A DNA stretch of 64,000 nucleotides, taken from NCBI GenBank assembly GCA_013001465.1, contig JABDMM010000039.1, positions 32,689-96,688 on the forward strand, in the 5' to 3' direction. This document shows, piece by piece, positions 1 through 64,000 of the stretch (position 1 is its first letter; every line of letters starts with the position of its first letter). Below the pieces are notes generated by a model. That model was not told the origin of the DNA, made no database searches, and saw only the letters and a list, made by a program, of their open reading frames with translations. The position numbers and the translations under genes are program-made. The DNA comes from Chitinophagales bacterium (lineage in GTDB: Bacteria; Bacteroidota; Bacteroidia; Chitinophagales; JABDMM01).

Positions 1-984
1 TCTTTTGAACCAAAGTCTGCGGAAGAATTGGAAGCTTTCAGATTAAAGTTTCTTGGAAACAAAGGGATCATCAAACAGTTATTCGCTGATTTTAAAACTG
101 TCCCAAATGACCAGAAAAAAGATTACGGTCAGTTAGTTAACGAGATCAAGAATGCTGCGGAATCTAAGTTGAAGGAGTTTCAAACAAAGATCACTTCGGC
201 GAAAGATTCAAAGCAATCTTCTATTGATCTTACAGCTCCTGCATATCCAATTCGATTTGGTTCTCGCCATCCGATACAGATCATAAAAAATAAGATAATT
301 GATATCTTTCACAAGATCGGATATGTAGTTGCAGAAGGTCCTGAAATCGAAGATGACTGGCACAACTTCACCGCATTAAACACACCTGAGGATCATCCCG
401 CGCGTGATATGCAGGACACTTTTTACATCTCAGATAGCGAGATGTTGCTAAGGACGCATACTTCATCGGTTCAGATCCGGGAAATGGAAAGCCAGCCTCC
501 TCCGATCAGAATTATAACCCCCGGTCGGGTTTATAGAAATGAAACGATCTCTGCCCGCGCACATTGTACCTTCCATCAGGTTGAAGGATTATATATAGAT
601 GAGGATGTATCATTTGCAGACCTTAAGCAAACCTTACTCTATTTTGCCAGGGAGATGTTTGGACTGAATTCGCAGATCAGATTGAGACCATCCTTTTTTC
701 CGTTTACCGAGATCTCTGCAGAGCTTGATGTGTCTTGTTTTATTTGTGACCAGAAAGGTTGCCCGGTTTGCAAAGGAACAGGCTGGGTTGAGATCATGGG
801 TTGTGGCATGGTAGATCCGGCAGTGCTTGAAAACTGCAATATCAATCCTGATAAATACAGTGGTTTTGCATTTGGTATGGGTATCGAAAGAATAGCCATG
901 TTGAAATACCAGATCGATGATATCAGAATGTTTTTTGAAAATGATATTCGATTCCTTCAACAATTCTCAACTGCAGATCAATGA
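1..984 (+). CDS. pheS: Phenylalanine--tRNA ligase alpha subunit (5' end upstream of window)
   Basis: The frame is open from nt 1, so the TTG at 28 is only a track artefact. PheS class II motifs are present ([36 protein letters not shown]). Confidence 0.95.
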
Positions 985-1841
985 CCATTTCTGATATTAA
1001 AACAATTGGAGTGGCTGGAGCCGGAACTATGGGCGCAGGAATAGCACAAGTTTCGGCTATGGCTGGTTACAATGTGATCCTTTTTGACGTTCAGGAGGAA
1101 GCGTTAAAGAAAGCAGCCTCTATCATTGCAAATAACCTGGATGGTGCTATCAAAAGAGGAAAGATAGATGACGGAGCAAAAGCGCAGATCTTATCCCGAA
1201 TTTCTTATTCAACAAATATAACCGACCTCATAGGTCAGATAATCATTGAAGCGATCATTGAAAATCTGGAGATCAAACTTGAATTGTTTTCAAAGATCGC
1301 ATCTAACAATACAGCTGATACAATACTCGCTTCAAATACTTCCACCATTCCGATCACGCAAATCGCTGCCGGTATAGAAAACCCGGAAAGAGTTGTAGGG
1401 ATGCATTTTTTCAACCCTGTTCACATTATGAAGCTTGTTGAGGTGATCTCAGGTGCAAAAACTTCAGCTCAAAACCAGGAAACAGTTAAACAACTCGCAG
1501 AGAAGCTTGGTAAAAAAGCTGTGTATGCTAAAGACGCTCCGGGTTTTATTGTCAATCGTGTCGCAAGGCATTTTTATGTTGAATCGCTCAAAGTTGCTGA
1601 AGATGGCGTTGCCGATTTCGAATCGATAGATAAACTTGTTCGATCGATAGGATTCAAAATGGGACCATTTCAATTGATGGACTTGATAGGCGTTGATACC
1701 AATTATTCGGTCACCGAATCCATGTACAATCTATTTAATCAGGACTCAAAGTTTAGACCAAACCGTATTCAGAAGCAAAAAGTAGACGCCGGTGAGATCG
1801 GGCGAAAGTCTGGTAAAGGTTTCTACGATTATTCCGAATAA
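981..1841 (+). CDS. 3-hydroxyacyl/3-hydroxybutyryl-CoA dehydrogenase
   Basis: N-terminal Rossmann motif [15 protein letters not shown]. Family core NTSTIPIT and [18 protein letters not shown] start/stop overlap with pheS. Confidence 0.9.
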
Positions 1842-1874
1842 AAAAAAGCCGGTCAGAAAATTCCAACCGGCTTT
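1840..1874. terminator. Bidirectional rho-independent terminator between convergent genes
   Basis: 7-bp stem agccggt (1847-1853) / accggct (1866-1872) with a 12-nt loop. An A-run lies upstream and T-rich sequence lies downstream. Confidence 0.6.
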
Positions 1875-1913
1875 AATATTTTAGAAGTGGCGTAACCACA
1901 AAAGATCATCACA

Positions 1914-4460
1914 TTATTCAATCACCATTTTCTTTCTGGCAATACCTTTTTCGGTACCAATCTCAACGATATAAACACCAGTTGCTAAATCAGTTGCACT
2001 GATGCTTATCGACTTACTGATTTTGTTTTCAACTTCTGAGATCATATTACCTGCGATGTCATAGATCCTAACCAGCGCTTGTTGAGCTTTATCTGTAAAG
2101 TAGATCATGAATTCACCATTGTTCGGGTTAGGATATAAAAGTATGTTGTTTGACAAGTCAGCCTCATCGATACCTGTTATAACCGTGACCGTCACATCAT
2201 CAGTAAACTGACAACCATTGGTTTTATCTTCGATGGTAAGAGTATACGTTGTATTATTCGTTGGATTAGCGATCGGATTAGCAACAGTATGATCGCTAAG
2301 ACCTAATGTTGGTGACCACGTGTACTTATAATCACCGGAACCGAGATCCAAAAGGATAGAAGGTTTTAATGTGTCACCTGAACCTCCATCCAAAATCGAA
2401 ATGTCGTCCCCGGCATCGATTGTCAAGAATGAGAAGTCAAAAGTGATATCATCCGTGAATGAGCAACCATTATTTTGATCTTCAATTGTAAGTGTGAATG
2501 TAGCATCACCGTTTACAGTTGCTGTTGGCATAAAAATGGAAGTATCTGTAAGACCGTCAGAAGGCGTCCATGTATAAATATAGTTTCCGCTTCCATCGGT
2601 TAATATACTCGGCATGAGATTGAAAGTAAACTCGCCTGTATCACAAATTACAGAATCCATTCCTACTTCAAATGAAAGTGCGGAATCGACCGTAACAGTA
2701 ACCGCATCAGCTCCTGCACAACCAAATCCATTGGTAACTGAAAGAGAGTAAGTTCCGGCAGGAACATTAAGAACAGAGTCAGAAGAACCATTGCTCCACA
2801 TATAGGAAATCGGTGGGAGTAGATCGCCACCTACTTGAGGAACAAGGTCGATAAAGAACTGACCGCAAGTTAAATTAGTATCCGGACCAAGACCGACCTG
2901 TACACTTGATACATCGACATTCACTTCCGTTACACCTGTTTTGCCTTTAAAGTCAGTAACAGACAAACTATATGCTGTCGCAACATCAGTAGTAACAATT
3001 GGATCCGGGCAATAAACACAACTCAGACCTACAGAAGGTGACCATTCATATTGAAGCAATCCATTTCCACCTGAGACTACAGGTTGTAATTGCAATGAAC
3101 CGTTGTCACAAACTGCTTGTTCCTGATCTATACTGACCGAAATGGTAGTATCAAAACCAGAGCATGCGGTAAGTGATGGATAATCAACAAAAAGAGTATC
3201 CAGTGTCCAGCAAGTGTCCTGAGCATTTTTAACTCTCACGGTATATGCGAGTCCAAAAACAGAAAGCAGTCCATCGCTTATATTCAGAGGAGAACCATTA
3301 TTTGCATTACGCATCCATGCATCGGCATAAATTTGAAGTTCATATTGTCCAACAATATCATTCGTTACACCAAACAATCCAATACATCCATTTTCAGCGC
3401 CCTTGTAGATATGATTTGCTCTATCTGTTTGCCAGGAAATACCACATGGTAAATTCAGGATTCTTTTAAGGCGGATACTGTCGATCAAGTATGGTCCGAA
3501 AGCCGGGATCTGCACTGTATCGAAGTTTACAAACTGAATCACCTCATTATAATATGAACCACGATCGATGCATGGTAACTCGTTTTGGTCTGGTGAAAGC
3601 CCGGGTTCTACTAATGAAACATCCGGTGTGCAAGAACTTCCTATGTTGCAATCGATAACTTCTACAAGTTGCACAATACTTTCTGAGCAGCCTCCAATAT
3701 TCATAGTTAATGTGATATAGTACATTCCCGGAGCAGAATATGTCTGCGTCACAGTATCGGCGAATGTACTCACAGGTGCCAGGCTATCTCCAAAGTTCCA
3801 GCTCCAGCTTGTAATCGCATTTCCACCAACAGAGTCTAACGAAAGAGACTTGTTAACAAAAGGATAAGTAGTGCCCGCACATAACTGAGTAAAGGCACCA
3901 ATAGCAATATCCTGACCAGTTGGATCCTGGAAAATGACAAAGCAATCTTCGGCTACGCAACCGAAATCATTTGTTGCAGTAACACAATATGCGCCTGGAG
4001 TTAATCCAGAAAAGAAGAAATCCGTACTTCCCGTATTCCAAAGGAAAGTAGCTGGCAAAGCACCTGAAACGCTTGGAGCATAGAAACCTGAAGTAGCTCC
4101 ACAGGTGAAAAACAGGTCTGGACCTGCATCGATACTAATACTCTTTTCATCCACTTTTATCGTATCCGAAAAAGTATTGGCCAAGGCATCTGTAATTGTT
4201 AAGATGTAAGTCTGATCGATAACATCAACAATAATCCCTGAATTTTCTGAAGTCGGGTTTACCACATTTGTCGACGGAGTCCAGCTTACGGTATATGGTG
4301 GAGTTCCACTCTGAATATCCGCAACCAGATAAATGGTATCCCCTGGGCACCCAGCTGTATCTGGACCCAAATCAACACTAGGAGTTCCAGCCACCGCAGT
4401 AAGCGAGAACATTGATATTATTCCTAATATTGCAAAGACTCTTGTAAAAGATTGTTTCAT
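1914..4460 (-). CDS. T9SS-secreted cell-surface protein with Ig-like/PKD-like and SprB-type repeats
   Basis: Signal peptide. Repeated modules of about 45 aa (Y.WTPS.GL...TYTLTIED.NGC.FTDD.T) and SprB-like repeats (W..GS....L..G.Y.V..TN.FGC). C-terminal sorting domain LLYPNPNNGEFMIYF...GVYIVEI. Confidence 0.85.
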   Translation of the reverse strand: MKQSFTRVFAILGIISMFSLTAVAGTPSVDLGPDTAGCPGDTIYLVADIQSGTPPYTVSWTPSTNVVNPTSENSGIIVDVIDQTYILTITDALANTFSDTIKVDEKSISIDAGPDLFFTCGATSGFYAPSVSGALPATFLWNTGSTDFFFSGLTPGAYCVTATNDFGCVAEDCFVIFQDPTGQDIAIGAFTQLCAGTTYPFVNKSLSLDSVGGNAITSWSWNFGDSLAPVSTFADTVTQTYSAPGMYYITLTMNIGGCSESIVQLVEVIDCNIGSSCTPDVSLVEPGLSPDQNELPCIDRGSYYNEVIQFVNFDTVQIPAFGPYLIDSIRLKRILNLPCGISWQTDRANHIYKGAENGCIGLFGVTNDIVGQYELQIYADAWMRNANNGSPLNISDGLLSVFGLAYTVRVKNAQDTCWTLDTLFVDYPSLTACSGFDTTISVSIDQEQAVCDNGSLQLQPVVSGGNGLLQYEWSPSVGLSCVYCPDPIVTTDVATAYSLSVTDFKGKTGVTEVNVDVSSVQVGLGPDTNLTCGQFFIDLVPQVGGDLLPPISYMWSNGSSDSVLNVPAGTYSLSVTNGFGCAGADAVTVTVDSALSFEVGMDSVICDTGEFTFNLMPSILTDGSGNYIYTWTPSDGLTDTSIFMPTATVNGDATFTLTIEDQNNGCSFTDDITFDFSFLTIDAGDDISILDGGSGDTLKPSILLDLGSGDYKYTWSPTLGLSDHTVANPIANPTNNTTYTLTIEDKTNGCQFTDDVTVTVITGIDEADLSNNILLYPNPNNGEFMIYFTDKAQQALVRIYDIAGNMISEVENKISKSISISATDLATGVYIVEIGTEKGIARKKMVIE

Positions 4461-4550
4461 TGTATTTTAAATTTAGTTTGAGTTTTTGAAACGAAGAGCT
4501 AAGTTAACAAAAGATAGTCTTATAATAGTTACAGAAGTAATTACAGCTAA

Positions 4551-5576
4551 TTGAAGAAAAGAACCGACACATATCAATTTATTTCTAAATTAAGTCTTCT
4601 TAAAGTGTTGAACGCAGCCCGGGTGTACAGTTCCTTTATACTTTCTAAATGGACTAAAAAACCAATTCAGTGGGGAGCGCCTTTCAATGTTTCTATCGAA
4701 CCCACGACGAGTTGCAATCTTGGCTGCCCTGAATGTCCAAGCGGATTAAGGAGTTTTAGCAGACCAACCGGTCGTCTTGATGTTAAATTGTATCAAAGTA
4801 TCCTGGATCAGCTATCGGATACATTGATCTATTTATACTTCTATTTTCAAGGTGAGCCTTATCTGCACCCAAATTTTCTAGAATTGGTTAAAGAAGCGTC
4901 TGGAAAGAACATTTATACGGTGACCTCAACGAATGGACACTTTCTTAGCAAAAGAAAAGCAATTGAAACTGTTGAATCTGGCCTGAGCAGGATCATCATT
5001 TCGATCGATGGCACAACACAAGAAGTTTATGAGCAATATAGAAGAAACGGCTCATTGGATAAAGTGATCACCGGTGCTCGAAACTTAGTAGAAGCAAAAA
5101 AGGAATTGAACTCAAAAACACCACACATTATTTTTCAGTTTTTAGTGGTTAAACCGAATGAGCACCAAATAGCGGAAGTGGAAAAACTCACGGCAGAAAT
5201 TGGTGTGGATGAGTTAACGCTTAAAACAGCGCAGATTTATGATTATGAAAAAGGAAACGAATTGATTCCTTCTATCGATCAGTATTCACGCTACAAAAAG
5301 CAGAAGGACGGAAGTTATAAGATCAAGAATCCGATGCTAAATCACTGTTGGAAGCTATGGCATTCTTGTGTGTTAACCTGGGATGGTAAAGTTGTTCCGT
5401 GTTGTTTCGATAAAGATGCAAAGTACCAGTTAGGAGATCTGAATACTTCAACATTTAAGACGATCTGGAAGAATGAAAAATATTATGCATTTCGACAATC
5501 GGTGTTAAGATCACGATCCGAGATAGATATATGCACGAATTGTACTGAAGGAACCAAAGTGTGGGCTGAAAGCTAA
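4551..5576 (+). CDS. Radical SAM / SPASM-domain protein
   Basis: CNLGCPEC (Cx3Cx2C) cluster motif and a Cys-rich C-terminus (CCFDKD...CTNCTEG). TTG start directly after an in-frame TAA, with no ATG before the cluster motif. Confidence 0.8.
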   Translation: MKKRTDTYQFISKLSLLKVLNAARVYSSFILSKWTKKPIQWGAPFNVSIEPTTSCNLGCPECPSGLRSFSRPTGRLDVKLYQSILDQLSDTLIYLYFYFQGEPYLHPNFLELVKEASGKNIYTVTSTNGHFLSKRKAIETVESGLSRIIISIDGTTQEVYEQYRRNGSLDKVITGARNLVEAKKELNSKTPHIIFQFLVVKPNEHQIAEVEKLTAEIGVDELTLKTAQIYDYEKGNELIPSIDQYSRYKKQKDGSYKIKNPMLNHCWKLWHSCVLTWDGKVVPCCFDKDAKYQLGDLNTSTFKTIWKNEKYYAFRQSVLRSRSEIDICTNCTEGTKVWAES

Positions 5577-5584
5577 ATGAGAAA

Positions 5585-6145
5585 TTAAACCGTCATGATC
5601 TCTTCTTCCTTTCTGCTAAGATGTTTTTCGACCTTTTCTCCGTAGTCATTGGTGATATTCTGGATCGTAGCTTCTGCTTTCTTTGACTCATCTTCAGCTA
5701 AACCATCCTTTTGCAGATCTTTGATCGCATCATTAGCTTCTTTTCTGTAATGACGAATAGAAACACGGGTATTTTCAGCTATCGTTTTTGTTTGTTTGAC
5801 CAGGTCTCGTCTTCTTTCCTCTGTTAGCGGTGGAATGTTAAGTCGGATAAATTCTCCGTCATTTTGTGGTGTAATACCAATATTAGCTTGAAGAATTGCT
5901 TTTTCTATCGCCTGCAAAAGCGATTTATCCCAAGGTTGAATGCTGATTGTGCGACCATCGGGTGTTGCGACGTTGGCTAATTGATTAATTGGCGTAGAGG
6001 CACCATAAGCATCGGCAGTCACTCCATTGAGAATGGCGGGACTCGCTTTGCCGGCTCTCACTTTTGACAATTCAAGTTCTAAATGCTCGATCGCCTTATC
6101 CATTTTTTCCCTGGTTTGATTCAGGATTGTTGCTACATTACTCAT
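5585..6145 (-). CDS. frr: Ribosome recycling factor
   Basis: Full-length match to the RRF pattern (MDKAIEHLELELSKVRAGKASP..., RRDLVK). Confidence 0.96.
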   Translation of the reverse strand: MSNVATILNQTREKMDKAIEHLELELSKVRAGKASPAILNGVTADAYGASTPINQLANVATPDGRTISIQPWDKSLLQAIEKAILQANIGITPQNDGEFIRLNIPPLTEERRRDLVKQTKTIAENTRVSIRHYRKEANDAIKDLQKDGLAEDESKKAEATIQNITNDYGEKVEKHLSRKEEEIMTV

Positions 6146-6178
6146 TATATCAATAGATTTTAATACAGTAAATTAAAT

Positions 6179-6883
6179 TCACGAAACCAAAGTTCCAATT
6201 TTATCGCCTTTGAGGATCTTAACCAAATTTTTTGGTCTATTCATATCAAAGATTATGATTGGAAGCTTGTTTTCCTGACAGAGTGTAAATGCGGTTAAAT
6301 CCATCACATTCAACTTTTTAGACAACACTTCTGCGAATGAGATCTCTGAAAATCGCACCGCATTCTGGTCTAATTTCGGGTCTGCCGAATATACACCATC
6401 AACTTTTGTGCCTTTTAATATAACATTAGCTTCTATTTCAACAGCTCTTAAGGAAGCTGCAGTATCTGTAGTAAAATAAGGATTTCCGGTTCCTGCTCCA
6501 AAGATCACAATTCTGCCTTTCTCAAGGTGGCGAATAGCTCTGCGTCTGATAAACGGTTCAGCAACCTCTTTCATTTCGATCGCTGACATCAATCGGGTTT
6601 TCATACCGGCATGTTCGAGTCCGCTTTGCAATGCCAGACCATTGATCATGGTGGCTAACATTCCCATATAATCTCCGGTTACTCTTTCGATACCGCTTTC
6701 ATGTGCCTGTAATCCCCTGAAGATATTACCACCTCCGATCACAATTGCAATTTCGACACCCTCATCGTGAACCTCTTTAATATCGTCGGCATATTGTTTA
6801 ACCCTTTCAGGGTCAATCCCGAAATTTTGATTTCCCATCAAAGATTCGCCGCTCAGCTTTAGCAGTATACGTTTATATGACAT
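6179..6883 (-). CDS. pyrH: UMP kinase
   Basis: [10 protein letters not shown] and GGGNIFRG motifs. I prefer the ATG at 6883 over the upstream GTG at 6901 used by the ORF track. Confidence 0.95.
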
Positions 6884-6932
6884 CGGGATTAAATTTAGCA
6901 CAAATACCGATAAGAGTGGGTTTACAGCACAT

Positions 6933-6960
6933 AAAAAAAGCCCTGAAAATATTCAGGGCT
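6933..6960 (-). terminator. Rho-independent terminator after tsf
   Basis: 9-bp stem agccctgaa (6939-6947) / ttcagggct (6952-6960) with a 4-nt loop. On the minus strand it is followed by a 7-nt T-run (6933-6939). Confidence 0.75.
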
Positions 6961-6985
6961 TTAATATATTGAATTGGAGTAAAAA

Positions 6986-7813
6986 TTATCCTAAAGCAAC
7001 TCGTTTAAAACCGATGATGGTGAGTTCTTTATTTTTCTCACCGAGCACCTCTTTAACTGTTTTAGAACCATCTTTTACAAATTGTTGATTCAACAAAGTA
7101 TTCTCTTTGTAATACTTTTTCAATTTACCTTCAGCGATCTTCTCTACGATATTCTCCGGCTTACCTTCTGCAACTGCTTGCTCTTTTCCAATTTGGAATT
7201 CGCGCTCTTTAACAGTTTCAGGAACATCACTTTCGTCTATTGCAATAGGATTCATTGCAGCAATTTGCATAGCAACATCCTTCGCAAGATCCGAAGTACC
7301 GTTTTCTGACTTGTTCATAGCAACGAGTACGCCGATCTTATTTCCAGCGTGAATATAAGGAACAACTAATTCGCCTTCTAATTCTTCTAAAGCAGCAACT
7401 TGAATATTCTCACCGATGGCTCCAACTTTCTCAGATAATTTTTCCTTCACAGTGGCACCATCATAATCCGTATCCAAAAGTTCATCTATACTCTTCACTC
7501 CTTTAGACATTGCAAGATCTGTAAGAGAGCTGGCAAAATCTATGAATTCCTGGTTTCTCGCAACGAAATCAGTTTCGCTACTCAATTGCAGAACGATGCC
7601 TTTTTTGCGATCATCCGAAGTTTTTGCGATTACCACACCTTCTTTAGCCTCACGACCAGCTCTGAGTTGTGATACCTTCTGACCTTTCTTTCTGAGGTAG
7701 TCGATAGCTGCATCTAAATCACCATTAGATTCAGTAAGTGCTTTCTTACAATCCATCAAACCGGCTCCGGTTTGCTTTCTCAGTTCGTTGACGTCTTTTG
7801 CAGTAATAGTCAT
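6986..7813 (-). CDS. tsf: Elongation factor Ts
   Basis: N-terminal UBA-like ITAKDVNELRKQTGAGLMDCKKAL and the EF-Ts core. Confidence 0.96.
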   Translation of the reverse strand: MTITAKDVNELRKQTGAGLMDCKKALTESNGDLDAAIDYLRKKGQKVSQLRAGREAKEGVVIAKTSDDRKKGIVLQLSSETDFVARNQEFIDFASSLTDLAMSKGVKSIDELLDTDYDGATVKEKLSEKVGAIGENIQVAALEELEGELVVPYIHAGNKIGVLVAMNKSENGTSDLAKDVAMQIAAMNPIAIDESDVPETVKEREFQIGKEQAVAEGKPENIVEKIAEGKLKKYYKENTLLNQQFVKDGSKTVKEVLGEKNKELTIIGFKRVALG

Positions 7814-7825
7814 TATAAATCCTTT

Positions 7826-8761
7826 TTACTTTTTCGTTTTCTTAATTATTATCTTTTTCTTACCCTCATCTGCTCCTTCCTCATTTACTTCTTCTGCAGT
7901 AGCTTCTACCTTTTCAGAAGAATCCTTTGCATCTGTTGATTCAGCTTCAGCTTTTGCTTTCTTTTCAGCTTTTTCTGCTTTTTCTGCTTTTGCTTTCTCT
8001 TCTTTCTCCTTTTTCTTTTGTTTTTCAGCTTCCTCTCTTGCTTTTTCCTCAAGTTCTAACTCAGCCTTCATTTTCTTTCTTTCTTCCAGACCCTCTTTGA
8101 TCGCAGCTGCCAAGTAGCGCGTGATGATCTCGATCGACTTCGCTGCATCGTCATTTGCAGGGATCACAAAATCAACTTCGTTAGGATCGGAATTAGTATC
8201 AACCATAGCGAACGTAGAAATGTTCAATTTCTTCGCTTCATTGAGTGCGATGTGTTCGTGCATGATATCCACCATAAACAACGCCGCCGGCAGCCTGTTT
8301 AGAGGTGCGATACCGCCGAGAACAGTTTCCATCTTATCTCTCTCTCTGGTTTTAACCAATCTTTCCTTTTTGGTCACATTCTCCAATGTTCCATCCTTAA
8401 GCGCTTTGTCGAGACTCTGCATTTTCTTGATCGACTTTCTGATAGTCGAAAAGTTCGTTAACATTCCTCCTAACCATCTTTCGGTTACGAAAGGCATGTT
8501 GACCTCCATAGCGATCTCCTTAACAATTTCCTTTGCCTGCTTCTTGGTAGCAACGAACAAGATCTTTTTGCCTGATTTAGCAATAGACTTCATCGCAGCA
8601 GCAGCCTCATCAAGTTTCTCATACGTTTTATTCACATCGATGATATGAATACCCTTCTTCTCCATGAAGATATAAGGAAGCATTTTTGGATTCCACTTCT
8701 TTCTAAGATGTCCAAAGTGAACACCAGCCTTAACGAGATCCTGAGATGTAATTTGTGACAT
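7826..8761 (-). CDS. rpsB: 30S ribosomal protein S2 with Lys/Glu/Ala-rich C-terminal extension
   Basis: VHFGHLRKKWNPKM and the S2 core, followed by a low-complexity tail of about 87 aa. Confidence 0.96.
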   Translation of the reverse strand: MSQITSQDLVKAGVHFGHLRKKWNPKMLPYIFMEKKGIHIIDVNKTYEKLDEAAAAMKSIAKSGKKILFVATKKQAKEIVKEIAMEVNMPFVTERWLGGMLTNFSTIRKSIKKMQSLDKALKDGTLENVTKKERLVKTRERDKMETVLGGIAPLNRLPAALFMVDIMHEHIALNEAKKLNISTFAMVDTNSDPNEVDFVIPANDDAAKSIEIITRYLAAAIKEGLEERKKMKAELELEEKAREEAEKQKKKEKEEKAKAEKAEKAEKKAKAEAESTDAKDSSEKVEATAEEVNEEGADEGKKKIIIKKTKK

Positions 8762-8767
8762 ATATAA

Positions 8768-9154
8768 TTATCTTTTCGAGTATTGTTCTTTCTTTCTTGC
8801 TTTTCTATAACCAGGCTTTTTACGCTCAACCGCTCTTGGGTCTCTTGTCAATAACCTGTGCTTCTTTAGTTCTGGTCTTATCTCTTCGTCAACCATTAGC
8901 ACTGCTCTTGCAATACCAAGTTGAACCGCTTCAGCCTGACCTTTAACACCACCACCTCTTACATTCACCTTAAGACTGAACTTACCGTCCATATCTGCAA
9001 GTTTAAGAGGTTCCAATATTTTATTCTGGAGATAAACTAAAGGGAAATACTCTTTGAAGTCTTTTTTATTGACAATGATCTCTCCCTTTCCTTTCTTTAA
9101 GAAGACTCTTGCGATCGCAGCCTTTCTTCTTCCTATTGCGACATTTTTCTCCAT
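8768..9154 (-). CDS. rpsI: 30S ribosomal protein S9
   Basis: GGGVKGQAEAVQLGIARA, with C-terminal PGYRKARKKEQYSKR. Confidence 0.97.
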   Translation of the reverse strand: MEKNVAIGRRKAAIARVFLKKGKGEIIVNKKDFKEYFPLVYLQNKILEPLKLADMDGKFSLKVNVRGGGVKGQAEAVQLGIARAVLMVDEEIRPELKKHRLLTRDPRAVERKKPGYRKARKKEQYSKR

Positions 9155-9158
9155 ACTA

Positions 9159-9605
9159 TTATTTGAGTTTTAATTCTTTTGGTTTTTGAGCTGTATGTGG
9201 ATGCTCGTTTCCGTCGTATACAAAAAGCTTCTTGAACATTTGTCTTCCCAATCGATTCTTAGGTAACATTCCTTTAACAGATTGCTCGATCATCGCTGTT
9301 GGCTTCTTTCTGTTTAGATCCTTTGCAGCCGTGATCTTCTGACCTCCGGGATAACCACTGAAAGTGATGTATTTCTTATCATTCCATTTATTCCCACTTA
9401 AGTGGATCTTATTGGAATTCAATACAATGACATAATCCCCGGTATCAACATGAGCTGTATATGAAGCTTTATGCTTACCTCTTAGTACTGTTGCAATTCT
9501 CGATACCAATCTGCCTAAAGTTTGACCTTCTGCATCGACGACGTACCAATCTCGCGTAACGTCTTCTTTTCTGGCATGTTGTGTTCTATAACTTAACGTA
9601 TTCAA
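9159..9605 (-). CDS. rplM: 50S ribosomal protein L13
   Basis: WYVVDAEGQTLGRLVSRIATVLRGKHK. The apparent start is TTG. Confidence 0.96.
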   Translation of the reverse strand: MNTLSYRTQHARKEDVTRDWYVVDAEGQTLGRLVSRIATVLRGKHKASYTAHVDTGDYVIVLNSNKIHLSGNKWNDKKYITFSGYPGGQKITAAKDLNRKKPTAMIEQSVKGMLPKNRLGRQMFKKLFVYDGNEHPHTAQKPKELKLK

Positions 9606-9638
9606 AACGTATATTTTTTAGCTTGAAAAAACGGACTG

Positions 9639-9670
9639 CAAAGATAGATTAAATATCTTTTCTCCACAAA
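9639..9670 (-). promoter_or_regulatory. Bacteroidota sigma-A type promoter of the rplM-rpsI-rpsB-tsf operon
   Basis: Minus strand reads TTTG-N20-TATCTTTG (-33 at 9667-9670, -7 at 9639-9646). It lies 33 nt upstream of the rplM start and matches the TTTG-N19-21-TAnnTTTG consensus. Confidence 0.6.
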
Positions 9671-9733
9671 GAAAATAGTGGGAAAAGTACATTTGACTGA
9701 GGAAGAAGAATCTTTCTGAAAAAGAGATCGATC

Positions 9734-10429
9734 CTAGTCTCTCCTGCTGAGGAATAGCATCACATATCGAAGTAGGATAGCTATCGAACTCAGAGCTGCC
9801 ACAACATATGTCATCGCTGCCCATTTTAATGCATCCTTGGCTTTTTCGTGCTCATCTCCAAATGTGATATTTGTTCGATTTAACCATGCTAATGCACGAT
9901 TGCTCGCATCGAATTCTACAGGTAAAGTGATAACTGTAAAAAGTGTAGTTGTTGCGAATAGAATAATTCCTGCTAACAAAACCATGGTATTCCCACTCAT
10001 AGCCATAAGCACTAAACCAGCCATAATGATCCAGTTTGAAAGTCTTGAACTAACATTAACAATAGGGACAAGACTGCTTCTCATCTGCAAAAATGCATAT
10101 GCTTGTTGATGTTGAATAGCATGTCCACATTCATGAGCAGATACAGCTGCCGCTGAAACACTTCTGCCTTCATAAACTTCAGGACTGAGGTTAACTGTTT
10201 TCTTTGCGGGATTGTAATGGTCGCTTAAGAACCCGGGTACAGATACCACGGAAACATCATGAATACCATTTTCACGAAGCATTTTTTCTGCGATCTCTCT
10301 TCCACTTAGGCCAGCTTTTATTGGAATTTGTGAGTATTCATTGAACTTACTTTTAAGTCGGCTGCTTACTAAACCGCCGATACCCATAAAAACCAATGAA
10401 ATAATAATGATCGGTAAATCGAAACCCAT
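9734..10429 (-). CDS. Membrane zinc metallopeptidase (YugP-like, Zn_peptidase_2)
   Basis: HECGHAIQH (HExxH) motif, one N-terminal TM helix and C-terminal TM helices. Size and layout are typical of the family. Confidence 0.85.
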   Translation of the reverse strand: MGFDLPIIIISLVFMGIGGLVSSRLKSKFNEYSQIPIKAGLSGREIAEKMLRENGIHDVSVVSVPGFLSDHYNPAKKTVNLSPEVYEGRSVSAAAVSAHECGHAIQHQQAYAFLQMRSSLVPIVNVSSRLSNWIIMAGLVLMAMSGNTMVLLAGIILFATTTLFTVITLPVEFDASNRALAWLNRTNITFGDEHEKAKDALKWAAMTYVVAALSSIAILLRYVMLFLSRRD

Positions 10430-10498
10430 TTTTTAATTTATTTTAAGTGGATATATCAAATCCCGTGCAAATTAAATTATTCTGAAATAATGTCATCG

Positions 10499-11500
10499 CT
10501 ATGCCCGGATCAATTCAGGAAAAGTACAATAGTGCCGTTTTATCTCTGCCAAAGTGTCCAGAATTTCATGTGGATCCAAAGAAGTGACTAGTCTCATTCG
10601 GTAAGGTTTGATATTCCGAAACCCTTTGAAGTAATTTCCATAGTGTCTTCTCATTTCAAGTATACCAAGGCGCTCGCCTTTCCATTGCAATGATCTTTCG
10701 AAATGCTTTTGACAAACATCCACTCGTTCTTCAACCCCTGGTGGTTCTAGAATGGTGCCATCCAAAAGGAATTGTTTGATCTCTTTAAATATCCATGGAT
10801 TACCAATAGAAGCTCGTCCGATCATAAGACCATCCAAACCGTAGCGGTTTTTATATTCCAAAGCCTTATGCGGACTATCGATATCTCCATTTCCAAAAAC
10901 CGGGATGTGTAATCTGGGATTTTCTTTGACTTTTGCGATCCAGGACCAGTCGGCCTTACCTTTATACATTTGCTTTCTGGTTCGACCGTGAATGGAAATA
11001 GCTTCTATTCCAACGTCCTGTAACATTTCTGCCACCTCTACGATATGTATCGAGTTATCGTCCCAGCCCAATCTTGTCTTAACTGTGACGGGCAGAGAAG
11101 TCGACTTTACTATCGTTTCTGTAAGCTTCACCATTTTCGGAATATCTTTTAATATACCGGCACCGGCGCTTTTGCAAACGACTTTTTTAACAGGGCAGCC
11201 ATAATTGATATCGAGGATATCCGGATTTGAATTTTCTACGATCTCGGCAGATCTTTTCATGGACTCATACTCACTGCCAAAAATCTGAATACCTATTGGT
11301 CGCTCTTCTTCATAAATGTCCAATTTCTGGACGCTTTTATCTGCGTCACGGATAAGGCCTTCGGACGAGATAAACTCGGTGTACATCAGATCTGCACCAT
11401 ACTCTTTACAGGCAACTCTAAACGGTGGGTCGCTGACATCCTCCATAGGAGCCAACAGCAATGGATGATCTCCAAGCTCTATATCTCTAATCCTTACCAT
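10499..11500 (-). CDS. dusB: tRNA-dihydrouridine synthase
   Basis: LLLAPMEDVSDPPFR, NYGCPVKKV and HGRTRKQMY motifs. Confidence 0.93.
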   Translation of the reverse strand: MVRIRDIELGDHPLLLAPMEDVSDPPFRVACKEYGADLMYTEFISSEGLIRDADKSVQKLDIYEEERPIGIQIFGSEYESMKRSAEIVENSNPDILDINYGCPVKKVVCKSAGAGILKDIPKMVKLTETIVKSTSLPVTVKTRLGWDDNSIHIVEVAEMLQDVGIEAISIHGRTRKQMYKGKADWSWIAKVKENPRLHIPVFGNGDIDSPHKALEYKNRYGLDGLMIGRASIGNPWIFKEIKQFLLDGTILEPPGVEERVDVCQKHFERSLQWKGERLGILEMRRHYGNYFKGFRNIKPYRMRLVTSLDPHEILDTLAEIKRHYCTFPELIRA

Positions 11501-11504
11501 TTTG

Positions 11505-11512
11505 CAAAATTA
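11505..11512 (-). promoter_or_regulatory. -7 box TAATTTTG only 4 nt upstream of the dusB ATG
   Basis: Minus strand reads TAATTTTGcaaaATG. Confidence 0.4.
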
Positions 11513-11623
11513 AGAGGTTTTATAAGAGTTAGGTATCATTAACGAAGCGAAATTTTAATTTAAGATAGAGACTTAACAACCTGTATGTGTATTAAGACAC
11601 TAATAGTCTTAAATATATATCAT

Positions 11624-11631
11624 TAGATTTG
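11624..11631 (+). promoter_or_regulatory. -7 box TAGATTTG upstream of the CPBP protease gene
   Basis: TAnnTTTG match 19 nt upstream of the ATG at 11651. A 7-bp palindrome ttaagac/gtcttaa lies just upstream (11592-11612). Confidence 0.45.
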
Positions 11632-11650
11632 CACGTCACCAGTTAAACCT

Positions 11651-12592
11651 ATGACTGATCACAAGGGATTCCTTACAAACAAGCCTTTCATTCTAAAATC
11701 TATCGTGCTGTTATTTTCGATAGGGATTGGCATTATGCTGATGTCTCTTATACTTTATCTGGGAGGCCTTATCTTCTTTCCGGGTACAGATCTATTAAGT
11801 CCTGAAGTCGATGTCGAAAAGCAGTTGAAAAATATAGACTCCACCATTTTCCTTCAGATCTGCTCGCAAGTCTTTCTGATGTTGGTTCCGGCAATCATAT
11901 TTGGCTACTTCATGAGAAATAATGGATTCAGGTATTTGAAAGTTGATAAACTTCCAGGCTGGAAATCGCTTATAATAGCTTTTCTTATTGTTTTCCTTGG
12001 AGGCATAGTAACTCAAACGCTTGTCGAAGTCAACAGAATGATCGATATACCCGACACTTTATTAGGGATAGATCTAAGTGGACTCGAAGAGCGATTTGAC
12101 TACTATCAGGAGCTAAATGAGGAGTTGATGGATGGGTTTTTCAGCATAAAAGACCCTATGGGAATTTTAGCTGTTTTTGTAATGATTGCGATCGTTCCGG
12201 CAATTTCTGAAGAATTCCTCTTTAGAGGAGTAATACAACAACTTCTGATAGAAGGCCGGCATATTGTATTTACAGGTATAATTGTTACTGCTGTGACGTT
12301 TGGACTTATTCATTTTCAGTTCTATAATTTCTTTGGTTTGGTGTTTATGGGAGTTGTTCTTGGGTATCTCTTTTATTATTCCGGTAATTTGTGGTTACCC
12401 ATTATCGCACACTTTTTGAATAATGGTTTACAGGTGATCCTTGTTTATCTCTATGAATTTAACATGATCGAAGTGGACATCGATGAGGTAGAACATATCC
12501 CATACTGGATCAGTGCGATTGCATTTATAGGGCTTATCTATTTTTTGAAAGTATTAAAAAAACATAAAGCAGCGATTGAAAGACTGGACTAG
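11651..12592 (+). CDS. CPBP family intramembrane glutamic endopeptidase (CAAX protease-like)
   Basis: Polytopic membrane protein with the EEFLFRG motif and downstream HF/HFLNN His motifs. Confidence 0.85.
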   Translation: MTDHKGFLTNKPFILKSIVLLFSIGIGIMLMSLILYLGGLIFFPGTDLLSPEVDVEKQLKNIDSTIFLQICSQVFLMLVPAIIFGYFMRNNGFRYLKVDKLPGWKSLIIAFLIVFLGGIVTQTLVEVNRMIDIPDTLLGIDLSGLEERFDYYQELNEELMDGFFSIKDPMGILAVFVMIAIVPAISEEFLFRGVIQQLLIEGRHIVFTGIIVTAVTFGLIHFQFYNFFGLVFMGVVLGYLFYYSGNLWLPIIAHFLNNGLQVILVYLYEFNMIEVDIDEVEHIPYWISAIAFIGLIYFLKVLKKHKAAIERLD

Positions 12593-12779
12593 AATATATT
12601 CCACACCGGATAGTTATTTGGCTCAAATAATTAAAGGGAACATCGAAGAACATGGGATCGAATGTGTATTAATCAATAAACAAGGTTCACCATATAACAT
12701 TCTTGGAGATGTAGAAGTCTATGTACATAAAGAAAACGTTTTGAAAGCGATCAAAATCCTAAAAGAGCATAATCAATGA
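12576..12779 (+). CDS. Small DUF2007-like protein (putative signal-transducing fold)
   Basis: 67 aa with a W..IY....Y.A.I.KG.LE..GI pattern. TTG start. Overlaps the upstream gene by 17 nt and cdsA by 4 nt (ATGA). Confidence 0.65.
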   Translation: MKDWTRIYSTPDSYLAQIIKGNIEEHGIECVLINKQGSPYNILGDVEVYVHKENVLKAIKILKEHNQ

Positions 12780-13597
12780 AAGACCTTTTACCCAGAGCGA
12801 TTTCAGGATTTGTTTTTGGTGTGATCATCATCGTCGGGGTAATATTTCATCCATACTTATTTGCAGCAGTGATCTTGATAGTTGGGACGATCAGTCTGCT
12901 TGAGTTCCAAAGGATGACATCTTCGATTTGCTACTACCCTTTAAGTTTGAAGATCCTTTATATTGTTTCTTTCCTGGCTATTTTTCTGGTCTCTTTTCTT
13001 GTGACCAATAAAGTAATTTCGAGTACTTGTTTAACTATTATACCTGCCATCCTTTTCCTTCCATTTATACTTGAGTTATACAACAAAAAGCCGGATCCGT
13101 TGATCAGACCTGCACTTGGAGTGCTTAGTACTGCTTATATCATCTTTCCTCTTTGCCTTGCAAATTTAATTGCGTTTCCGGATCTCTCAGAATTCAATGG
13201 CTATAACTTATTGGCAATTATACTTTTAACTTGGGTAACAGATATTTTTGCTTACCTGATAGGGAGTAATTTTGGTAAAAATCCACTGTTTAAAAGGGTC
13301 TCACCTAAAAAGTCTATCGAGGGTTTTATTGGAGGGGCTATATTCTGTTTAGCATCGAGTTTCTTGATCTATAAGATTTTACCTGTTGATTTTACACAGG
13401 TGGACTGGGTATTTCTCGCATTGATCGTTATTGTTTTTGGGACTATCGGAGATCTTGTAGAGTCTATGATGAAGCGAAAGTTGGAGATCAAAGACAGTGG
13501 AAGTATCATGCCGGGGCATGGTGGGTTGCTGGACAGGTTCGATGCATTATTCTTTATTTTACCATTTGCAGCCATATATATCCTTATTTTTACATAA
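12776..13597 (+). CDS. cdsA: Phosphatidate cytidylyltransferase
   Basis: SPKKSIEGFIGG and GHGGLLDRFDALFF signature, polytopic. Confidence 0.93.
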   Translation: MKDLLPRAISGFVFGVIIIVGVIFHPYLFAAVILIVGTISLLEFQRMTSSICYYPLSLKILYIVSFLAIFLVSFLVTNKVISSTCLTIIPAILFLPFILELYNKKPDPLIRPALGVLSTAYIIFPLCLANLIAFPDLSEFNGYNLLAIILLTWVTDIFAYLIGSNFGKNPLFKRVSPKKSIEGFIGGAIFCLASSFLIYKILPVDFTQVDWVFLALIVIVFGTIGDLVESMMKRKLEIKDSGSIMPGHGGLLDRFDALFFILPFAAIYILIFT

Positions 13598-13602
13598 CAA
13601 TT

Positions 13603-14988
13603 ATGAGTATGGAAATGACAGAAGCCAAGAGCAAGCAAAAAGATAATGGTACTCTTTTCAGCCAGTTTATGGAAAATGTTCGATCTAAGAATGAACATGA
13701 AGCGAAATTTATCCAGGCTGTGAGTGAAGTCGTGGAATATGTTGCTCCGTTTATACAAGAAAAAGATTATTATCAAAATGAGAGCATCCTTCAAAGGATA
13801 ATTGAGCCCGAGCGTACTGTAATTTTCAGAGTTCCCTGGATCGGGGATGATGGCAAATTTCATGTGAACAGAGGGTTCAGGGTTGAAATGAACAGTGCTA
13901 TCGGGCCATATAAAGGTGGACTTCGATTTCATCCCTCAGTAAATCTTGATGCATTGAAATTTCTTGCTTTTGAGCAGATCTTCAAAAATAGCCTTACCGG
14001 TTTACCGATGGGAGCAGGAAAAGGTGGTTCAGACTTCGATCCAAAAGGCAAAAGCGACAACGAGGTAATGCGATTTTGCCAAAGCTTTATGAGTGAGCTG
14101 TTCCGGCATATTGGTGCAAACACAGATGTACCTGCCGGTGATATTGGTGTTGGAGGCAGAGAGATCGGATATTTGTTTGGTCAATACAAAAGATTAAAAA
14201 ATGAATTTACCGGGGTATTGACCGGCAAAGGAGTTGATTGGGGTGGAAGTCTTATAAGACCTGAAGCTACTGGCTATGGTTGCGTTTATTTTGCTGATTT
14301 TATGTTGCACCGCATTGGAGACAACTTCAGAAATAAAAGTGTTGTGATATCAGGTTCAGGAAATGTTGCCCAATATGCAGCAGAAAAATCCATACACCTG
14401 GGAGCTAAAGTGATCACTTTATCGGACTCGTCAGGTTACATTCACGATCCGGATGGTGTAGATGAGGATAAACTGGATTTTGTGAAAGAATTGAAAAATG
14501 TTAAACGAGGTAGGATCAAAGAATACACCCGGAAATATAGTAATTCCAAGTATTTTGAAGGAGAAAATCCATGGTCGCAAAAATGCGATATCGCATTACC
14601 ATGTGCGATCGAGAATGAGCTAAATAAAAATGATGCTAAAGACCTGATATCGAATGGTTGTAAAATTGTTGCTGAAGGTGCTAATATGCCTGTGACACTT
14701 GAAGGAATTGAAGCATTTCTTGAGGCAAATGTAATATATGCACCTGGAAAGGCCTCGAATGCCGGTGGTGTAGCAGTTTCGGGCTTAGAAATGAGTCAGA
14801 ATTCGATGCGTGTCAACTGGTCTAAGGATGAAGTTGATAAAAGACTCCATGACATTATGTTACAAATTCACAATATCTGTGTGAAATATGGAAAAGAATC
14901 CGGAGATACTGTAAATTACGTGAAAGGAGCTAATATTGGAGGCTTCGTGCGTGTTGCCGATGCAATGATCGCACAAGGATTAGTGTGA
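13603..14988 (+). CDS. gdhA: Glutamate dehydrogenase (NADP-type)
   Basis: KGGLRFHPSVN, GAGKGGSDFDPKG and GSGNVAQYAAEK motifs. Confidence 0.96.
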   Translation: MSMEMTEAKSKQKDNGTLFSQFMENVRSKNEHEAKFIQAVSEVVEYVAPFIQEKDYYQNESILQRIIEPERTVIFRVPWIGDDGKFHVNRGFRVEMNSAIGPYKGGLRFHPSVNLDALKFLAFEQIFKNSLTGLPMGAGKGGSDFDPKGKSDNEVMRFCQSFMSELFRHIGANTDVPAGDIGVGGREIGYLFGQYKRLKNEFTGVLTGKGVDWGGSLIRPEATGYGCVYFADFMLHRIGDNFRNKSVVISGSGNVAQYAAEKSIHLGAKVITLSDSSGYIHDPDGVDEDKLDFVKELKNVKRGRIKEYTRKYSNSKYFEGENPWSQKCDIALPCAIENELNKNDAKDLISNGCKIVAEGANMPVTLEGIEAFLEANVIYAPGKASNAGGVAVSGLEMSQNSMRVNWSKDEVDKRLHDIMLQIHNICVKYGKESGDTVNYVKGANIGGFVRVADAMIAQGLV

Positions 14989-15036
14989 TTTTGAACTTTT
15001 TTGGATTATCTTCGTTTTTCAATCAGTTAAGTAATT

Positions 15037-15708
15037 GTGCGTACCTATATAATACATAAAGAAGGTCACAAAATACTACTCACCCTCGGAACGTTTATAA
15101 TTGCTGTGAACGGTGTGGTTGAGATGGTATGGCCATCACTGAACGCAGTGCAAATTTCACTGTTGTTAGCCTCTATTCTTATCTTGTTCTCTGTAGCAGC
15201 ATTTTTTAGGATCCCCAAGCGTATCTATCACTTTAATGATGATTTGATCATAGCTCCGGCAGATGGAAAAATTGTAGCTATAGAAGAAGTTGAAGAACCA
15301 GAGTATTTTAAAGACAAACGTTTATTAGTATCTATTTTCATGTCTCCTACAAACGTGCACGTAAACAGGAATCCGATTTCTGGTATTGTCAAATACATAA
15401 AGTATCATCCAGGGAAATATCTCGTTGCCTGGCATCCAAAATCTTCGGACAAGAATGAACGTAACAGCGTTGTTATCGAACACCCTGAAAGTGAATTCGA
15501 AGTTCTGGTAAGACAAATTGCCGGAAAACTTGCACGACGGATCGTACACTATTTGGAAGAAGGTGACGTTGTAAAGCAAAATTCTGAACTTGGATTTATC
15601 AAATTCGGAAGCCGTATCGATCTTTTCTTACCGATCAGCACAAAGGTGAATATTCAACTTAAGCAGAAAGTGAAAGGTGGAAAGACAGTGATAGGTAAAG
15701 TTGAATAA
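15037..15708 (+). CDS. psd: Phosphatidylserine decarboxylase proenzyme
   Basis: Short Bacteroidota-type Psd with two N-terminal TM helices. FIKFGSRIDLF corresponds to the G-S cleavage region. GTG start. Confidence 0.88.
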   Translation: MRTYIIHKEGHKILLTLGTFIIAVNGVVEMVWPSLNAVQISLLLASILILFSVAAFFRIPKRIYHFNDDLIIAPADGKIVAIEEVEEPEYFKDKRLLVSIFMSPTNVHVNRNPISGIVKYIKYHPGKYLVAWHPKSSDKNERNSVVIEHPESEFEVLVRQIAGKLARRIVHYLEEGDVVKQNSELGFIKFGSRIDLFLPISTKVNIQLKQKVKGGKTVIGKVE

Positions 15709-15747
15709 TTTGTATATTTAATAATTCTTAATAAAATTTCTCGTAAT

Positions 15748-16155
15748 ATGAAAAGAATCTCACTTGTAATAGCTATGATAGCTATGATTTCTGTTGGAAT
15801 AAATGCTCAGGAAACACAGACATTTGAACAGAAGACTGTTGAAAAGGTTGAAGTAAATACTATCGATTTTGAAAAAGCAGCAAAGGAAAAAATTGACAAC
15901 AGAAAAGAAGTTGTAAAGGACACTGAAACTAAGAAAGTTGAAGTAACAAAAGCGGTGAGTAAGCCGGACATGGAAGAAGAGCCTAAGCAGTCTTCCACAA
16001 AAGGATCTTGCTCAGATAAAGCAAAATACGCAAGCTCTAAGAAAAAAGCTGGATGCTGTGCATCAAAAAAAGCTCAGGCAGCTTGTGCATCAAAAAAGAA
16101 ATCAGCATCTACTTCTACATCTACTACTACAAAAAGTGTTGGTGTAGCTCAGTAA
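15748..16155 (+). CDS. Secreted Lys/Glu-rich low-complexity protein with C-terminal Cys/Lys cluster
   Basis: Signal peptide MKRISLVIAMIAMISVGINAQ and a C-terminal GSCSDKAKYASSKKKAGCCASKKAQAACASKKK. Followed by a strong terminator. Confidence 0.65.
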   Translation: MKRISLVIAMIAMISVGINAQETQTFEQKTVEKVEVNTIDFEKAAKEKIDNRKEVVKDTETKKVEVTKAVSKPDMEEEPKQSSTKGSCSDKAKYASSKKKAGCCASKKAQAACASKKKSASTSTSTTTKSVGVAQ

Positions 16156-16177
16156 ATCGATTTTACTTTATAAAATG

Positions 16178-16207
16178 AAGCCTCAACAATTGTTGGGGCT
16201 TTTTTTT
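16178..16207 (+). terminator. Rho-independent terminator
   Basis: Stem aagcctcaaca / tgttggggctt (one G-U pair) followed by a T8 run. Confidence 0.8.
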
Positions 16208-16208
16208 G

Positions 16209-16907
16209 TTACAGGATGTTCAGGATCTCTCCGAGTTGGCGAACTTCATAGGTTACTTCCTCTTCGTGTGGTCTGCCGCTTGAGTTAAGATAGATCTGAT
16301 CGATTCCTACTGACTTAGCCCCTAATATATCCGCTTCCAGGTTATCTCCTACCATTATAGAATCAGATGAGTTTGCCGAACTAAGATCTAAAGCGTGTTT
16401 GAATACTTTTGGATGTGGTTTATGCTTTCCTACATCTTCACTAACAATGATATTTTCGAAGTAAGGAAGAATACCGGAATGGCTGAGTTTTCTGAATTGT
16501 ATTTCCCTAAACCCATTTGTGATGATATGGAGATCATAACTTTCATTCAGATAATTCAACAGCTCCAATGCAGAAGTTATCAGGTGCTTTTGCTGCGACA
16601 TCTTGTCGATGTAGCTTAGCGATATCTGATCATAAACCTCTTCTTCAAATCTAATATTTAAGGAGGTAAACGTGTTTTTAAATCGGTTCTTTCGAAGGTT
16701 CTCTTTGCTTACCTTGTAGTTTCTATACTTTTTCCAGAATTTTCTATTGATTATGATGTAACGGTCGATGAATTCCTCAACATGAACATTGAAGGACTCA
16801 ATTTTGTGTTCATCATAAATTTCAAACAATGCTTCTCTGGTATTTAGATCATGATCCCAAAGTGTATGATCGAGATCAAAAAATATGTGCTTGTATTTAC
16901 TTGGCAT
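16209..16907 (-). CDS. HAD-superfamily hydrolase (YjjG-like nucleotidase subfamily)
   Basis: DLDHTLWD (DxDxT) motif I, ITNG, and GDNLEADILGA motif IV. I prefer the ATG at 16907, which overlaps the end of mce by 11 nt. Confidence 0.85.
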   Translation of the reverse strand: MPSKYKHIFFDLDHTLWDHDLNTREALFEIYDEHKIESFNVHVEEFIDRYIIINRKFWKKYRNYKVSKENLRKNRFKNTFTSLNIRFEEEVYDQISLSYIDKMSQQKHLITSALELLNYLNESYDLHIITNGFREIQFRKLSHSGILPYFENIIVSEDVGKHKPHPKVFKHALDLSSANSSDSIMVGDNLEADILGAKSVGIDQIYLNSSGRPHEEEVTYEVRQLGEILNIL

Positions 16908-17298
16908 CGATCTCAGCACAAAGTTCAAGTAAAACACCATTGGTGCTTTTCGGGTGAAAAAAGAATACCATTTTGTTATCAGCGCCTCTTGCAGGTTCCT
17001 TCATGATCGGTTTAAAACCTTCAGAGATCAATCTATCTATTTCAGACTGAAGATCATCGACCAGAAAAGCGATGTGATGGATACCCTCGCCTTTTTTCTC
17101 TAAATATCTTTGAATATCAGGAGTTTCGGAAGAAAACAACTCTATCTTACTTTCACCCATCATAAAGAATGAAGTCACGATATCGGAATTGGGAACTTCC
17201 TCCATTTTATAAGGCTCCCGATTCAAAAGCTTTGTAAAAAGCGCATTCGATGCTTCTAAATCCTTCACTACAATACCTAAATGTTCTATTTTGAGCAT
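16897..17298 (-). CDS. mce: Methylmalonyl-CoA epimerase (VOC/glyoxalase fold)
   Basis: 133 aa. The pattern IEHLGIVVKDLE...IHHIAFLVDDL...HPKSTNGVLLEL is typical of the family. Confidence 0.85.
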   Translation of the reverse strand: MLKIEHLGIVVKDLEASNALFTKLLNREPYKMEEVPNSDIVTSFFMMGESKIELFSSETPDIQRYLEKKGEGIHHIAFLVDDLQSEIDRLISEGFKPIMKEPARGADNKMVFFFHPKSTNGVLLELCAEIDAK

Positions 17299-17315
17299 AT
17301 TAGTAATATTTTATC

Positions 17316-17323
17316 CAAAAATA
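17316..17323 (-). promoter_or_regulatory. -7 box TATTTTTG upstream of mce
   Basis: TAnnTTTG match on the minus strand, 17 nt upstream of the ATG at 17298. Confidence 0.45.
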
Positions 17324-17362
17324 AAGCCTTTTGAAATGATAGTTAGAACTGAACAGATTCTG

Positions 17363-17370
17363 TACTTTTG
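17363..17370 (+). promoter_or_regulatory. -7 box TACTTTTG upstream of the Fe-S carrier gene
   Basis: TAnnTTTG match 25 nt upstream of the ATG at 17396. Confidence 0.45.
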
Positions 17371-17395
17371 ACGTTCACTTTTGAAAGCAGCAAAG

Positions 17396-17722
17396 ATGTT
17401 ATTTGTATCCGACACAGCAAAAGAAAGAATTCAACAGATCATTACTGATAATTCTTACGACGAGAATTACTTTATCAGAGTTTCTGTATTGGGTGGCGGT
17501 TGTTCCGGTCTGACCTATCAAATGGACTTTGACAATAAGATAAAAGAAGAAGACCAGATCTTTAACGACAAAGGGATAAAGCTAGTAACAGATCTGCGTA
17601 GTTTTCTTTACATCTGCAATACGACATTAGACTTTTCGGAAGGGTTGAATGGGAAAGGGTTTCACTTCGTCAATCCCAATGCTCAGCGCACATGTTCATG
17701 TGGCGATAGCTTTGCGATATAG
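17396..17722 (+). CDS. Iron-sulfur cluster insertion/carrier protein (HesB/IscA/ErpA family)
   Basis: GGGCSG and the C-terminal CSCGDSF cysteine triad. I prefer the ATG at 17396 over the TTG at 17381. Confidence 0.9.
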   Translation: MLFVSDTAKERIQQIITDNSYDENYFIRVSVLGGGCSGLTYQMDFDNKIKEEDQIFNDKGIKLVTDLRSFLYICNTTLDFSEGLNGKGFHFVNPNAQRTCSCGDSFAI

Positions 17723-18838
17723 TGATCTCGCAAGCTTCCATCTTCTCAGGAAAAGAATAGAACAAATCACCATTAGAATTGATAAAAGCAAATTCATCCA
17801 GTGTTTAGCAAAAAATATCGCGACTTTTGCTTCAATGATCTCGTTCTTTACCTCTGAAGTCTTGTAATTAGTCGATAAAAGCTTTTTATAATCACCGATA
17901 GCTCCTTCAATTCTGCCAAGATTTTCATAAGATTTTGCCCTGAAATAATGCGCCTGGCCTAAAGCAATGCCACTCTCGATTGCTTTACTTAAATGGAAAA
18001 CAGATTTTTCAAAATCACCCACTTCAAATTGGACAAGACCTAAATTGTAGTGCAGATCTTTATTCTCCGGATCTATTGAAATAGCTTCGTTAAACAATTC
18101 CACTGAGTTTTCTATATCTCCGGCTAAGAAGTAAGTAAGTCCTAAATTTTGTAATACGTGAACTGAAGTTCTATCAAATTCCAGATACTTGCCATAATTC
18201 TTTTCGGCCATTGATAGATCATTCCTTTCAAAATACAGATCACCCAGTGCCCAATAGACCTCTTTGAAATTTGGACTCTTTGAGAGACATTTGTTCAGAT
18301 CTAGCAAGGCATTGTTGAAGTTACCTTCATCACTATATAATCTACCTCTATCGTAGTAGTAATCGGCATTACCTTCATGCTGACCTATAGCTAAATTAAG
18401 ATCCAGTATTGCGTTTGTTCTATCGCCGGATCTTTCATAGCATTTTGCCCGCAAAGCATGCGCTTCTGTGTATCCTTCCATAAGAGCAATAGACATATTT
18501 AAGTCCTCGATAGCCTTCTCGTAATTGGCATTCTCAAAGTGAATGATCGCTCTGTTATAAAACGCATGGGGATCAAACTCGAAGAGTGAAATTGAAAGAT
18601 TCAGATCTTTGAGCGCTCCTTCCTTATCGGAAAAATTGTACTTCGCAAGAGCTCTGTTATAAAGCAAACTTGGATTATGCTGATCAGCATCGATAAGTTT
18701 ATTGAAATTATCTATTGACTGCTCATAATTAGAAGACTTCAGGCTTTTGTAAGCCTTCTTGAAAGTCTCTAGTTGATTCAAAGAAAATGCGCTGTTTGCT
18801 AAAAGCAAAACAAGCACGACTGTTATAACCCTTTTCAT
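17696..18838 (-). CDS. TPR-repeat protein with signal peptide and C-terminal TM anchor
   Basis: Multiple 34-aa TPR units (A...Y..RA....G....A..D...AI). ATGA overlap with the glyA stop. Confidence 0.8.
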
Positions 18839-20124
18839 ACCACCTCCATTTTTTCTTCATAAAGTGGGAAGTCCTTCATGAAGTTATTGACATCGTTTCG
18901 GGTTGAATTGATTAAATCCTGATTATCAGGATCCGATAAAAGTTGATCGATCCAATTAACAATTGTCTCCATATGCTCTGCCTTCATTCCTCTTGTTGTG
19001 ATAGCTGGAGTACCAATTCTCATACCAGAAGTAACAAAAGGAGACTTATCATCGAAAGGAACCATATTCTTATTGACGGTAATATCGGCCAAACCTAAAG
19101 TATGCTCAGCCTTTTTACCGGTAATTTCTTTTGAACGCAGATCAATGAGCATCAGGTGGTTGTCTGTACCACCAGAAATGATCTGGTAACCTCTATTTAC
19201 AAAACCATTAGCCATTGCTTTTGCATTTGTGATAACGGATTTTGAATAAGCTTTAAACTCATCATCGAGAGCTTCACCGAAACCTACTGCCTTTGCAGCG
19301 ATCACATGCTCAAGCGGGCCACCTTGTGTACCCGGGAATACACCAGAATCAAGAATTGCTGACATTTTACGAATTTCTCCTTTAGGATTTTTAAGACCGA
19401 AAGGATTATCAAAATCCTGACCCATCATAATGACTCCTCCACGAGGACCGCGAAGTGTTTTATGAGTTGTACTCGTAATAATATGGCAATGAGGAAGCGG
19501 ATCGTTTAAAAATCCGGATGCAATCAATCCTGCAGGATGTGAAATATCAGCCAGCAGGATAGCGCCAACCTTATCGGCAATATTTCTGAACCTTTCATAA
19601 TCCCAATCTCTGGAATATGCGGAAGCACCACAAATGATCAGTTTAGGTTGTTCTTTGGTAGCTATGTCCTCAACTTTATTCATATCGATCCTGCCACTAT
19701 CCTTTTCTACACCATAAAAAGTTGGTTTGTAGAGTTTTCCGGAAAAATTGACAGAAGAACCATGAGTCAGGTGTCCTCCATGTGAAAGATCAAAACCAAG
19801 AATAGTATCACCCGGTTTTATTACTGCCAACATAACCGCCGCATTCGCTTGAGCTCCTGAATGAGGTTGAACATTTGCCCATGCAGCTCCAAAAAGACGT
19901 TTTACTCTGTCGATAGCAAGATTTTCTGCTTCATCCACAAATTCACAGCCACCGTAATATCGCTTTGAAGGAAGACCTTCGGCATACTTGTTTGTAAGGC
20001 AAGAACCCATAGCTTCCATCACCTGCATGGAAGTGAAATTCTCTGAAGCAATCAACTCTATACCGCTACGCTGACGGTCGAGCTCTTTATTAATGATATT
20101 GAATATTTGCGTGTCTCTCTTCAT
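18835..20124 (-). CDS. glyA: Serine hydroxymethyltransferase
   Basis: ELIASENF and [14 protein letters not shown] (PLP lysine) motifs. The start is set at ATG 20124 (MKRDTQIFN...), not at the upstream ORF extension. Confidence 0.96.
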
Positions 20125-20142
20125 ATAAGAATATCTAAAAGA

Positions 20143-20150
20143 CAAAAATA
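20143..20150 (-). promoter_or_regulatory. -7 box TATTTTTG upstream of glyA
   Basis: TAnnTTTG match on the minus strand, 18 nt upstream of ATG 20124. Confidence 0.4.
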
Positions 20151-20243
20151 CGGTGAAATATATCAAAAAACGACAATATATTAAATAAAATTAAATATGT
20201 TGATAAGAGGAGGTAGAAATGTTAGTATTCTTATTTTCATCGG

Positions 20244-21245
20244 ATGAAAGCGATAATTCCAGTTGCAGGTGCCGGTATACGGCTCAGACCGCACACATTC
20301 ACACAGCCTAAAGCCCTTATTCCTGTTGCAGGAAAACCGATACTCGGTTTTATAATCGATCAATTGTCCGAAGTTGGAGTGACTGATTTTGTGTTTGTTA
20401 TAGGCTATTTGGGTGAAAAGATCAAGAGCTATGTCGAGCATAAACATCCCGAGATCAATGCCTCTTTTGTACACCAGTTAAGTATCGAAGGACTAGGTCA
20501 TGCAATCTGGATGGCACGTACAGAAATTGAAGAAAATGAAGAGATTATAATAGTTTTAGGTGATACCATAGTAGATACGGATTTTGCAAAAATGATCCAA
20601 ACCGAACATTCTTGCCTTGGTGTAAAGAAAGTGAGCGATCCAAGGCAATTCGGAGTTGCAGAAATTGGCGATAATCATTTGATCACCAAAGTTATAGAAA
20701 AGCCTGAAATTCCGAAATCCAATATGGCACTTGTCGGTGTTTACAGAATCAAGGAATCTGCCGCACTGTTTGATGCTTTATATAGTAACATTGCTAATAG
20801 CAAAAAAACAAATGAAGAGTTTCAATTAACAGATGGCATTCAATCACTTATAGAAGATGGTATAAACTTTGAATCCATTGCGGTAGAAAATTGGTATGAT
20901 CTGGGACAAAAGGAAGTAGTGCTCGAAACAAATGCCACATTGTTGAAAAAATTCGGCGATATGTCGGCAGGAAATGGTTCGTTTGAACAGACAATTATCA
21001 TACCTCCGGTTAGTATTGGAGAAAACACTAAGATATCGAACTCGATCATAGGTCCGAATGTCACTATTGGAGAGAATTCAAACGTAAGCTATGCCATTAT
21101 AAAAGATTCGATATTAGGTGATTATGTCAATATCAATGAAGTAGCTTTGAATGAATCGATCATCGGAAGTGATGCAAGTGTGAAAGGATTCTCCCACAGT
21201 TTGAATATTGGAGATAATACCGAAATAGATCTAAGTGGGGAATAA
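20244..21245 (+). CDS. Sugar-phosphate nucleotidyltransferase with C-terminal left-handed beta-helix
   Basis: N-terminal MKAIIPVAGAGIRLRP...PKALIPV (G-x-G-t-R-l) motif and C-terminal hexapeptide-like repeats. Confidence 0.85.
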   Translation: MKAIIPVAGAGIRLRPHTFTQPKALIPVAGKPILGFIIDQLSEVGVTDFVFVIGYLGEKIKSYVEHKHPEINASFVHQLSIEGLGHAIWMARTEIEENEEIIIVLGDTIVDTDFAKMIQTEHSCLGVKKVSDPRQFGVAEIGDNHLITKVIEKPEIPKSNMALVGVYRIKESAALFDALYSNIANSKKTNEEFQLTDGIQSLIEDGINFESIAVENWYDLGQKEVVLETNATLLKKFGDMSAGNGSFEQTIIIPPVSIGENTKISNSIIGPNVTIGENSNVSYAIIKDSILGDYVNINEVALNESIIGSDASVKGFSHSLNIGDNTEIDLSGE

Positions 21246-22185
21246 GATCACATCGCTTTATCAGATTAAGTATCCCATAATTCAGGCTGGGATGGTATGG
21301 TGTGCAGGATGGGAATTAGCTTCTGCAGCAAGTAATGCTGGTGGGCTAGGAATCATAGGCTCAGGTTCTATGTATCCGGATATCCTGGAAGAGCACGTCA
21401 AGAAATGTCAAAAAGCAACAGCAAATCCATTTGCAGTGAACGTTCCTTTGCTGTACCCCGATATCGAGAAGCACATGCAAGTCATCATCAGAAACAAGGT
21501 AAAACATGTCTTCACATCTGCAGGGAATCCTAAAAGTTGGACCTCTATACTTCAAAAGGAAGGAGTTACAGTAACACATGTTGTTCCATCAGTAAAGTTC
21601 GCATTGAAAGCAGAGGAAGCAGGAGTGGATGCAATTGTAGCTGAAGGTTTTGAAGCCGGTGGTCACAATGGACGAGACGAAACGACAACTATGGTTTTGA
21701 TCCCTTTAGTTAGAAAGCAAACCAACTTACCACTTTTAGCTGCAGGAGGAATTGCAGACGGCAGATCGATGCTGGCCGCAATGATATTAGGAGCAGACGG
21801 TGTTCAGATCGGGAGCCGGTTTGCTGCGTGTATCGAATCTTCAGCTCATAATAACTTTAAAGAAGCCATCGTTTCTGCAAAAGAAGGAGATACCATTCTT
21901 ACAATGAAAGATCTTACACCGGTGAGGTTGATCAAAAATAAATTCTATCAGGAAATCCAAAAATTAGAAGATAAGTGTGCCTCAAAAGAAGATCTGGCAG
22001 CTCATCTTGGACGTGGTCGTGCAAAGAAAGGAATGTTTGAAGGCGATCTGGAAAGTGGTGAGTTGGAAATCGGTCAGGTCTCTGCTCATATTTCAGAGAT
22101 AAAATCTGCTGCATCGATCTTGCAAGAGATCTGGGAAGAATACAATGCAGCAATGCAAGACATAAAGAACTTTCCAGCTGAATAG
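21235..22185 (+). CDS. Nitronate monooxygenase / FabK-like FMN oxidoreductase
   Basis: YPIIQAGMVW, EGFEAGGH and AAGGIADGR motifs. GTG start overlaps the upstream gene by 11 nt. Confidence 0.85.
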   Translation: MGNKITSLYQIKYPIIQAGMVWCAGWELASAASNAGGLGIIGSGSMYPDILEEHVKKCQKATANPFAVNVPLLYPDIEKHMQVIIRNKVKHVFTSAGNPKSWTSILQKEGVTVTHVVPSVKFALKAEEAGVDAIVAEGFEAGGHNGRDETTTMVLIPLVRKQTNLPLLAAGGIADGRSMLAAMILGADGVQIGSRFAACIESSAHNNFKEAIVSAKEGDTILTMKDLTPVRLIKNKFYQEIQKLEDKCASKEDLAAHLGRGRAKKGMFEGDLESGELEIGQVSAHISEIKSAASILQEIWEEYNAAMQDIKNFPAE

Positions 22186-22234
22186 GTAATAATTTGATAA
22201 CATTGAATATTGGCTATTTAGATAATAATTGGAA

Positions 22235-22242
22235 TAATTTTG
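22235..22242 (+). promoter_or_regulatory. -7 box TAATTTTG 6 nt upstream of the response-regulator ATG
   Basis: Sequence reads TAATTTTGtatcagATG. Confidence 0.4.
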
Positions 22243-22248
22243 TATCAG

Positions 22249-22932
22249 ATGAATAGAACTGTCGCGGATAAAATACTATTGGTAGATGATGAGCCTGATG
22301 TGCTGGAATTCATGTGCTATAATCTAGAAAAAGAAGGTTTCCAGGTATTTACGGCAGAGAATGGTAAAGAAGGTATCAACGAAGCTATCGATAATGATCC
22401 CGATCTGATCATTCTGGATATTATGATGCCTGAAATGGATGGCATCGAAACTTGCCGTGAATTGAGAAAACTACCTCAATTCGAAAAAACCCTGATCATA
22501 TTTCTTACAGCGAGAGATGAAGACTATTCTCAAATTGCAGGTTTCGAATCTGGTGCAGATGACTATATTACAAAACCGATCAAACCCAGAGTAATGCTCC
22601 GAAGGATCCAGGCATTGTTTCGAAGAGTACAATCCGATCTACCGGGAACAATAATCAAAGTAGGGAACCTGGAAATTGATCCAGACAAGTATTTGGTCAA
22701 TATTGAAGGAAAGGGACTAACGCTTCCAAAAAAAGAGTTTCAACTGCTGAGTTTACTCGCATCTAAACCTGGTCGAGTATTCAAACGCGAGGAAATCCTT
22801 TCAAAAGTTTGGGGTAACGAAACGATCGTTGGGGACAGAACTATCGATGTACATATTCGAAAATTGAGAGAGAAAATTGGCCAGGAGTATATAAAAACGA
22901 TTAAAGGAATTGGTTATAAATTTAATCAATGA
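22249..22932 (+). CDS. OmpR/PhoB-family response regulator
   Basis: Receiver domain (LLVDDEPD, DLIILDIMMP, KP) and a winged-helix C-terminus (GDRTIDVHIRKLREKI, GIGYKF). Confidence 0.92.
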   Translation: MNRTVADKILLVDDEPDVLEFMCYNLEKEGFQVFTAENGKEGINEAIDNDPDLIILDIMMPEMDGIETCRELRKLPQFEKTLIIFLTARDEDYSQIAGFESGADDYITKPIKPRVMLRRIQALFRRVQSDLPGTIIKVGNLEIDPDKYLVNIEGKGLTLPKKEFQLLSLLASKPGRVFKREEILSKVWGNETIVGDRTIDVHIRKLREKIGQEYIKTIKGIGYKFNQ

Positions 22933-23969
22933 AAAACCCCACAAAATGGGACATTGCGATATACGTTTCCTTGCTTACCGCTTTGATCGTACTTATCAGT
23001 CTTTTTGGATTTAAGGCCTATTTCGAGATCCCTACTATTTTTCTAATCACTATTCCGCTGATCACCTTTGTTTCATCCTATTTTCTTGTTGTATACATGG
23101 TCGAGCGTTTTGTTTATCGGAAGATAAAGATCCTTTATAAAACAATACACAATTTAAAGACAGGGAAATCGCTTAAAAAGCAATTTGCTCAGGAAGCGAG
23201 TATGTTGGAAAGTGTCGAACAGGAGGTTCTGGATTATACCAAATCAAAATCCGATGAAATCCTCGAGCTTAAAAAAATGGAACAATACAGGAAAGAGTTT
23301 CTTGGAAATGTATCGCATGAGCTAAAAACTCCAATTTTTAACATTCAAGGTTATATTGATACACTGCTCAATGGAGGCCTTGAGGATGAGAAGATCAATA
23401 AAGACTATTTGCTGAAAGCTTCATATAATGCAGACCGACTATCAAACATCGTTGAAGAACTTATGCTTATTTCACAATATGAATCGGGAGCTTTAGAGCT
23501 CAACTTTAGTGAATTCGATATTAGAAAACTGATCGTTGACCAGTTTGATATTTTTGAGATGCAAGCAGATCTCAAGGACATTAAACTAAAATTTAAAAAA
23601 GGAACCACGAAGCCCGTTAGTGTATATGCAGATAAAAAAAGGGTAACGCAGGTATTGAATAACTTGCTTAGCAATTCCATCAAATACGGTAACGAAGGTG
23701 GTACAACTAGTATTGGAATATACAATATGGAAGAAAATATTCTGGTAGAGGTAAACGACAACGGAAATGGCATTCCCAAGGAGCACCTTCAAAGACTATT
23801 TGAACGATTTTACCGTGTAGATTCAAGCCGATCAAGAGAACTTGGTGGTACGGGTCTTGGACTTTCTATCGTGAAACACATCATTGAAGCACACCAGCAA
23901 ACTATCAGTGTAAGATCGACTGTAGGCAAGGGAACCACTTTTGCATTCAGCCTTAAAAAGGCGCAGTAA
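22929..23969 (+). CDS. Sensor histidine kinase with two closely spaced TM helices (intramembrane-sensing type)
   Basis: HisKA SHELKTP, N box LLSNSIKY, G boxes DNGNGIP and GGTGLGLSIV. ATGA overlap with the response regulator gene. Confidence 0.92.
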   Translation: MKNPTKWDIAIYVSLLTALIVLISLFGFKAYFEIPTIFLITIPLITFVSSYFLVVYMVERFVYRKIKILYKTIHNLKTGKSLKKQFAQEASMLESVEQEVLDYTKSKSDEILELKKMEQYRKEFLGNVSHELKTPIFNIQGYIDTLLNGGLEDEKINKDYLLKASYNADRLSNIVEELMLISQYESGALELNFSEFDIRKLIVDQFDIFEMQADLKDIKLKFKKGTTKPVSVYADKKRVTQVLNNLLSNSIKYGNEGGTTSIGIYNMEENILVEVNDNGNGIPKEHLQRLFERFYRVDSSRSRELGGTGLGLSIVKHIIEAHQQTISVRSTVGKGTTFAFSLKKAQ

Positions 23970-23998
23970 GTTGGCTCGATTTTAGCATTATCTTTATC

Positions 23999-24772
23999 AT
24001 GAGGGTTCTTCTACTTTTCTTATCTCTATCTCTTTTATATTCTTGTAAACCAGAAACTGAGTATGCAAATTTGATCCAATCGCATATTACGGAATCTGTT
24101 TCACATAACGAGTGGGATAAGCTCACGAAAAAGAATGTGAAATCCTCTGGTGAAGTTGATTATCTATCTTTTATAGAAGACTCAATTCGATTTAAATCTT
24201 ACTTGGATCTCTTATCAGTGAATCCACCTTCGGAAGGGTGGTCAAATAATGAAAAGCTTGTTTATTGGATAAATGCATATAATGCTTTCACTGTCCAAAT
24301 CGTTTTGAAGCACTATCCGATCGAAAGTATAACCGATATCAAAACATTTCACATTCCCTTAGTCAATACCGTTTGGCATGATGAATTCATACCTATCGGT
24401 GATCAAAAAATAAGTCTGAATCATATAGAACACGGTATTCTGCGAAAAGAGTTTAATGATCCAAGGATCCACTTTGCGATCAACTGTGCCAGCCTATCTT
24501 GTCCTAAATTAAGAAACGAAGCCTATCGTTCAGAACAAATTGATAAACAATTAGATGATCAGGCTCATGCCTTCTTTAATGATACTGGGAAAAACGAGTT
24601 CTCGGTTGACAGAGTTGAAGTAAGTCGGATCTTCCAATGGTTTCGTAAGGATTTCACCACAGAATCGACACTAATAGCATATCTAAATCGGTATTCTCCC
24701 GTAGAAATAAGGGAAGACGCTACCATATCGTACAAGAAGTACGATTGGAGTTTGAATGAAGCTCGAAAGTAG
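23999..24772 (+). CDS. DUF547-domain lipoprotein
   Basis: Lipobox LLYSC. DUF547 core (WINAYNAFT, HFAINCASLSCPKL, FQWF.KDF). Confidence 0.8.
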   Translation: MRVLLLFLSLSLLYSCKPETEYANLIQSHITESVSHNEWDKLTKKNVKSSGEVDYLSFIEDSIRFKSYLDLLSVNPPSEGWSNNEKLVYWINAYNAFTVQIVLKHYPIESITDIKTFHIPLVNTVWHDEFIPIGDQKISLNHIEHGILRKEFNDPRIHFAINCASLSCPKLRNEAYRSEQIDKQLDDQAHAFFNDTGKNEFSVDRVEVSRIFQWFRKDFTTESTLIAYLNRYSPVEIREDATISYKKYDWSLNEARK

Positions 24773-24784
24773 TGTCTATGCGAA

Positions 24785-27580
24785 ATGAAAACCATCTATT
24801 TAACACTTCTTTTTCTCCTGTTCTCAGGTTTATCAGTTGAGTCGGCCGATATATATGTCGAGTTAACGACTGAAAAGTCCCGAATTCATAAGAGCTATTC
24901 TCATGCTGACCAATACTGGTATGATAACATGGAATATCTCCAAAGTTCTATCAAACCATACGATCTATATCGTCTTAATTTCTTGCTACGCTCTTTTAAC
25001 ACTGAGGAGTTGAATGAGTTATATCAAGATGGCTTTATGGATCATCTCATTTTTTTCACAGCAGGAATTCTCAAATATGAAGCGGAAGAAGGCAAGATCA
25101 TAGACTTCCTCACTGAACATCCAAAGCTTGCTCTATACACCTTCCCGTTTTACTCAGATCAACCATATGCTTTAAAAGCAATAATCAAGTTGTGCAATTT
25201 TATTCCTCAGGAGGTCTTGAAAAAAAGTGAACTGTGGATTACATCGGAAATTGCACAGGTTGTAATTGATAAGCTAGTTGCAACATCTCCAAAGTTACTC
25301 GCGAGGTATATGAATGATGAGAAGTTTTCAAACCTTGTGAAGTCTTCTGAAAATGAACTTACCAATACGTTTAGGGAGTTCTACGAACTTTCAGGGTCGC
25401 TTTCAAATACATATCTTTTGCTGGATCAGTCAATGTCGCCAAACAATTTATCATTTAAGGAAATTTATCAAATCTCATCGAATACAGATGCATTGAGCTC
25501 AAAGTTGGTCGATAATTTTTATAATGGAAGCTATTCTCAGCACTCCATTTCAGAGAATCTAAAAAACAGATCAATCACGATCCTTGAAAAAACAGATACG
25601 CTTTCCTGGGATAGATATTTTGTTTCCTATCTATTGGTAAATGAAAATCTTTCTTTGGAGGAGAATATGTATCATCTGAATGTGTTAAGAAACAGCAACC
25701 GGCAGTTTAAAGTCAATTTCCAGAATCCATTTATGCTCTCTGCTCTTTTCTCAACCATGGATTTAATGGGTCAGTTTGGTTATTATAATCTGTTCAATCA
25801 AATTATATCCTCCAGGTATAGGAATGAACTGGAAAGTAAGTACCTCAACTGTAGAAACCGAAACAGAATACCATATGAAGTCTTCGACCGAAGCTTTAGT
25901 TCTGGCAGCAGCTCCAATGGACTTCGTTTTAAAGAACGGGATCGATTTATTCAACATCTGGGTCGTGATATAGATGCAGCCATGAAAACTTTGAAATACA
26001 TAAGACAGGATCCTATTGCCAGACAATTTTTGGATGAGGTTTGTTCTAAAAGCGCCTATCATATCCTTAGTAATTTCGAAGTTTTCTCGAGAGAACCCTA
26101 CGCGCTGAGGTTTTTGGAAAGAGCTGTACTCGAAGATCCAGCTGCTGCAAAAGAATTCTTATCATCGGATAATTCAGAGGTTCTCCCATATTTGAAGCGG
26201 TGCAGAAATCCTAAAGTTGCTAAGTTGATCCAGCTACATGATAAGTTTGGAATGCTAAGCAATTCATATCTGCTAGCCGATATACTTCTCAAAAATGAAA
26301 TTGATGCAAACGATGCGCATACCACCGGCTTTTACAAAGACCTCCTTTTTAAAAAACTGGTAGAGATCAGACCTGTTGCTACCTTTGGCAAGCAATCTAT
26401 CGACAAACATCTCAGTAATTATGTTTTAAGTAAGATCAGGGAATTGAATGCCCGCATAGATCTACCCGATGAAAAAGAAAGTAACATCAGTAAATTCTCT
26501 TCAGCCGAATTGTATTTCTATATGATTTACGGAGAAGAAGAACTCCTAAGCAATACATTCGATCAATTCTATTCCGGATTTAGTGCTACGCTTTCTCAGA
26601 ACATAGATGAATTTAAAATCCCTGTTAAGAACTTTAGGATCGAGCGCTTTCTGAAAATTTGTGCGCACCACAACGTTTTAAGCGACTTTCTTGATCATTT
26701 CAATACTGCTGAAAGAAAAGTCATGATCGATCACATCTTCGTGCAAGATCTCGACTTGGAGAAATTTGTAGAGATAGCAGAATTGATCGCAGCAATGGAT
26801 GACAGTAAATTCAAAGTAGAGTTGCAGAAAAAGATCGAATCGCAAATGGAGTTGTCTTCCAAAGCAGAAAAGGCGAATCAGTATATAATGCTAACTATTC
26901 TACAGTCTTTGCAAAAAGACACACTAGCAAATAATACCCCGGCATTTAGTATAATCAAATACAGCGACCTGGCTGAGAATGGCACCGTTAGTGGTTTGCA
27001 ATTTTTCTATAACGATTCAGACGGAAAACTATCATATGATGAATTCATCAAAATGTATCGTTCAGACTACAACTGGAAAATAGAAGACCATGATCATTTC
27101 ACTAGAGTATATAGTGTGTCTGGAAAACAAGTTGAGATATTGAGCAATAAGCCATCAAGCGTGGCTGATGGTTATTTTGCTATTCAGGAATATTTAAAAA
27201 GTAAGGATCGAAAGACCAAAATATTCATTCACAGAGGCTATAGTTATCATGTTGAAAAAACGATAAACCATATAGAGCAAAGTGCAAAACTAGTATTTCT
27301 GGGATCTTGCGGTGGATATTATAAAGTAGATGAAGTCATGCAAAAATCTCCGGAGGCTCATGTAATATCAACAAGACAGATTGCAACCCACAACCTGAAC
27401 AATCCTCTAATTTATAAGATCACCGAAGAGCTAAGAAAAAATGAAGAGATAGATTGGAAAGAGTTCTGGAAAGATGCCCAATCTGAATTAAAAAGTAATC
27501 GGATTAACGATTACATCGCCCCACATAAAAATTTCAGTCACCGCCTCATAAATTCTTACTTCGATGTACTGGGTATATAG
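24785..27580 (+). CDS. Large secreted hypothetical protein (931 aa), paralog A of a tandem pair
   Basis: Signal peptide, a mostly helical N-region with an internal duplication, and a C-terminal alpha/beta-like domain carrying HRGYS...GSCGGY. I recognise no known family. Confidence 0.8.
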   Translation: MKTIYLTLLFLLFSGLSVESADIYVELTTEKSRIHKSYSHADQYWYDNMEYLQSSIKPYDLYRLNFLLRSFNTEELNELYQDGFMDHLIFFTAGILKYEAEEGKIIDFLTEHPKLALYTFPFYSDQPYALKAIIKLCNFIPQEVLKKSELWITSEIAQVVIDKLVATSPKLLARYMNDEKFSNLVKSSENELTNTFREFYELSGSLSNTYLLLDQSMSPNNLSFKEIYQISSNTDALSSKLVDNFYNGSYSQHSISENLKNRSITILEKTDTLSWDRYFVSYLLVNENLSLEENMYHLNVLRNSNRQFKVNFQNPFMLSALFSTMDLMGQFGYYNLFNQIISSRYRNELESKYLNCRNRNRIPYEVFDRSFSSGSSSNGLRFKERDRFIQHLGRDIDAAMKTLKYIRQDPIARQFLDEVCSKSAYHILSNFEVFSREPYALRFLERAVLEDPAAAKEFLSSDNSEVLPYLKRCRNPKVAKLIQLHDKFGMLSNSYLLADILLKNEIDANDAHTTGFYKDLLFKKLVEIRPVATFGKQSIDKHLSNYVLSKIRELNARIDLPDEKESNISKFSSAELYFYMIYGEEELLSNTFDQFYSGFSATLSQNIDEFKIPVKNFRIERFLKICAHHNVLSDFLDHFNTAERKVMIDHIFVQDLDLEKFVEIAELIAAMDDSKFKVELQKKIESQMELSSKAEKANQYIMLTILQSLQKDTLANNTPAFSIIKYSDLAENGTVSGLQFFYNDSDGKLSYDEFIKMYRSDYNWKIEDHDHFTRVYSVSGKQVEILSNKPSSVADGYFAIQEYLKSKDRKTKIFIHRGYSYHVEKTINHIEQSAKLVFLGSCGGYYKVDEVMQKSPEAHVISTRQIATHNLNNPLIYKITEELRKNEEIDWKEFWKDAQSELKSNRINDYIAPHKNFSHRLINSYFDVLGI

Positions 27581-29582
27581 TGCACTGCTTATTGGAGCTA
27601 TCCATCTAATTACATTTCCTGTTCCAGCTCAAAGCAACAATTCTGACGATAAAAATTATGAAACTTTGGAGTCCTATGTAAAAGAAATAACTGAGCTCCA
27701 AAGCGGTACGAACTCCAACGTATCTATCAATAATATCAAGCAATTACTTCTTCAGAATAAAAGTGAAGCATTCTTTAAAGCGATGATGGCTTATGAAATT
27801 TTATCAGACATGAAGACTGCAGAAAAAGATCAGACAACTTTCTCTTCTAATCATCTGATCTTCCTCGAAGATTATCTCATACAGCTTAATAAAAGCACGC
27901 TTGATCAATATTTAGAAGAGAATCCATTGCTGGCAATTCATAACTTCAGGTACCTTTCTGCTTATAGTGGTATTGAAAGTTTTCTCGTAAACTATATCTC
28001 TGTATATCCTCTAGATATCTTGAATATTTACCCTGAAATTCAAAAAAGAAATTACAATCTCAAGATCCTGGACAAACTTTGCAGTGTTATTCCGTCTATT
28101 GTTAAAGACTACCTGGGCTCCAATCATATTATCAAACGTGACTTTATGAAGTTGTCTTCTGAAAATGCCAGAGTTTTAAAACAGATCTACCTAAACGATC
28201 CTAATGACAACAAGCTATATGCATTTGCCGAAGAGATAAAAAATAGTAGTTTGACAATTAAGGAAGCGCGATCTATTTGCGATGATAATGGAAGATATTT
28301 CCAGGAGATGGTTAAATCCTTCCTATCAAATGAACATTATATCAGGCACTCTCTAAATGCACTACTCAAAGAAGAAAGTCTAAAGTTGATGAGAGCTCTC
28401 AATGATGATCATATGAACACCAATTTTGAGAGCAGATTCAAACCCGTTTCACACCTGACTTCTCAAGAGCTTTATGTTCTGCTTATCCAGTCTGAAGAGG
28501 AAGTTTTCACTTCTACTTTTAATGGTCTTTATGAAATTTTAACTGCGAAAATTCAGGGAGACGCTACTGCATTTCTATCATCAGTCAACTATAGAGAATT
28601 TAGAAGTTTCTTGAGATTACTGGCATCCTTCGGGAAACTGGAAAACTGGCTTGAGCTGATAAATGACAGTGATCGTTCAGAGCTGCTGAATAGATTTGTA
28701 AGCTCTCTTGAGACTTACCGAACACTAGACGAAGCGATCACAGTGGCAGATGCCATAGGAAGCATTAGTGATGAAATATTAAAAGCAGATCTGAACAGAG
28801 AGATTCAAGATCAGTTTTCTCGCTGCAGACATCATAAACAAGAGCGTGGCATAGCAATTTACAGGGTTCTAAAGAGCTTAGCTTCAATAGATGATCTAAG
28901 TTTATTTCAGGATCAATATGCGATCACTTCAATAGATAAGATCGAAAGAAGTGAGCTGTTCAATTCAAATGGGAAACACATCCAACAGCATTACTTTTAT
29001 GATGATGACGATGGCAGAGAATCCTTTGCATCCTTTATAGCACAATTCTCTTCACAGTGGTTGATATCAGATAAAGGCACATACATCATCATCTCACCGG
29101 TAAGGAATCCTGATATATTGATGTTTGTCAACAAGCCAGAATTCGAAACTGACGGGCATCAAGACATTCGGGAATATCTTATGATAAATAAAATGTCTCC
29201 CCAGGTTATTGTTCATCGAGGGCATAGCTTTTATTCAGACAAGACCATCAGGCACATTGATGCTTCGACTAAGATAGCGATCATTGGCTCTTGTGGCAGT
29301 TACCATAGCATCTACAAAGTTTTAGAGAAATCTGCGGAAATACATGTGATCAGCTCTAAGCAGATCGCAAGTCAGCATGTTAATAATCCTTTGTTATTGT
29401 TATTGGCAAAAGCTATTATGACGGAAAGAGATCTTGAGTGGCCGATATTCTGGGAAGCTTTGAAAACCAATTTAAGTCAGAACCGCTATGCTTCAGAAAA
29501 ATTCGTTGATTATGTTCCTCCACACAAGAATCTGGGAATACTGTTTGTGAGGGCATACGATAAAGTACGGACAGGTCAGTAA
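27564..29582 (+). CDS. Large secreted hypothetical protein (672 aa), paralog B of a tandem pair
   Basis: Hydrophobic N-terminus. Its ATG overlaps the end of paralog A by 17 nt. It shares the helical module, the ELY...SEEE...TSTF motif and the C-terminal HRGHS...GSCGSY domain with paralog A. Confidence 0.8.
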   Translation: MYWVYSALLIGAIHLITFPVPAQSNNSDDKNYETLESYVKEITELQSGTNSNVSINNIKQLLLQNKSEAFFKAMMAYEILSDMKTAEKDQTTFSSNHLIFLEDYLIQLNKSTLDQYLEENPLLAIHNFRYLSAYSGIESFLVNYISVYPLDILNIYPEIQKRNYNLKILDKLCSVIPSIVKDYLGSNHIIKRDFMKLSSENARVLKQIYLNDPNDNKLYAFAEEIKNSSLTIKEARSICDDNGRYFQEMVKSFLSNEHYIRHSLNALLKEESLKLMRALNDDHMNTNFESRFKPVSHLTSQELYVLLIQSEEEVFTSTFNGLYEILTAKIQGDATAFLSSVNYREFRSFLRLLASFGKLENWLELINDSDRSELLNRFVSSLETYRTLDEAITVADAIGSISDEILKADLNREIQDQFSRCRHHKQERGIAIYRVLKSLASIDDLSLFQDQYAITSIDKIERSELFNSNGKHIQQHYFYDDDDGRESFASFIAQFSSQWLISDKGTYIIISPVRNPDILMFVNKPEFETDGHQDIREYLMINKMSPQVIVHRGHSFYSDKTIRHIDASTKIAIIGSCGSYHSIYKVLEKSAEIHVISSKQIASQHVNNPLLLLLAKAIMTERDLEWPIFWEALKTNLSQNRYASEKFVDYVPPHKNLGILFVRAYDKVRTGQ

Positions 29583-31582
29583 TTCCAGAGTTCGATCAAT
29601 TTTTCTCTAAATCTCTTAATTGGTAAATAATCGCTCTCGAGGTTTGCAGCAAATGGCACCGGAGTATCAAGGCTTGCAACTCTCATTATCGGCGCATCGA
29701 GATCTTCGAATAATTCTTGAGAGATCTTTGCTGAAATTTCGGCACCGATACCGCCGGTCATATTGTCTTCGTGAAAAACGATCAGCTTCCCAGTCTTTTT
29801 AACAGAATCCATTATGGTTTCCCAATCCATTGGGATAAGTGTTTGCAAGTCGATCACATCTGCAGAAACTTCAGTCTCTTCATCGAGGATCTTTTGAGCC
29901 CAATGCACTCCAAATCCATACGTCACTATCGTGAGATCGTCGCCTTCGCGAGCTAATCGTGCTTTACCGATCTCAAGCGTATAATAATCATCAGGAACTT
30001 CGGCAGCAAGACTTCGATATAAAGCCTTATGCTCGAAAAACATGACAGGATTTGGATCCTCTATTGCTGCACATAACAAGCCTTTCGCAGCAGCAGGAGT
30101 TGATGGGTAAACGATTTTCAGTCCGGGCACATGGAAAAACCATGATTCATTGGATTGAGAATGAAAAGGCCCTGCTCCTACACCGGCACCGGTTGGCATT
30201 CGGATCACGACATCGGCATTGACATTCCAACGGTAATGGATCTTTGCCAATACATTTACAATAGCATTGAATCCGGTAGATACAAAATCTGCAAACTGCA
30301 TTTCTACCATGGATTTATAACCCTTCATCGAAAGACCAAGCGCTGCGCTAAGAATTCCAGATTCACATAGAGGTGTATTTCGCACTCTTTCCTTACCGAA
30401 TTCATTCAGGAAACCGTCTGTAATTTTGAAAACTCCTCCGTATTCTGCAATATCCTGACCCATAAGAACCAGATTATCGTACTTTGTCATACTCTGACGC
30501 AAACCATCAGAGATCGCATCAACTAAGCGCTTTTCTGAAGTTGAATTTGAAACAGGAGGGATCACAATTTGATCGTGGTTTTTGTAAACATCAGCAAGCT
30601 CACGATCAGTATCTGCAGCAATGTCTTCATCCGCGTAAGCTTCAGCCAAAGCTTCTTCAATTTCCTTATGAATCTCTTTTTCGAGATGTGTTGCATCCTC
30701 TTGTTTGATGACCCCTTCAGCAATAAGGTATTCTTGATAGTTTATTACAGGATCTTTACTGCGCCAGTATTCCATAAGTTGAGCAGGAACATACTTTGTA
30801 CCCGAAGCTTCTTCATGACCTCGCATTCTGAATGTTCTGCATTCCAATAAAACCGGTTTAGGATCCTTTCGCATTCTTGATAAGATCTCTGAAACCGTAT
30901 TATATACCTCGAGAATATTATTACCATCAATGGAATGAGCTTCCATACCATAACCCTGGCCGCGATCAGCCAGGCTCGAACAACGATACTGCTCGTTGAC
31001 GGGAGTTGACAATCCGTATCCGTTATTTTCGATTATAAATAAAACAGGTAAGTCCCAAACCGAAGCGATATTTAATGCTTCATGAGTATCACCCTGACTA
31101 CTTCCACCGTCACCGCAAAAAGCAACAGCTACTTTTTCTTCTTTATTTAGTTTATTTCCTAAGCCGATGCCGTTGGCAATACACATTTGAGGACCGAGAT
31201 GCGACACCATGCCGCTGATATGATAATCCAGTGTTCCAAAATGAAAAGATCGGTCTCGACCTTTAGTAAAACCACCTTCTTTACCCTGAAATTGCTTGAA
31301 TAGATTGGGAAGAGGCACATTTCGACTGGTAAAGACGCCAAGATTCCTGTGCAGTGGGAAGATAAATTCATCGGGATCGAGTGCTTTAGTAACACCCACA
31401 GCAATAGCTTCCTGTCCGATACCCGCGAACCATTTGGAAACCTTACCTTGTCTTAAAAGGTTCAGCATTTTATTCTCGACCAGACGTGGTTTTAAAATTG
31501 CTTTATGAAGGTCAATCAGTATCTGATCAGAAAGATCTCCTTTTTCGAATTTGAAACCGGTAATTTCCAACTTCTCTATCAT
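29576..31582 (-). CDS. Fused alpha/beta E1 component of a 2-oxoacid (branched-chain type) dehydrogenase
   Basis: TPP motif GDGGSSQGDTHEALN...IIENNGYG in the N-half and a transketolase-like pyrimidine-binding and C-terminal domain in the C-half. This single-polypeptide form is typical of Bacteroidota. Confidence 0.9.
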   Translation of the reverse strand: MIEKLEITGFKFEKGDLSDQILIDLHKAILKPRLVENKMLNLLRQGKVSKWFAGIGQEAIAVGVTKALDPDEFIFPLHRNLGVFTSRNVPLPNLFKQFQGKEGGFTKGRDRSFHFGTLDYHISGMVSHLGPQMCIANGIGLGNKLNKEEKVAVAFCGDGGSSQGDTHEALNIASVWDLPVLFIIENNGYGLSTPVNEQYRCSSLADRGQGYGMEAHSIDGNNILEVYNTVSEILSRMRKDPKPVLLECRTFRMRGHEEASGTKYVPAQLMEYWRSKDPVINYQEYLIAEGVIKQEDATHLEKEIHKEIEEALAEAYADEDIAADTDRELADVYKNHDQIVIPPVSNSTSEKRLVDAISDGLRQSMTKYDNLVLMGQDIAEYGGVFKITDGFLNEFGKERVRNTPLCESGILSAALGLSMKGYKSMVEMQFADFVSTGFNAIVNVLAKIHYRWNVNADVVIRMPTGAGVGAGPFHSQSNESWFFHVPGLKIVYPSTPAAAKGLLCAAIEDPNPVMFFEHKALYRSLAAEVPDDYYTLEIGKARLAREGDDLTIVTYGFGVHWAQKILDEETEVSADVIDLQTLIPMDWETIMDSVKKTGKLIVFHEDNMTGGIGAEISAKISQELFEDLDAPIMRVASLDTPVPFAANLESDYLPIKRFREKLIELWNY

Positions 31583-31604
31583 GTTTAATTTTTACGAAAG
31601 AGTA

Positions 31605-32054
31605 TTAATCGGGTTGTTTAGATATCGTAGCTGGAGGAATTTTGTTGACTCTTCTTTGATGTCTGCCACCTTCAAATTCTGTCGTGAAAAATGTATCTGC
31701 AAAAAGAAAAGCATCAGCATTGGAGATAAAGCGGGAAGGCAGGCAAATTATATTGGCATTATTGTGAAGTCGAGCCAACCTGGTGATCTCTTCGGTCCAG
31801 CAAATAGCAGCTCGGATACCGGCATGTTTATTTGCGGTCATAGCAACACCGTTAGCACTTCCACAAAGTAAAATTCCGAAAGAACCATTATCGACAACAA
31901 AGTCGCAAACAGGATGCACAAAATCAGGATAATCAACAGATTCCTCTGATTGAGTTCCGAAATCCTCCACTTGGTGATCTTTAGAGACAAGATAATCTTT
32001 GAGCGCTTCTTTCATTTTAAACCCTGCGTGATCGCAGCCGATGGCAATTTTCAT
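31605..32054 (-). CDS. rpiB: Ribose-5-phosphate isomerase B
   Basis: MKIAIGCDHAGF and LCGSANGV motifs. The start is set at ATG 32054, because the longer ORF would overlap tatC. Confidence 0.93.
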   Translation of the reverse strand: MKIAIGCDHAGFKMKEALKDYLVSKDHQVEDFGTQSEESVDYPDFVHPVCDFVVDNGSFGILLCGSANGVAMTANKHAGIRAAICWTEEITRLARLHNNANIICLPSRFISNADAFLFADTFFTTEFEGGRHQRRVNKIPPATISKQPD

Positions 32055-32070
32055 TTCTGTAAGATTTTGT

Positions 32071-32901
32071 TTAAGAATCCATCTTAGCCAGTCTATTTTT
32101 TTCGACCCTGGCTGCAATGAAAATACTTATTTCATACAATATACACACTGGCAGTGTCACCATGATCTGCGTTCCAACATCTGCAGGAGTTATAATGGCT
32201 GCTATCAGTAGAATTACAACAAAAGCATGCTTTCTATAACTCCTCATCATATCCGGGCCTACCAGACCAACTTTTGCCAGAAAATAGACAACCATCGGCA
32301 GTTCGAAAAGAATACCGGAAGCCATCACGAACATGGTGATAAAGCCCATATAATTCTTAAGTGAGAAGTTGTTCCCGATCGCTGAGCTCACCTCGTAATT
32401 GGCGAAAAAATTAACTGAAAAAGGCATGAGCACATAGTAGCCAAATGCAATACCCATGAAAAACAACAATGAGCTAAAGAAAATTATAACCCGGGAATAC
32501 TTCATTTCCTCAGAATAGAGTGCAGGCTTAATGAAGCGCCACATCTCCCAGAATATATATGGAAAGCTGATAACGAAACCTAGAATCAATGAAGTTTTAA
32601 GATGGACAAGGAATTGCCCTGCTAATTCAAGATTAATAATATTGAAAGTGATCTCATTTATGCAGAAGCGATCACTGAGCATAATTTTATCGCTCAGATA
32701 ACAGAGAGCGCGGTATGTTGGGAAATCCTCTCTTACCGGACCGAAGAGCACATAGTCGAAGATAAAGCGTTTGTTAAGAAAAGCCACTATCATAAAAACC
32801 ACCACAGCTATAGCAGATCTAATAATATGCCAGCGCAATTCCTCGAGATGGTCGAAAAAGGACATCTCTTTTTCCAGCGGTCTTTTTTTTGCTTTACTCA
32901 C
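32071..32901 (-). CDS. tatC: Twin-arginine translocase subunit TatC
   Basis: FFDHLEELRWHIIRS and a six-TM TatC layout. The start is either GTG at 32901 or ATG at 32865. Confidence 0.93.
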   Translation of the reverse strand: MSKAKKRPLEKEMSFFDHLEELRWHIIRSAIAVVVFMIVAFLNKRFIFDYVLFGPVREDFPTYRALCYLSDKIMLSDRFCINEITFNIINLELAGQFLVHLKTSLILGFVISFPYIFWEMWRFIKPALYSEEMKYSRVIIFFSSLLFFMGIAFGYYVLMPFSVNFFANYEVSSAIGNNFSLKNYMGFITMFVMASGILFELPMVVYFLAKVGLVGPDMMRSYRKHAFVVILLIAAIITPADVGTQIMVTLPVCILYEISIFIAARVEKNRLAKMDS

Positions 32902-32924
32902 ATCAATTTATTGAGAAGTGAGCG

Positions 32925-32932
32925 CAAAAATA
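32925..32932 (-). promoter_or_regulatory. -7 box TATTTTTG upstream of tatC
   Basis: TAnnTTTG match on the minus strand, 23 nt upstream of the GTG at 32901. Confidence 0.4.
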
Positions 32933-32936
32933 CTGC

Positions 32937-33950
32937 TTAATTACTTTCAAGAATATCAAATACGGCTTGAATATCCGGAGATAGAATAATTTCTGTTCTC
33001 CGATTATTGCTACGGCCCTGAGCGGTCTCATTCTTATCTATCGGGAAATATTCACTTCTACCAGAAGCAACAACTCTGTATGGATCGATCGCGTGTCCTC
33101 CGGTAGTCAAAATTTTAACGACTGAAGTTGCACGCATCACACTAAGATCCCAATTGTCTTTTATATCACCACCGCTGGAAAAGAATGGAACATTATCTGT
33201 GTGTCCTTCGACCACAACTTTTAGATCTGTTTCGTTCTGAAGTGCAGCAGCAAGTCTAATTAAAGCTTCCTTCCCTTTTGGGTCAACCTTTGCGCTTCCG
33301 CTTTTGAACAGCAAGTTCTCAGACATAGAAACATAGATCCTGCCATCTTTTAGTTTTACAGTAAGGTCATCACTTGAAATACCGGTAAGTGCTTTGGTGA
33401 TGTTAGCCTTTAATTGGGCAGCAGCCTGATCTTTCTTTTTAAGCATCTCCTCAAGCTCGACGAGCTTTTTTTCCCGTAAGCTTAGATCTTTGTTTAAAGC
33501 ATCGATCTTACTAGCTTTTTCGTTCAGATTTGCTTCCAAAGTTGACAGTGCTTCTTGTTTTAGCTGCAATTCACTCTCTTTTTCTGAAAGCTTCTCATTC
33601 AACTCCCTCATCTCCTTGGCTGAATTTGCCGCTAAAGCTTTATTCTGGGAAATGCTTTGGGCTAACTGCACATTGAGGTTTGCAATTTCATTTGATGATG
33701 TGGTCAACTCAGAAAATAATCTAATGGTATCTTTCACAAGAGCCTTGTTGTATCTGTTTAGTTTTTCATTCTCTGCAGTTAAGGATCTATTGATCAGGCG
33801 TTCTTCCGCCAGGTCTGACTTACACAGATCTTTTTGAACTTTATATCTTTCAGATAAGGCAGCTTGCTCATCATATTTCTTTACAGACACACAAGATTGT
33901 GTGATCATCGCCAGCGCAATAAAACTGACCAATACAAATTTGATTTTCAT
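32937..33950 (-). CDS. OmpA-family lipoprotein with long coiled-coil region
   Basis: Lipobox ITQSC, about 170 aa of heptad-like coiled coil, and a C-terminal OmpA/MotB peptidoglycan-binding domain (GHTDNVP...NRRTEIIL). Confidence 0.88.
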   Translation of the reverse strand: MKIKFVLVSFIALAMITQSCVSVKKYDEQAALSERYKVQKDLCKSDLAEERLINRSLTAENEKLNRYNKALVKDTIRLFSELTTSSNEIANLNVQLAQSISQNKALAANSAKEMRELNEKLSEKESELQLKQEALSTLEANLNEKASKIDALNKDLSLREKKLVELEEMLKKKDQAAAQLKANITKALTGISSDDLTVKLKDGRIYVSMSENLLFKSGSAKVDPKGKEALIRLAAALQNETDLKVVVEGHTDNVPFFSSGGDIKDNWDLSVMRATSVVKILTTGGHAIDPYRVVASGRSEYFPIDKNETAQGRSNNRRTEIILSPDIQAVFDILESN

Positions 33951-33966
33951 ATTAATTGAGTTTGTA

Positions 33967-33974
33967 CAAAGTTA
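33967..33974 (-). promoter_or_regulatory. -7 box TAACTTTG upstream of the coiled-coil OmpA gene
   Basis: TAnnTTTG match on the minus strand, 16 nt upstream of the ATG at 33950. Confidence 0.45.
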
Positions 33975-34096
33975 TAACTATAACGTATCATGAGGCATTT
34001 CTAATATTTAACCTTTCCACAGCGTTAAGATATATGAACAATTAAAATGACAACGATCATGTTGATCAGCGGTAAAAATATACTTGATGTTTTACC

Positions 34097-34104
34097 TATT
34101 TTTG
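34097..34104 (+). promoter_or_regulatory. -7 box TATTTTTG upstream of the TPR/PD40/OmpA gene
   Basis: TAnnTTTG match 23 nt upstream of the ATG at 34128. Confidence 0.45.
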
Positions 34105-34127
34105 TGCGCCAAACTCCAACTTAAAAT

Positions 34128-36359
34128 ATGAAAAACCACCTGAGCAGAATTTTACTAACTATCCTTTTCTTAGCAACCGTCCAAGTAATGGCACCTGCGC
34201 AGGACAATGGTAAAAAAGAAGACAAAGCTCATGCTAGAGAAGCTAAAGCTAAGATGAAGGAAGCCTTGCGTGAAGAAAAGAGAAAAGAGAAGGAAGCTTT
34301 GAAGTTAGACAAGGCACTTGCAAAGGATGCAAAACAAAAAATGAGATTAGCCGAAAATGAGGCGAAAGAAACTGCAAAAGCCAATAGTGAAGGACTCAGT
34401 TGGAAAGATTATCGGGAAGCCGGCGACGAGCTGTTTTACAAAGGTTATTACTATGATGCTATTCCATATTATCAGCGTGGAGCTGAATTAAAACCAGACA
34501 AGATCTGCCTGCCTTGTAAGATCGCAGAATCATACCATTTAACAAGAGACTATCAGAAAGCGGAAGATTGGTTTCAGAAAGTTCTGGCTATTGATTCAAC
34601 TAAGAATAAATACCCTCTCACCCGCTTCTTTTATGCCATGAACATTAAGTCACAAGGGAGATATAAAGAAGCGATCAGGGAGTTGAATAAGTTCATGGGA
34701 CAGAATAGAAAAAAGAAAAAAACGAAAAGTAAAAAATCAGATCCAATCGATGAGTACCTGAGACTAGCAAGACGAGAAAGACTTGGAGCGGAACAGGGTC
34801 AAGCAATGGCTGATACATTCACGATGTCTAAGAACAATATTAAACGATTAGACGATGTGTTCAATAAAGATGGTTTTGAAACGGCACCATATTATGTAGA
34901 TGGACAACAGTTCGTATATACCCAAATGCCGGCTGACATATTCACTTCTAAAAAAAGTGCAAACTTAGGTAGTCAAAGAGGAAAAATTTATGCCGCAAGA
35001 GACATCAGTGGATTTTGGAGAAGCGACGGGGAAATATCAGGGAACGTGAATAAAGGCGAGCTTCATGTAATGGATCCAGCTTACAGTACAGATGGAAAGA
35101 GGATCTACTATTCAAAATGTGATAATAACGGAAAGCCCGGAATGCTATGTAAGATTTATTATAGTGAGATCAGTGTTCGAGGGTGGACAGAAGGAGTAGA
35201 ATTAGGACCCGAAATTAATGTAGAAGGGTACAGTAGTATGCAGCCAAACTTATCTTTGGATGAAGACAGCAATGAAGTGCTGTATTTTGTATCAGACAGG
35301 CCTGGAAGCAGAGGTGGATTTGATATCTGGTACTCTGTTAAAGTTGATGATGGGTCTTTTAAGAGAGCACGAAATGCAGGTGGTATCATAAATACCAGAC
35401 AAAATGAAGTAACACCATTTTTCGACAGCAATAAGAAGTATTTGTACTTCAGTTCCAATGGACATGCCAACATCGGGGGATTGGATGTATTTAAAGCGCT
35501 CAGGAACGATTACGGAGGATGGGAAAGACCTGTAAACTTACAAATGCCGATAAATTCAGCGGCAGATGACTGGCATTTTGTTCTAAACAAGGAAAGCTTC
35601 AAAGGTTTATTTGCATCGAACAGAGCATCAGGAAACTCTGCATATGGTGAAACTTGTTGCGAGGATATATATATGATAAGCTATGCAGAGCCGGTATTCG
35701 CTGTTCAGGGGAAAGTTTTCGAAGAGTACGATGGCAGAAGGGAGAAATCAATAAATGGTTTTGTTACCTTATTCAATTCGACCAATGACTCCATGGTAGG
35801 ATCGTATAGCATGATAGGGAAAGAAAACTTTTACTTTAAACTGGAAGCGAATAAGAATTACTTTTTTGTAACGACAAAAGAGGGTTTCGGTGACCTTATT
35901 TATGAGTTCAATACAAAAAATTTGCGCTTCTCAGATACCCTTGAAATAGACCTGGTACTGATCAGGGAAGATGCAGAAGTTGATTGGAGCGGCACATTGA
36001 TAGGTACGGTGTTCTTCGAATATGATAAGTTTCAGCTTAAACGAGAAGCAGTCTTCACTATGGATTCTGTGGTAAGCTTTATCAAACTGCATCCTGAGTA
36101 TCTCTATGAAGCCGGTGGCCACACAGACAATAAAGGAACAGACGAATACAATCAGAAACTTTCTCTGGAGCGTGCTCTTGCCGTTAGAAAGTACATTCTT
36201 TCTAAAGGTGTAGAAGATAAGAAGATCAAAGCTGTCGGATATGGGGAAAGCAAACCACTCGCACCAAATGAGTTGCCAGATGGGTCAGAAAACCCTAAAG
36301 GTCGTGAAATGAACAGACGAGTTGAATTCAAAGTGGTCGAAAAAGTAAAGCTACCATAG
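34128..36359 (+). CDS. OmpA-family protein with Lys/Glu-rich, TPR and TolB-like (PD40) beta-propeller regions
   Basis: Signal peptide, TPR units and PD40-like repeats (YFVSDRPGSRGGFDIWYS, YFSSNGHANIGGLDVFKA). C-terminal OmpA domain (GGHTDNKGTDEYN...NRRVEF). Confidence 0.88.
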   Translation: MKNHLSRILLTILFLATVQVMAPAQDNGKKEDKAHAREAKAKMKEALREEKRKEKEALKLDKALAKDAKQKMRLAENEAKETAKANSEGLSWKDYREAGDELFYKGYYYDAIPYYQRGAELKPDKICLPCKIAESYHLTRDYQKAEDWFQKVLAIDSTKNKYPLTRFFYAMNIKSQGRYKEAIRELNKFMGQNRKKKKTKSKKSDPIDEYLRLARRERLGAEQGQAMADTFTMSKNNIKRLDDVFNKDGFETAPYYVDGQQFVYTQMPADIFTSKKSANLGSQRGKIYAARDISGFWRSDGEISGNVNKGELHVMDPAYSTDGKRIYYSKCDNNGKPGMLCKIYYSEISVRGWTEGVELGPEINVEGYSSMQPNLSLDEDSNEVLYFVSDRPGSRGGFDIWYSVKVDDGSFKRARNAGGIINTRQNEVTPFFDSNKKYLYFSSNGHANIGGLDVFKALRNDYGGWERPVNLQMPINSAADDWHFVLNKESFKGLFASNRASGNSAYGETCCEDIYMISYAEPVFAVQGKVFEEYDGRREKSINGFVTLFNSTNDSMVGSYSMIGKENFYFKLEANKNYFFVTTKEGFGDLIYEFNTKNLRFSDTLEIDLVLIREDAEVDWSGTLIGTVFFEYDKFQLKREAVFTMDSVVSFIKLHPEYLYEAGGHTDNKGTDEYNQKLSLERALAVRKYILSKGVEDKKIKAVGYGESKPLAPNELPDGSENPKGREMNRRVEFKVVEKVKLP

Positions 36360-36471
36360 CATCTGAAAATCTAAAGCAGATTAAAACTGTTTCGAATATT
36401 TGAAAAATTGTTATTTTTAATGGCTCTAGTATTTTCCAGACAATAAATTAACAATCCAAAAATTTAAAAAC

Positions 36472-38835
36472 ATGAAAAGATTCTTCCTTTCGATCATGGT
36501 AGTCGCGATGATCGGTTTAATGAAGTCAGATGCACAAATTCTGATCTCTAAAGTCGATCCTGCAGGAGACCTGATCACGATAACAAATTACGGTGCAGGA
36601 CCTGCTTCTGTCACTGCTACCTGGCAGTTTTGTTCTAATTTTGGTTACATCAGCTTCGCCACTATACCGATAGTTGATGGCCTTGGAAATTTTCCGACAT
36701 TGCCATCAGGAGCTTCAGTAACCTTTAAGTGGAATGGTGGCCTGAACAACACTGCCGCAGATCTTGGTCTTTACAATTCAAGTAACTTTGGTTCAGCAGC
36801 TGCTATGGAGCACTTTGTTCAATGGGGGAGCGGTGGAAACGGTCGAGAAAATGTAGCCGTTGCCAAGGGAATTTGGACCGGTGGAACATTTCTAACCAAT
36901 ACGACAACAAATCCGGGACCGGGTGTTTTCGGATATAATGGAGCACCTGCTCCGGCTGGAGTTGGAGATTGGATGAACATGGTGAATGTGACACTGTCCG
37001 TCGACATGTCCTTTGAAACAGTAAATGCAGCAGGAGTTCATGTGGCGGGAAGTTTCCAGGGATGGAACCCGGGCTCAACTCCGATGACCGATATTGGCAA
37101 TAACTGCTGGGAACACACCTTTTGCTATCCTGCAGGAGCAAATTTCCAGTACAAATATATCAACGGGAACATGTGGGGGCAGGACGAGTCTGTAACTGAT
37201 CCACTTTGCGGTGGAGCAGGAGGTTATGGAACTGACAGAACAGATACACTTCCTAACGGAGATGTCACCATTCCTAAAGTATGTTTTGGAACTTGTAATC
37301 CATGTATTGCACCGATTTCACTTACATTATATGTCGATATGTCTAAAGTAGCGACAATTGCAGATACTGTTCACGTAGCCGGCTCTTTCAACGGATTCAA
37401 CCCTGCAGCAACACCGATGACTCATATTGGTGATAGTGTTTATTGTGTAACCGTCTCTGTTATACCTGGTTCAAGTATAAATTACAAATTTATTAATGGA
37501 AATTCCTTTAATGGAGATGAGCCTGAAAATGTGGTTTCCGGACCGTGTGCTGCCAATAATGGATTTGGTGACAGAACTTATAATGTTCCTTTAGGAATAC
37601 CGAACGACACTATCTCTGTAGTTTGTTTCAATTCTTGTTTTACTTGCGACAATATTGTAAACCTGACATTATATGTAAACACTTGCCTTATAGATTCTGT
37701 AAGTGAATTCGGAATGTTCGTTGGAGGTACTTTCAATAATTTCGATGCCGGAGTAACTCATATGGCTGACTCAGGAAATGGAATCTGGTGTGCAACCGTG
37801 CAGGTGAACAAAGGCGATACTATCCGTTACAAATTTAATAACGGAGGATCGATCGGAGGAGTATATGAGATAGGAGATACACTTTGTGGAACATCTGATG
37901 GCTTCGGTGATAGAATAGTTATCATTGGAAATACCGATGTGGTATTAGATACAGTATGTTGGAATGAGTGCGATGACTGCGTAAAAAGCACATGCCCTGT
38001 TCCAACAGGTGCACTTACAAACAATATTGGTTTCTTTTCTGCAAATTTAACATGGGATGTAATGGCAAACTCTGTTGGATATCAACTTCAAGGCGGTCTT
38101 ATGGGATCGAATCCAAACAGTTATGTCACATTTGATAGAAATGGAGCAACCAACAATTCACTAGCTGCATCCGGCTTAACAAAGAATACAAGTTATGAAT
38201 GGCAGGTAAGAAACGCATGTCTCGATGCTCAGAGTCAGGTTGTATACTCTGACTGGACTCCGCTTGTGTTCTTTTCAACCTTGAACTGTGCTGCACCAAA
38301 TCCTTCGAGCACAACGAACGTTACCAGCAAAAAAGCAAGGTTAAACTGGACGATAATGCCAAACTCGATCGGCTACATAATTCGTGGACAAGCAATTGGA
38401 GGTTCTGTTGTAACACTTAATGTACCGGGAGGAAGCACAAATTTTCTTCAAGCGACAGGACTAACACCAAACACCTCTTATGCGTGGGCAGTTACAAATG
38501 TATGCAGTACATCGCCATTCATTGAAAGTCAGTTTAGTCAAAGCATGATCAACAACTTTACGACATTGCCATCTGCTACATCTAAAGTTGCGAGCGTAAG
38601 CGGAGAACTGTTTATTTATCCGAATCCTGCAGACAATATGTTGAATATCCTCAATCTCGAAGAAGGAGAAAACGACATTAGTTTGTATGATCTAAGTGGT
38701 AAACTGATAATGGAAATGACAACTGAACAATCTGGGATCCAAATGGAAATAACCAATGTTCCTGCAGGAATTTATCAGATCGTAATTGAAAATGCAAAAA
38801 ATGTAAGAACCGAGAAGTTGATAATTTCAAAATAA
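36472..38835 (+). CDS. T9SS-secreted protein with three tandem carbohydrate-binding-module-like repeats and two FN3-like modules
   Basis: Signal peptide. Three repeats of about 100 aa (V.LTLYVDM....VHVAGSFNG.NP..TPM...G...C.TV....G....YKFINGN). Two modules of the type C..P......N.....A.L.W......GY. C-terminal sorting domain LFIYPNPADNMLNI...GIYQIVI. Confidence 0.85.
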   Translation: MKRFFLSIMVVAMIGLMKSDAQILISKVDPAGDLITITNYGAGPASVTATWQFCSNFGYISFATIPIVDGLGNFPTLPSGASVTFKWNGGLNNTAADLGLYNSSNFGSAAAMEHFVQWGSGGNGRENVAVAKGIWTGGTFLTNTTTNPGPGVFGYNGAPAPAGVGDWMNMVNVTLSVDMSFETVNAAGVHVAGSFQGWNPGSTPMTDIGNNCWEHTFCYPAGANFQYKYINGNMWGQDESVTDPLCGGAGGYGTDRTDTLPNGDVTIPKVCFGTCNPCIAPISLTLYVDMSKVATIADTVHVAGSFNGFNPAATPMTHIGDSVYCVTVSVIPGSSINYKFINGNSFNGDEPENVVSGPCAANNGFGDRTYNVPLGIPNDTISVVCFNSCFTCDNIVNLTLYVNTCLIDSVSEFGMFVGGTFNNFDAGVTHMADSGNGIWCATVQVNKGDTIRYKFNNGGSIGGVYEIGDTLCGTSDGFGDRIVIIGNTDVVLDTVCWNECDDCVKSTCPVPTGALTNNIGFFSANLTWDVMANSVGYQLQGGLMGSNPNSYVTFDRNGATNNSLAASGLTKNTSYEWQVRNACLDAQSQVVYSDWTPLVFFSTLNCAAPNPSSTTNVTSKKARLNWTIMPNSIGYIIRGQAIGGSVVTLNVPGGSTNFLQATGLTPNTSYAWAVTNVCSTSPFIESQFSQSMINNFTTLPSATSKVASVSGELFIYPNPADNMLNILNLEEGENDISLYDLSGKLIMEMTTEQSGIQMEITNVPAGIYQIVIENAKNVRTEKLIISK

Positions 38836-38854
38836 TCAACAGCATTCATATACT

Positions 38855-38886
38855 AAAAAAGCCCCGTTTATCAGCGGGGCTTTTTT
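38855..38886. terminator. Bidirectional rho-independent terminator
   Basis: GC-rich stem gccccg (38861-38866) / cggggc (38875-38880), flanked by A6 upstream and T6 downstream. It sits between convergent genes. Confidence 0.8.
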
Positions 38887-38910
38887 ATTATCACAGTATT
38901 TAAATATTTC

Positions 38911-39474
38911 TTATGAAGCTCTGGAAACTCTTTTGAGTTTATTGATTATAGCCCCAAGTTGCTCCTGATCGCGCCTTAACTGCCAAATAGAAGCAGCAGA
39001 ATTAAGCTCGACAATCATATCCTTATTCTTGAAGAATTCAATTTTAAATTTATAACCACGCTGACCTGCACGCTTTTTTATTTCATGACTGAAATTTAAG
39101 TCAGAATAAGAGATCTCTTTTGCTGTATCACCTTTATCAAAGTATTTTCTTACTCCAATAATCACTTTCTTTTCGTGATCATCAAAGCGAACATAAGTGA
39201 TCTCCTTTTTTCTCACCTTTTTAATTATGAAATAAAGAGTTATAAGCAACCCCAGAACTATACTGATGACTACCCATATATATGGTTTAGCCACAACAAG
39301 CGCAAGAGGATCACTCATATCATAAGGATCAGCTATCCAGTTTTTACTGTTGGATTGCAGTAACATCCAGGGTCCGAGAAAAACTGTCACGGTCCCAATT
39401 AGGAAAATGAAAAAATTCTCTACAAAGAGATATCCCCAATCGTTATGAATGTATTTTTTGGATGGTTTATACAT
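38911..39474 (-). CDS. Hypothetical two-TM membrane protein with basic C-terminal soluble domain
   Basis: Two hydrophobic helices (FFIFLIGTVTVFLGPWMLL and YIWVVISIVLGLLITLYFII), then a beta-rich domain of about 100 aa. I prefer the ATG at 39474 over the GTG at 39516. Confidence 0.6.
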   Translation of the reverse strand: MYKPSKKYIHNDWGYLFVENFFIFLIGTVTVFLGPWMLLQSNSKNWIADPYDMSDPLALVVAKPYIWVVISIVLGLLITLYFIIKKVRKKEITYVRFDDHEKKVIIGVRKYFDKGDTAKEISYSDLNFSHEIKKRAGQRGYKFKIEFFKNKDMIVELNSAASIWQLRRDQEQLGAIINKLKRVSRAS

Positions 39475-39776
39475 AGAAACTTCCAAATCCCGAGTTATTT
39501 GATTTGACAAATTCACTTTTAAAATACTAAATTTTTAATTACACGCAACAAAGAAACGTACTTCAATGATAAAATCGACTTTTTAAAAGGACTACAATTT
39601 GTTAATATCTAATACGGAGGTAAATATGAAAAGGTTTACAAAATCAAAGCATTGAGTATGATTTAGATAGCAAGGTTTCCTAAAATCTGAAATAAAAATG
39701 AAGTCTGTTAACAAGATTTGAATAACGTCTCAGGAAATCCTTCAAATATTCGACTTAAGAAATATAATTTTATTCG

Positions 39777-41150
39777 ATGCCAAAAGTCAGGACAGCATAT
39801 GTATGCCAAAACTGTGGAGTTACTTCAGCAAAATGGATAGGAAAGTGTCCCGGATGCAATGAATGGAACACCTATACCGAGGAAATTCTTGAAAGAGAAG
39901 ACAGCAACAATAAACCTCAGGTCGAAATCAAAAAGATCTGGGATAACTCAGAAGCCGTTCCACTAAATATTCGGGACATCGATTTTGAAGACTCAAAACG
40001 ACTGTCTACAAGAGATATTGAATTTGATAGTGTTCTTGGTGGTGGGATTGTGAAGGGCTCTCTAATACTATTAGGAGGTGAACCTGGGATTGGCAAGTCG
40101 ACACTACTCCTGCAAACTGCGCTTAAAATCTTTCCTTTAAAGGTACTCTATATCAGTGGAGAAGAGAGTGCAAGACAATTAAAATTAAGAGCTCAGCGAC
40201 TCAATATTGAAAACGATCATTGTTTCATTTATACTGAAACATCAACGCTAAAGATATTCAAGGAAGCTAAAAAGATCAGACCCGATCTTGTGATCATCGA
40301 TTCTATACAAACCATGCATTCACCATACATCGAATCGATGCCAGGCAGTATTTCTCAGATCCGCGAATGTGCGGGAGAGATGCAGCGTTTTGCAAAGGAA
40401 TCCAATATTCCGATCTTTCTTATTGGCCACATTACTAAAGATGGCTCACTGGCAGGACCTAAAGTGCTGGAACATATCGTCGATGCTGTGTTACAGTTTG
40501 AAGGAGACAGGCATTACACATACAGGATTCTGCGTACTATGAAGAATCGCTTTGGAAGTACTGCTACGATAGGTATTTATGACATGAATTCTACAGGTCT
40601 GCGCGCAGTCGAAAATCCATCTGAAATTCTTGTCACAAAAAGAGAAGAGCAACTTTCGGGGATCGCAATCGCTTCGATGATCGAAGGTATCAGACCCTTT
40701 CTTATTGAAACCCAGGCATTGGTGTCGCATTCTTCTTTTGGTATGCCTCAAAGGACGGCAACCGGCTTCGACCACAGAAGGCTTACTATGTTGGTGGCAG
40801 TGCTTGAGAAAAGATTAGGACTTGATCTCGGCAAAAAAGATGTCTTTCTTAATATCGCCGGAGGAATTAAAGTCGATGACCCTGCTACAGATCTATCTGT
40901 CGTCGCATCCATAATTTCCAGCGCTCGCGATTCAGTTATTCCTCCGGATTTTGCATTTACAGGTGAAATTGGACTTAGCGGCGAAGTTCGGGCAGTAAAC
41001 AGGATCGAAAAAAGGATCGAAGAAGCTCAAAAATTAGGATTCTCTCGTATTTTTATTTCAAATTATCAATCCGCTCCCTCAAGTAAAAAGTATAGCATCG
41101 ATATTGTGAGACTCTCGAGGATACAGGAACTACTTAAATATATTAATTGA
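39777..41150 (+). CDS. radA: DNA repair protein RadA/Sms
   Basis: Zinc finger CQNCG...CPGCNEWNT, Walker A GGEPGIGKST, KNRFG motif and a Lon-like C-terminal domain. Confidence 0.96.
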   Translation: MPKVRTAYVCQNCGVTSAKWIGKCPGCNEWNTYTEEILEREDSNNKPQVEIKKIWDNSEAVPLNIRDIDFEDSKRLSTRDIEFDSVLGGGIVKGSLILLGGEPGIGKSTLLLQTALKIFPLKVLYISGEESARQLKLRAQRLNIENDHCFIYTETSTLKIFKEAKKIRPDLVIIDSIQTMHSPYIESMPGSISQIRECAGEMQRFAKESNIPIFLIGHITKDGSLAGPKVLEHIVDAVLQFEGDRHYTYRILRTMKNRFGSTATIGIYDMNSTGLRAVENPSEILVTKREEQLSGIAIASMIEGIRPFLIETQALVSHSSFGMPQRTATGFDHRRLTMLVAVLEKRLGLDLGKKDVFLNIAGGIKVDDPATDLSVVASIISSARDSVIPPDFAFTGEIGLSGEVRAVNRIEKRIEEAQKLGFSRIFISNYQSAPSSKKYSIDIVRLSRIQELLKYIN

Positions 41151-42178
41151 TGGAAAGAACTGAACTGAGCGACCTTGGAGAATTCAAGCTTATTGAAAAG
41201 CTTACATCAAAATTCAAAACATACCACCCATCAACTGTCAGGGGTGTTGGTGATGATGCTGCTGTGATAAAAAATAGATCAGGACTCACTGTGGTCACTA
41301 CAGACCTGCTACTAGAAGGAGTTCACTTTGATCTCTCTTACTTTCCTTTAAAGCATTTAGGTTATAAATCCGTGATGGTTAATCTCTCGGATGTCTGCGC
41401 AATGAATGGCAAAACAGAGCAGATCACGGTTTCTATTGCATTGTCGAACAGGTTTTCACTAGAAGCTGTGGAAGAACTTTATGAAGGAATTCGGTATGCA
41501 TGCAGTTATGCTGAAATCGACCTGATCGGAGGTGATACGTCAACATCGCTTAAAGGACTGGTGATAAGCGTTACTGCGATCGGAACAGTGGACGAGAAAA
41601 AAATCACATACAGGAAAGGAGCTAAAGCCGGGGATATCATTTGTGTATCTGGTGACCTTGGAGCTGCTTATACCGGTCTTCAACTCCTAGAGCGGGAAAA
41701 ACAGATCTTTATTGAAAATCCTGATATACAACCCGACCTGGAAAATCAGGAACACATAGTAGGTAAGTTCCTGAAACCTGATGCCAGAATGGATATCGTA
41801 AAGCTACTAGCAGAACTTGAGATCGTTCCTACTTCGATGATCGATGTGTCTGACGGTTTATCATCAGACTTGCTTCATATTTGTCACCACTCGAACGTAG
41901 GATGCAAGTTGTTCGAGTCGAAAATTCCGATTCATGGCGACACCTATAACATGGCACTTAAATTTCAGCACGATCCTACAACATGCGCATTGAACGGAGG
42001 TGAGGATTATGAACTGCTTTTTACCATAGATCCTGCAGAATTGAACAAGTTCACTGAGGACCACAATGTGAGAGCGATCGGTGAGATCACCGATAAGGCT
42101 CATGGATATAAGCTAATATCGAAATCAAATAATGAGCATGATCTTATTGCTCAAGGTTGGCAGCACATGAATCAATAA
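41147..42178 (+). CDS. thiL: Thiamine-monophosphate kinase
   Basis: GDDAAV, the AIR-synthase-like fold and DVSDGL motifs. ATGA overlap with radA. Confidence 0.9.
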   Translation: MMERTELSDLGEFKLIEKLTSKFKTYHPSTVRGVGDDAAVIKNRSGLTVVTTDLLLEGVHFDLSYFPLKHLGYKSVMVNLSDVCAMNGKTEQITVSIALSNRFSLEAVEELYEGIRYACSYAEIDLIGGDTSTSLKGLVISVTAIGTVDEKKITYRKGAKAGDIICVSGDLGAAYTGLQLLEREKQIFIENPDIQPDLENQEHIVGKFLKPDARMDIVKLLAELEIVPTSMIDVSDGLSSDLLHICHHSNVGCKLFESKIPIHGDTYNMALKFQHDPTTCALNGGEDYELLFTIDPAELNKFTEDHNVRAIGEITDKAHGYKLISKSNNEHDLIAQGWQHMNQ

Positions 42179-42915
42179 GTCTGAGCAGATTTAACTCCTT
42201 TTAGGATAGACTTTACACTTGCCCTTTTTCTGTAATTGTAGTTGAACTGGACGAAAACAATTTTTCCTTTTTGATCGATCACATAAGTTGCAGGAATGGG
42301 CAAAAATGATTCAGATGCACCATTATGTGCAGCAATATTAGTGTCCAGATCTTCTTCGATCTTAATATCATAATCTTCGTGCACTTTGAACAAAACATCG
42401 AAATTCTTCATAATGCTCATATCCTTATCGCCTAAGATCGAAAAGTTGGCACCGGATTCTCTGAGAAGTTCTTTCTGATGCGTTTGCATTTCCGGGCTCA
42501 CAGCAATAAATGAAGCACCGGCTTCACTTATCATCGGAATTGAATCGGTAATGGCAGAATAATAGCGAACACAAACCGGACACCAGGATGCACGATAGAA
42601 TTGTAATACAACCGGTCCTTTCTCCAGCATTGTTTTTGAAGATATGGTCTTTCCATTTTGATCTACTCCAACAAAATAAGGTGCCCGCTGGCCAACTTTC
42701 AGGCCGGTTGGGATCATCGCCTTATCGTCTATCCCAAAAAGTGTTAGATCAAAAACCTCGTCTTCTCCTGAAACGGAAGCTGAAGTAGTATTTTGAATTG
42801 TATTTGACGATCCGGAGTCGCTATTATTCACTATCTCTTCCTTTTGTTTACATTGTACAAACAATAAGGGTACTAAAAAAAGAAGTATTAATTTACTTTT
42901 GATATTGAGTTTCAT
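42172..42915 (-). CDS. Thioredoxin-fold redoxin lipoprotein (AhpC/TSA-like)
   Basis: Lipobox LFVQC. A Ser/Thr-rich linker, then FYRASWCPVC. Confidence 0.85.
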   Translation of the reverse strand: MKLNIKSKLILLFLVPLLFVQCKQKEEIVNNSDSGSSNTIQNTTSASVSGEDEVFDLTLFGIDDKAMIPTGLKVGQRAPYFVGVDQNGKTISSKTMLEKGPVVLQFYRASWCPVCVRYYSAITDSIPMISEAGASFIAVSPEMQTHQKELLRESGANFSILGDKDMSIMKNFDVLFKVHEDYDIKIEEDLDTNIAAHNGASESFLPIPATYVIDQKGKIVFVQFNYNYRKRASVKSILKGVKSAQTY

Positions 42916-42921
42916 GGTATT

Positions 42922-42929
42922 TAAGTTTG
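42922..42929 (+). promoter_or_regulatory. -7 box TAAGTTTG upstream of the rhomboid gene
   Basis: TAnnTTTG match 14 nt upstream of the ATG at 42944. Confidence 0.45.
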
Positions 42930-42943
42930 ACTAAGCGTTATTT

Positions 42944-43606
42944 ATGATATTTCCAATTGGTGATGATCAGGTTAGAGGAGGCAGTATACCCATATTCAGC
43001 TATGGGTTTATTGTCCTGAACATTCTGATCTTCATCTTTCAATTATCCTTAACAGAACAAGGACTATACCAATTTTACGAAAACTTTGCCACAAGACCGG
43101 ATGAGATTCTTCAAGGTGAGGAATGGCATACGTTGGTTAGCTCGATGTTCCTTCATGGTGGGTGGATGCACCTGATCGGGAACATGATGTTTCTGTGGGT
43201 ATTTGGCGATAATATTGAAGCGACGATCGGGAATTTTCGATTCTTGCTATTCTATCTTGCAGGCGGAGTATTTGCTTCATTTTCACACGTGTTTTTCAAT
43301 CTTGGAAGTGAAATATTTACCTTGGGAGCAAGTGGTGCTATATCAGCAGTTTTAGGAGCTTACCTGGTCATGTTCCCGAGATCCAGGATCAAAATGTGGG
43401 TGATAATTCTGTTCAGGAGCTTCAAGATCGCTGCATTTTTGTTTCTTGGATTTTGGATCGTTCAGCAATTGATCAGTGGAATTGGAAGTCTAAATCAAAG
43501 CGGAGCAGGTGTAGCGTGGTGGGCGCATATCGGAGGTTTTGTGTTTGGTGTTATCTTCGGCTTATTTAACAGGAAAAAGGCTCTCGCAATGGTTTATGGA
43601 AACTAA
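42944..43606 (+). CDS. Rhomboid-family intramembrane serine protease
   Basis: HGGWMHLIGNMMFLWVFG, catalytic GASGAI, and the downstream AHIGGF His. Confidence 0.9.
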   Translation: MIFPIGDDQVRGGSIPIFSYGFIVLNILIFIFQLSLTEQGLYQFYENFATRPDEILQGEEWHTLVSSMFLHGGWMHLIGNMMFLWVFGDNIEATIGNFRFLLFYLAGGVFASFSHVFFNLGSEIFTLGASGAISAVLGAYLVMFPRSRIKMWVIILFRSFKIAAFLFLGFWIVQQLISGIGSLNQSGAGVAWWAHIGGFVFGVIFGLFNRKKALAMVYGN

Positions 43607-44802
43607 TTCTTCAACACCATATTAGAAACTGTATCACCGATCGAAAGAGACGAAGTTGCTGCAGGAGAAGGTGCATTACAGACATTGATAACCCTGTCAT
43701 CGTCGTAAAAAATAAAATCATCGACCAGTTCGCCATTATCCCTGCATGCCAAAGCCCTAACTCCTGCTCCACCTTTTACCAGATCTGCTTCAGTTATTTC
43801 AGGGATCAGTTCCTGAAGAGCTTTGGTAAAAGCACTTTTCGATAAAGAGCGATAGAATTCGCCAATACCTATCTTCCAATACTTCGATGCCATTTTCAAG
43901 AAGCCTTTGTATGTAATCGTTTCGACGAATTCATTCAGTTTAAAATCAAAAAACTCATAACCCTCTCTTTTAAATGCCAGAACCGCATTAGGCCCAGCTT
44001 CAACTCCGCCCTTAGCCATTCTGGTATAGTGCACTCCCAGCCAAGGGAAGGCGGGATCAGGAGCAGGATAGATCAACGCATTGACCAAATACTCCTTCTC
44101 TTTTTTTAGTTTATAATACTCTCCTCTGAAAGGAAGGATCTTCATTTCGAGAGCTTTATCATGCGTGAGTTTTGCAAGTTTATCCGAATACAAACCGGCG
44201 CAATTCACCACTTTCTTTCCTGTGAAAACTCTATCCTCACTGCAATGAATTTCGGTATGATCACTGTGTTTCTTAATATTATTCACCTTACAATCGAGTA
44301 TGATCTCACCACCAGCACTTTTTATTAGTTCAGCATACATTTCGGCAACGATCCTGTAGTCGACAATACCAGCCTGAGGGACCCAAATTGCTTTTATACC
44401 ATTGACATGAGGTTCCTTTTCACGCATCTCATCGAGACCGATCATCTTAAGACCTTCGAGCTTGTTTGCGACACCCTTTTCATATACTGCCTGAAGAGAC
44501 TCAAGCTGACTTTCCCTGGTAGCCACTATTATTTTACCTGTGATCTCGTAAGGAATATCGTATCGTTGGCAAAAATCAAGAAGCATCTGATAACCCCTGA
44601 TGCAATTAATGGCTCTTAAGCTACCCGGTTTATAGTATACACCTGAATGGATAACGCCACTATTGTTTCCGGATTGATGAACGGCAATTCTCTCCTCCTT
44701 TTCAAGAATAGCGAGCTTGGTATCGGCATTTTTTTCGAGGATCTTCAAAGCTGTAGCCAAACCAACGATTCCACCACCAATAATTATGACATCATACTTC
44801 AT
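43603..44802 (-). CDS. lhgO: L-2-hydroxyglutarate oxidase (FAD-dependent)
   Basis: MKYDVIIIGGGIVGLA dinucleotide-binding start at ATG 44802, then a DAO-family core. The longer ORF up to 45024 looks like a non-coding extension. Confidence 0.85.
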   Translation of the reverse strand: MKYDVIIIGGGIVGLATALKILEKNADTKLAILEKEERIAVHQSGNNSGVIHSGVYYKPGSLRAINCIRGYQMLLDFCQRYDIPYEITGKIIVATRESQLESLQAVYEKGVANKLEGLKMIGLDEMREKEPHVNGIKAIWVPQAGIVDYRIVAEMYAELIKSAGGEIILDCKVNNIKKHSDHTEIHCSEDRVFTGKKVVNCAGLYSDKLAKLTHDKALEMKILPFRGEYYKLKKEKEYLVNALIYPAPDPAFPWLGVHYTRMAKGGVEAGPNAVLAFKREGYEFFDFKLNEFVETITYKGFLKMASKYWKIGIGEFYRSLSKSAFTKALQELIPEITEADLVKGGAGVRALACRDNGELVDDFIFYDDDRVINVCNAPSPAATSSLSIGDTVSNMVLKN

Positions 44803-44824
44803 AATATAAAGCTTAATTCGAGCG

Positions 44825-44832
44825 CAAAAGTA
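44825..44832 (-). promoter_or_regulatory. -7 box TACTTTTG upstream of lhgO
   Basis: TAnnTTTG match on the minus strand, 22 nt upstream of ATG 44802. This supports the shorter start. Confidence 0.45.
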
Positions 44833-44949
44833 ATAATAAAAGACAGGGGAATTAAAAAATGAGAATTTAGGAACAGGATTTGAAGTTTGCAAACGCAACA
44901 TTCTGATATTGAATCCGTAACTATAACTAAACCATGATCTTATCCTACA

Positions 44950-46608
44950 ATGGATCAGATAAAAACTCAGAATTCTCGACACTACCATTCTACTGAAGGT
45001 GCTGAAGCATTGATTAATCAGCATACACAGCTTACCTATGTCTTTTTCGAAAGGTCTGCCGATCTTTTGGCTATTCTGGATTTTAAGGGAAATTTATTGC
45101 AGTTTAATCCTGCCTGGGAACAGAAATTAGGGTTTAGCAGGACAGAATTTGAGAAAAATAATTTCCTTCATTTTGTCGCCAGAGAAGATCAAAAAAGAAG
45201 TAAAAACCTTCTAAACAAGATCAGGCAAGGGCAATTCCGGGATAATTTCGAAAATCGTTTATATACGATAGAAACAAAACAGATCTGGGTTGAATGGAAT
45301 TTCTTTGTTGATAGAGAGAAAAAATTGATCCTTCTACAAGGAAAGGAGACTACGGAAGAAAAAAACAACGAAGCTCAGTTGAAATTCCAGCTAGCTTTTG
45401 GGGAATTGATCTCCGGCATTTCCAATAAACTGTTAATGAGTAATATCGACAAGACCGATGAATCGATCATGGAATCGTTAAAAATGGTTGGTGATTTCCT
45501 TAAAGTAGATCGTGTCTTCTTCCATAAAGTAGTAGACGATTGCTTTACTGTTAAAAGATTATATGGTTGGCGGTCAAGTCAGGATGGAGGTAGCATAATA
45601 GGAGATCAGTTCTGCCTTCAAAATTTCCCATATGCTTACGAGCAATTACATTCAACGGGAGTATTCTATGTTCCTTCCGCCGATATGCTTGATGAGAGGT
45701 ATGTTGAAGAAAAAAAATATTTCTCCAAAAACAACATCAAGTCTTACTTGTCAACCCTTGTTAACATACAAAACAAGTTTCAAGGGTTTTTTTATATCGC
45801 AACACACCAGCTTGAGCGCAAATGGTCTCAGGATAGTGTAGCCCTCATTCAGATCCTGGGTCAGGTATTCAGCAACGCAGTTCACCGCAAGGAAGTTATT
45901 GATGTTCTTCGTGCGAGAACAAGAGAATTAGAAAAGTCTAACAAAGAGCTTGAACAATTTGCATATGTGGCCTCCCATGACCTTAAGGAACCTTTGAGGA
46001 TGATCAGTAGCTATGTTCAGTTGTTGGATAAAAAATTTGAAACTACGCTCGACACAGAGGCTAAAGAGTTTATTTCCTATGCTGTCGACGGGGTGAAAAG
46101 AATGCATAATCTGATCAATGATCTATTGGAGTATTCAAAAGTTGGAAAACAAGGTAATGCACATATTGAAACAGACATCAACAATGTACTCGATATCGTT
46201 AAGTTGAATCTGGGAAAACTGATAAATGAGAATAACGTAAGTATAAAAAATAAAAAACTTCCAAATGTTGTCGCTGATCCATCTCAAATGGTTCAACTAT
46301 TTCAAAATCTCATCGACAATGCCATCAAATTTCGAAAAGGTAAAGCACCTAAAATAGAAATAGGCTATAAAGAGACCGCAACACATTTTAACTTTCATGT
46401 TCGGGATAATGGAATAGGGATCGATCCTGCCTACAGAAATAAGATCTTTGTTATTTTTCAACGCTTAAATAACAGGAACATCTACATCGGTAATGGGATC
46501 GGACTATCTATTTGCAAGCGTATTGTAGAAAACCACAGTGGTTCGATCTGGTTTAAATCGAAGTTTGGTAAAGGTTCTACTTTTTATTTCAGTATAAAGA
46601 AAGTATAA
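44950..46608 (+). CDS. Cytoplasmic PAS/GAF sensor histidine kinase (orphan)
   Basis: N-terminal PAS-like region, a GAF-like middle, HisKA ASHDLKEPLRM, N box NLIDNAIKF and G box GNGIGLSICKRIV. No TM segments and no adjacent response regulator. Confidence 0.88.
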   Translation: MDQIKTQNSRHYHSTEGAEALINQHTQLTYVFFERSADLLAILDFKGNLLQFNPAWEQKLGFSRTEFEKNNFLHFVAREDQKRSKNLLNKIRQGQFRDNFENRLYTIETKQIWVEWNFFVDREKKLILLQGKETTEEKNNEAQLKFQLAFGELISGISNKLLMSNIDKTDESIMESLKMVGDFLKVDRVFFHKVVDDCFTVKRLYGWRSSQDGGSIIGDQFCLQNFPYAYEQLHSTGVFYVPSADMLDERYVEEKKYFSKNNIKSYLSTLVNIQNKFQGFFYIATHQLERKWSQDSVALIQILGQVFSNAVHRKEVIDVLRARTRELEKSNKELEQFAYVASHDLKEPLRMISSYVQLLDKKFETTLDTEAKEFISYAVDGVKRMHNLINDLLEYSKVGKQGNAHIETDINNVLDIVKLNLGKLINENNVSIKNKKLPNVVADPSQMVQLFQNLIDNAIKFRKGKAPKIEIGYKETATHFNFHVRDNGIGIDPAYRNKIFVIFQRLNNRNIYIGNGIGLSICKRIVENHSGSIWFKSKFGKGSTFYFSIKKV

Positions 46609-46679
46609 GTAATCCTATCGTATAATTGATCGTTCCTTTAAGTTTTTAACATTTCCAAAGCTTCTTAATTCCTAATTGA

Positions 46680-46687
46680 TATTTTTG
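46680..46687 (+). promoter_or_regulatory. -7 box TATTTTTG 4 nt upstream of the antiporter ATG
   Basis: Sequence reads TATTTTTGagccATG. Confidence 0.4.
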
Positions 46688-46691
46688 AGCC

Positions 46692-47651
46692 ATGATATTA
46701 TGGCTGGTAATTTTTGTGGTAGCTCTGTTTGTACTAATTCGATCGGCAGATTATTTTATTGATGCCAGTGAAACCATAAGTATTCAATTCAATATCCCGT
46801 CCTTTATCGTGGGTGCTACATTGGTATCCATAGGCACTTCACTACCTGAATTAGTAGCTTCTTCATTCGCCGTACTGGAAGGAGCGCCTGAAATTGTTGT
46901 TGGGAATGTCGTTGGAAGCAATATTTCCAACATATTGCTCATCTTCGGAGTCGCTCTACCGGTCATGAAACGAATAAATATCAATTTTTCTGACCTAAAG
47001 GTAGATTACATGTTCCTTTTTGGCACCTCGGTTGTATTGGTAATTTTTCTATGGGATTACAAGATCTCGACCATTGAAGTGGTTTTTTTGCTTGCAGGAA
47101 TGATCTCTTACGTATTTTACTTAGTGAAACATCACAAGATCGCTAATGAGGATATAGAAAAGTACGACGGAGAAAAAGTGGGTTGGAAGGTATATACACA
47201 GTTTGTTTTGAGCGCTGTAGCCATATTCATTTCAGCGAAGTATACTGTTGAAGCAATAATAGAACTGGCACGAATATTTGAAATTGGAGCGGAGATCATT
47301 GCACTTACAGTTGTGAGCCTTGGGACTTCAATTCCTGAGTTGGCTGTAAGCATTTCAGCAGCTCGAAAAGGACTTACAGATATAGTGATCGGAAACATCC
47401 TGGGGTCTAATATATTCAATACACTTGCCGTGATGAGTATTCCGGCATTCTTCGGAAAGCTTGTCATTCCTGTAGATATAAACTATTACAGTTTACCGAT
47501 CATGGTTTTGGCTACTGTTCTCTTTGTTATTATTGCAATTCGAAAAACCGGAGGAACGACATCAGGGATCATTTTACTTGGACTTTATGTCCTCTTTATT
47601 GTGGGAATTTTCGAAAAGTGGAATCTGAAAGACCTTATTGATAAGATTTAG
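46692..47651 (+). CDS. Ca2+/Na+ antiporter (CaCA family, YrbG-like)
   Basis: Two alpha-repeats, each with GTSLPEL / GTSIPEL and GN(V/I)(V/L)GSNI. Confidence 0.92.
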   Translation: MILWLVIFVVALFVLIRSADYFIDASETISIQFNIPSFIVGATLVSIGTSLPELVASSFAVLEGAPEIVVGNVVGSNISNILLIFGVALPVMKRININFSDLKVDYMFLFGTSVVLVIFLWDYKISTIEVVFLLAGMISYVFYLVKHHKIANEDIEKYDGEKVGWKVYTQFVLSAVAIFISAKYTVEAIIELARIFEIGAEIIALTVVSLGTSIPELAVSISAARKGLTDIVIGNILGSNIFNTLAVMSIPAFFGKLVIPVDINYYSLPIMVLATVLFVIIAIRKTGGTTSGIILLGLYVLFIVGIFEKWNLKDLIDKI

Positions 47652-48727
47652 TTGTCACTGATCTTAAAAACTGCCGTTCTTACTCTTTTGGTGGGTTGAT
47701 CTTCTAATATCTCATCGAGTATCAAGCTTTGAGCCGAAGGATCCTGAAAAACCTGGTCGATGGTTCTTATAATTCCAAAAGGGATGTTGTTTACCTGCAA
47801 GTTTTGGCTTATCTCGAGCATATTAAATACATTGAATGCATCTTTTAACACCGAAAACAATTCCTTTCTGTGAATGACACGCTCTCTGTTTGTGCCATAT
47901 CGTTTATCAGCAGCAAGATCAGGGATATCAAGCACATTTGTTAAAGAGTTAAACTGTGAATCACTGCCAATAGCAAGAACAAAGAACACATTGTCTGAGG
48001 AACAAAACACTTCACCATAAGGTGCGAGGTTTGGATGTAAAGTTCCCATTCGTTGAGCTATCCTTCCAGTCATAAGATAATTCGAAGCCTGGTTAGTTAG
48101 AGAAGATATCGCAGTGTCATATAGAGATACGTGTACCAATGAACCCTTCCCTGTTTCAGATCTCTTATATAACGCACACAACAGACCTTCCTTTAGCTGA
48201 TGCGCTGTGAGGACATCCATGAATGCAACAGGTAGTTTCACCGGACCGCTAGACGGAGTCCCATTCATAGACATATATCCACTTTCAGCCTGGAGAACAA
48301 CATCGTAAGCTGTTCTCACATCATCAACTCCATAACCAGTGATGAGACCATAGATAATATCTGTCTTGATCTTTTTTAATGAATTGAAGTCCATTTGAAA
48401 TGCTTCTGCCTTCTCTGCTCTGAAGTTAGCAACTACTATATCTGCATCTTCGATATGAGCATGGGCAGTTTCTCTATCCGATCGATCGTTTAAATTGAGT
48501 TTTAAGATGGTCTTATTGTAATTTGCACTTGAATAGTAAGCTGAAACAGGGCTGTCTGAACTCTCTTCTGCAAGTTTCCAACCACGAGTGACATCACCAC
48601 CTGATAGCTTGTTCTCGATCTTGATCACCTTAGCTCCCAATTCAGAGAAAAAACTACCAACCAAAGGCCCGGCAAGCACACTTGCAAGCTCAACAATTTT
48701 CAAACCAGAAAAAATTTTCTCATCCAT
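47648..48727 (-). CDS. Family III CoA-transferase (CaiB/BaiF family)
   Basis: N-terminal LSGLKIVELASVLAGP pattern, and the size and layout typical of CaiB/BaiF. Its start overlaps the upstream stop (TAATG). Confidence 0.85.
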   Translation of the reverse strand: MDEKIFSGLKIVELASVLAGPLVGSFFSELGAKVIKIENKLSGGDVTRGWKLAEESSDSPVSAYYSSANYNKTILKLNLNDRSDRETAHAHIEDADIVVANFRAEKAEAFQMDFNSLKKIKTDIIYGLITGYGVDDVRTAYDVVLQAESGYMSMNGTPSSGPVKLPVAFMDVLTAHQLKEGLLCALYKRSETGKGSLVHVSLYDTAISSLTNQASNYLMTGRIAQRMGTLHPNLAPYGEVFCSSDNVFFVLAIGSDSQFNSLTNVLDIPDLAADKRYGTNRERVIHRKELFSVLKDAFNVFNMLEISQNLQVNNIPFGIIRTIDQVFQDPSAQSLILDEILEDQPTKRVRTAVFKISDN

Positions 48728-49713
48728 TATTTACCTTGTTGAATTGCAGGTTTGTACCCAAATAAAGAAAGTGTTTCAGAGCCAATTCCAATAAATGATC
48801 GATAGTTAAGTGGAAATTCCAGAAAGACATGAAGCATGCTTAGGAAATATAAAGCGATAAGTCCGGTCTTGTAATTATATGCATATAAACCAATAGAAAG
48901 AAGCCAGATCAATACTAAAATGGCAAGATTTCTTCGTGAAATCTTATGCCAACCGATGATCGAGGTTTTAGAAAACCAGTTCAGATAGTGATAGGTATAG
49001 GCAAAGGCAATGAATCTCATTACTGACATTCCCAGAGAGGATGTGAGCACCGTGCTCTTTGTTTCTGAACCGATCTGCACCAGATTCATGATCTCAATAT
49101 TTAGATTATGAAAACCACTTTCAACAAAACTTTTTTGAACATATGAGCTTGTAGCATACCAGTCAAAATCGACTTTCCACAGAAAAAAGCTAAGGGATAA
49201 CACAATAAACACTATAAGTGAAGCGATACCGGAAAAGCTCCTGGACTTCATAGCACCATATAGAATAAATGCACCGGTGAAAATGAATACGTGAATTATT
49301 GTGGGAAGAAAAACAGCAAAAAATAATAAGTACGCTCTGTTTTCACTGAAAACTAATGCTGAAAAAAATAGCACGACCAGAAAGATCAGCTTAGGAATAA
49401 ATTTCTTGAAAAGCACCATTGCCAAAGCACTAAAGAATGCAATAAAAATGAGGTTGTGAACAAGGCTTATACCTTCTTTAAACACGAATGAAAACAGAAA
49501 GACAAAAACACATAGAAAAACAAGCAAGAAATAATCCTTCTGATTATTCGTGAAATACTTTCGTTCGTGTAACCAATGGATCTCAGTAAGATAATGCAGC
49601 GGACCTAAAACAGCATATGCGAAAAGAAAAAGTTCAAAAGGAAGGACAAAAGCAATAGCTGCAGCCAGGAACATCAGTCCTATATTGAGATAATTTACAG
49701 CCGTTGTTGTCAT
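48727..49713 (-). CDS. Hypothetical polytopic membrane protein with conserved-looking His motifs
   Basis: About 9 hydrophobic helices. His-containing motifs GPLHYLTEIHWLHE, PTIIHVF, YTYHYLNWF and LHVFLEFP. No family recognised. Confidence 0.7.
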   Translation of the reverse strand: MTTTAVNYLNIGLMFLAAAIAFVLPFELFLFAYAVLGPLHYLTEIHWLHERKYFTNNQKDYFLLVFLCVFVFLFSFVFKEGISLVHNLIFIAFFSALAMVLFKKFIPKLIFLVVLFFSALVFSENRAYLLFFAVFLPTIIHVFIFTGAFILYGAMKSRSFSGIASLIVFIVLSLSFFLWKVDFDWYATSSYVQKSFVESGFHNLNIEIMNLVQIGSETKSTVLTSSLGMSVMRFIAFAYTYHYLNWFSKTSIIGWHKISRRNLAILVLIWLLSIGLYAYNYKTGLIALYFLSMLHVFLEFPLNYRSFIGIGSETLSLFGYKPAIQQGK

Positions 49714-49766
49714 CGCTCTAAGTTAATTAATCATGTAAGAACTATAGGGAATGAAGTTTGAGTTTC

Positions 49767-49774
49767 TACCTTTG
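49767..49774 (+). promoter_or_regulatory. -7 box TACCTTTG 5 nt upstream of the ABC transporter ATG
   Basis: Sequence reads TACCTTTGaagctATG. Confidence 0.4.
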
Positions 49775-49779
49775 AAGCT

Positions 49780-51630
49780 ATGTCGATATTTTCAAACATC
49801 TTTTCGTCAGATCCGCAAAAGAAAGACGACAAACTATCCTTTAACGACCAGTTAAACGCCCTGAAAAACCTTCCTGAGTTTTTCAAGTTGATCTGGGAGA
49901 CCGACAAAACCTATACGGTAATCAATGTATTTCTGAGGTTAATACAAGCAGCAATCCCTCTCGCAATGCTTTATGTAGGTAAGTTGATCATCGACGAGAT
50001 CATTCTGCAGATCAGTGCAGATGAAAAGTTATGGGATCTTCTATGGATCTATCTGGCAATCGAGTTTGGACTTGCAATCCTATCCGAAGTCTTAAGTAGG
50101 ATGATCAATTTGTACGATAGCTTGTTGGGTGACCTCTTTTCGAATAAAACATCGGTTAAATTGATCGAACACGCTGCAACGCTCGATCTATATCAGTTTG
50201 AAGATGCTGAGTTTTATGATAAACTGGAAAGGGCACGAAGGCAAACCGTTGGAAGAGTGATGTTGATGTCTCAGGTATTATCACAATTACAGGATATTAT
50301 AACGGTAATGTTTCTTTCTGGAGGGTTGATAATATTTAGTCCGCTGTTACTTGTAATACTTGCTCTGGCGATCATTCCATCATTCATTGGAGAGAGTCAT
50401 TTTAATGAACGCAGCTATAGTTTATCCAGAAGCTGGACACCGGAGCGCAGAGAGTTAGACTATCTGAGATACATCGGAGCAAGCGACGACACCGCTAAGG
50501 AAATTAAAATATTCAATCTGGCAGGGTTTTTATCAAATCGGTTTAAAATACTTTCAGACAAATATTATCTGGCAAACAAGAAATTGGCAACCAATCGAGC
50601 GGTTTGGGGAACCTTATTCTCAGGGATCGGAACATTGTCATACTACGGAGCATACGTTTACATCATAGTTCAAACGGTCAATGGTGCGATCACCGTTGGG
50701 GATTTAACATTTCTGGCCGGATCATTCAGCAGACTTCGGAATCTACTTCAAGCGATCATGAATCGTTTTTCAAAGATCGCTGAAAGTGCGTTGTATTTGA
50801 AGGACATGTTCGACTTTTTTAATATTAAGCCTCGGATAAGCAACCCTGATAAGCCAAAAGAGTTTCCAAAACCGATAAAAGAAGGCATTAAGTTTGAAAA
50901 TGTGAGCTTTCGTTATCCCAATGCGATCAGAAATGCTCTTAGTAATATATCATTTGAGATCAAAGCAGGGGAAAAAATGGCATTGGTTGGCGAAAATGGT
51001 GCAGGTAAAACGACACTAGTAAAATTAATTGCAAGATTATATGAACCAACTGAAGGAAGAATACTTATCGATGGCATTGATATCAGAGAGTACAGTCTCA
51101 GCGAATTGAGGAATGAGATCGGGATCATTTTTCAGGATTACGTCAGGTTTCACATGCGAGCTTACGAAAACATTGCGGTTGGAAACATCCCCAGACTTAC
51201 TGAACGTGATGAAATTGTAGACTCTGCGGAAAAAAGTCTTGCAGATAGAGTTATCCAGGAACTACCGGAAGAGTATGAACAAATGCTCGGAAGGCGGTTT
51301 GAAAAAGGAGTGGAACTATCGGGTGGACAATGGCAAAAGATCGCACTTGCGAGAGCATATATGAGGGAAGCAGAAATTCTAATATTGGATGAACCTACTT
51401 CAGCTCTCGATGCCAGAGCGGAACATGAAGTATTTCAAAGATTCTCGGACCTCATCAAAGGTAAGACAGCGGTACTGATTTCTCACAGATTCTCAACTGT
51501 GCGGATGGCAGACAGGATTCTCTTCCTGGAGGATGGGAAGGTAAAAGAACTTGGGTCCCATGATGAACTTGTCAAGTTTAATGGAAAATATGCAGAGCTA
51601 TTTTCACTTCAGGCGAAAGGATATACGTGA
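49780..51630 (+). CDS. ABC transporter, fused permease/ATPase (exporter type)
   Basis: Six-TM N-half, Walker A GENGAGKTT, signature LSGGQWQK and Walker B ILILDEPT. Confidence 0.93.
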   Translation: MSIFSNIFSSDPQKKDDKLSFNDQLNALKNLPEFFKLIWETDKTYTVINVFLRLIQAAIPLAMLYVGKLIIDEIILQISADEKLWDLLWIYLAIEFGLAILSEVLSRMINLYDSLLGDLFSNKTSVKLIEHAATLDLYQFEDAEFYDKLERARRQTVGRVMLMSQVLSQLQDIITVMFLSGGLIIFSPLLLVILALAIIPSFIGESHFNERSYSLSRSWTPERRELDYLRYIGASDDTAKEIKIFNLAGFLSNRFKILSDKYYLANKKLATNRAVWGTLFSGIGTLSYYGAYVYIIVQTVNGAITVGDLTFLAGSFSRLRNLLQAIMNRFSKIAESALYLKDMFDFFNIKPRISNPDKPKEFPKPIKEGIKFENVSFRYPNAIRNALSNISFEIKAGEKMALVGENGAGKTTLVKLIARLYEPTEGRILIDGIDIREYSLSELRNEIGIIFQDYVRFHMRAYENIAVGNIPRLTERDEIVDSAEKSLADRVIQELPEEYEQMLGRRFEKGVELSGGQWQKIALARAYMREAEILILDEPTSALDARAEHEVFQRFSDLIKGKTAVLISHRFSTVRMADRILFLEDGKVKELGSHDELVKFNGKYAELFSLQAKGYT

Positions 51631-51690
51631 AAAATAATGCAATAGTGAACCTTTTCATATGGATAGGTGGTTAAAGGTGATTTAGAAATT

Positions 51691-52326
51691 ATGATGGAAT
51701 TATCTTTATCTCTATTTGCAGCACTGTTTTCTGTAGTTAACCCCTTTGGTGCAATGCCTGTTTTCCTATCCATGACGCTTCATCAGGAAAAGCATGAAAG
51801 GAATCTGATCGCAATGCGCACAAGTATCTATTTTGCAATGATATTGATCGTCGCTTATGCTGTTGGGCAATATATCCTCAGTTTTTTCGGGATCAGCATT
51901 GAAGCGATCAGAATTGCGGGTGGAATTATCATTTTAACATCAGGATTTGCATTATTGAACGGAAAATTTGCACAAAGCAGAGCGATCGACAAGAAAGTAC
52001 AAGCTGAGGCAATCGATAAAGATGATATTTCATTTACTCCACTGGCAATGCCGCTGTTATCCGGACCCGGATCCATCGCATTGTTGATCGGTTTAAAAAA
52101 TGAGCAAGATCTCATTTGGCATAATTTGATCACGATCGCAGTAATTGTGTTAATAGGACTAATCAGTTTTTTAATACTGAAGTTCTCACCGAACATGATG
52201 AGACTTTTAGGACAGTCGGGAATGCGCTCGATCTCCAGGATCATGGGCTTTATCGTGATGAGTATTGGGATACAGTACCTGATCACGGCAATAAGAAGCG
52301 TTATCTTCACTGCCTCCGGATCGTAG
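51691..52326 (+). CDS. MarC-family (NAAT) integral membrane protein
   Basis: LFSVVNPFGAMPVF pattern and six TM helices. I prefer the ATG at 51691 or 51694 over the upstream GTG. Confidence 0.85.
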   Translation: MMELSLSLFAALFSVVNPFGAMPVFLSMTLHQEKHERNLIAMRTSIYFAMILIVAYAVGQYILSFFGISIEAIRIAGGIIILTSGFALLNGKFAQSRAIDKKVQAEAIDKDDISFTPLAMPLLSGPGSIALLIGLKNEQDLIWHNLITIAVIVLIGLISFLILKFSPNMMRLLGQSGMRSISRIMGFIVMSIGIQYLITAIRSVIFTASGS

Positions 52327-52819
52327 ATACTACATTGTTAACTTAAGATCTACTATTAATGTGGAGAATGTTAATATCTCAGTTATATTCTGTTTATCAG
52401 CATCTTACTATACACATTTTCAATCTAAATTGTTAATTAAATGTTGGTTCTGAAAAGAAGACCCTTGTTTATTGAAGCTTCTAAATCAACTACTTATGTT
52501 GATTTTGTGTGGAAATCAGGTGAGAATAAATTTCGTTTTCAGCGGAAAAATTTTTTATATTTATTTTATCAAGTGAGAGATAAAACTTGAGTACTTCATT
52601 AGTTTCCTCCGGGAGATTAAGGAGAATGAATTGAATGTATTTTCTTTCATGTTCGGTTTTGCCGGGCCTCAGTTCGAACGGTAACTTGACATTAGTTTAA
52701 ATTACGGTTTAGAATTAATGAAGCCGGAATTTCATCGCAAGATCGGGATTTCGGCTTTTGTTGTTTTATGCAGCATAAACAATTTTAAGATTGCTCTGTT
52801 TGTTTTACATTTGCTGCTT

Positions 52820-53254
52820 ATGCTCATTTCCACCTTTTTTAACATAGTATTAGTTTTCTTTACTTCAGTACTTTATACTGAAGGTGAGGCGTTTTCACTC
52901 CAAATAAATATTAGCAATATGGAGGAAAGATCCGGTGTCATAAGAATCGCCGTATATGATGATGAAAATGCTTTCCCGGAGGAACATCTCAAAGCAATTG
53001 CGCTTAAAGAAATCCTTATATCGGATGAGATGACCGTGATCTCGACTGAAGTTGAATTGAAAGCAGGAAATTATGCTGTTAGTCTGTTTCAGGATCTGAA
53101 TCACAATGGGAAACTCGACAAAGGATTATTTGGAATTCCTAAAGAACCATGGGGTTGCAGTGGAGAAAGCTCGAAAGGCACACCTGCTTTTGAGAGAAGT
53201 AGCTTCTTCTTCAATGCCGATATGAAGATCGACGTTACTTTGAACAATCAATAG
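52820..53254 (+). CDS. DUF2141-domain secreted protein
   Basis: GVIRIAVYDDENAFP...GNYAVSLFQDLNHNGKLDKGLFGIPKEPWG matches the DUF2141 pattern. I prefer the ATG at 52820, which gives a signal-peptide-like N-terminus, over 52718. Confidence 0.75.
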   Translation: MLISTFFNIVLVFFTSVLYTEGEAFSLQINISNMEERSGVIRIAVYDDENAFPEEHLKAIALKEILISDEMTVISTEVELKAGNYAVSLFQDLNHNGKLDKGLFGIPKEPWGCSGESSKGTPAFERSSFFFNADMKIDVTLNNQ

Positions 53255-54213
53255 ATCGCCTCAACGATCTTTTCAATACTTATACCTTCAGCTTCCGCTT
53301 TATAGTTCTTAAACACACGATGTCTTAATACCGGTAAAGCGACTGCCTGCACATCTTCAATATCCGGGGAATATTTACCATGGATCGCCGCATGGCATTT
53401 CGCTCCGAGCACTAAATATTGCGAAGCTCGAGGTCCGGCGCCCCACGATACATAGTTATTGATAATATCCTGCGATGATCCATTCATGGGTCTTGTCTTA
53501 CCTGCAAGTGCAACTGCATATTCTAAAACATTGTCTGCGATCGGAATTCTTCTGATCAGATGTTGAAAAGCCAGAATCTCGCGGCCGTCAATAACTTTAC
53601 TGAGACTAACATCGACATCGGTTGTCGTATTCTTTACAACTTGAACTTCTTCATCATAAGTTGGATAATCCAGATATACATTGAACATGAATCGATCCAG
53701 CTGAGCTTCAGGCAATGGATAGGTTCCTTCTTGTTCTATCGGGTTTTGTGTTGCCAGGACGAAAAATGGAAGATCGAGTTTGTGTCTATGTCCGGCAATG
53801 GTAACCGATCTTTCCTGCATAGCTTCAAGCAGTGCAGATTGTGTTTTAGGTGGTGTTCTGTTGATCTCATCAGCAAGCACGATGTTCGCAAAAATAGGTC
53901 CGCGCGTAAACCTAAACTCCCGATTTTCATCCAGGATCTCAGATCCAATAATATCTGATGGCATAAGATCCGGTGTAAACTGGATCCTGTTAAAACTAAG
54001 ATCGAGTATATCGGCTATGGTGTGTACCATCAATGTTTTAGCAAGTCCGGGGACTCCAACAAGTAAACTATGTCCGTTACAGAATATCGAGATCAGAATT
54101 TTCTCGATAACATGATCCTGACCTACGATTATCTTTGCTATTTCTTGTCGTAATGCTTTGTACTTCCCCGCGAATGCGTCAATCGCTTCCTTATCTGAGT
54201 TATATTGTTGCAT
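53248..54213 (-). CDS. MoxR-family AAA+ ATPase
   Basis: Walker A GVPGLAKT, Walker B LADEINR and the ATQNPIEQEGTYPLPEAQLDRF motif. Confidence 0.93.
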   Translation of the reverse strand: MQQYNSDKEAIDAFAGKYKALRQEIAKIIVGQDHVIEKILISIFCNGHSLLVGVPGLAKTLMVHTIADILDLSFNRIQFTPDLMPSDIIGSEILDENREFRFTRGPIFANIVLADEINRTPPKTQSALLEAMQERSVTIAGHRHKLDLPFFVLATQNPIEQEGTYPLPEAQLDRFMFNVYLDYPTYDEEVQVVKNTTTDVDVSLSKVIDGREILAFQHLIRRIPIADNVLEYAVALAGKTRPMNGSSQDIINNYVSWGAGPRASQYLVLGAKCHAAIHGKYSPDIEDVQAVALPVLRHRVFKNYKAEAEGISIEKIVEAIY

Positions 54214-54277
54214 GTATATTTTCTGCTTTTCTGTTAATGAAGTTTACTTATAGCTTGTATAGATGTTTCGGTAAAGA

Positions 54278-55627
54278 TTAATTTTCAACCATCCATTTAT
54301 CCATACCACTACAATCTTTCATGTCCTCATCGATCTTGATATATGTTTCTTTACTTTTATTCTGAATCCATTCGTAGAGCGCTTTTTTCTGAAGCTTTTG
54401 AAGCGCTGCTGACTTAATTCTGCTGTAATCCTTTTCAAGATCTGCTTTATGCGGTGGAGATTCGTTCTTCAAATAAACGATCCTATACGCCTTGTTTCCT
54501 AGTTGGTCCTCAAACACCAAAGGTTTGGTATAGTCACCCTTGCTTAAACCGTCAAGGGCAAATGCAATAGAACCATCGACCTGATCCATTTCGAACCATG
54601 CATCGCCTGAAGCTTGATTTGTAAGTAAGCCACCCATCGCTTTTGAATTCTCATCGCTGGAAAACTTAGATACTGCGATTTGAAAGGTCATTGAATCAGA
54701 AGACAAAAGGCTATATAAACTGTCTGAAGTTTTTTTAGCCTCCTCCATCTCCACACTGGTAACCTTAGGTTTGATGAGGATATGTTTTACTTTGATCTTT
54801 TCCCCTTTTTTCTCTTCGAGATAAATAATATGATAGCCAAACTGAGTTTCGACAATGTCTGAGATCTCACCTTCTTTCATTCTGAAAGCTGCAGATTCGA
54901 ATTCCGTAACCATCTCACCTCTTTCGACATAACCCAGATCGCCGTATTGATTTGCAGATCCAATATCTTCTGATTCAAAATAAGCGGTCATTCCGAAGTC
55001 TTTATCCTCATCGATGATCTTCGCTCTGATCTCCTGTAGTTTTTGCAAAGCATAATCTTTTTGCAACCTACTGATCTTAGGTTTGATCACGACTTGACCC
55101 AACTGAACTTCAGCATTAAAATATGGAAGACTATCTTCAGGAATACTTTTATAAAATTTCCTCACTTCAGCGGGAGTAATATTTACGCTAGCGAAGACAG
55201 ACCTTTGCATATTGTCTGCCAGCAATTGATTGTAGATGTCTTTCCTGAAATCTTCTTTTAACTCTAGTATGGTTTTCCCATAATATTGTTCGAGCTTTTC
55301 CTTTGTTCCGAACATAGAGCTGAAATAACGAATCCTTCTGTCCAGTTCAGTCTCGACCTCATCATCAGAAATAAATACACTATCTGACTTAGCCTCGCTA
55401 ATAAAGAGTTTTTCGAGAACGAGTTGGTCGAATACTGAACACTTGGTGATATTAACGCCCGGAGTAGCTTGTGACAGATACTGCTGATACTGAATTTCTA
55501 CATCAGAATGAAGTACGATCTCATTGCCAACAATCGCAACGATCTTATCTAATAGAATTTCCTCCTGTGCCTTTATACTGAAGAGAAAAAGTATGCTTAA
55601 AACCAGTGTAAATAGGTACTTCATCAA
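54278..55627 (-). CDS. Periplasmic peptidyl-prolyl isomerase, SurA-like
   Basis: Signal peptide, a SurA-N-like chaperone region and a parvulin domain (FGYHIIYLEE, VKHILIK). Confidence 0.88.
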   Translation of the reverse strand: MMKYLFTLVLSILFLFSIKAQEEILLDKIVAIVGNEIVLHSDVEIQYQQYLSQATPGVNITKCSVFDQLVLEKLFISEAKSDSVFISDDEVETELDRRIRYFSSMFGTKEKLEQYYGKTILELKEDFRKDIYNQLLADNMQRSVFASVNITPAEVRKFYKSIPEDSLPYFNAEVQLGQVVIKPKISRLQKDYALQKLQEIRAKIIDEDKDFGMTAYFESEDIGSANQYGDLGYVERGEMVTEFESAAFRMKEGEISDIVETQFGYHIIYLEEKKGEKIKVKHILIKPKVTSVEMEEAKKTSDSLYSLLSSDSMTFQIAVSKFSSDENSKAMGGLLTNQASGDAWFEMDQVDGSIAFALDGLSKGDYTKPLVFEDQLGNKAYRIVYLKNESPPHKADLEKDYSRIKSAALQKLQKKALYEWIQNKSKETYIKIDEDMKDCSGMDKWMVEN

Positions 55628-56481
55628 TTGAAAAATATCTTAAATTTATTTTGCTTTGTTCCTTCACTATAGATCCGGTCATTGATCTCGTCCAGCAAAA
55701 GTATCTTATTCTTATTCAATAATATCTTCTTTATATCATCTTCGACATATTCTAACGGTGCTTCGCTCCCTTTTAGTCTCTTACCTTTAACTTTGACAAA
55801 CAAGGAATAATTCTCTTCTTCCAGTTTAAACTCTTCTTTTCTCATCAGCAGGTCTCCAAAGTCACCCTCCTCCATACTTATCATGTTCACGAATAGCTCT
55901 GCACCAATCCAATTTGATTCGTTGAGATTGTATGTAACAGCATACTGACTGCTAAACTCCTCTAACTTCAACAAATCTTCAAGGGATCCGGAAAAAAACC
56001 AATCTCCCACAGAATCTTTCGTCGGAGAATTGCTTAGTAGTTTCACGTAACTGACATCTACAACATCAAACTCAAGTATAAAGTTGTTCTTATATTGCTC
56101 GTAGTAAGCACTAATTGCGTCAGAAGAAATAACAGTATCCAGTTTTTGTTTTATCAACTCTTGTTCAAAGCGATAGATGATCAGGGATTCTTTATAGTCC
56201 TGAACTTTTTTCTCGATCTCATTGATTTCCTCCGGAAGTTGCTCTTCTGCTTTGAGTAACAATAACTGTCTCTTTACCCAGATGTTAATATAGTTATTGA
56301 TGATGTCTGCGGAGTCGTTATCCATAGACGGGTTCACAATTTCACCGATATCTTTTAGGTAAAGATACCTGTCTCCGACCTGAGCCAGAATTTTTCCTTT
56401 TTGCTCTTGTTCATTTTTATTGAACAGTGAACAGCTTGTAAATAAGAATGTAAAAAGTGCTAATGTAAAAGCTGGTCTCAA
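55624..56481 (-). CDS. Lipoprotein with SurA-N-like chaperone region, no PPIase signature seen
   Basis: Lipobox FTSCS. ATGA overlaps with both flanking PPIase genes. No F/W-GYH-I parvulin motif. Confidence 0.7.
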   Translation of the reverse strand: MRPAFTLALFTFLFTSCSLFNKNEQEQKGKILAQVGDRYLYLKDIGEIVNPSMDNDSADIINNYINIWVKRQLLLLKAEEQLPEEINEIEKKVQDYKESLIIYRFEQELIKQKLDTVISSDAISAYYEQYKNNFILEFDVVDVSYVKLLSNSPTKDSVGDWFFSGSLEDLLKLEEFSSQYAVTYNLNESNWIGAELFVNMISMEEGDFGDLLMRKEEFKLEEENYSLFVKVKGKRLKGSEAPLEYVEDDIKKILLNKNKILLLDEINDRIYSEGTKQNKFKIFFN

Positions 56482-58466
56482 CGTTTATTGATTAATGAAT
56501 TTAAGACGTCGTTGTTGATCTTAACCGGATATTTATCCCGTAGTTCTTCGATCCATTGCTTTTCCAAATATTCCTGATAATCTGAAACAACATATCCTTT
56601 TGCTTCATGTAGCTCTTTAGGTCCGGCAGGAAGAATATTCCGGATGTGGATTACAGTTATTGTACCATTGCTATTGATGATATCGCCACTCAATCCGGGA
56701 GCCCAATTCATCCTATCCACTTCTTCGTCTTGTCCTTTCTCATATTTAGCAGTACGCATAGTAACAGCACCTTCGTTCTTCTTATTGATCTTTGCAACGA
56801 TCTCAGATGGGGTTTTCTTGCTGATAATTTTTCTTAATGCTTTTACCGTTTCAGCATCGTTGCACTCATACTTTACGACTTCAGCGCGCTCTTTCCACAT
56901 ATACTTCTGACGGTTATTCTCATGAAAAGCCTTTAGACCACTTGTATCTTTTATTGCCTTGGTCCATACCATTTCATCGGTTAATTCGAAAAGCAAAATC
57001 CCATCCCGATATTCTTTCATCAAAGCTCTGAAATATGGATCTTTTCTTTCCAGCTGAGCTTCCTCGTGCTCGAAACAAACTTCTTCGACATATCTTTTAT
57101 AATAGATATTCAGCAGATCCTCCTTTTTAGTAAGCCTGCTTCTTCTCAGGTTTTCCATCAGATAGTCTACAAACTGGAGCTGAGTGTATTCTTTACTGGC
57201 AAAGGTGAATAGCAGACCGCTAAACATTTCAGGGTTATCATTTTTCCATTCTCCGGTGATGATAGTTTCAGGAATCTTTTCAATCATTGTAGTCTTACTC
57301 CCCTTTATCTCTTTAAAGCCATACTCTTGCTTAATGTTGGAAAGCATCACTTCCTGAGCTACTCTGGACCTGGAATCTCTTTCAACCTTAACCTTAAGTT
57401 GATTTTTCACCTCCTGAAACGGAAGGAGACCTCTTTTATCTACAACTTTCAAGATATGCCAACCAATATCGGTTTTGACCGGTTTTGAAATCTCGCCAAC
57501 AGCAAGATCAAAAACGACATCTTCGATCTCGTCGAACAGCTGGCCTGTTTCGAACCAGTTCGTACCTGTATAAGGATTGGAAAGCAAGCCACCCTGATGC
57601 AGCGTCTTGTTATCGTCTGAATGTGTTTTTACAGCTTCTTCGAAAGTCCTTCCGCTACCAACAATAGACTTGTACAACTCATGAGCCTTCTGCTCCACAT
57701 TTGCTTTATCAGTTTCATTGGCATCGAGAGGAAATTTCTTTAGAAGCTGCGCTATTTGAACAGAGCCTCTGGAATTTCGGACAGCAGTTGCCGTTAAAAT
57801 GTGATAACCAAACTGTGTCCTCACCGGTTTGCTAATTTTACCGATCTCAGTATTGTACATGGCATTTTCAAAAGGGTATACCGTCTGGAAGACCGTAAGA
57901 TATCCAAGATCTCCGCCATTGGATTTAACCGATTTATCATCTGAGAAAAGTTTCGCAACCGATTCAAACTCCTCACCTTTTAGCAAACGATCTCTGATAT
58001 CGACTATCCTTTTATGAGCCAGGAGCGTATCCTGAGGGAACGCATCTTCTTCGACCTGCACCATGATATGCTTAACATGGATCTCTTTCTGCATACGCTC
58101 ATATGCTTGTTTAACTAATTGCTCAAAGATGGTTTTATCAGTGAGATAAGATTTTGATAATTGTTTTCTATACCCATCGAGTTCCTGGTTAATCGCACTT
58201 ACAGTATCCAAACCCATCGCCTCAGCTTCCATAACCTTGAGTCTGAAATTGATATATAGTTTAAGATACTCGTCTAATGATTCTTTGCTGTAATCAGCAT
58301 CTCCGGTGATATTGTTTTTCGTGTAGACATATTCAAATTCTGAAACAGACACGTCCTGCCCACCAACATTAAACAATGTTCTATTATCATTAGAAATCTG
58401 AGCAGAAAGTATGATCGGGAATAAAAAAGAAAGGAAAGTCAGAATTTTTAAGCTAATCTTAATCAT
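56478..58466 (-). CDS. Periplasmic peptidyl-prolyl isomerase with two parvulin domains (PpiD/SurA-like)
   Basis: Signal peptide from ATG 58466 (MIKISLKILTFLSFLFPIILSAQ). Parvulin motifs GGDLGY...TQFGYHILT and TDIGWHILKV. Confidence 0.88.
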   Translation of the reverse strand: MIKISLKILTFLSFLFPIILSAQISNDNRTLFNVGGQDVSVSEFEYVYTKNNITGDADYSKESLDEYLKLYINFRLKVMEAEAMGLDTVSAINQELDGYRKQLSKSYLTDKTIFEQLVKQAYERMQKEIHVKHIMVQVEEDAFPQDTLLAHKRIVDIRDRLLKGEEFESVAKLFSDDKSVKSNGGDLGYLTVFQTVYPFENAMYNTEIGKISKPVRTQFGYHILTATAVRNSRGSVQIAQLLKKFPLDANETDKANVEQKAHELYKSIVGSGRTFEEAVKTHSDDNKTLHQGGLLSNPYTGTNWFETGQLFDEIEDVVFDLAVGEISKPVKTDIGWHILKVVDKRGLLPFQEVKNQLKVKVERDSRSRVAQEVMLSNIKQEYGFKEIKGSKTTMIEKIPETIITGEWKNDNPEMFSGLLFTFASKEYTQLQFVDYLMENLRRSRLTKKEDLLNIYYKRYVEEVCFEHEEAQLERKDPYFRALMKEYRDGILLFELTDEMVWTKAIKDTSGLKAFHENNRQKYMWKERAEVVKYECNDAETVKALRKIISKKTPSEIVAKINKKNEGAVTMRTAKYEKGQDEEVDRMNWAPGLSGDIINSNGTITVIHIRNILPAGPKELHEAKGYVVSDYQEYLEKQWIEELRDKYPVKINNDVLNSLINKR

Positions 58467-58507
58467 ATTGTGTTCGGTTTTCAAAACAACTTCAATTTTT
58501 CAAGCGG

Positions 58508-58515
58508 CAAATTTA
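58508..58515 (-). promoter_or_regulatory. -7 box TAAATTTG upstream of the PPIase/MoxR gene string
   Basis: TAnnTTTG match on the minus strand, 41 nt upstream of ATG 58466. Confidence 0.4.
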
Positions 58516-58588
58516 CAGTATTTTGCTATAAGTTAAGTTGCAAAAGCTTATTATTAGTTAATTATAATCAGTTACTTAAGTTAAAGTA

Positions 58589-59986
58589 ATGCCAAAAAGA
58601 CCAACAAAATTCATTCCATCAGTAAAAATTGATTCGATCGCTTCAAATGGGTCTGGTATCGGTAAAGTCGAAGGCAAAGTGATTTTCGTTGCCCGGTCTA
58701 TTCCCGGAGATGTAGTTGATGTTAGAGTGACAAAAGAGCGAACTTCATTTGACGAGGGAAAGGTTGCTAAGAGAATAGTGTCTTCTCCTTTGCGCAGCGA
58801 AGCTTTTTGCGAACATTTTGGAACATGTGGGGGCTGCAAATGGCAGGACATTCAATATGAAGATCAGCTTAAGTTTAAGCGTCAAATCGTCAAGGATGCT
58901 TTCAGGCATATCGCTATGGTAGAGATCCCTGAGATAGGGAATGTTCTTCCTGCACCGGCGATCAAGAGATACAGAAATAAACTGGAATATACTTTTTCAA
59001 ATAAGCGTTTTTTACCTATTGAAGAGATCAAAACAGGAAAAGAAATTGAGAATTTCGATGGTCTGGGTTTTCATATTCCGGGTAGATATGATAAGATCTT
59101 ACATCTTAAGGAGTGCCATCTTCAAGAAGAACCTTCCAACGCGATCCGGAATTTTGTCTATGATTATGCCAGATCAAATCATCTCATCTTTTTCGACCTG
59201 AAAAAGAAAACAGGATTTCTCCGTAATCTGATCATTAGAAACTCAACTTCAGGTGAAGTTCTTGTTCTATTTTCATTTTCTACCAATGACCAGCAAGTTA
59301 TAATCCCAATGCTAGAAGCAGTGAGGAAAAAATTCCCGCAAATTACCTGCATGCAATATGTTATAAATTCTAAAAGAAATGATACCATATTCGATCTGGA
59401 GATAAAACATTTTTCTGGCAGAGAATACATCAACGAGCTAATAGGAGGATACAAATTCAGAATTGGAGCTAAATCCTTTTTTCAAACCAACACAGTGCAA
59501 GCAGAGAAACTCTATGAACTAGCTTTGGAATATGCTGCTCCAAAGCAAGATGATACTTTATGGGATCTATATTGCGGTGTTGGTTCGATATCGATTTTTA
59601 TGGCTAAGTACTGCAAAGAGGTTATCGGTATTGAACAAATCGAGGAAGCGGTCAAAGATGCTTCAGTAAATGCCGCTGACAACAATATTAAGAACACGAC
59701 CTTTATTACCGGTGACGTGAGAAAAAAACTTCTGGAACCGGGCGAGATCGCAAATCCGGATATCATTATTACAGATCCGCCAAGGGCTGGTATGCATCCT
59801 GATGTTGTGAGAGCACTCATGGATTCCAATGCCGGGAAAATTGTCTATATCAGTTGTAATCCCTCAACCCAAGCGAGAGATATGAAGGAGTTATCCAAGA
59901 AGTATAAAATTGAAAAAATGCAGGCTATAGACATGTTTCCTCATACAACTCATATTGAAAACGTTGTTCTGCTGGTTAAAATTTAA
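58589..59986 (+). CDS. rlmD: 23S rRNA (uracil-5-)-methyltransferase RlmD/RumA
   Basis: N-terminal TRAM domain, Fe-S cysteines CEHFGTCGGCKWQ, a SAM fold (DLYCGVGSI) and DPPRAGM. Confidence 0.93.
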   Translation: MPKRPTKFIPSVKIDSIASNGSGIGKVEGKVIFVARSIPGDVVDVRVTKERTSFDEGKVAKRIVSSPLRSEAFCEHFGTCGGCKWQDIQYEDQLKFKRQIVKDAFRHIAMVEIPEIGNVLPAPAIKRYRNKLEYTFSNKRFLPIEEIKTGKEIENFDGLGFHIPGRYDKILHLKECHLQEEPSNAIRNFVYDYARSNHLIFFDLKKKTGFLRNLIIRNSTSGEVLVLFSFSTNDQQVIIPMLEAVRKKFPQITCMQYVINSKRNDTIFDLEIKHFSGREYINELIGGYKFRIGAKSFFQTNTVQAEKLYELALEYAAPKQDDTLWDLYCGVGSISIFMAKYCKEVIGIEQIEEAVKDASVNAADNNIKNTTFITGDVRKKLLEPGEIANPDIIITDPPRAGMHPDVVRALMDSNAGKIVYISCNPSTQARDMKELSKKYKIEKMQAIDMFPHTTHIENVVLLVKI

Positions 59987-62214
59987 TTTAACGCTTCCAT
60001 CAGCCGTTCAAATGCATCTTTGTTATATGGATCGTTGACCGATCTGATGATGTCTCTTTTTTCTTTACTGGTTAACCTCAAACTCATCGAAGCGCCTTTG
60101 TTCTCATCATTTGGTACATACTCAAATCGAATGATCTCAAGCTTATCTTTCAGAACTTCATTTGTGAGACTGATGTAAAAATCCTGGTGGTAATCCTGAA
60201 TAAGTCCAAAGTTTACATAGACATTTCCGATAGGATTAAAGATCCGGTTCATGATCGATTTTTTCCGTTCTTTCTTTATTCGCTCAAACTTCCTGTTGCT
60301 CCGCATTTGCATGATCACAACACCACTGGTATTTTTTTGGATCCATTCTTCCATTGAGTTGATAAAACGAATGGCAGTCTCCATTCCATAATTATCCCGA
60401 ATTCCGGCATCCATAACTTTAACTGTAGGGTCAGTGGGAAGATTTACCTGGGGAACGATATATGGATAAGTGCCATTCATCCTCAAGGCGCTACTTACTT
60501 TCATGTTGTAACCATCCTGTTCCTTAAAGAATCGTCCAAAATCAACAGCATCAACCTCAATAGAAAGTTTTGCTTCAGAGTCAGTTTTGGGTTTCATCAT
60601 GTATGAAATTGGCTGTGGACTTATATAGATCCTTCTCGAGTCATTTACTATAGTACCTGCCACGATCATCATTGGGATCTGACTTTCTAATTCCGGTTCC
60701 TTGTAGTCTTTAATCTTTCTTACAAATGCGCCATCGGTATTTATGTTGTACTGTTTTTCCATCATGTATCCTCTATCCTTCCGATACGTGTATTCATCAA
60801 CTTTAAATTTTTGCCATGGATAGAAAAGGTCGTTTGTTAAAACGGTAAAACAAATTGAATTGAGTACATCTTTACCAATATCTTCTTTCAGCTTAATAGA
60901 AGATATATCGACATCCTCTCCTAGGGTTTGTCTGTAATACATCTCACGAAAGTATGCCAATCCAAACATTCCACCGGAAGAGCCTGAAATCATAGCAGTT
61001 CTGTCCATCAATTGTCCGTCGAAAAGGCTATCTGCTTTCTGCATAACTGATGTCACAAACAAGCCGGACCGTATGCCACCGCCACTTGCTATGACAAGCA
61101 AGAGTTTAGGTTTTTTATTACCGGTAATTTCCTTGTTCTTGTCTTTCCATCGATCCAATATAAACTCAGTATTTGCTCTATCTGCGTTAATATTATCCTG
61201 GGTACAAACGGCATTGAGTGATTCCAAAGAATACTCTGCAAGTTTTCCTTCATAATTCAGCCCGTAAGCCTGATTCTGGTAAGAAAAAAAGTTATATCTC
61301 GTTAGAAAGTTGAGTATGATGATCAGTATAATAAAGGCTGAGGTGCTCCAGTTGCCTGTCCAAAATCTAAAAACACCGGCTATTGCCAACATCACAGAAA
61401 AAAACAAGAAGAAGCTGCATGCTGCGGGGATCTGGAACAGTGGATTTTCGATCAATATCCCAAGTCCGATCAATGCCGCAACAGTAGCTAATTGTAATAT
61501 AAATGCATTGAAGTGGTGTTGTTTATAAACAGCTCTTAGGGTCGATCGGTCATAGTGTTCAACATTTCTCGTTAAACGCAATCGCAGTTTTGTGCTTATA
61601 TAATATTCAACTTCCCAGTCATCCGATTCATGAGAAATATCTTCAAAATATGCCTTTTGCCTTTTCGCAAGTGCTCGGGTAATCTTTCCTGAAGTAAGAG
61701 CACTATCAACCCGTTTAGTAGTGAACATCAAGTAATAACCTCCTATGACCAGGATGATGATGATCCCACCTAAAAACCCAAGCAAGTCAAGAGCAATCAC
61801 ATCGATCGAGCGTAAAGATGCTTTATACTGAAAAATGCCGATGCTGATCATATATGTTAGCAGGAATGTCAATGGCAGGAGTGAGTTGTTTATGAAAAAC
61901 ATCAGGTATGGTCTCTTCAAACTTGCGAGGAACGGGAATCGATAGGAATGTAGCATATAGGAAGAAAGATTCCATGTTATAAGGAAGATACCGAAACCAA
62001 TACCTACAAGAGAAAAACTTACATAATTAATTTGTCCGAGATATTCCGGGTCAAGTAGAAGATATGGTATACCAAACTTGTTTCCTGTAAGTCCGAGGAT
62101 CAGGAGAAAAGATGTTAGCCAGAACAACAAAATCAGCTGTTGTCGCTGGAAATGCAGTAATAAGAGTTTGACAGGAAATGAACGATAGATATTCCTGATG
62201 ATCTGTAATGCCAT
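59983..62214 (-). CDS. Membrane-anchored patatin-like phospholipase
   Basis: About seven N-terminal TM helices. Patatin motifs follow: ASGGGIRSG (oxyanion), GSSGG (GxSxG nucleophile) and DAGIRDNYG (catalytic Asp). Confidence 0.88.
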   Translation of the reverse strand: MALQIIRNIYRSFPVKLLLLHFQRQQLILLFWLTSFLLILGLTGNKFGIPYLLLDPEYLGQINYVSFSLVGIGFGIFLITWNLSSYMLHSYRFPFLASLKRPYLMFFINNSLLPLTFLLTYMISIGIFQYKASLRSIDVIALDLLGFLGGIIIILVIGGYYLMFTTKRVDSALTSGKITRALAKRQKAYFEDISHESDDWEVEYYISTKLRLRLTRNVEHYDRSTLRAVYKQHHFNAFILQLATVAALIGLGILIENPLFQIPAACSFFLFFSVMLAIAGVFRFWTGNWSTSAFIILIIILNFLTRYNFFSYQNQAYGLNYEGKLAEYSLESLNAVCTQDNINADRANTEFILDRWKDKNKEITGNKKPKLLLVIASGGGIRSGLFVTSVMQKADSLFDGQLMDRTAMISGSSGGMFGLAYFREMYYRQTLGEDVDISSIKLKEDIGKDVLNSICFTVLTNDLFYPWQKFKVDEYTYRKDRGYMMEKQYNINTDGAFVRKIKDYKEPELESQIPMMIVAGTIVNDSRRIYISPQPISYMMKPKTDSEAKLSIEVDAVDFGRFFKEQDGYNMKVSSALRMNGTYPYIVPQVNLPTDPTVKVMDAGIRDNYGMETAIRFINSMEEWIQKNTSGVVIMQMRSNRKFERIKKERKKSIMNRIFNPIGNVYVNFGLIQDYHQDFYISLTNEVLKDKLEIIRFEYVPNDENKGASMSLRLTSKEKRDIIRSVNDPYNKDAFERLMEALN

Positions 62215-62256
62215 TGAGTCTAAATTATACGATCTTTTTGGCTGACAGTTAGCTTT

Positions 62257-63702
62257 TTAATTAAACTCATATGCACCAATATCGATTGCAGCTCCAGAAA
62301 TTCTTGTTTTGCCATCTAGATCTGTTGATATTGGAACAACTGGATTTGTTCCTGCATCCACTGCAGGTGAAAACTGAGTTAAATGAAAGTCTTCATCGCT
62401 TATACTCACGAAATCAGGATTCTGGTTTATGATATTGTTGGAGGAAAATTCCGGTACTGTATCTGCGAATGTAGTAAGCATACAAGATTCAAAGCTGAAA
62501 ATAAAATCTGCATCATCTAATTTTCCAAAACTTAGCTCCTCATCAAGGCTTCCAAAAAATATGCAGTTTTGAAAATTGGCTTTTTCGAGGTCATTTACAA
62601 GCAATACATTCGGGAATTCGGCTGCGTTACCCAACAACAAGATCGGATTCTTGTGGTCGAATACAACTGAACCCGTATTTACGAATGTACAGTTTACGAA
62701 TTCATAGCTTCCACCTAGACCAAGTGCTAATAAATTGTCATTTGTATTGTATGACAAACAATTAACCGCCTGGATCTCCGCATTAAATCCGAAAATACTA
62801 TTGACCTGAGAATTCTTAATGATCGTATTGTTGATATTCACAACGGGTCTGCTGGCATTTGAAAATGCGGATGGGTCTGAATCAAAGCTTGAACCAGCAG
62901 AGATCCCATAGTCGGCTTCGTTGATCACAGCATAGTTAATATCATTGCCAACAGAACCTCTCATGAAGAAGATGCCAAACCACTGAGACGGCAGATCATC
63001 AAAGAAGGATTCTAATCGATCCCCTTCAAAGACGACGGTATCTGTTTGAGTTCCCATTACCTGCAAAGATCCTGAAACAAATATCCCTGCATTATCATGA
63101 AGAAAGATCCTTGTTCCGGCTTCTATTGTCAAGACACAATTTGTATCTACATGAATTCCCGGAAATGAATTGGTGCCAACAATAACATAAGGTCTGTCTT
63201 TTGTCCATGTTTCATTACAAATTTCCTGACCTACATAAAAGTAAGCATCCTGCCCCCAGGCTCGTAAAGAAATGTGTTGCTCATTCCCATTGGTTGTAAA
63301 ATTGATCAGGTCATCGATGACAAAAGGATTATCAATATCCATCGGATCAACGGTAACCTCAACAAAAACCCAGATGCTATCCTGAGCTGGTATTTCAATG
63401 TCAGAAAAATCTGTACCCGGAATGCCATCGACATTTAGTCTGAACTGATCTCCTGAAGATTTAGCAAGGCTGATCGTCGAGATCCTTACCGGCCTCTTTT
63501 CACGATTAAAAACGCGAATGGATTTAGTAACCGAGCCCCTCGTTGTGAATACGGTATCAAATGACAAAGTATCACTGGAAAATTCAAGCTTATAGTTCGG
63601 ATCTGTGATCAGATTCTCATCCCTGCAATTCTGAAAAAGCAGAGTAATCATTACAAGAAGGAGAATAGCAGTAAATCGGACTAATTTAGTCGGCATATGC
63701 AA
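62257..63702 (-). CDS. Lipoprotein with predicted right-handed beta-helix region
   Basis: Lipobox LFQNC. Repetitive N/G/I/V-rich beta-helix-like segments. The C-terminal DLDGKTRISGAAIDIGAYEF is typical of pectate-lyase-fold or choice-of-anchor proteins. Confidence 0.7.
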   Translation of the reverse strand: MHMPTKLVRFTAILLLVMITLLFQNCRDENLITDPNYKLEFSSDTLSFDTVFTTRGSVTKSIRVFNREKRPVRISTISLAKSSGDQFRLNVDGIPGTDFSDIEIPAQDSIWVFVEVTVDPMDIDNPFVIDDLINFTTNGNEQHISLRAWGQDAYFYVGQEICNETWTKDRPYVIVGTNSFPGIHVDTNCVLTIEAGTRIFLHDNAGIFVSGSLQVMGTQTDTVVFEGDRLESFFDDLPSQWFGIFFMRGSVGNDINYAVINEADYGISAGSSFDSDPSAFSNASRPVVNINNTIIKNSQVNSIFGFNAEIQAVNCLSYNTNDNLLALGLGGSYEFVNCTFVNTGSVVFDHKNPILLLGNAAEFPNVLLVNDLEKANFQNCIFFGSLDEELSFGKLDDADFIFSFESCMLTTFADTVPEFSSNNIINQNPDFVSISDEDFHLTQFSPAVDAGTNPVVPISTDLDGKTRISGAAIDIGAYEFN

Positions 63703-64000
63703 ATGTTGCTATATTAAATTCGGCATTTGTTTTGTTCAAAATTGCTTTTGTACAGGCTTCGAGTGTTGATCCGGTTGTTATAACGTCATCGATCAACAAA
63801 ATATTCTTACCTTCTACTTTCTCTCTGTCATTACAAATAAAATCACCGGATATAGTTTTCCAGCGGTGGTATTTGTCCTTTTTAGTTTGAGATTTTCCGG
63901 ACTTCACTCTTTTTAGAGCGGAATCAGAACACTCTATGCTCGAGTATTTACTCAATTCTTCTGCGAAGATAACACACTGGTTGAATCCTCTGCTCCTAAA
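63686..64000 (-). CDS. comF: ComF-family phosphoribosyltransferase-fold protein (N-terminus beyond window end)
   Basis: RGFNQ motif at the window edge and the PRTase motif ILLIDDVITTGSTLEAC. The frame stays open to nt 64000. Confidence 0.85.
   Translation of the reverse strand, partial: FRSRGFNQCVIFAEELSKYSSIECSDSALKRVKSGKSQTKKDKYHRWKTISGDFICNDREKVEGKNILLIDDVITTGSTLEACTKAILNKTNAEFNIATFAYAD

Follow-up and report, generated by a model that had tools for sequence, protein, structure and literature searches.

Intramembrane-sensing histidine kinases classically depend on accessory proteins, as in the pairs BceS/BceAB and LiaS/LiaF. The locus analyzed here is like the BceRS-BceAB and LiaFSR systems in that genes for predicted extracytoplasmic proteins lie beside those for an OmpR-type regulator and a kinase with almost no external loop, with which they probably share their regulation, but it differs from them in that the proteins have no homology to BceAB or LiaF, the host phylum is Bacteroidota, and the linkage holds in part of the family. 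Among enzymes, doubly wound alpha/beta folds usually carry the active site at the C-terminal edge of the strands. Isochorismatase-like hydrolases have a Rossmann-like sandwich with an Asp after strand 1, a Lys and a Cys, to which nicotinamidases add a His/Asp metal site, and nucleophile-elbow enzymes place a Small-x-Nucleophile-x-Small turn between a strand and a helix, with the His and the acid later in the sequence. The first-pass annotation had singled out the present gene pair as the likeliest site of an undescribed function, and this is supported by the finding that no characterised family matches either protein and that they belong to a family which is large and, on the searches described below, appears never to have been described.

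The gene pair and its regulatory neighbours

The window, that is, the whole stretch of 64,000 nucleotides of a Chitinophagales bacterium contig that was analyzed, contains a tightly packed same-strand run which opens with the response regulator gene.

22240..22932, + strand: OmpR-family response regulator, receiver and winged-helix domains (Response_reg 1e-29, Trans_reg_C 4e-25)
22929..23969, + strand: intramembrane-sensing histidine kinase (HisKA 1.2e-12, HATPase_c 3.3e-31, transmembrane scan)
23999..24772, + strand: DUF547 lipoprotein, lipobox LLYS-C, N-terminus MRVLLLFLSLSLLYSC (Pfam DUF547 1.9e-30)
24785..27580, + strand: ORF1, the "long" paralogue, ORF call from ATG, 931 aa (NNC94584.1, HKN92_03410)
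27564..27580, + strand: overlap of the ORF1 stop region and the ORF2 start, 17 nt
27564..29582, + strand: ORF2, the "short" paralogue, ORF call from ATG, 672 aa (HKN92_03415)

The coordinates, the lengths and the position of the second ATG inside the end of the first gene are exactly as the first-pass annotation had them (ORF calls), the ORF2 start lying within the last ORF1 codons (...GAT GTA CTG GGT ATA TAG), and the 17-nt overlap is consistent with translational coupling. ORF1, named 'hypothetical protein' in GenBank, has a full-length orthologue of 1043 aa in locus L001 (E=3e-97), and ORF2 is identical to GenBank protein P0001 and has a 699-aa orthologue, P0002 (E=1.6e-85). When the genomic context of homologues was checked, the order long gene, then short gene proved to be conserved, occurring in 47 of 80 related loci, with an intergenic gap of -26 to +11 nt in 41 of these 47 pairs. 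Both ORFs are clearly real genes, with homologues that number in the hundreds and a pairing that recurs between loci. Rfam and tRNA scans of the window gave no matches.

The kinase gene overlaps the regulator gene by 4 nt, and its product has transmembrane helices at residues 9-27 and 37-55, a loop of 9 residues between them, and then the HisKA and HATPase domains. Of 42 pair loci, about 21 have an orthologue of the regulator (71-73% identity) upstream and in the same orientation, and in 12 the gene immediately before the long paralogue is a kinase orthologue. There were four Chitinophaga loci in which the regulator orthologue (56% identity) is divergently oriented and adjoins a single-copy family gene, with a spacing of 380 nt in three of them and 1066 nt in the other (L073). 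It is likely that the OmpR-type regulator controls the locus, and together with the intramembrane-sensing kinase it would probably control expression of the pair. No more than about half of the pair loci show the linkage, all of them within one order, so that part of it may be inherited synteny.

An alternative explanation of this neighbourhood could be that the two proteins are not enzymes, and serve instead in the periplasm as binding, scaffold or accessory-sensor proteins, passing an envelope signal to the adjacent kinase, itself without a sensor domain. So short an external loop, the classical need of such kinases for accessory proteins, the linkage of the two-component system to a family gene in two different orientations, and the large alpha-solenoid region, which is typical of binding proteins, would all be accounted for. 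This would not account for invariant Cys, His, Asp, Asn, Lys and Arg residues at strand ends in four phyla, which is a catalytic pattern, nor for the lack of a nearby kinase in most CPR, Omnitrophota and Azospirillum members and in many from Bacteroidota, and we consider it improbable.

The DUF547 gene lies between the kinase gene and ORF1 and ends 12 nt ahead of the latter. It was considered as a conserved partner and rejected, with no counterpart in the 80 related loci, and it appears to be specific to the source genome's version of the locus.

Protein architecture and export

24785..24847, + strand: predicted Sec signal peptide of ORF1, about residues 1-21, MKTIYLTLLFLLFSGLSVES/A, without a lipobox (hydropathy)
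24965..25909, + strand: extra N-terminal helical module of ORF1, about residues 61-375, duplicating the helical module after it
25910..26929, + strand: helical core of ORF1, about residues 376-715, common to ORF2 (main BLASTP alignment, family alignment)
26930..27577, + strand: C-terminal alpha/beta domain of ORF1, residues 716-931 (BLASTP, family alignment)
27564..27629, + strand: predicted signal peptide of ORF2, about residues 1-22, MYWVYSALLIGAIHLITFPVPA/QS (hydropathy scan)
27891..28925, + strand: all-helical region of ORF2, about residues 110-454 (AlphaFold2 model, pLDDT mostly 70-89)
28926..29579, + strand: C-terminal alpha/beta domain of ORF2, residues 455-672, family-defining (AlphaFold2, conservation)

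ORF1 and ORF2 are true paralogues, and their similarity cannot be put down to chance (BLASTP, 26% identity over 582 columns, E=2e-54, aligning ORF1 376-925 with ORF2 94-665). The first-pass annotation had proposed three shared blocks, and two of them, the central motif (ORF1 574-599, ORF2 301-326) and the C-terminal domain, fall inside this main alignment. The third, an N-proximal module, is also real, being recovered in a separate alignment (ORF1 98-160 against ORF2 134-205, E=4e-4), but its pairing is shifted by roughly one helical unit relative to the one proposed. ORF1 contains an internal repeat (101-261 against 384-545, E=7e-6); residues 107-379 of its L001 orthologue align with ORF2 104-376 (E=4e-10), and within L001 residues 106-410 of the long protein align with 118-424 of the short one (E=6e-10). 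The N-proximal block is best explained by internal duplication of a helical module in the long protein. That it might be a unit of the regular 30-aa repeat of the CPR-type protein P0003 was rejected, as a profile of the ten P0003 repeats misses both ORF1 and ORF2.

The proteins had been described as mostly helical until the last 200 or so residues, which agrees with the AlphaFold2 model of ORF2, where helices begin at about residue 110 and give way at 455 to an alpha/beta part that runs to 672. The helical core of ORF1 carries the motif EEE-x-[FL]-[TS]-S/N-TF-[ND]-G at residues 583-593 (family alignment), and in the membrane-distal half of the ORF2 helical region N280, H283, R291-F292, Y304, E313, T316-S317, G321, R347 and Y433 are conserved across about 150 sequences. 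Foldseek with the full-length ORF2 model gave just weak ARM/HEAT-like or alpha-solenoid matches (E>=0.016), and for this reason the C-terminal domain was modelled separately.

Both N-termini are hydrophobic and signal-like, as claimed, with 12-residue Kyte-Doolittle maxima of 2.18 in ORF1 and 2.25 in ORF2; by this hydropathy scan only, the h-region is clear and the c-region plausible in each (VES/A and VPA/Q), and ORF2 has no basic n-region. The cleavage site of ORF1 is placed, putatively, by the -3/-1 rule. The reported absence of a lipobox and of a T9SS C-terminal domain was confirmed, in that the first 130 residues of both proteins contain no Cys and neither Pfam nor NCBIfam gave a match to a T9SS sorting domain (Por_Secre_tail or TIGR04183 type) in either; the C-terminus of ORF2, where such a domain would sit, is taken up by the alpha/beta domain. 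Of the earlier description of the proteins as secreted, Sec export is supported and nothing beyond it, and since there is no T9SS domain the probable destination is the periplasm. A comparable hydrophobic N-terminal segment was present in 44 of 47 short orthologues, and a lipobox-like motif in few (3 long, 6 short). Azospirillum homologues likewise have signal-like N-termini, and CPR-type members have a charged N-terminal region and then a hydrophobic stretch that may be read as an N-terminal membrane anchor. A paralogue cluster at locus L003 has no signal peptides, so not every member of the family is Sec-exported.

The C-terminal domain and its candidate chemistry

29214..29225, + strand: codons of ORF2 H551-R552-G553-H554, C-terminal end of strand 5 (96-99% conserved)
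29292..29294, + strand: codon of ORF2 Cys577, in the G-S-C-G-G turn from strand 6 to helix 4 (153 of 153 sequences)

Modelled alone with AlphaFold2, the ORF2 domain of about 215 aa has a pLDDT of 94.5 and a pTM of 0.91 (five models, all at least 93.8), with secondary structure in the order b1-a1-b2-b3-b4-a2-b5-a3-b6-a4-b7-a5. Across 153 sequences, C577, G578, N607, Y650 and P653 are conserved at 100%, D481, D483, R552, G553, G575, W626 and W630 at 98% or more, H551, H554, S555 and S576 at 96-97%, and K599 at 90%. The most divergent homologues, those of Azospirillum, keep the same conserved set, Cys577 included. D481, H551 and C577 lie at or just past the C-terminal ends of strands, strand 1 coming before D481-x-D483-G and D483 starting helix 1, with K599 just past the end of strand 7 and N607 on helix 5, the next element. 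In the model this placement resembles an active site of a doubly wound fold, and from the topology only, Cys577, His551 and Asp481/483 would be close together. Cys577 is the predicted nucleophile, and H551-R552-G553-H554 a predicted general base or ligand loop. The corresponding ORF1 motifs are D744-x-D746-G, H816-R-G-Y819-S and G-S-C842-G-G, with Tyr in place of the second His. Cys577 is kept in all 47 long and all 47 short paralogues, as is the conserved set as a whole (47/47 in each class) with the exception of H554 of the long class, which is His in 40 of 47, Leu in 7 of 47, and Tyr in ORF1. Differences specific to the long or short class fall beside the motifs, at positions 556-558, 580-581, 598 and 608.

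The reading that we prefer, tentatively and at a little short of an even chance, is that ORF1 and ORF2 are both exported and act on an envelope substrate as cysteine-dependent hydrolases or transferases, a reading of which the chemistry and the substrate are the conjectural parts. The two genes form a conserved, tightly coupled unit, one coding for the long member and the other for the short. Each protein has a predicted Sec signal peptide, then an alpha-helical region (doubled in the long form), and then the alpha/beta domain, whose cysteine-based active site would most likely be formed by Cys577, H551-R-G-H554-S, D481-x-D483-G, K599 and N607. The reaction would be peptidase-, amidase- or transpeptidase-like and extracytoplasmic, with the helical region binding substrate or partner. 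Because the full residue set is kept in both and the class-specific differences lie beside the motifs, the paralogues probably co-operate, either by forming a heteromer or by acting on a pair of related substrates. We infer this co-operation, as we do the reaction type and its catalysis by Cys577. Against the cysteine-enzyme reading, no homology ties the domain to a reaction, its link to the chemistry being presumptive; Foldseek with the domain picked out no cysteine hydrolase; ORF1 and 7 of 47 long paralogues have another residue in place of H554; and the His/His/Cys/Asp set could just as well be a metal site.

If the enzyme were instead metal-dependent (a zinc amidase, deacetylase or phosphoesterase, for instance), H551, H554, C577 and D481/D483 would serve as ligands, joined by H557 in many members, and there would be no Cys-His nucleophile pair. 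The H-x-x-H(-x-x-H) motif, the invariant Cys and the D-x-D-G loop are all conserved, the candidate ligands lie on neighbouring loops at the same sheet edge in the AlphaFold2 model, and a weak sub-threshold EF-hand-like match in ORF1 (E=0.06), overlying the D-x-D-G..S..F stretch, hints at cation binding. The EF-hand itself (ORF1 744-759) was rejected, with Tyr at the first ligand position and an unconserved Glu at position 12. We nevertheless regard a metal enzyme as unlikely, given that 8 long paralogues have Leu or Tyr at H554 and keep the rest, that H557 is Tyr in a third of members, that the Pfam, PDB and Foldseek results include no metallohydrolase, and that a G-S-C-G-G strand-turn-helix is a more typical position for a nucleophile than for a metal ligand.

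Searches for known relatives were consistently negative. For ORF1 and ORF2 there was no match in Pfam (Pfam-A 2025), NCBIfam 20.0 or PADLOC 2.0 other than sub-threshold noise (E>=0.06) and none in the PDB by sequence or by profile, and Foldseek against the PDB and BFVD returned no characterised family, with no PDB match at E<1e-3 for the domain. The 43 C-terminal domain sequences compared with Pfam had no match in common, and 11 further full-length members had no common domain. The match to a characterised family that the first-pass annotation had named as speaking against it was found by none of these. The best Foldseek matches to the domain were P-loop GTPases (NFeoB, Arl1, Sar1, EngA; Ras-like/TRAFAC), which share the succession b1-a1-antiparallel hairpin-b-a-b-a-b-a and functional loops at strand C-terminal ends, but TM-scores were 0.16-0.44 (0.27-0.37 query-length-normalised for the best) with E>=4e-3, and an invariant Cys/His/Asp set replaces the nucleotide-binding loops. 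GTPase identity was ruled out by these weak scores and by a regex scan in which ORF1 and ORF2 had neither Walker A GxxxxGK[ST] nor NKxD.

Isochorismatase-like hydrolases (nicotinamidase PncA, N-carbamoylsarcosine amidase) share the Rossmann-like sandwich and have similar residue types, Asp, Lys, Cys and His, but in the order Asp...His...Lys...Cys as opposed to Asp...His...Cys...Lys in the family, and Isochorismatase was matched neither in Pfam by the 43 domain sequences nor in Foldseek. In comparison with nucleophile-elbow enzymes (class I glutamine amidotransferase, alpha/beta-hydrolase), the family has a G-S-C-G-G strand-turn-helix, but its conserved His residues precede the Cys, the late His candidate, H654, is kept in just 71% of sequences with Asp at this position in Azospirillum, and neither Pfam nor Foldseek gave a match. 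Readings of single motifs as class I amidotransferase, SGNH, HAD or receiver domains were rejected on residue order and on the absence of a Pfam or Foldseek match.

The H...C pattern had also suggested a caspase or other clan CD peptidase, which neither Pfam nor Foldseek supported. As an alternative, the domain could be a very divergent clan CD cysteine peptidase (caspase, gingipain, legumain, separase, CHAT) with H551 and C577 as the dyad and the solenoid in a role like that in separase and CHAT. The family resembles that clan in its three-layer alpha/beta sandwich, in an alpha-solenoid or helical-repeat N-terminus followed by the catalytic domain at the extreme C-terminus, and in a His before the Cys, each after a hydrophobic strand (VIVH-RG ... 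IAIIGSC) and on consecutive strands, which is not diagnostic alone. It differs in having H-R-G where clan CD has H-G, in an invariant D-x-D-G loop, K599 and N607 without clan CD counterparts, and in a His-Cys spacing of 26 residues and a three-strand meander after helix 1 that is foreign to the caspase fold. There was also no match at E<=1 to Peptidase_C14, C13, C11, C25, C50 or CHAT (43 domains, 13 full-length members) or, in Pfam with the 43 domain sequences, to C80; the caspase fold is absent from the top 50 Foldseek matches to the domain; and the full-length model has separase only at rank 43 (E=0.16), a match that the helical part explains. A clan CD origin seems to us quite improbable.

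Family size, distribution and variation

ORF1 first appeared to be an orphan, but the empty word-indexed search was a database artefact, ORF1 being filed under a 54-aa cluster representative, and the apparent rarity of the family, from word-indexed searches with 4 and 2 matches, was overturned by an exhaustive profile search, which found 1032 representatives at E<=1e-3 and 639 at E<=1e-30. The claim of "no recognisable family" therefore stands in that the family is undescribed and fails in that the proteins are not orphans, there being at least 1032 clusters, counted at 50% identity, in at least four phyla: Bacteroidota (mainly Chitinophagales), CPR/Patescibacteria, Omnitrophota, and that of Azospirillum. 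A scan of GTDB species genomes with a 5-sequence alignment found at least 587 loci. Named members are all called "hypothetical protein", those of Azospirillum by RefSeq/PGAP; a literature search on the family motifs gave nothing relevant, and the phage collection searched had no homologue.

If the cysteine-enzyme reading is correct, there would be an undescribed enzyme family of more than 1000 sequence clusters located beyond the cytoplasmic membrane. It would span four bacterial groups that differ greatly, among them the ultra-small CPR and Omnitrophota, with a surface biology that is, to our knowledge, almost unexplored. A wider proposal, which we think somewhat unlikely as a whole, is that the domain founds a new clan of extracytoplasmic cysteine enzymes, without a detectable relative of solved structure and common to Chitinophagales, CPR/Patescibacteria, Omnitrophota and Azospirillum, and that the Chitinophagales have made of it an obligate subfunctionalised pair under an intramembrane-sensing two-component system, remodelling or surveying an envelope polymer. 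The single invariant Cys makes a clean catalytic hypothesis, the domain is compact, confidently modelled and without a structural neighbour, the paralogue pair is a natural case for subfunctionalisation, and the cultured hosts Chitinophaga and Azospirillum allow genetics. A Pfam/InterPro entry is merited and would connect thousands of 'hypothetical proteins'.

Across the family N-terminal regions vary while the C-terminal domain is constant. In most of 152 members examined only 0-15 residues follow the domain, which might suggest a sorting or anchoring signal. This is hardly credible for a 215-aa alpha/beta domain with invariant residues of catalytic type, which is internal in the Omnitrophota giants and in several fusions, and the envelopes of Bacteroidota, Azospirillum and CPR differ, so that no common sorting machinery would be expected.

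It is possible, but very improbable, that the proteins are exported effectors or toxins that attack other cells and owe their toxicity to the C-terminal domain. Such a role would account for presence in episymbiotic or predatory CPR and Omnitrophota, where the family is prominent and includes giant surface-type proteins of up to 7391 aa, and for multi-copy clusters such as that at L003, where three domain-bearing paralogues and a fourth sharing the N-terminal region only are interspersed with small ORFs; the variable N-terminal regions were also taken as fitting it. In polymorphic toxins, however, the C-terminal domain is the variable part and is followed by a small cognate immunity gene, whereas here that domain is the constant part and no recurrent small immunity-like gene follows the pair in 80 loci; the Chitinophagales proteins lack a T9SS or other outer-membrane secretion signal, and there was no PADLOC match. 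Domain fusions were considered as a clue to function and set aside, as they are single cases on short contigs, with an ELFV dehydrogenase and a GNAT domain in P0046 and Methyltransf_28 in P0078.

The overlapping gene pair and its family

Two adjacent genes, here termed ORF1 (the long paralogue) and ORF2 (the short paralogue, to which residue numbers refer unless stated), close a run of five same-strand genes in a Chitinophagales MAG, with gaps of -4, 29, 12 and -17 nt between successive genes. ORF1 is NNC94584.1 (HKN92_03410) and ORF2 is HKN92_03415.

Features at the locus, in window positions
22240-29582, plus strand: five genes in the order OmpR-type response regulator, HisKA/HATPase kinase, DUF547 lipoprotein, ORF1, ORF2
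23999-24772, plus strand: DUF547 lipoprotein with lipobox LLYS-C, following the kinase gene and separated from ORF1 by 12 nt
24785-27580, plus strand: ORF1, 931 aa
27564-29582, plus strand: ORF2, 672 aa
29576-31582, minus strand: fused E1 alpha/beta 2-oxo-acid dehydrogenase, 668 aa, convergent and downstream of ORF2

Both reading frames are present where the first-pass annotation placed them, and the ATG of ORF2 does lie inside the final codons of ORF1 (…GAT GTA CTG GGT ATA TAG), giving an overlap of 17 nt. The products are paralogous, as had been proposed (BLASTP E=2e-54, 26% identity over 582 columns, ORF1 376-925 against ORF2 94-665), with a second BLASTP alignment between ORF1 98-160 and ORF2 134-205 (E=4e-4). 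ORF1 also matches itself (101-261 against 384-545, E=7e-6), and this match between duplicated modules is stronger in an orthologous pair (E=4e-10 to 6e-10); the additional N-terminal portion of ORF1 thus appears to be an internal duplication of a helical module.

The earlier statement that the pair has no recognisable family holds in that no known family is matched, but the proteins are not orphans, since a profile search run exhaustively over 1.84 billion representatives found a large family with 1032 proteins at E<=1e-3, 820 at E<=1e-10 and 639 at E<=1e-30. Its defining part is the C-terminal domain of about 215 aa. Every named member is a "hypothetical protein" in GenBank and RefSeq. With a single peptide pattern, 587 or more loci were confirmed among the GTDB species genomes. 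Chitinophagales or other Bacteroidota account for nearly all of the best 80, which include the cultured hosts Chitinophaga skermanii, C. eiseniae and Chitinophaga sp. RCC_12. Some forms, with named examples in Candidatus Falkowbacteria and Paceibacterota (CPR), have a charged N-terminal region and, after it, a hydrophobic stretch that we read as a probable N-terminal membrane anchor. Giant multi-domain members of up to 7391 aa occur in Candidatus Omnitrophota, and stand-alone exported members with 24-30% identity on Azospirillum megaplasmids. Cultured carriers include Azospirillum sp. B510, with the AZL_RS36715 product WP_012977853.1, and, for the single-copy form, Chitinophaga pinensis and C. 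skermanii. Conserved families without characterization are common; this one is notable for its size, for its striking spread over Chitinophagales, CPR, Omnitrophota and Azospirillum and for its lack of a structural match, and it lends itself readily to testing. Word-indexed searches had returned three relatives only, in part because the cluster that holds ORF1 has a representative of 54 aa only, a database artefact through which such a search missed even ORF1 itself; other proteins could be hidden likewise by short representatives.

A long gene (~950-1140 aa) followed by a short one (~690-730 aa) was found at 47 of the 80 genome loci, with a gap of -26 to +11 nt in 41 of these pairs, the other loci having a single gene of ~690-733 aa or being truncated by contig ends. 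One related locus, L001, holds an orthologue of each gene in the same order with a 4-nt overlap (long proteins E=3e-97 over the full length, short proteins E=1.6e-85).

Domain architecture and fold searches

Both N-termini are hydrophobic and signal-like in a hydropathy scan and contain no Cys, and therefore no lipobox, in agreement with the first-pass annotation. The full-length AlphaFold2 model of ORF2 (pLDDT 70.5) is of low confidence over the first 105 residues (signal peptide and linker), all-helical over about 110-455 and alpha/beta over 455-672, which bears out the description of a protein that is helical until its last ~200 aa. Foldseek matches of the helical part were weak and of ARM/HEAT type (E>=0.016). 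Its C-terminal half is conserved family-wide at N280 (99%), H283, R291-F292, Y304 and E313 (98%), as well as at T316-S317, G321, R347 and Y433, and the "central motif" picked out earlier (ORF1 574-599, ORF2 301-326) falls in this conserved half. In nearly all of 152 members the C-terminal domain ends no more than a few residues from the C-terminus, a placement to be set beside the proposal that it is a sorting domain, to which we give scarcely any credence. Neither ORF1 nor ORF2 matched a T9SS sorting-domain model in Pfam-A or NCBIfam, in keeping with the first-pass annotation.

A separate model of the C-terminal domain, built with an alignment of 43 sequences, reached a pLDDT of 94.5 and a pTM of 0.91, with all five models at or above 93.8, and its modelled elements run b1-a1-b2-b3-b4-a2-b5-a3-b6-a4-b7-a5, followed by three helices. 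No known family was matched by sequence, profile or structure. Full-length ORF1 and ORF2 gave sub-threshold noise only against Pfam-A, NCBIfam and PADLOC and no phmmer match among all PDB sequences, the domain profile had no PDB match at E<0.3, and neither 43 diverse C-terminal domains nor 11 further full-length relatives had any Pfam domain in common. Foldseek with the domain model found no PDB entry at E<1e-3, and in BFVD two uncharacterised viral proteins only (E 2e-3 to 7e-3, TM ~0.4). The best structural matches in the PDB were P-loop GTPases (NFeoB, EngA, Arl1, Sar1; E>=4e-3, TM 0.16-0.44), yet the domain lacks their defining motifs, Walker A and NKxD; CX5R is missing as well, and the domain is therefore neither a GTPase nor a Cys-phosphatase. 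Caspase-fold, amidotransferase, isochorismatase and alpha/beta-hydrolase structures were absent from the Foldseek matches. On its model, the domain is predicted to fold as a three-layer alpha/beta sandwich of generic type, with no solved structure identifiable as a relative.

The conserved site and its possible chemistry

Across 153 sequences C577, G578, N607, Y650 and P653 are invariant; F478, D481, D483, R552, G553, G575, W626, W630 and N656 are conserved at 98% or more, G484, S487, H551, H554, S555 and S576 at 96-97%, and K599 at 90%, being otherwise mostly Arg. The divergent Azospirillum proteins keep the conserved set with Asp in place of H654, which is therefore not essential. In the model D481-x-D483-G follows strand 1, H551-R-G-H554-S ends strand 5, G-S-C577-G-G forms the turn from strand 6 to helix 4, S/T-K599 follows strand 7, and helix 5 carries N607 three residues past its start. 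These placements put D481, H551, C577 and K599 on the C-terminal edge of the sheet or immediately beyond it, where doubly wound alpha/beta folds usually have their active site. D483 and N607 fall at the starts of the following helices or close to them, so that the conserved residues would cluster in space.

Our preferred explanation, held tentatively and at somewhat short of even chances, is that ORF1 and ORF2 are extracytoplasmic enzymes with Cys577 as nucleophile, acting together on an envelope polymer or protein. Both proteins would cross the inner membrane and stay extracytoplasmic, and the C-terminal domain would be the enzyme, a cysteine hydrolase or transferase, with Cys577 (Cys842 in ORF1) as nucleophile and H551 and/or H554 as base. 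D481/D483, K599 and N607 might serve in substrate binding, in transition-state stabilisation or in orienting the base, and the helical region might bind substrate or a partner. That the domain founds an enzyme clan of its own, with the two paralogues working as a pair on the envelope, is possible but rather doubtful. The main rival is that the same residues, with their invariant Cys and highly conserved His and Asp, make a metal site, which we consider unlikely; one of these residues, H554, is less strictly kept among the long paralogues, being His in 40, Leu in 7 and Tyr in ORF1.

With that exception every core residue is kept by both classes in all 47 pairs, K599 being K or R in the long class. 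Class-specific positions lie beside the motifs, with F-H-T in the long and Y-Y-A in the short class at 556-558, F-Y and Y-H at 580-581, T and S at 598, and D and N at 608. Such a pattern is what would be expected of two functional, subfunctionalised paralogues, as opposed to an enzyme and a dead copy.

The closest functional analogies to the proposed enzymes lie in clan CD, among peptidases whose N-terminal regions are helical (separase, CHAT proteins), and the order of His then Cys on consecutive strands is a further likeness. Membership of clan CD failed two tests, profile similarity and fold recognition, and there is only a slim chance that the domain is a true but very divergent member. 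With these tests and the GTPase motifs failed, the proteins are placed in no named family, and we have filed them as a new family of a familiar general kind, that of a proposed alpha/beta enzyme which is exported, has its site centred on a thiol and is encoded beside a two-component system.

Genomic neighbourhood and unusual members

The kinase of the window has two TM helices and an external loop of 9 residues only, and is therefore classed as the intramembrane-sensing type. Of 42 pair loci with enough flank, about 21 have a regulator orthologue (71-73% identity) on the same strand, upstream of the pair. In 12 of the 42 the kinase orthologue immediately precedes the long paralogue, a count that is too low because ORF calling took ATG starts only. 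At four single-copy Chitinophaga loci the regulator and kinase orthologues (56% and 44-47% identity) are upstream of the family gene on the opposite strand; the distance to the regulator is 380 nt at three of them and 1066 nt at the other. That the linkage comes in two orientations favours regulation over mere synteny, a conclusion we draw with reserve because all linked genomes belong to one order. The same linkage might point to a non-catalytic accessory to the kinase, which we judge improbable; the CPR, Omnitrophota and Azospirillum members showed no common neighbours. That the proteins are effectors or toxins is more improbable again. No family member was found in the phage collection. The GC content of the window is even (36-42%), with no sign of a foreign island at the locus.

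The DUF547 gene is absent from the 80 related loci and is therefore an insertion specific to the operon of this lineage; its product has a conserved-looking Cys pair, NCASLSCP. In 14 Chitinophagales loci the long paralogue has a divergent upstream neighbour, a gene for a ~165-aa lipoprotein that matches no Pfam family (e.g. 1785-2282, minus strand, in locus L031; median distance 273 nt); the window has no counterpart of it. The convergent dehydrogenase gene and ORF2 share 7 nt at their 3' ends (29576-29582), with no terminator-like site found between the two. Scans of the whole 64-kb window gave neither a tRNA gene nor any Rfam family at the gathering threshold.

Several members are unusual. 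The metagenomic locus L003 (JGI 3300033182, 1230-17906) has four large paralogues without signal peptides (1371, 1437, 1016 and 1046 aa) between rpoB and serS, interspersed with small ORFs of 43, 62 and 83 aa; three of the four have the C-terminal domain, and the 1371-aa protein shares the N-terminal 225-460 aa only. In CPR-type proteins (P0003, at ~90-400, and also P0005, P0063 and P0106) about ten very regular 30-aa tandem repeats, with consensus F[LI]xNAxYFKDIPGLNLxxEI, precede the conserved core, and a profile of these repeats detected nothing in the Chitinophagales proteins. Apparent downstream fusions, to an ELFV dehydrogenase and GNAT in an Omnitrophota protein (P0046, 2578 aa) and to Methyltransf_28 in another homologue (P0078, 1045 aa; E=1.9e-32), are each a single case on a short contig and either real or artefacts of gene calling. 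Finally, locus L048 (CAZYYU010000032.1), labelled "uncultured Gammaproteobacteria bacterium", has a typical Chitinophagales-type pair with an upstream kinase, and its label probably reflects a binning or labelling error as opposed to a real occurrence in Gammaproteobacteria.
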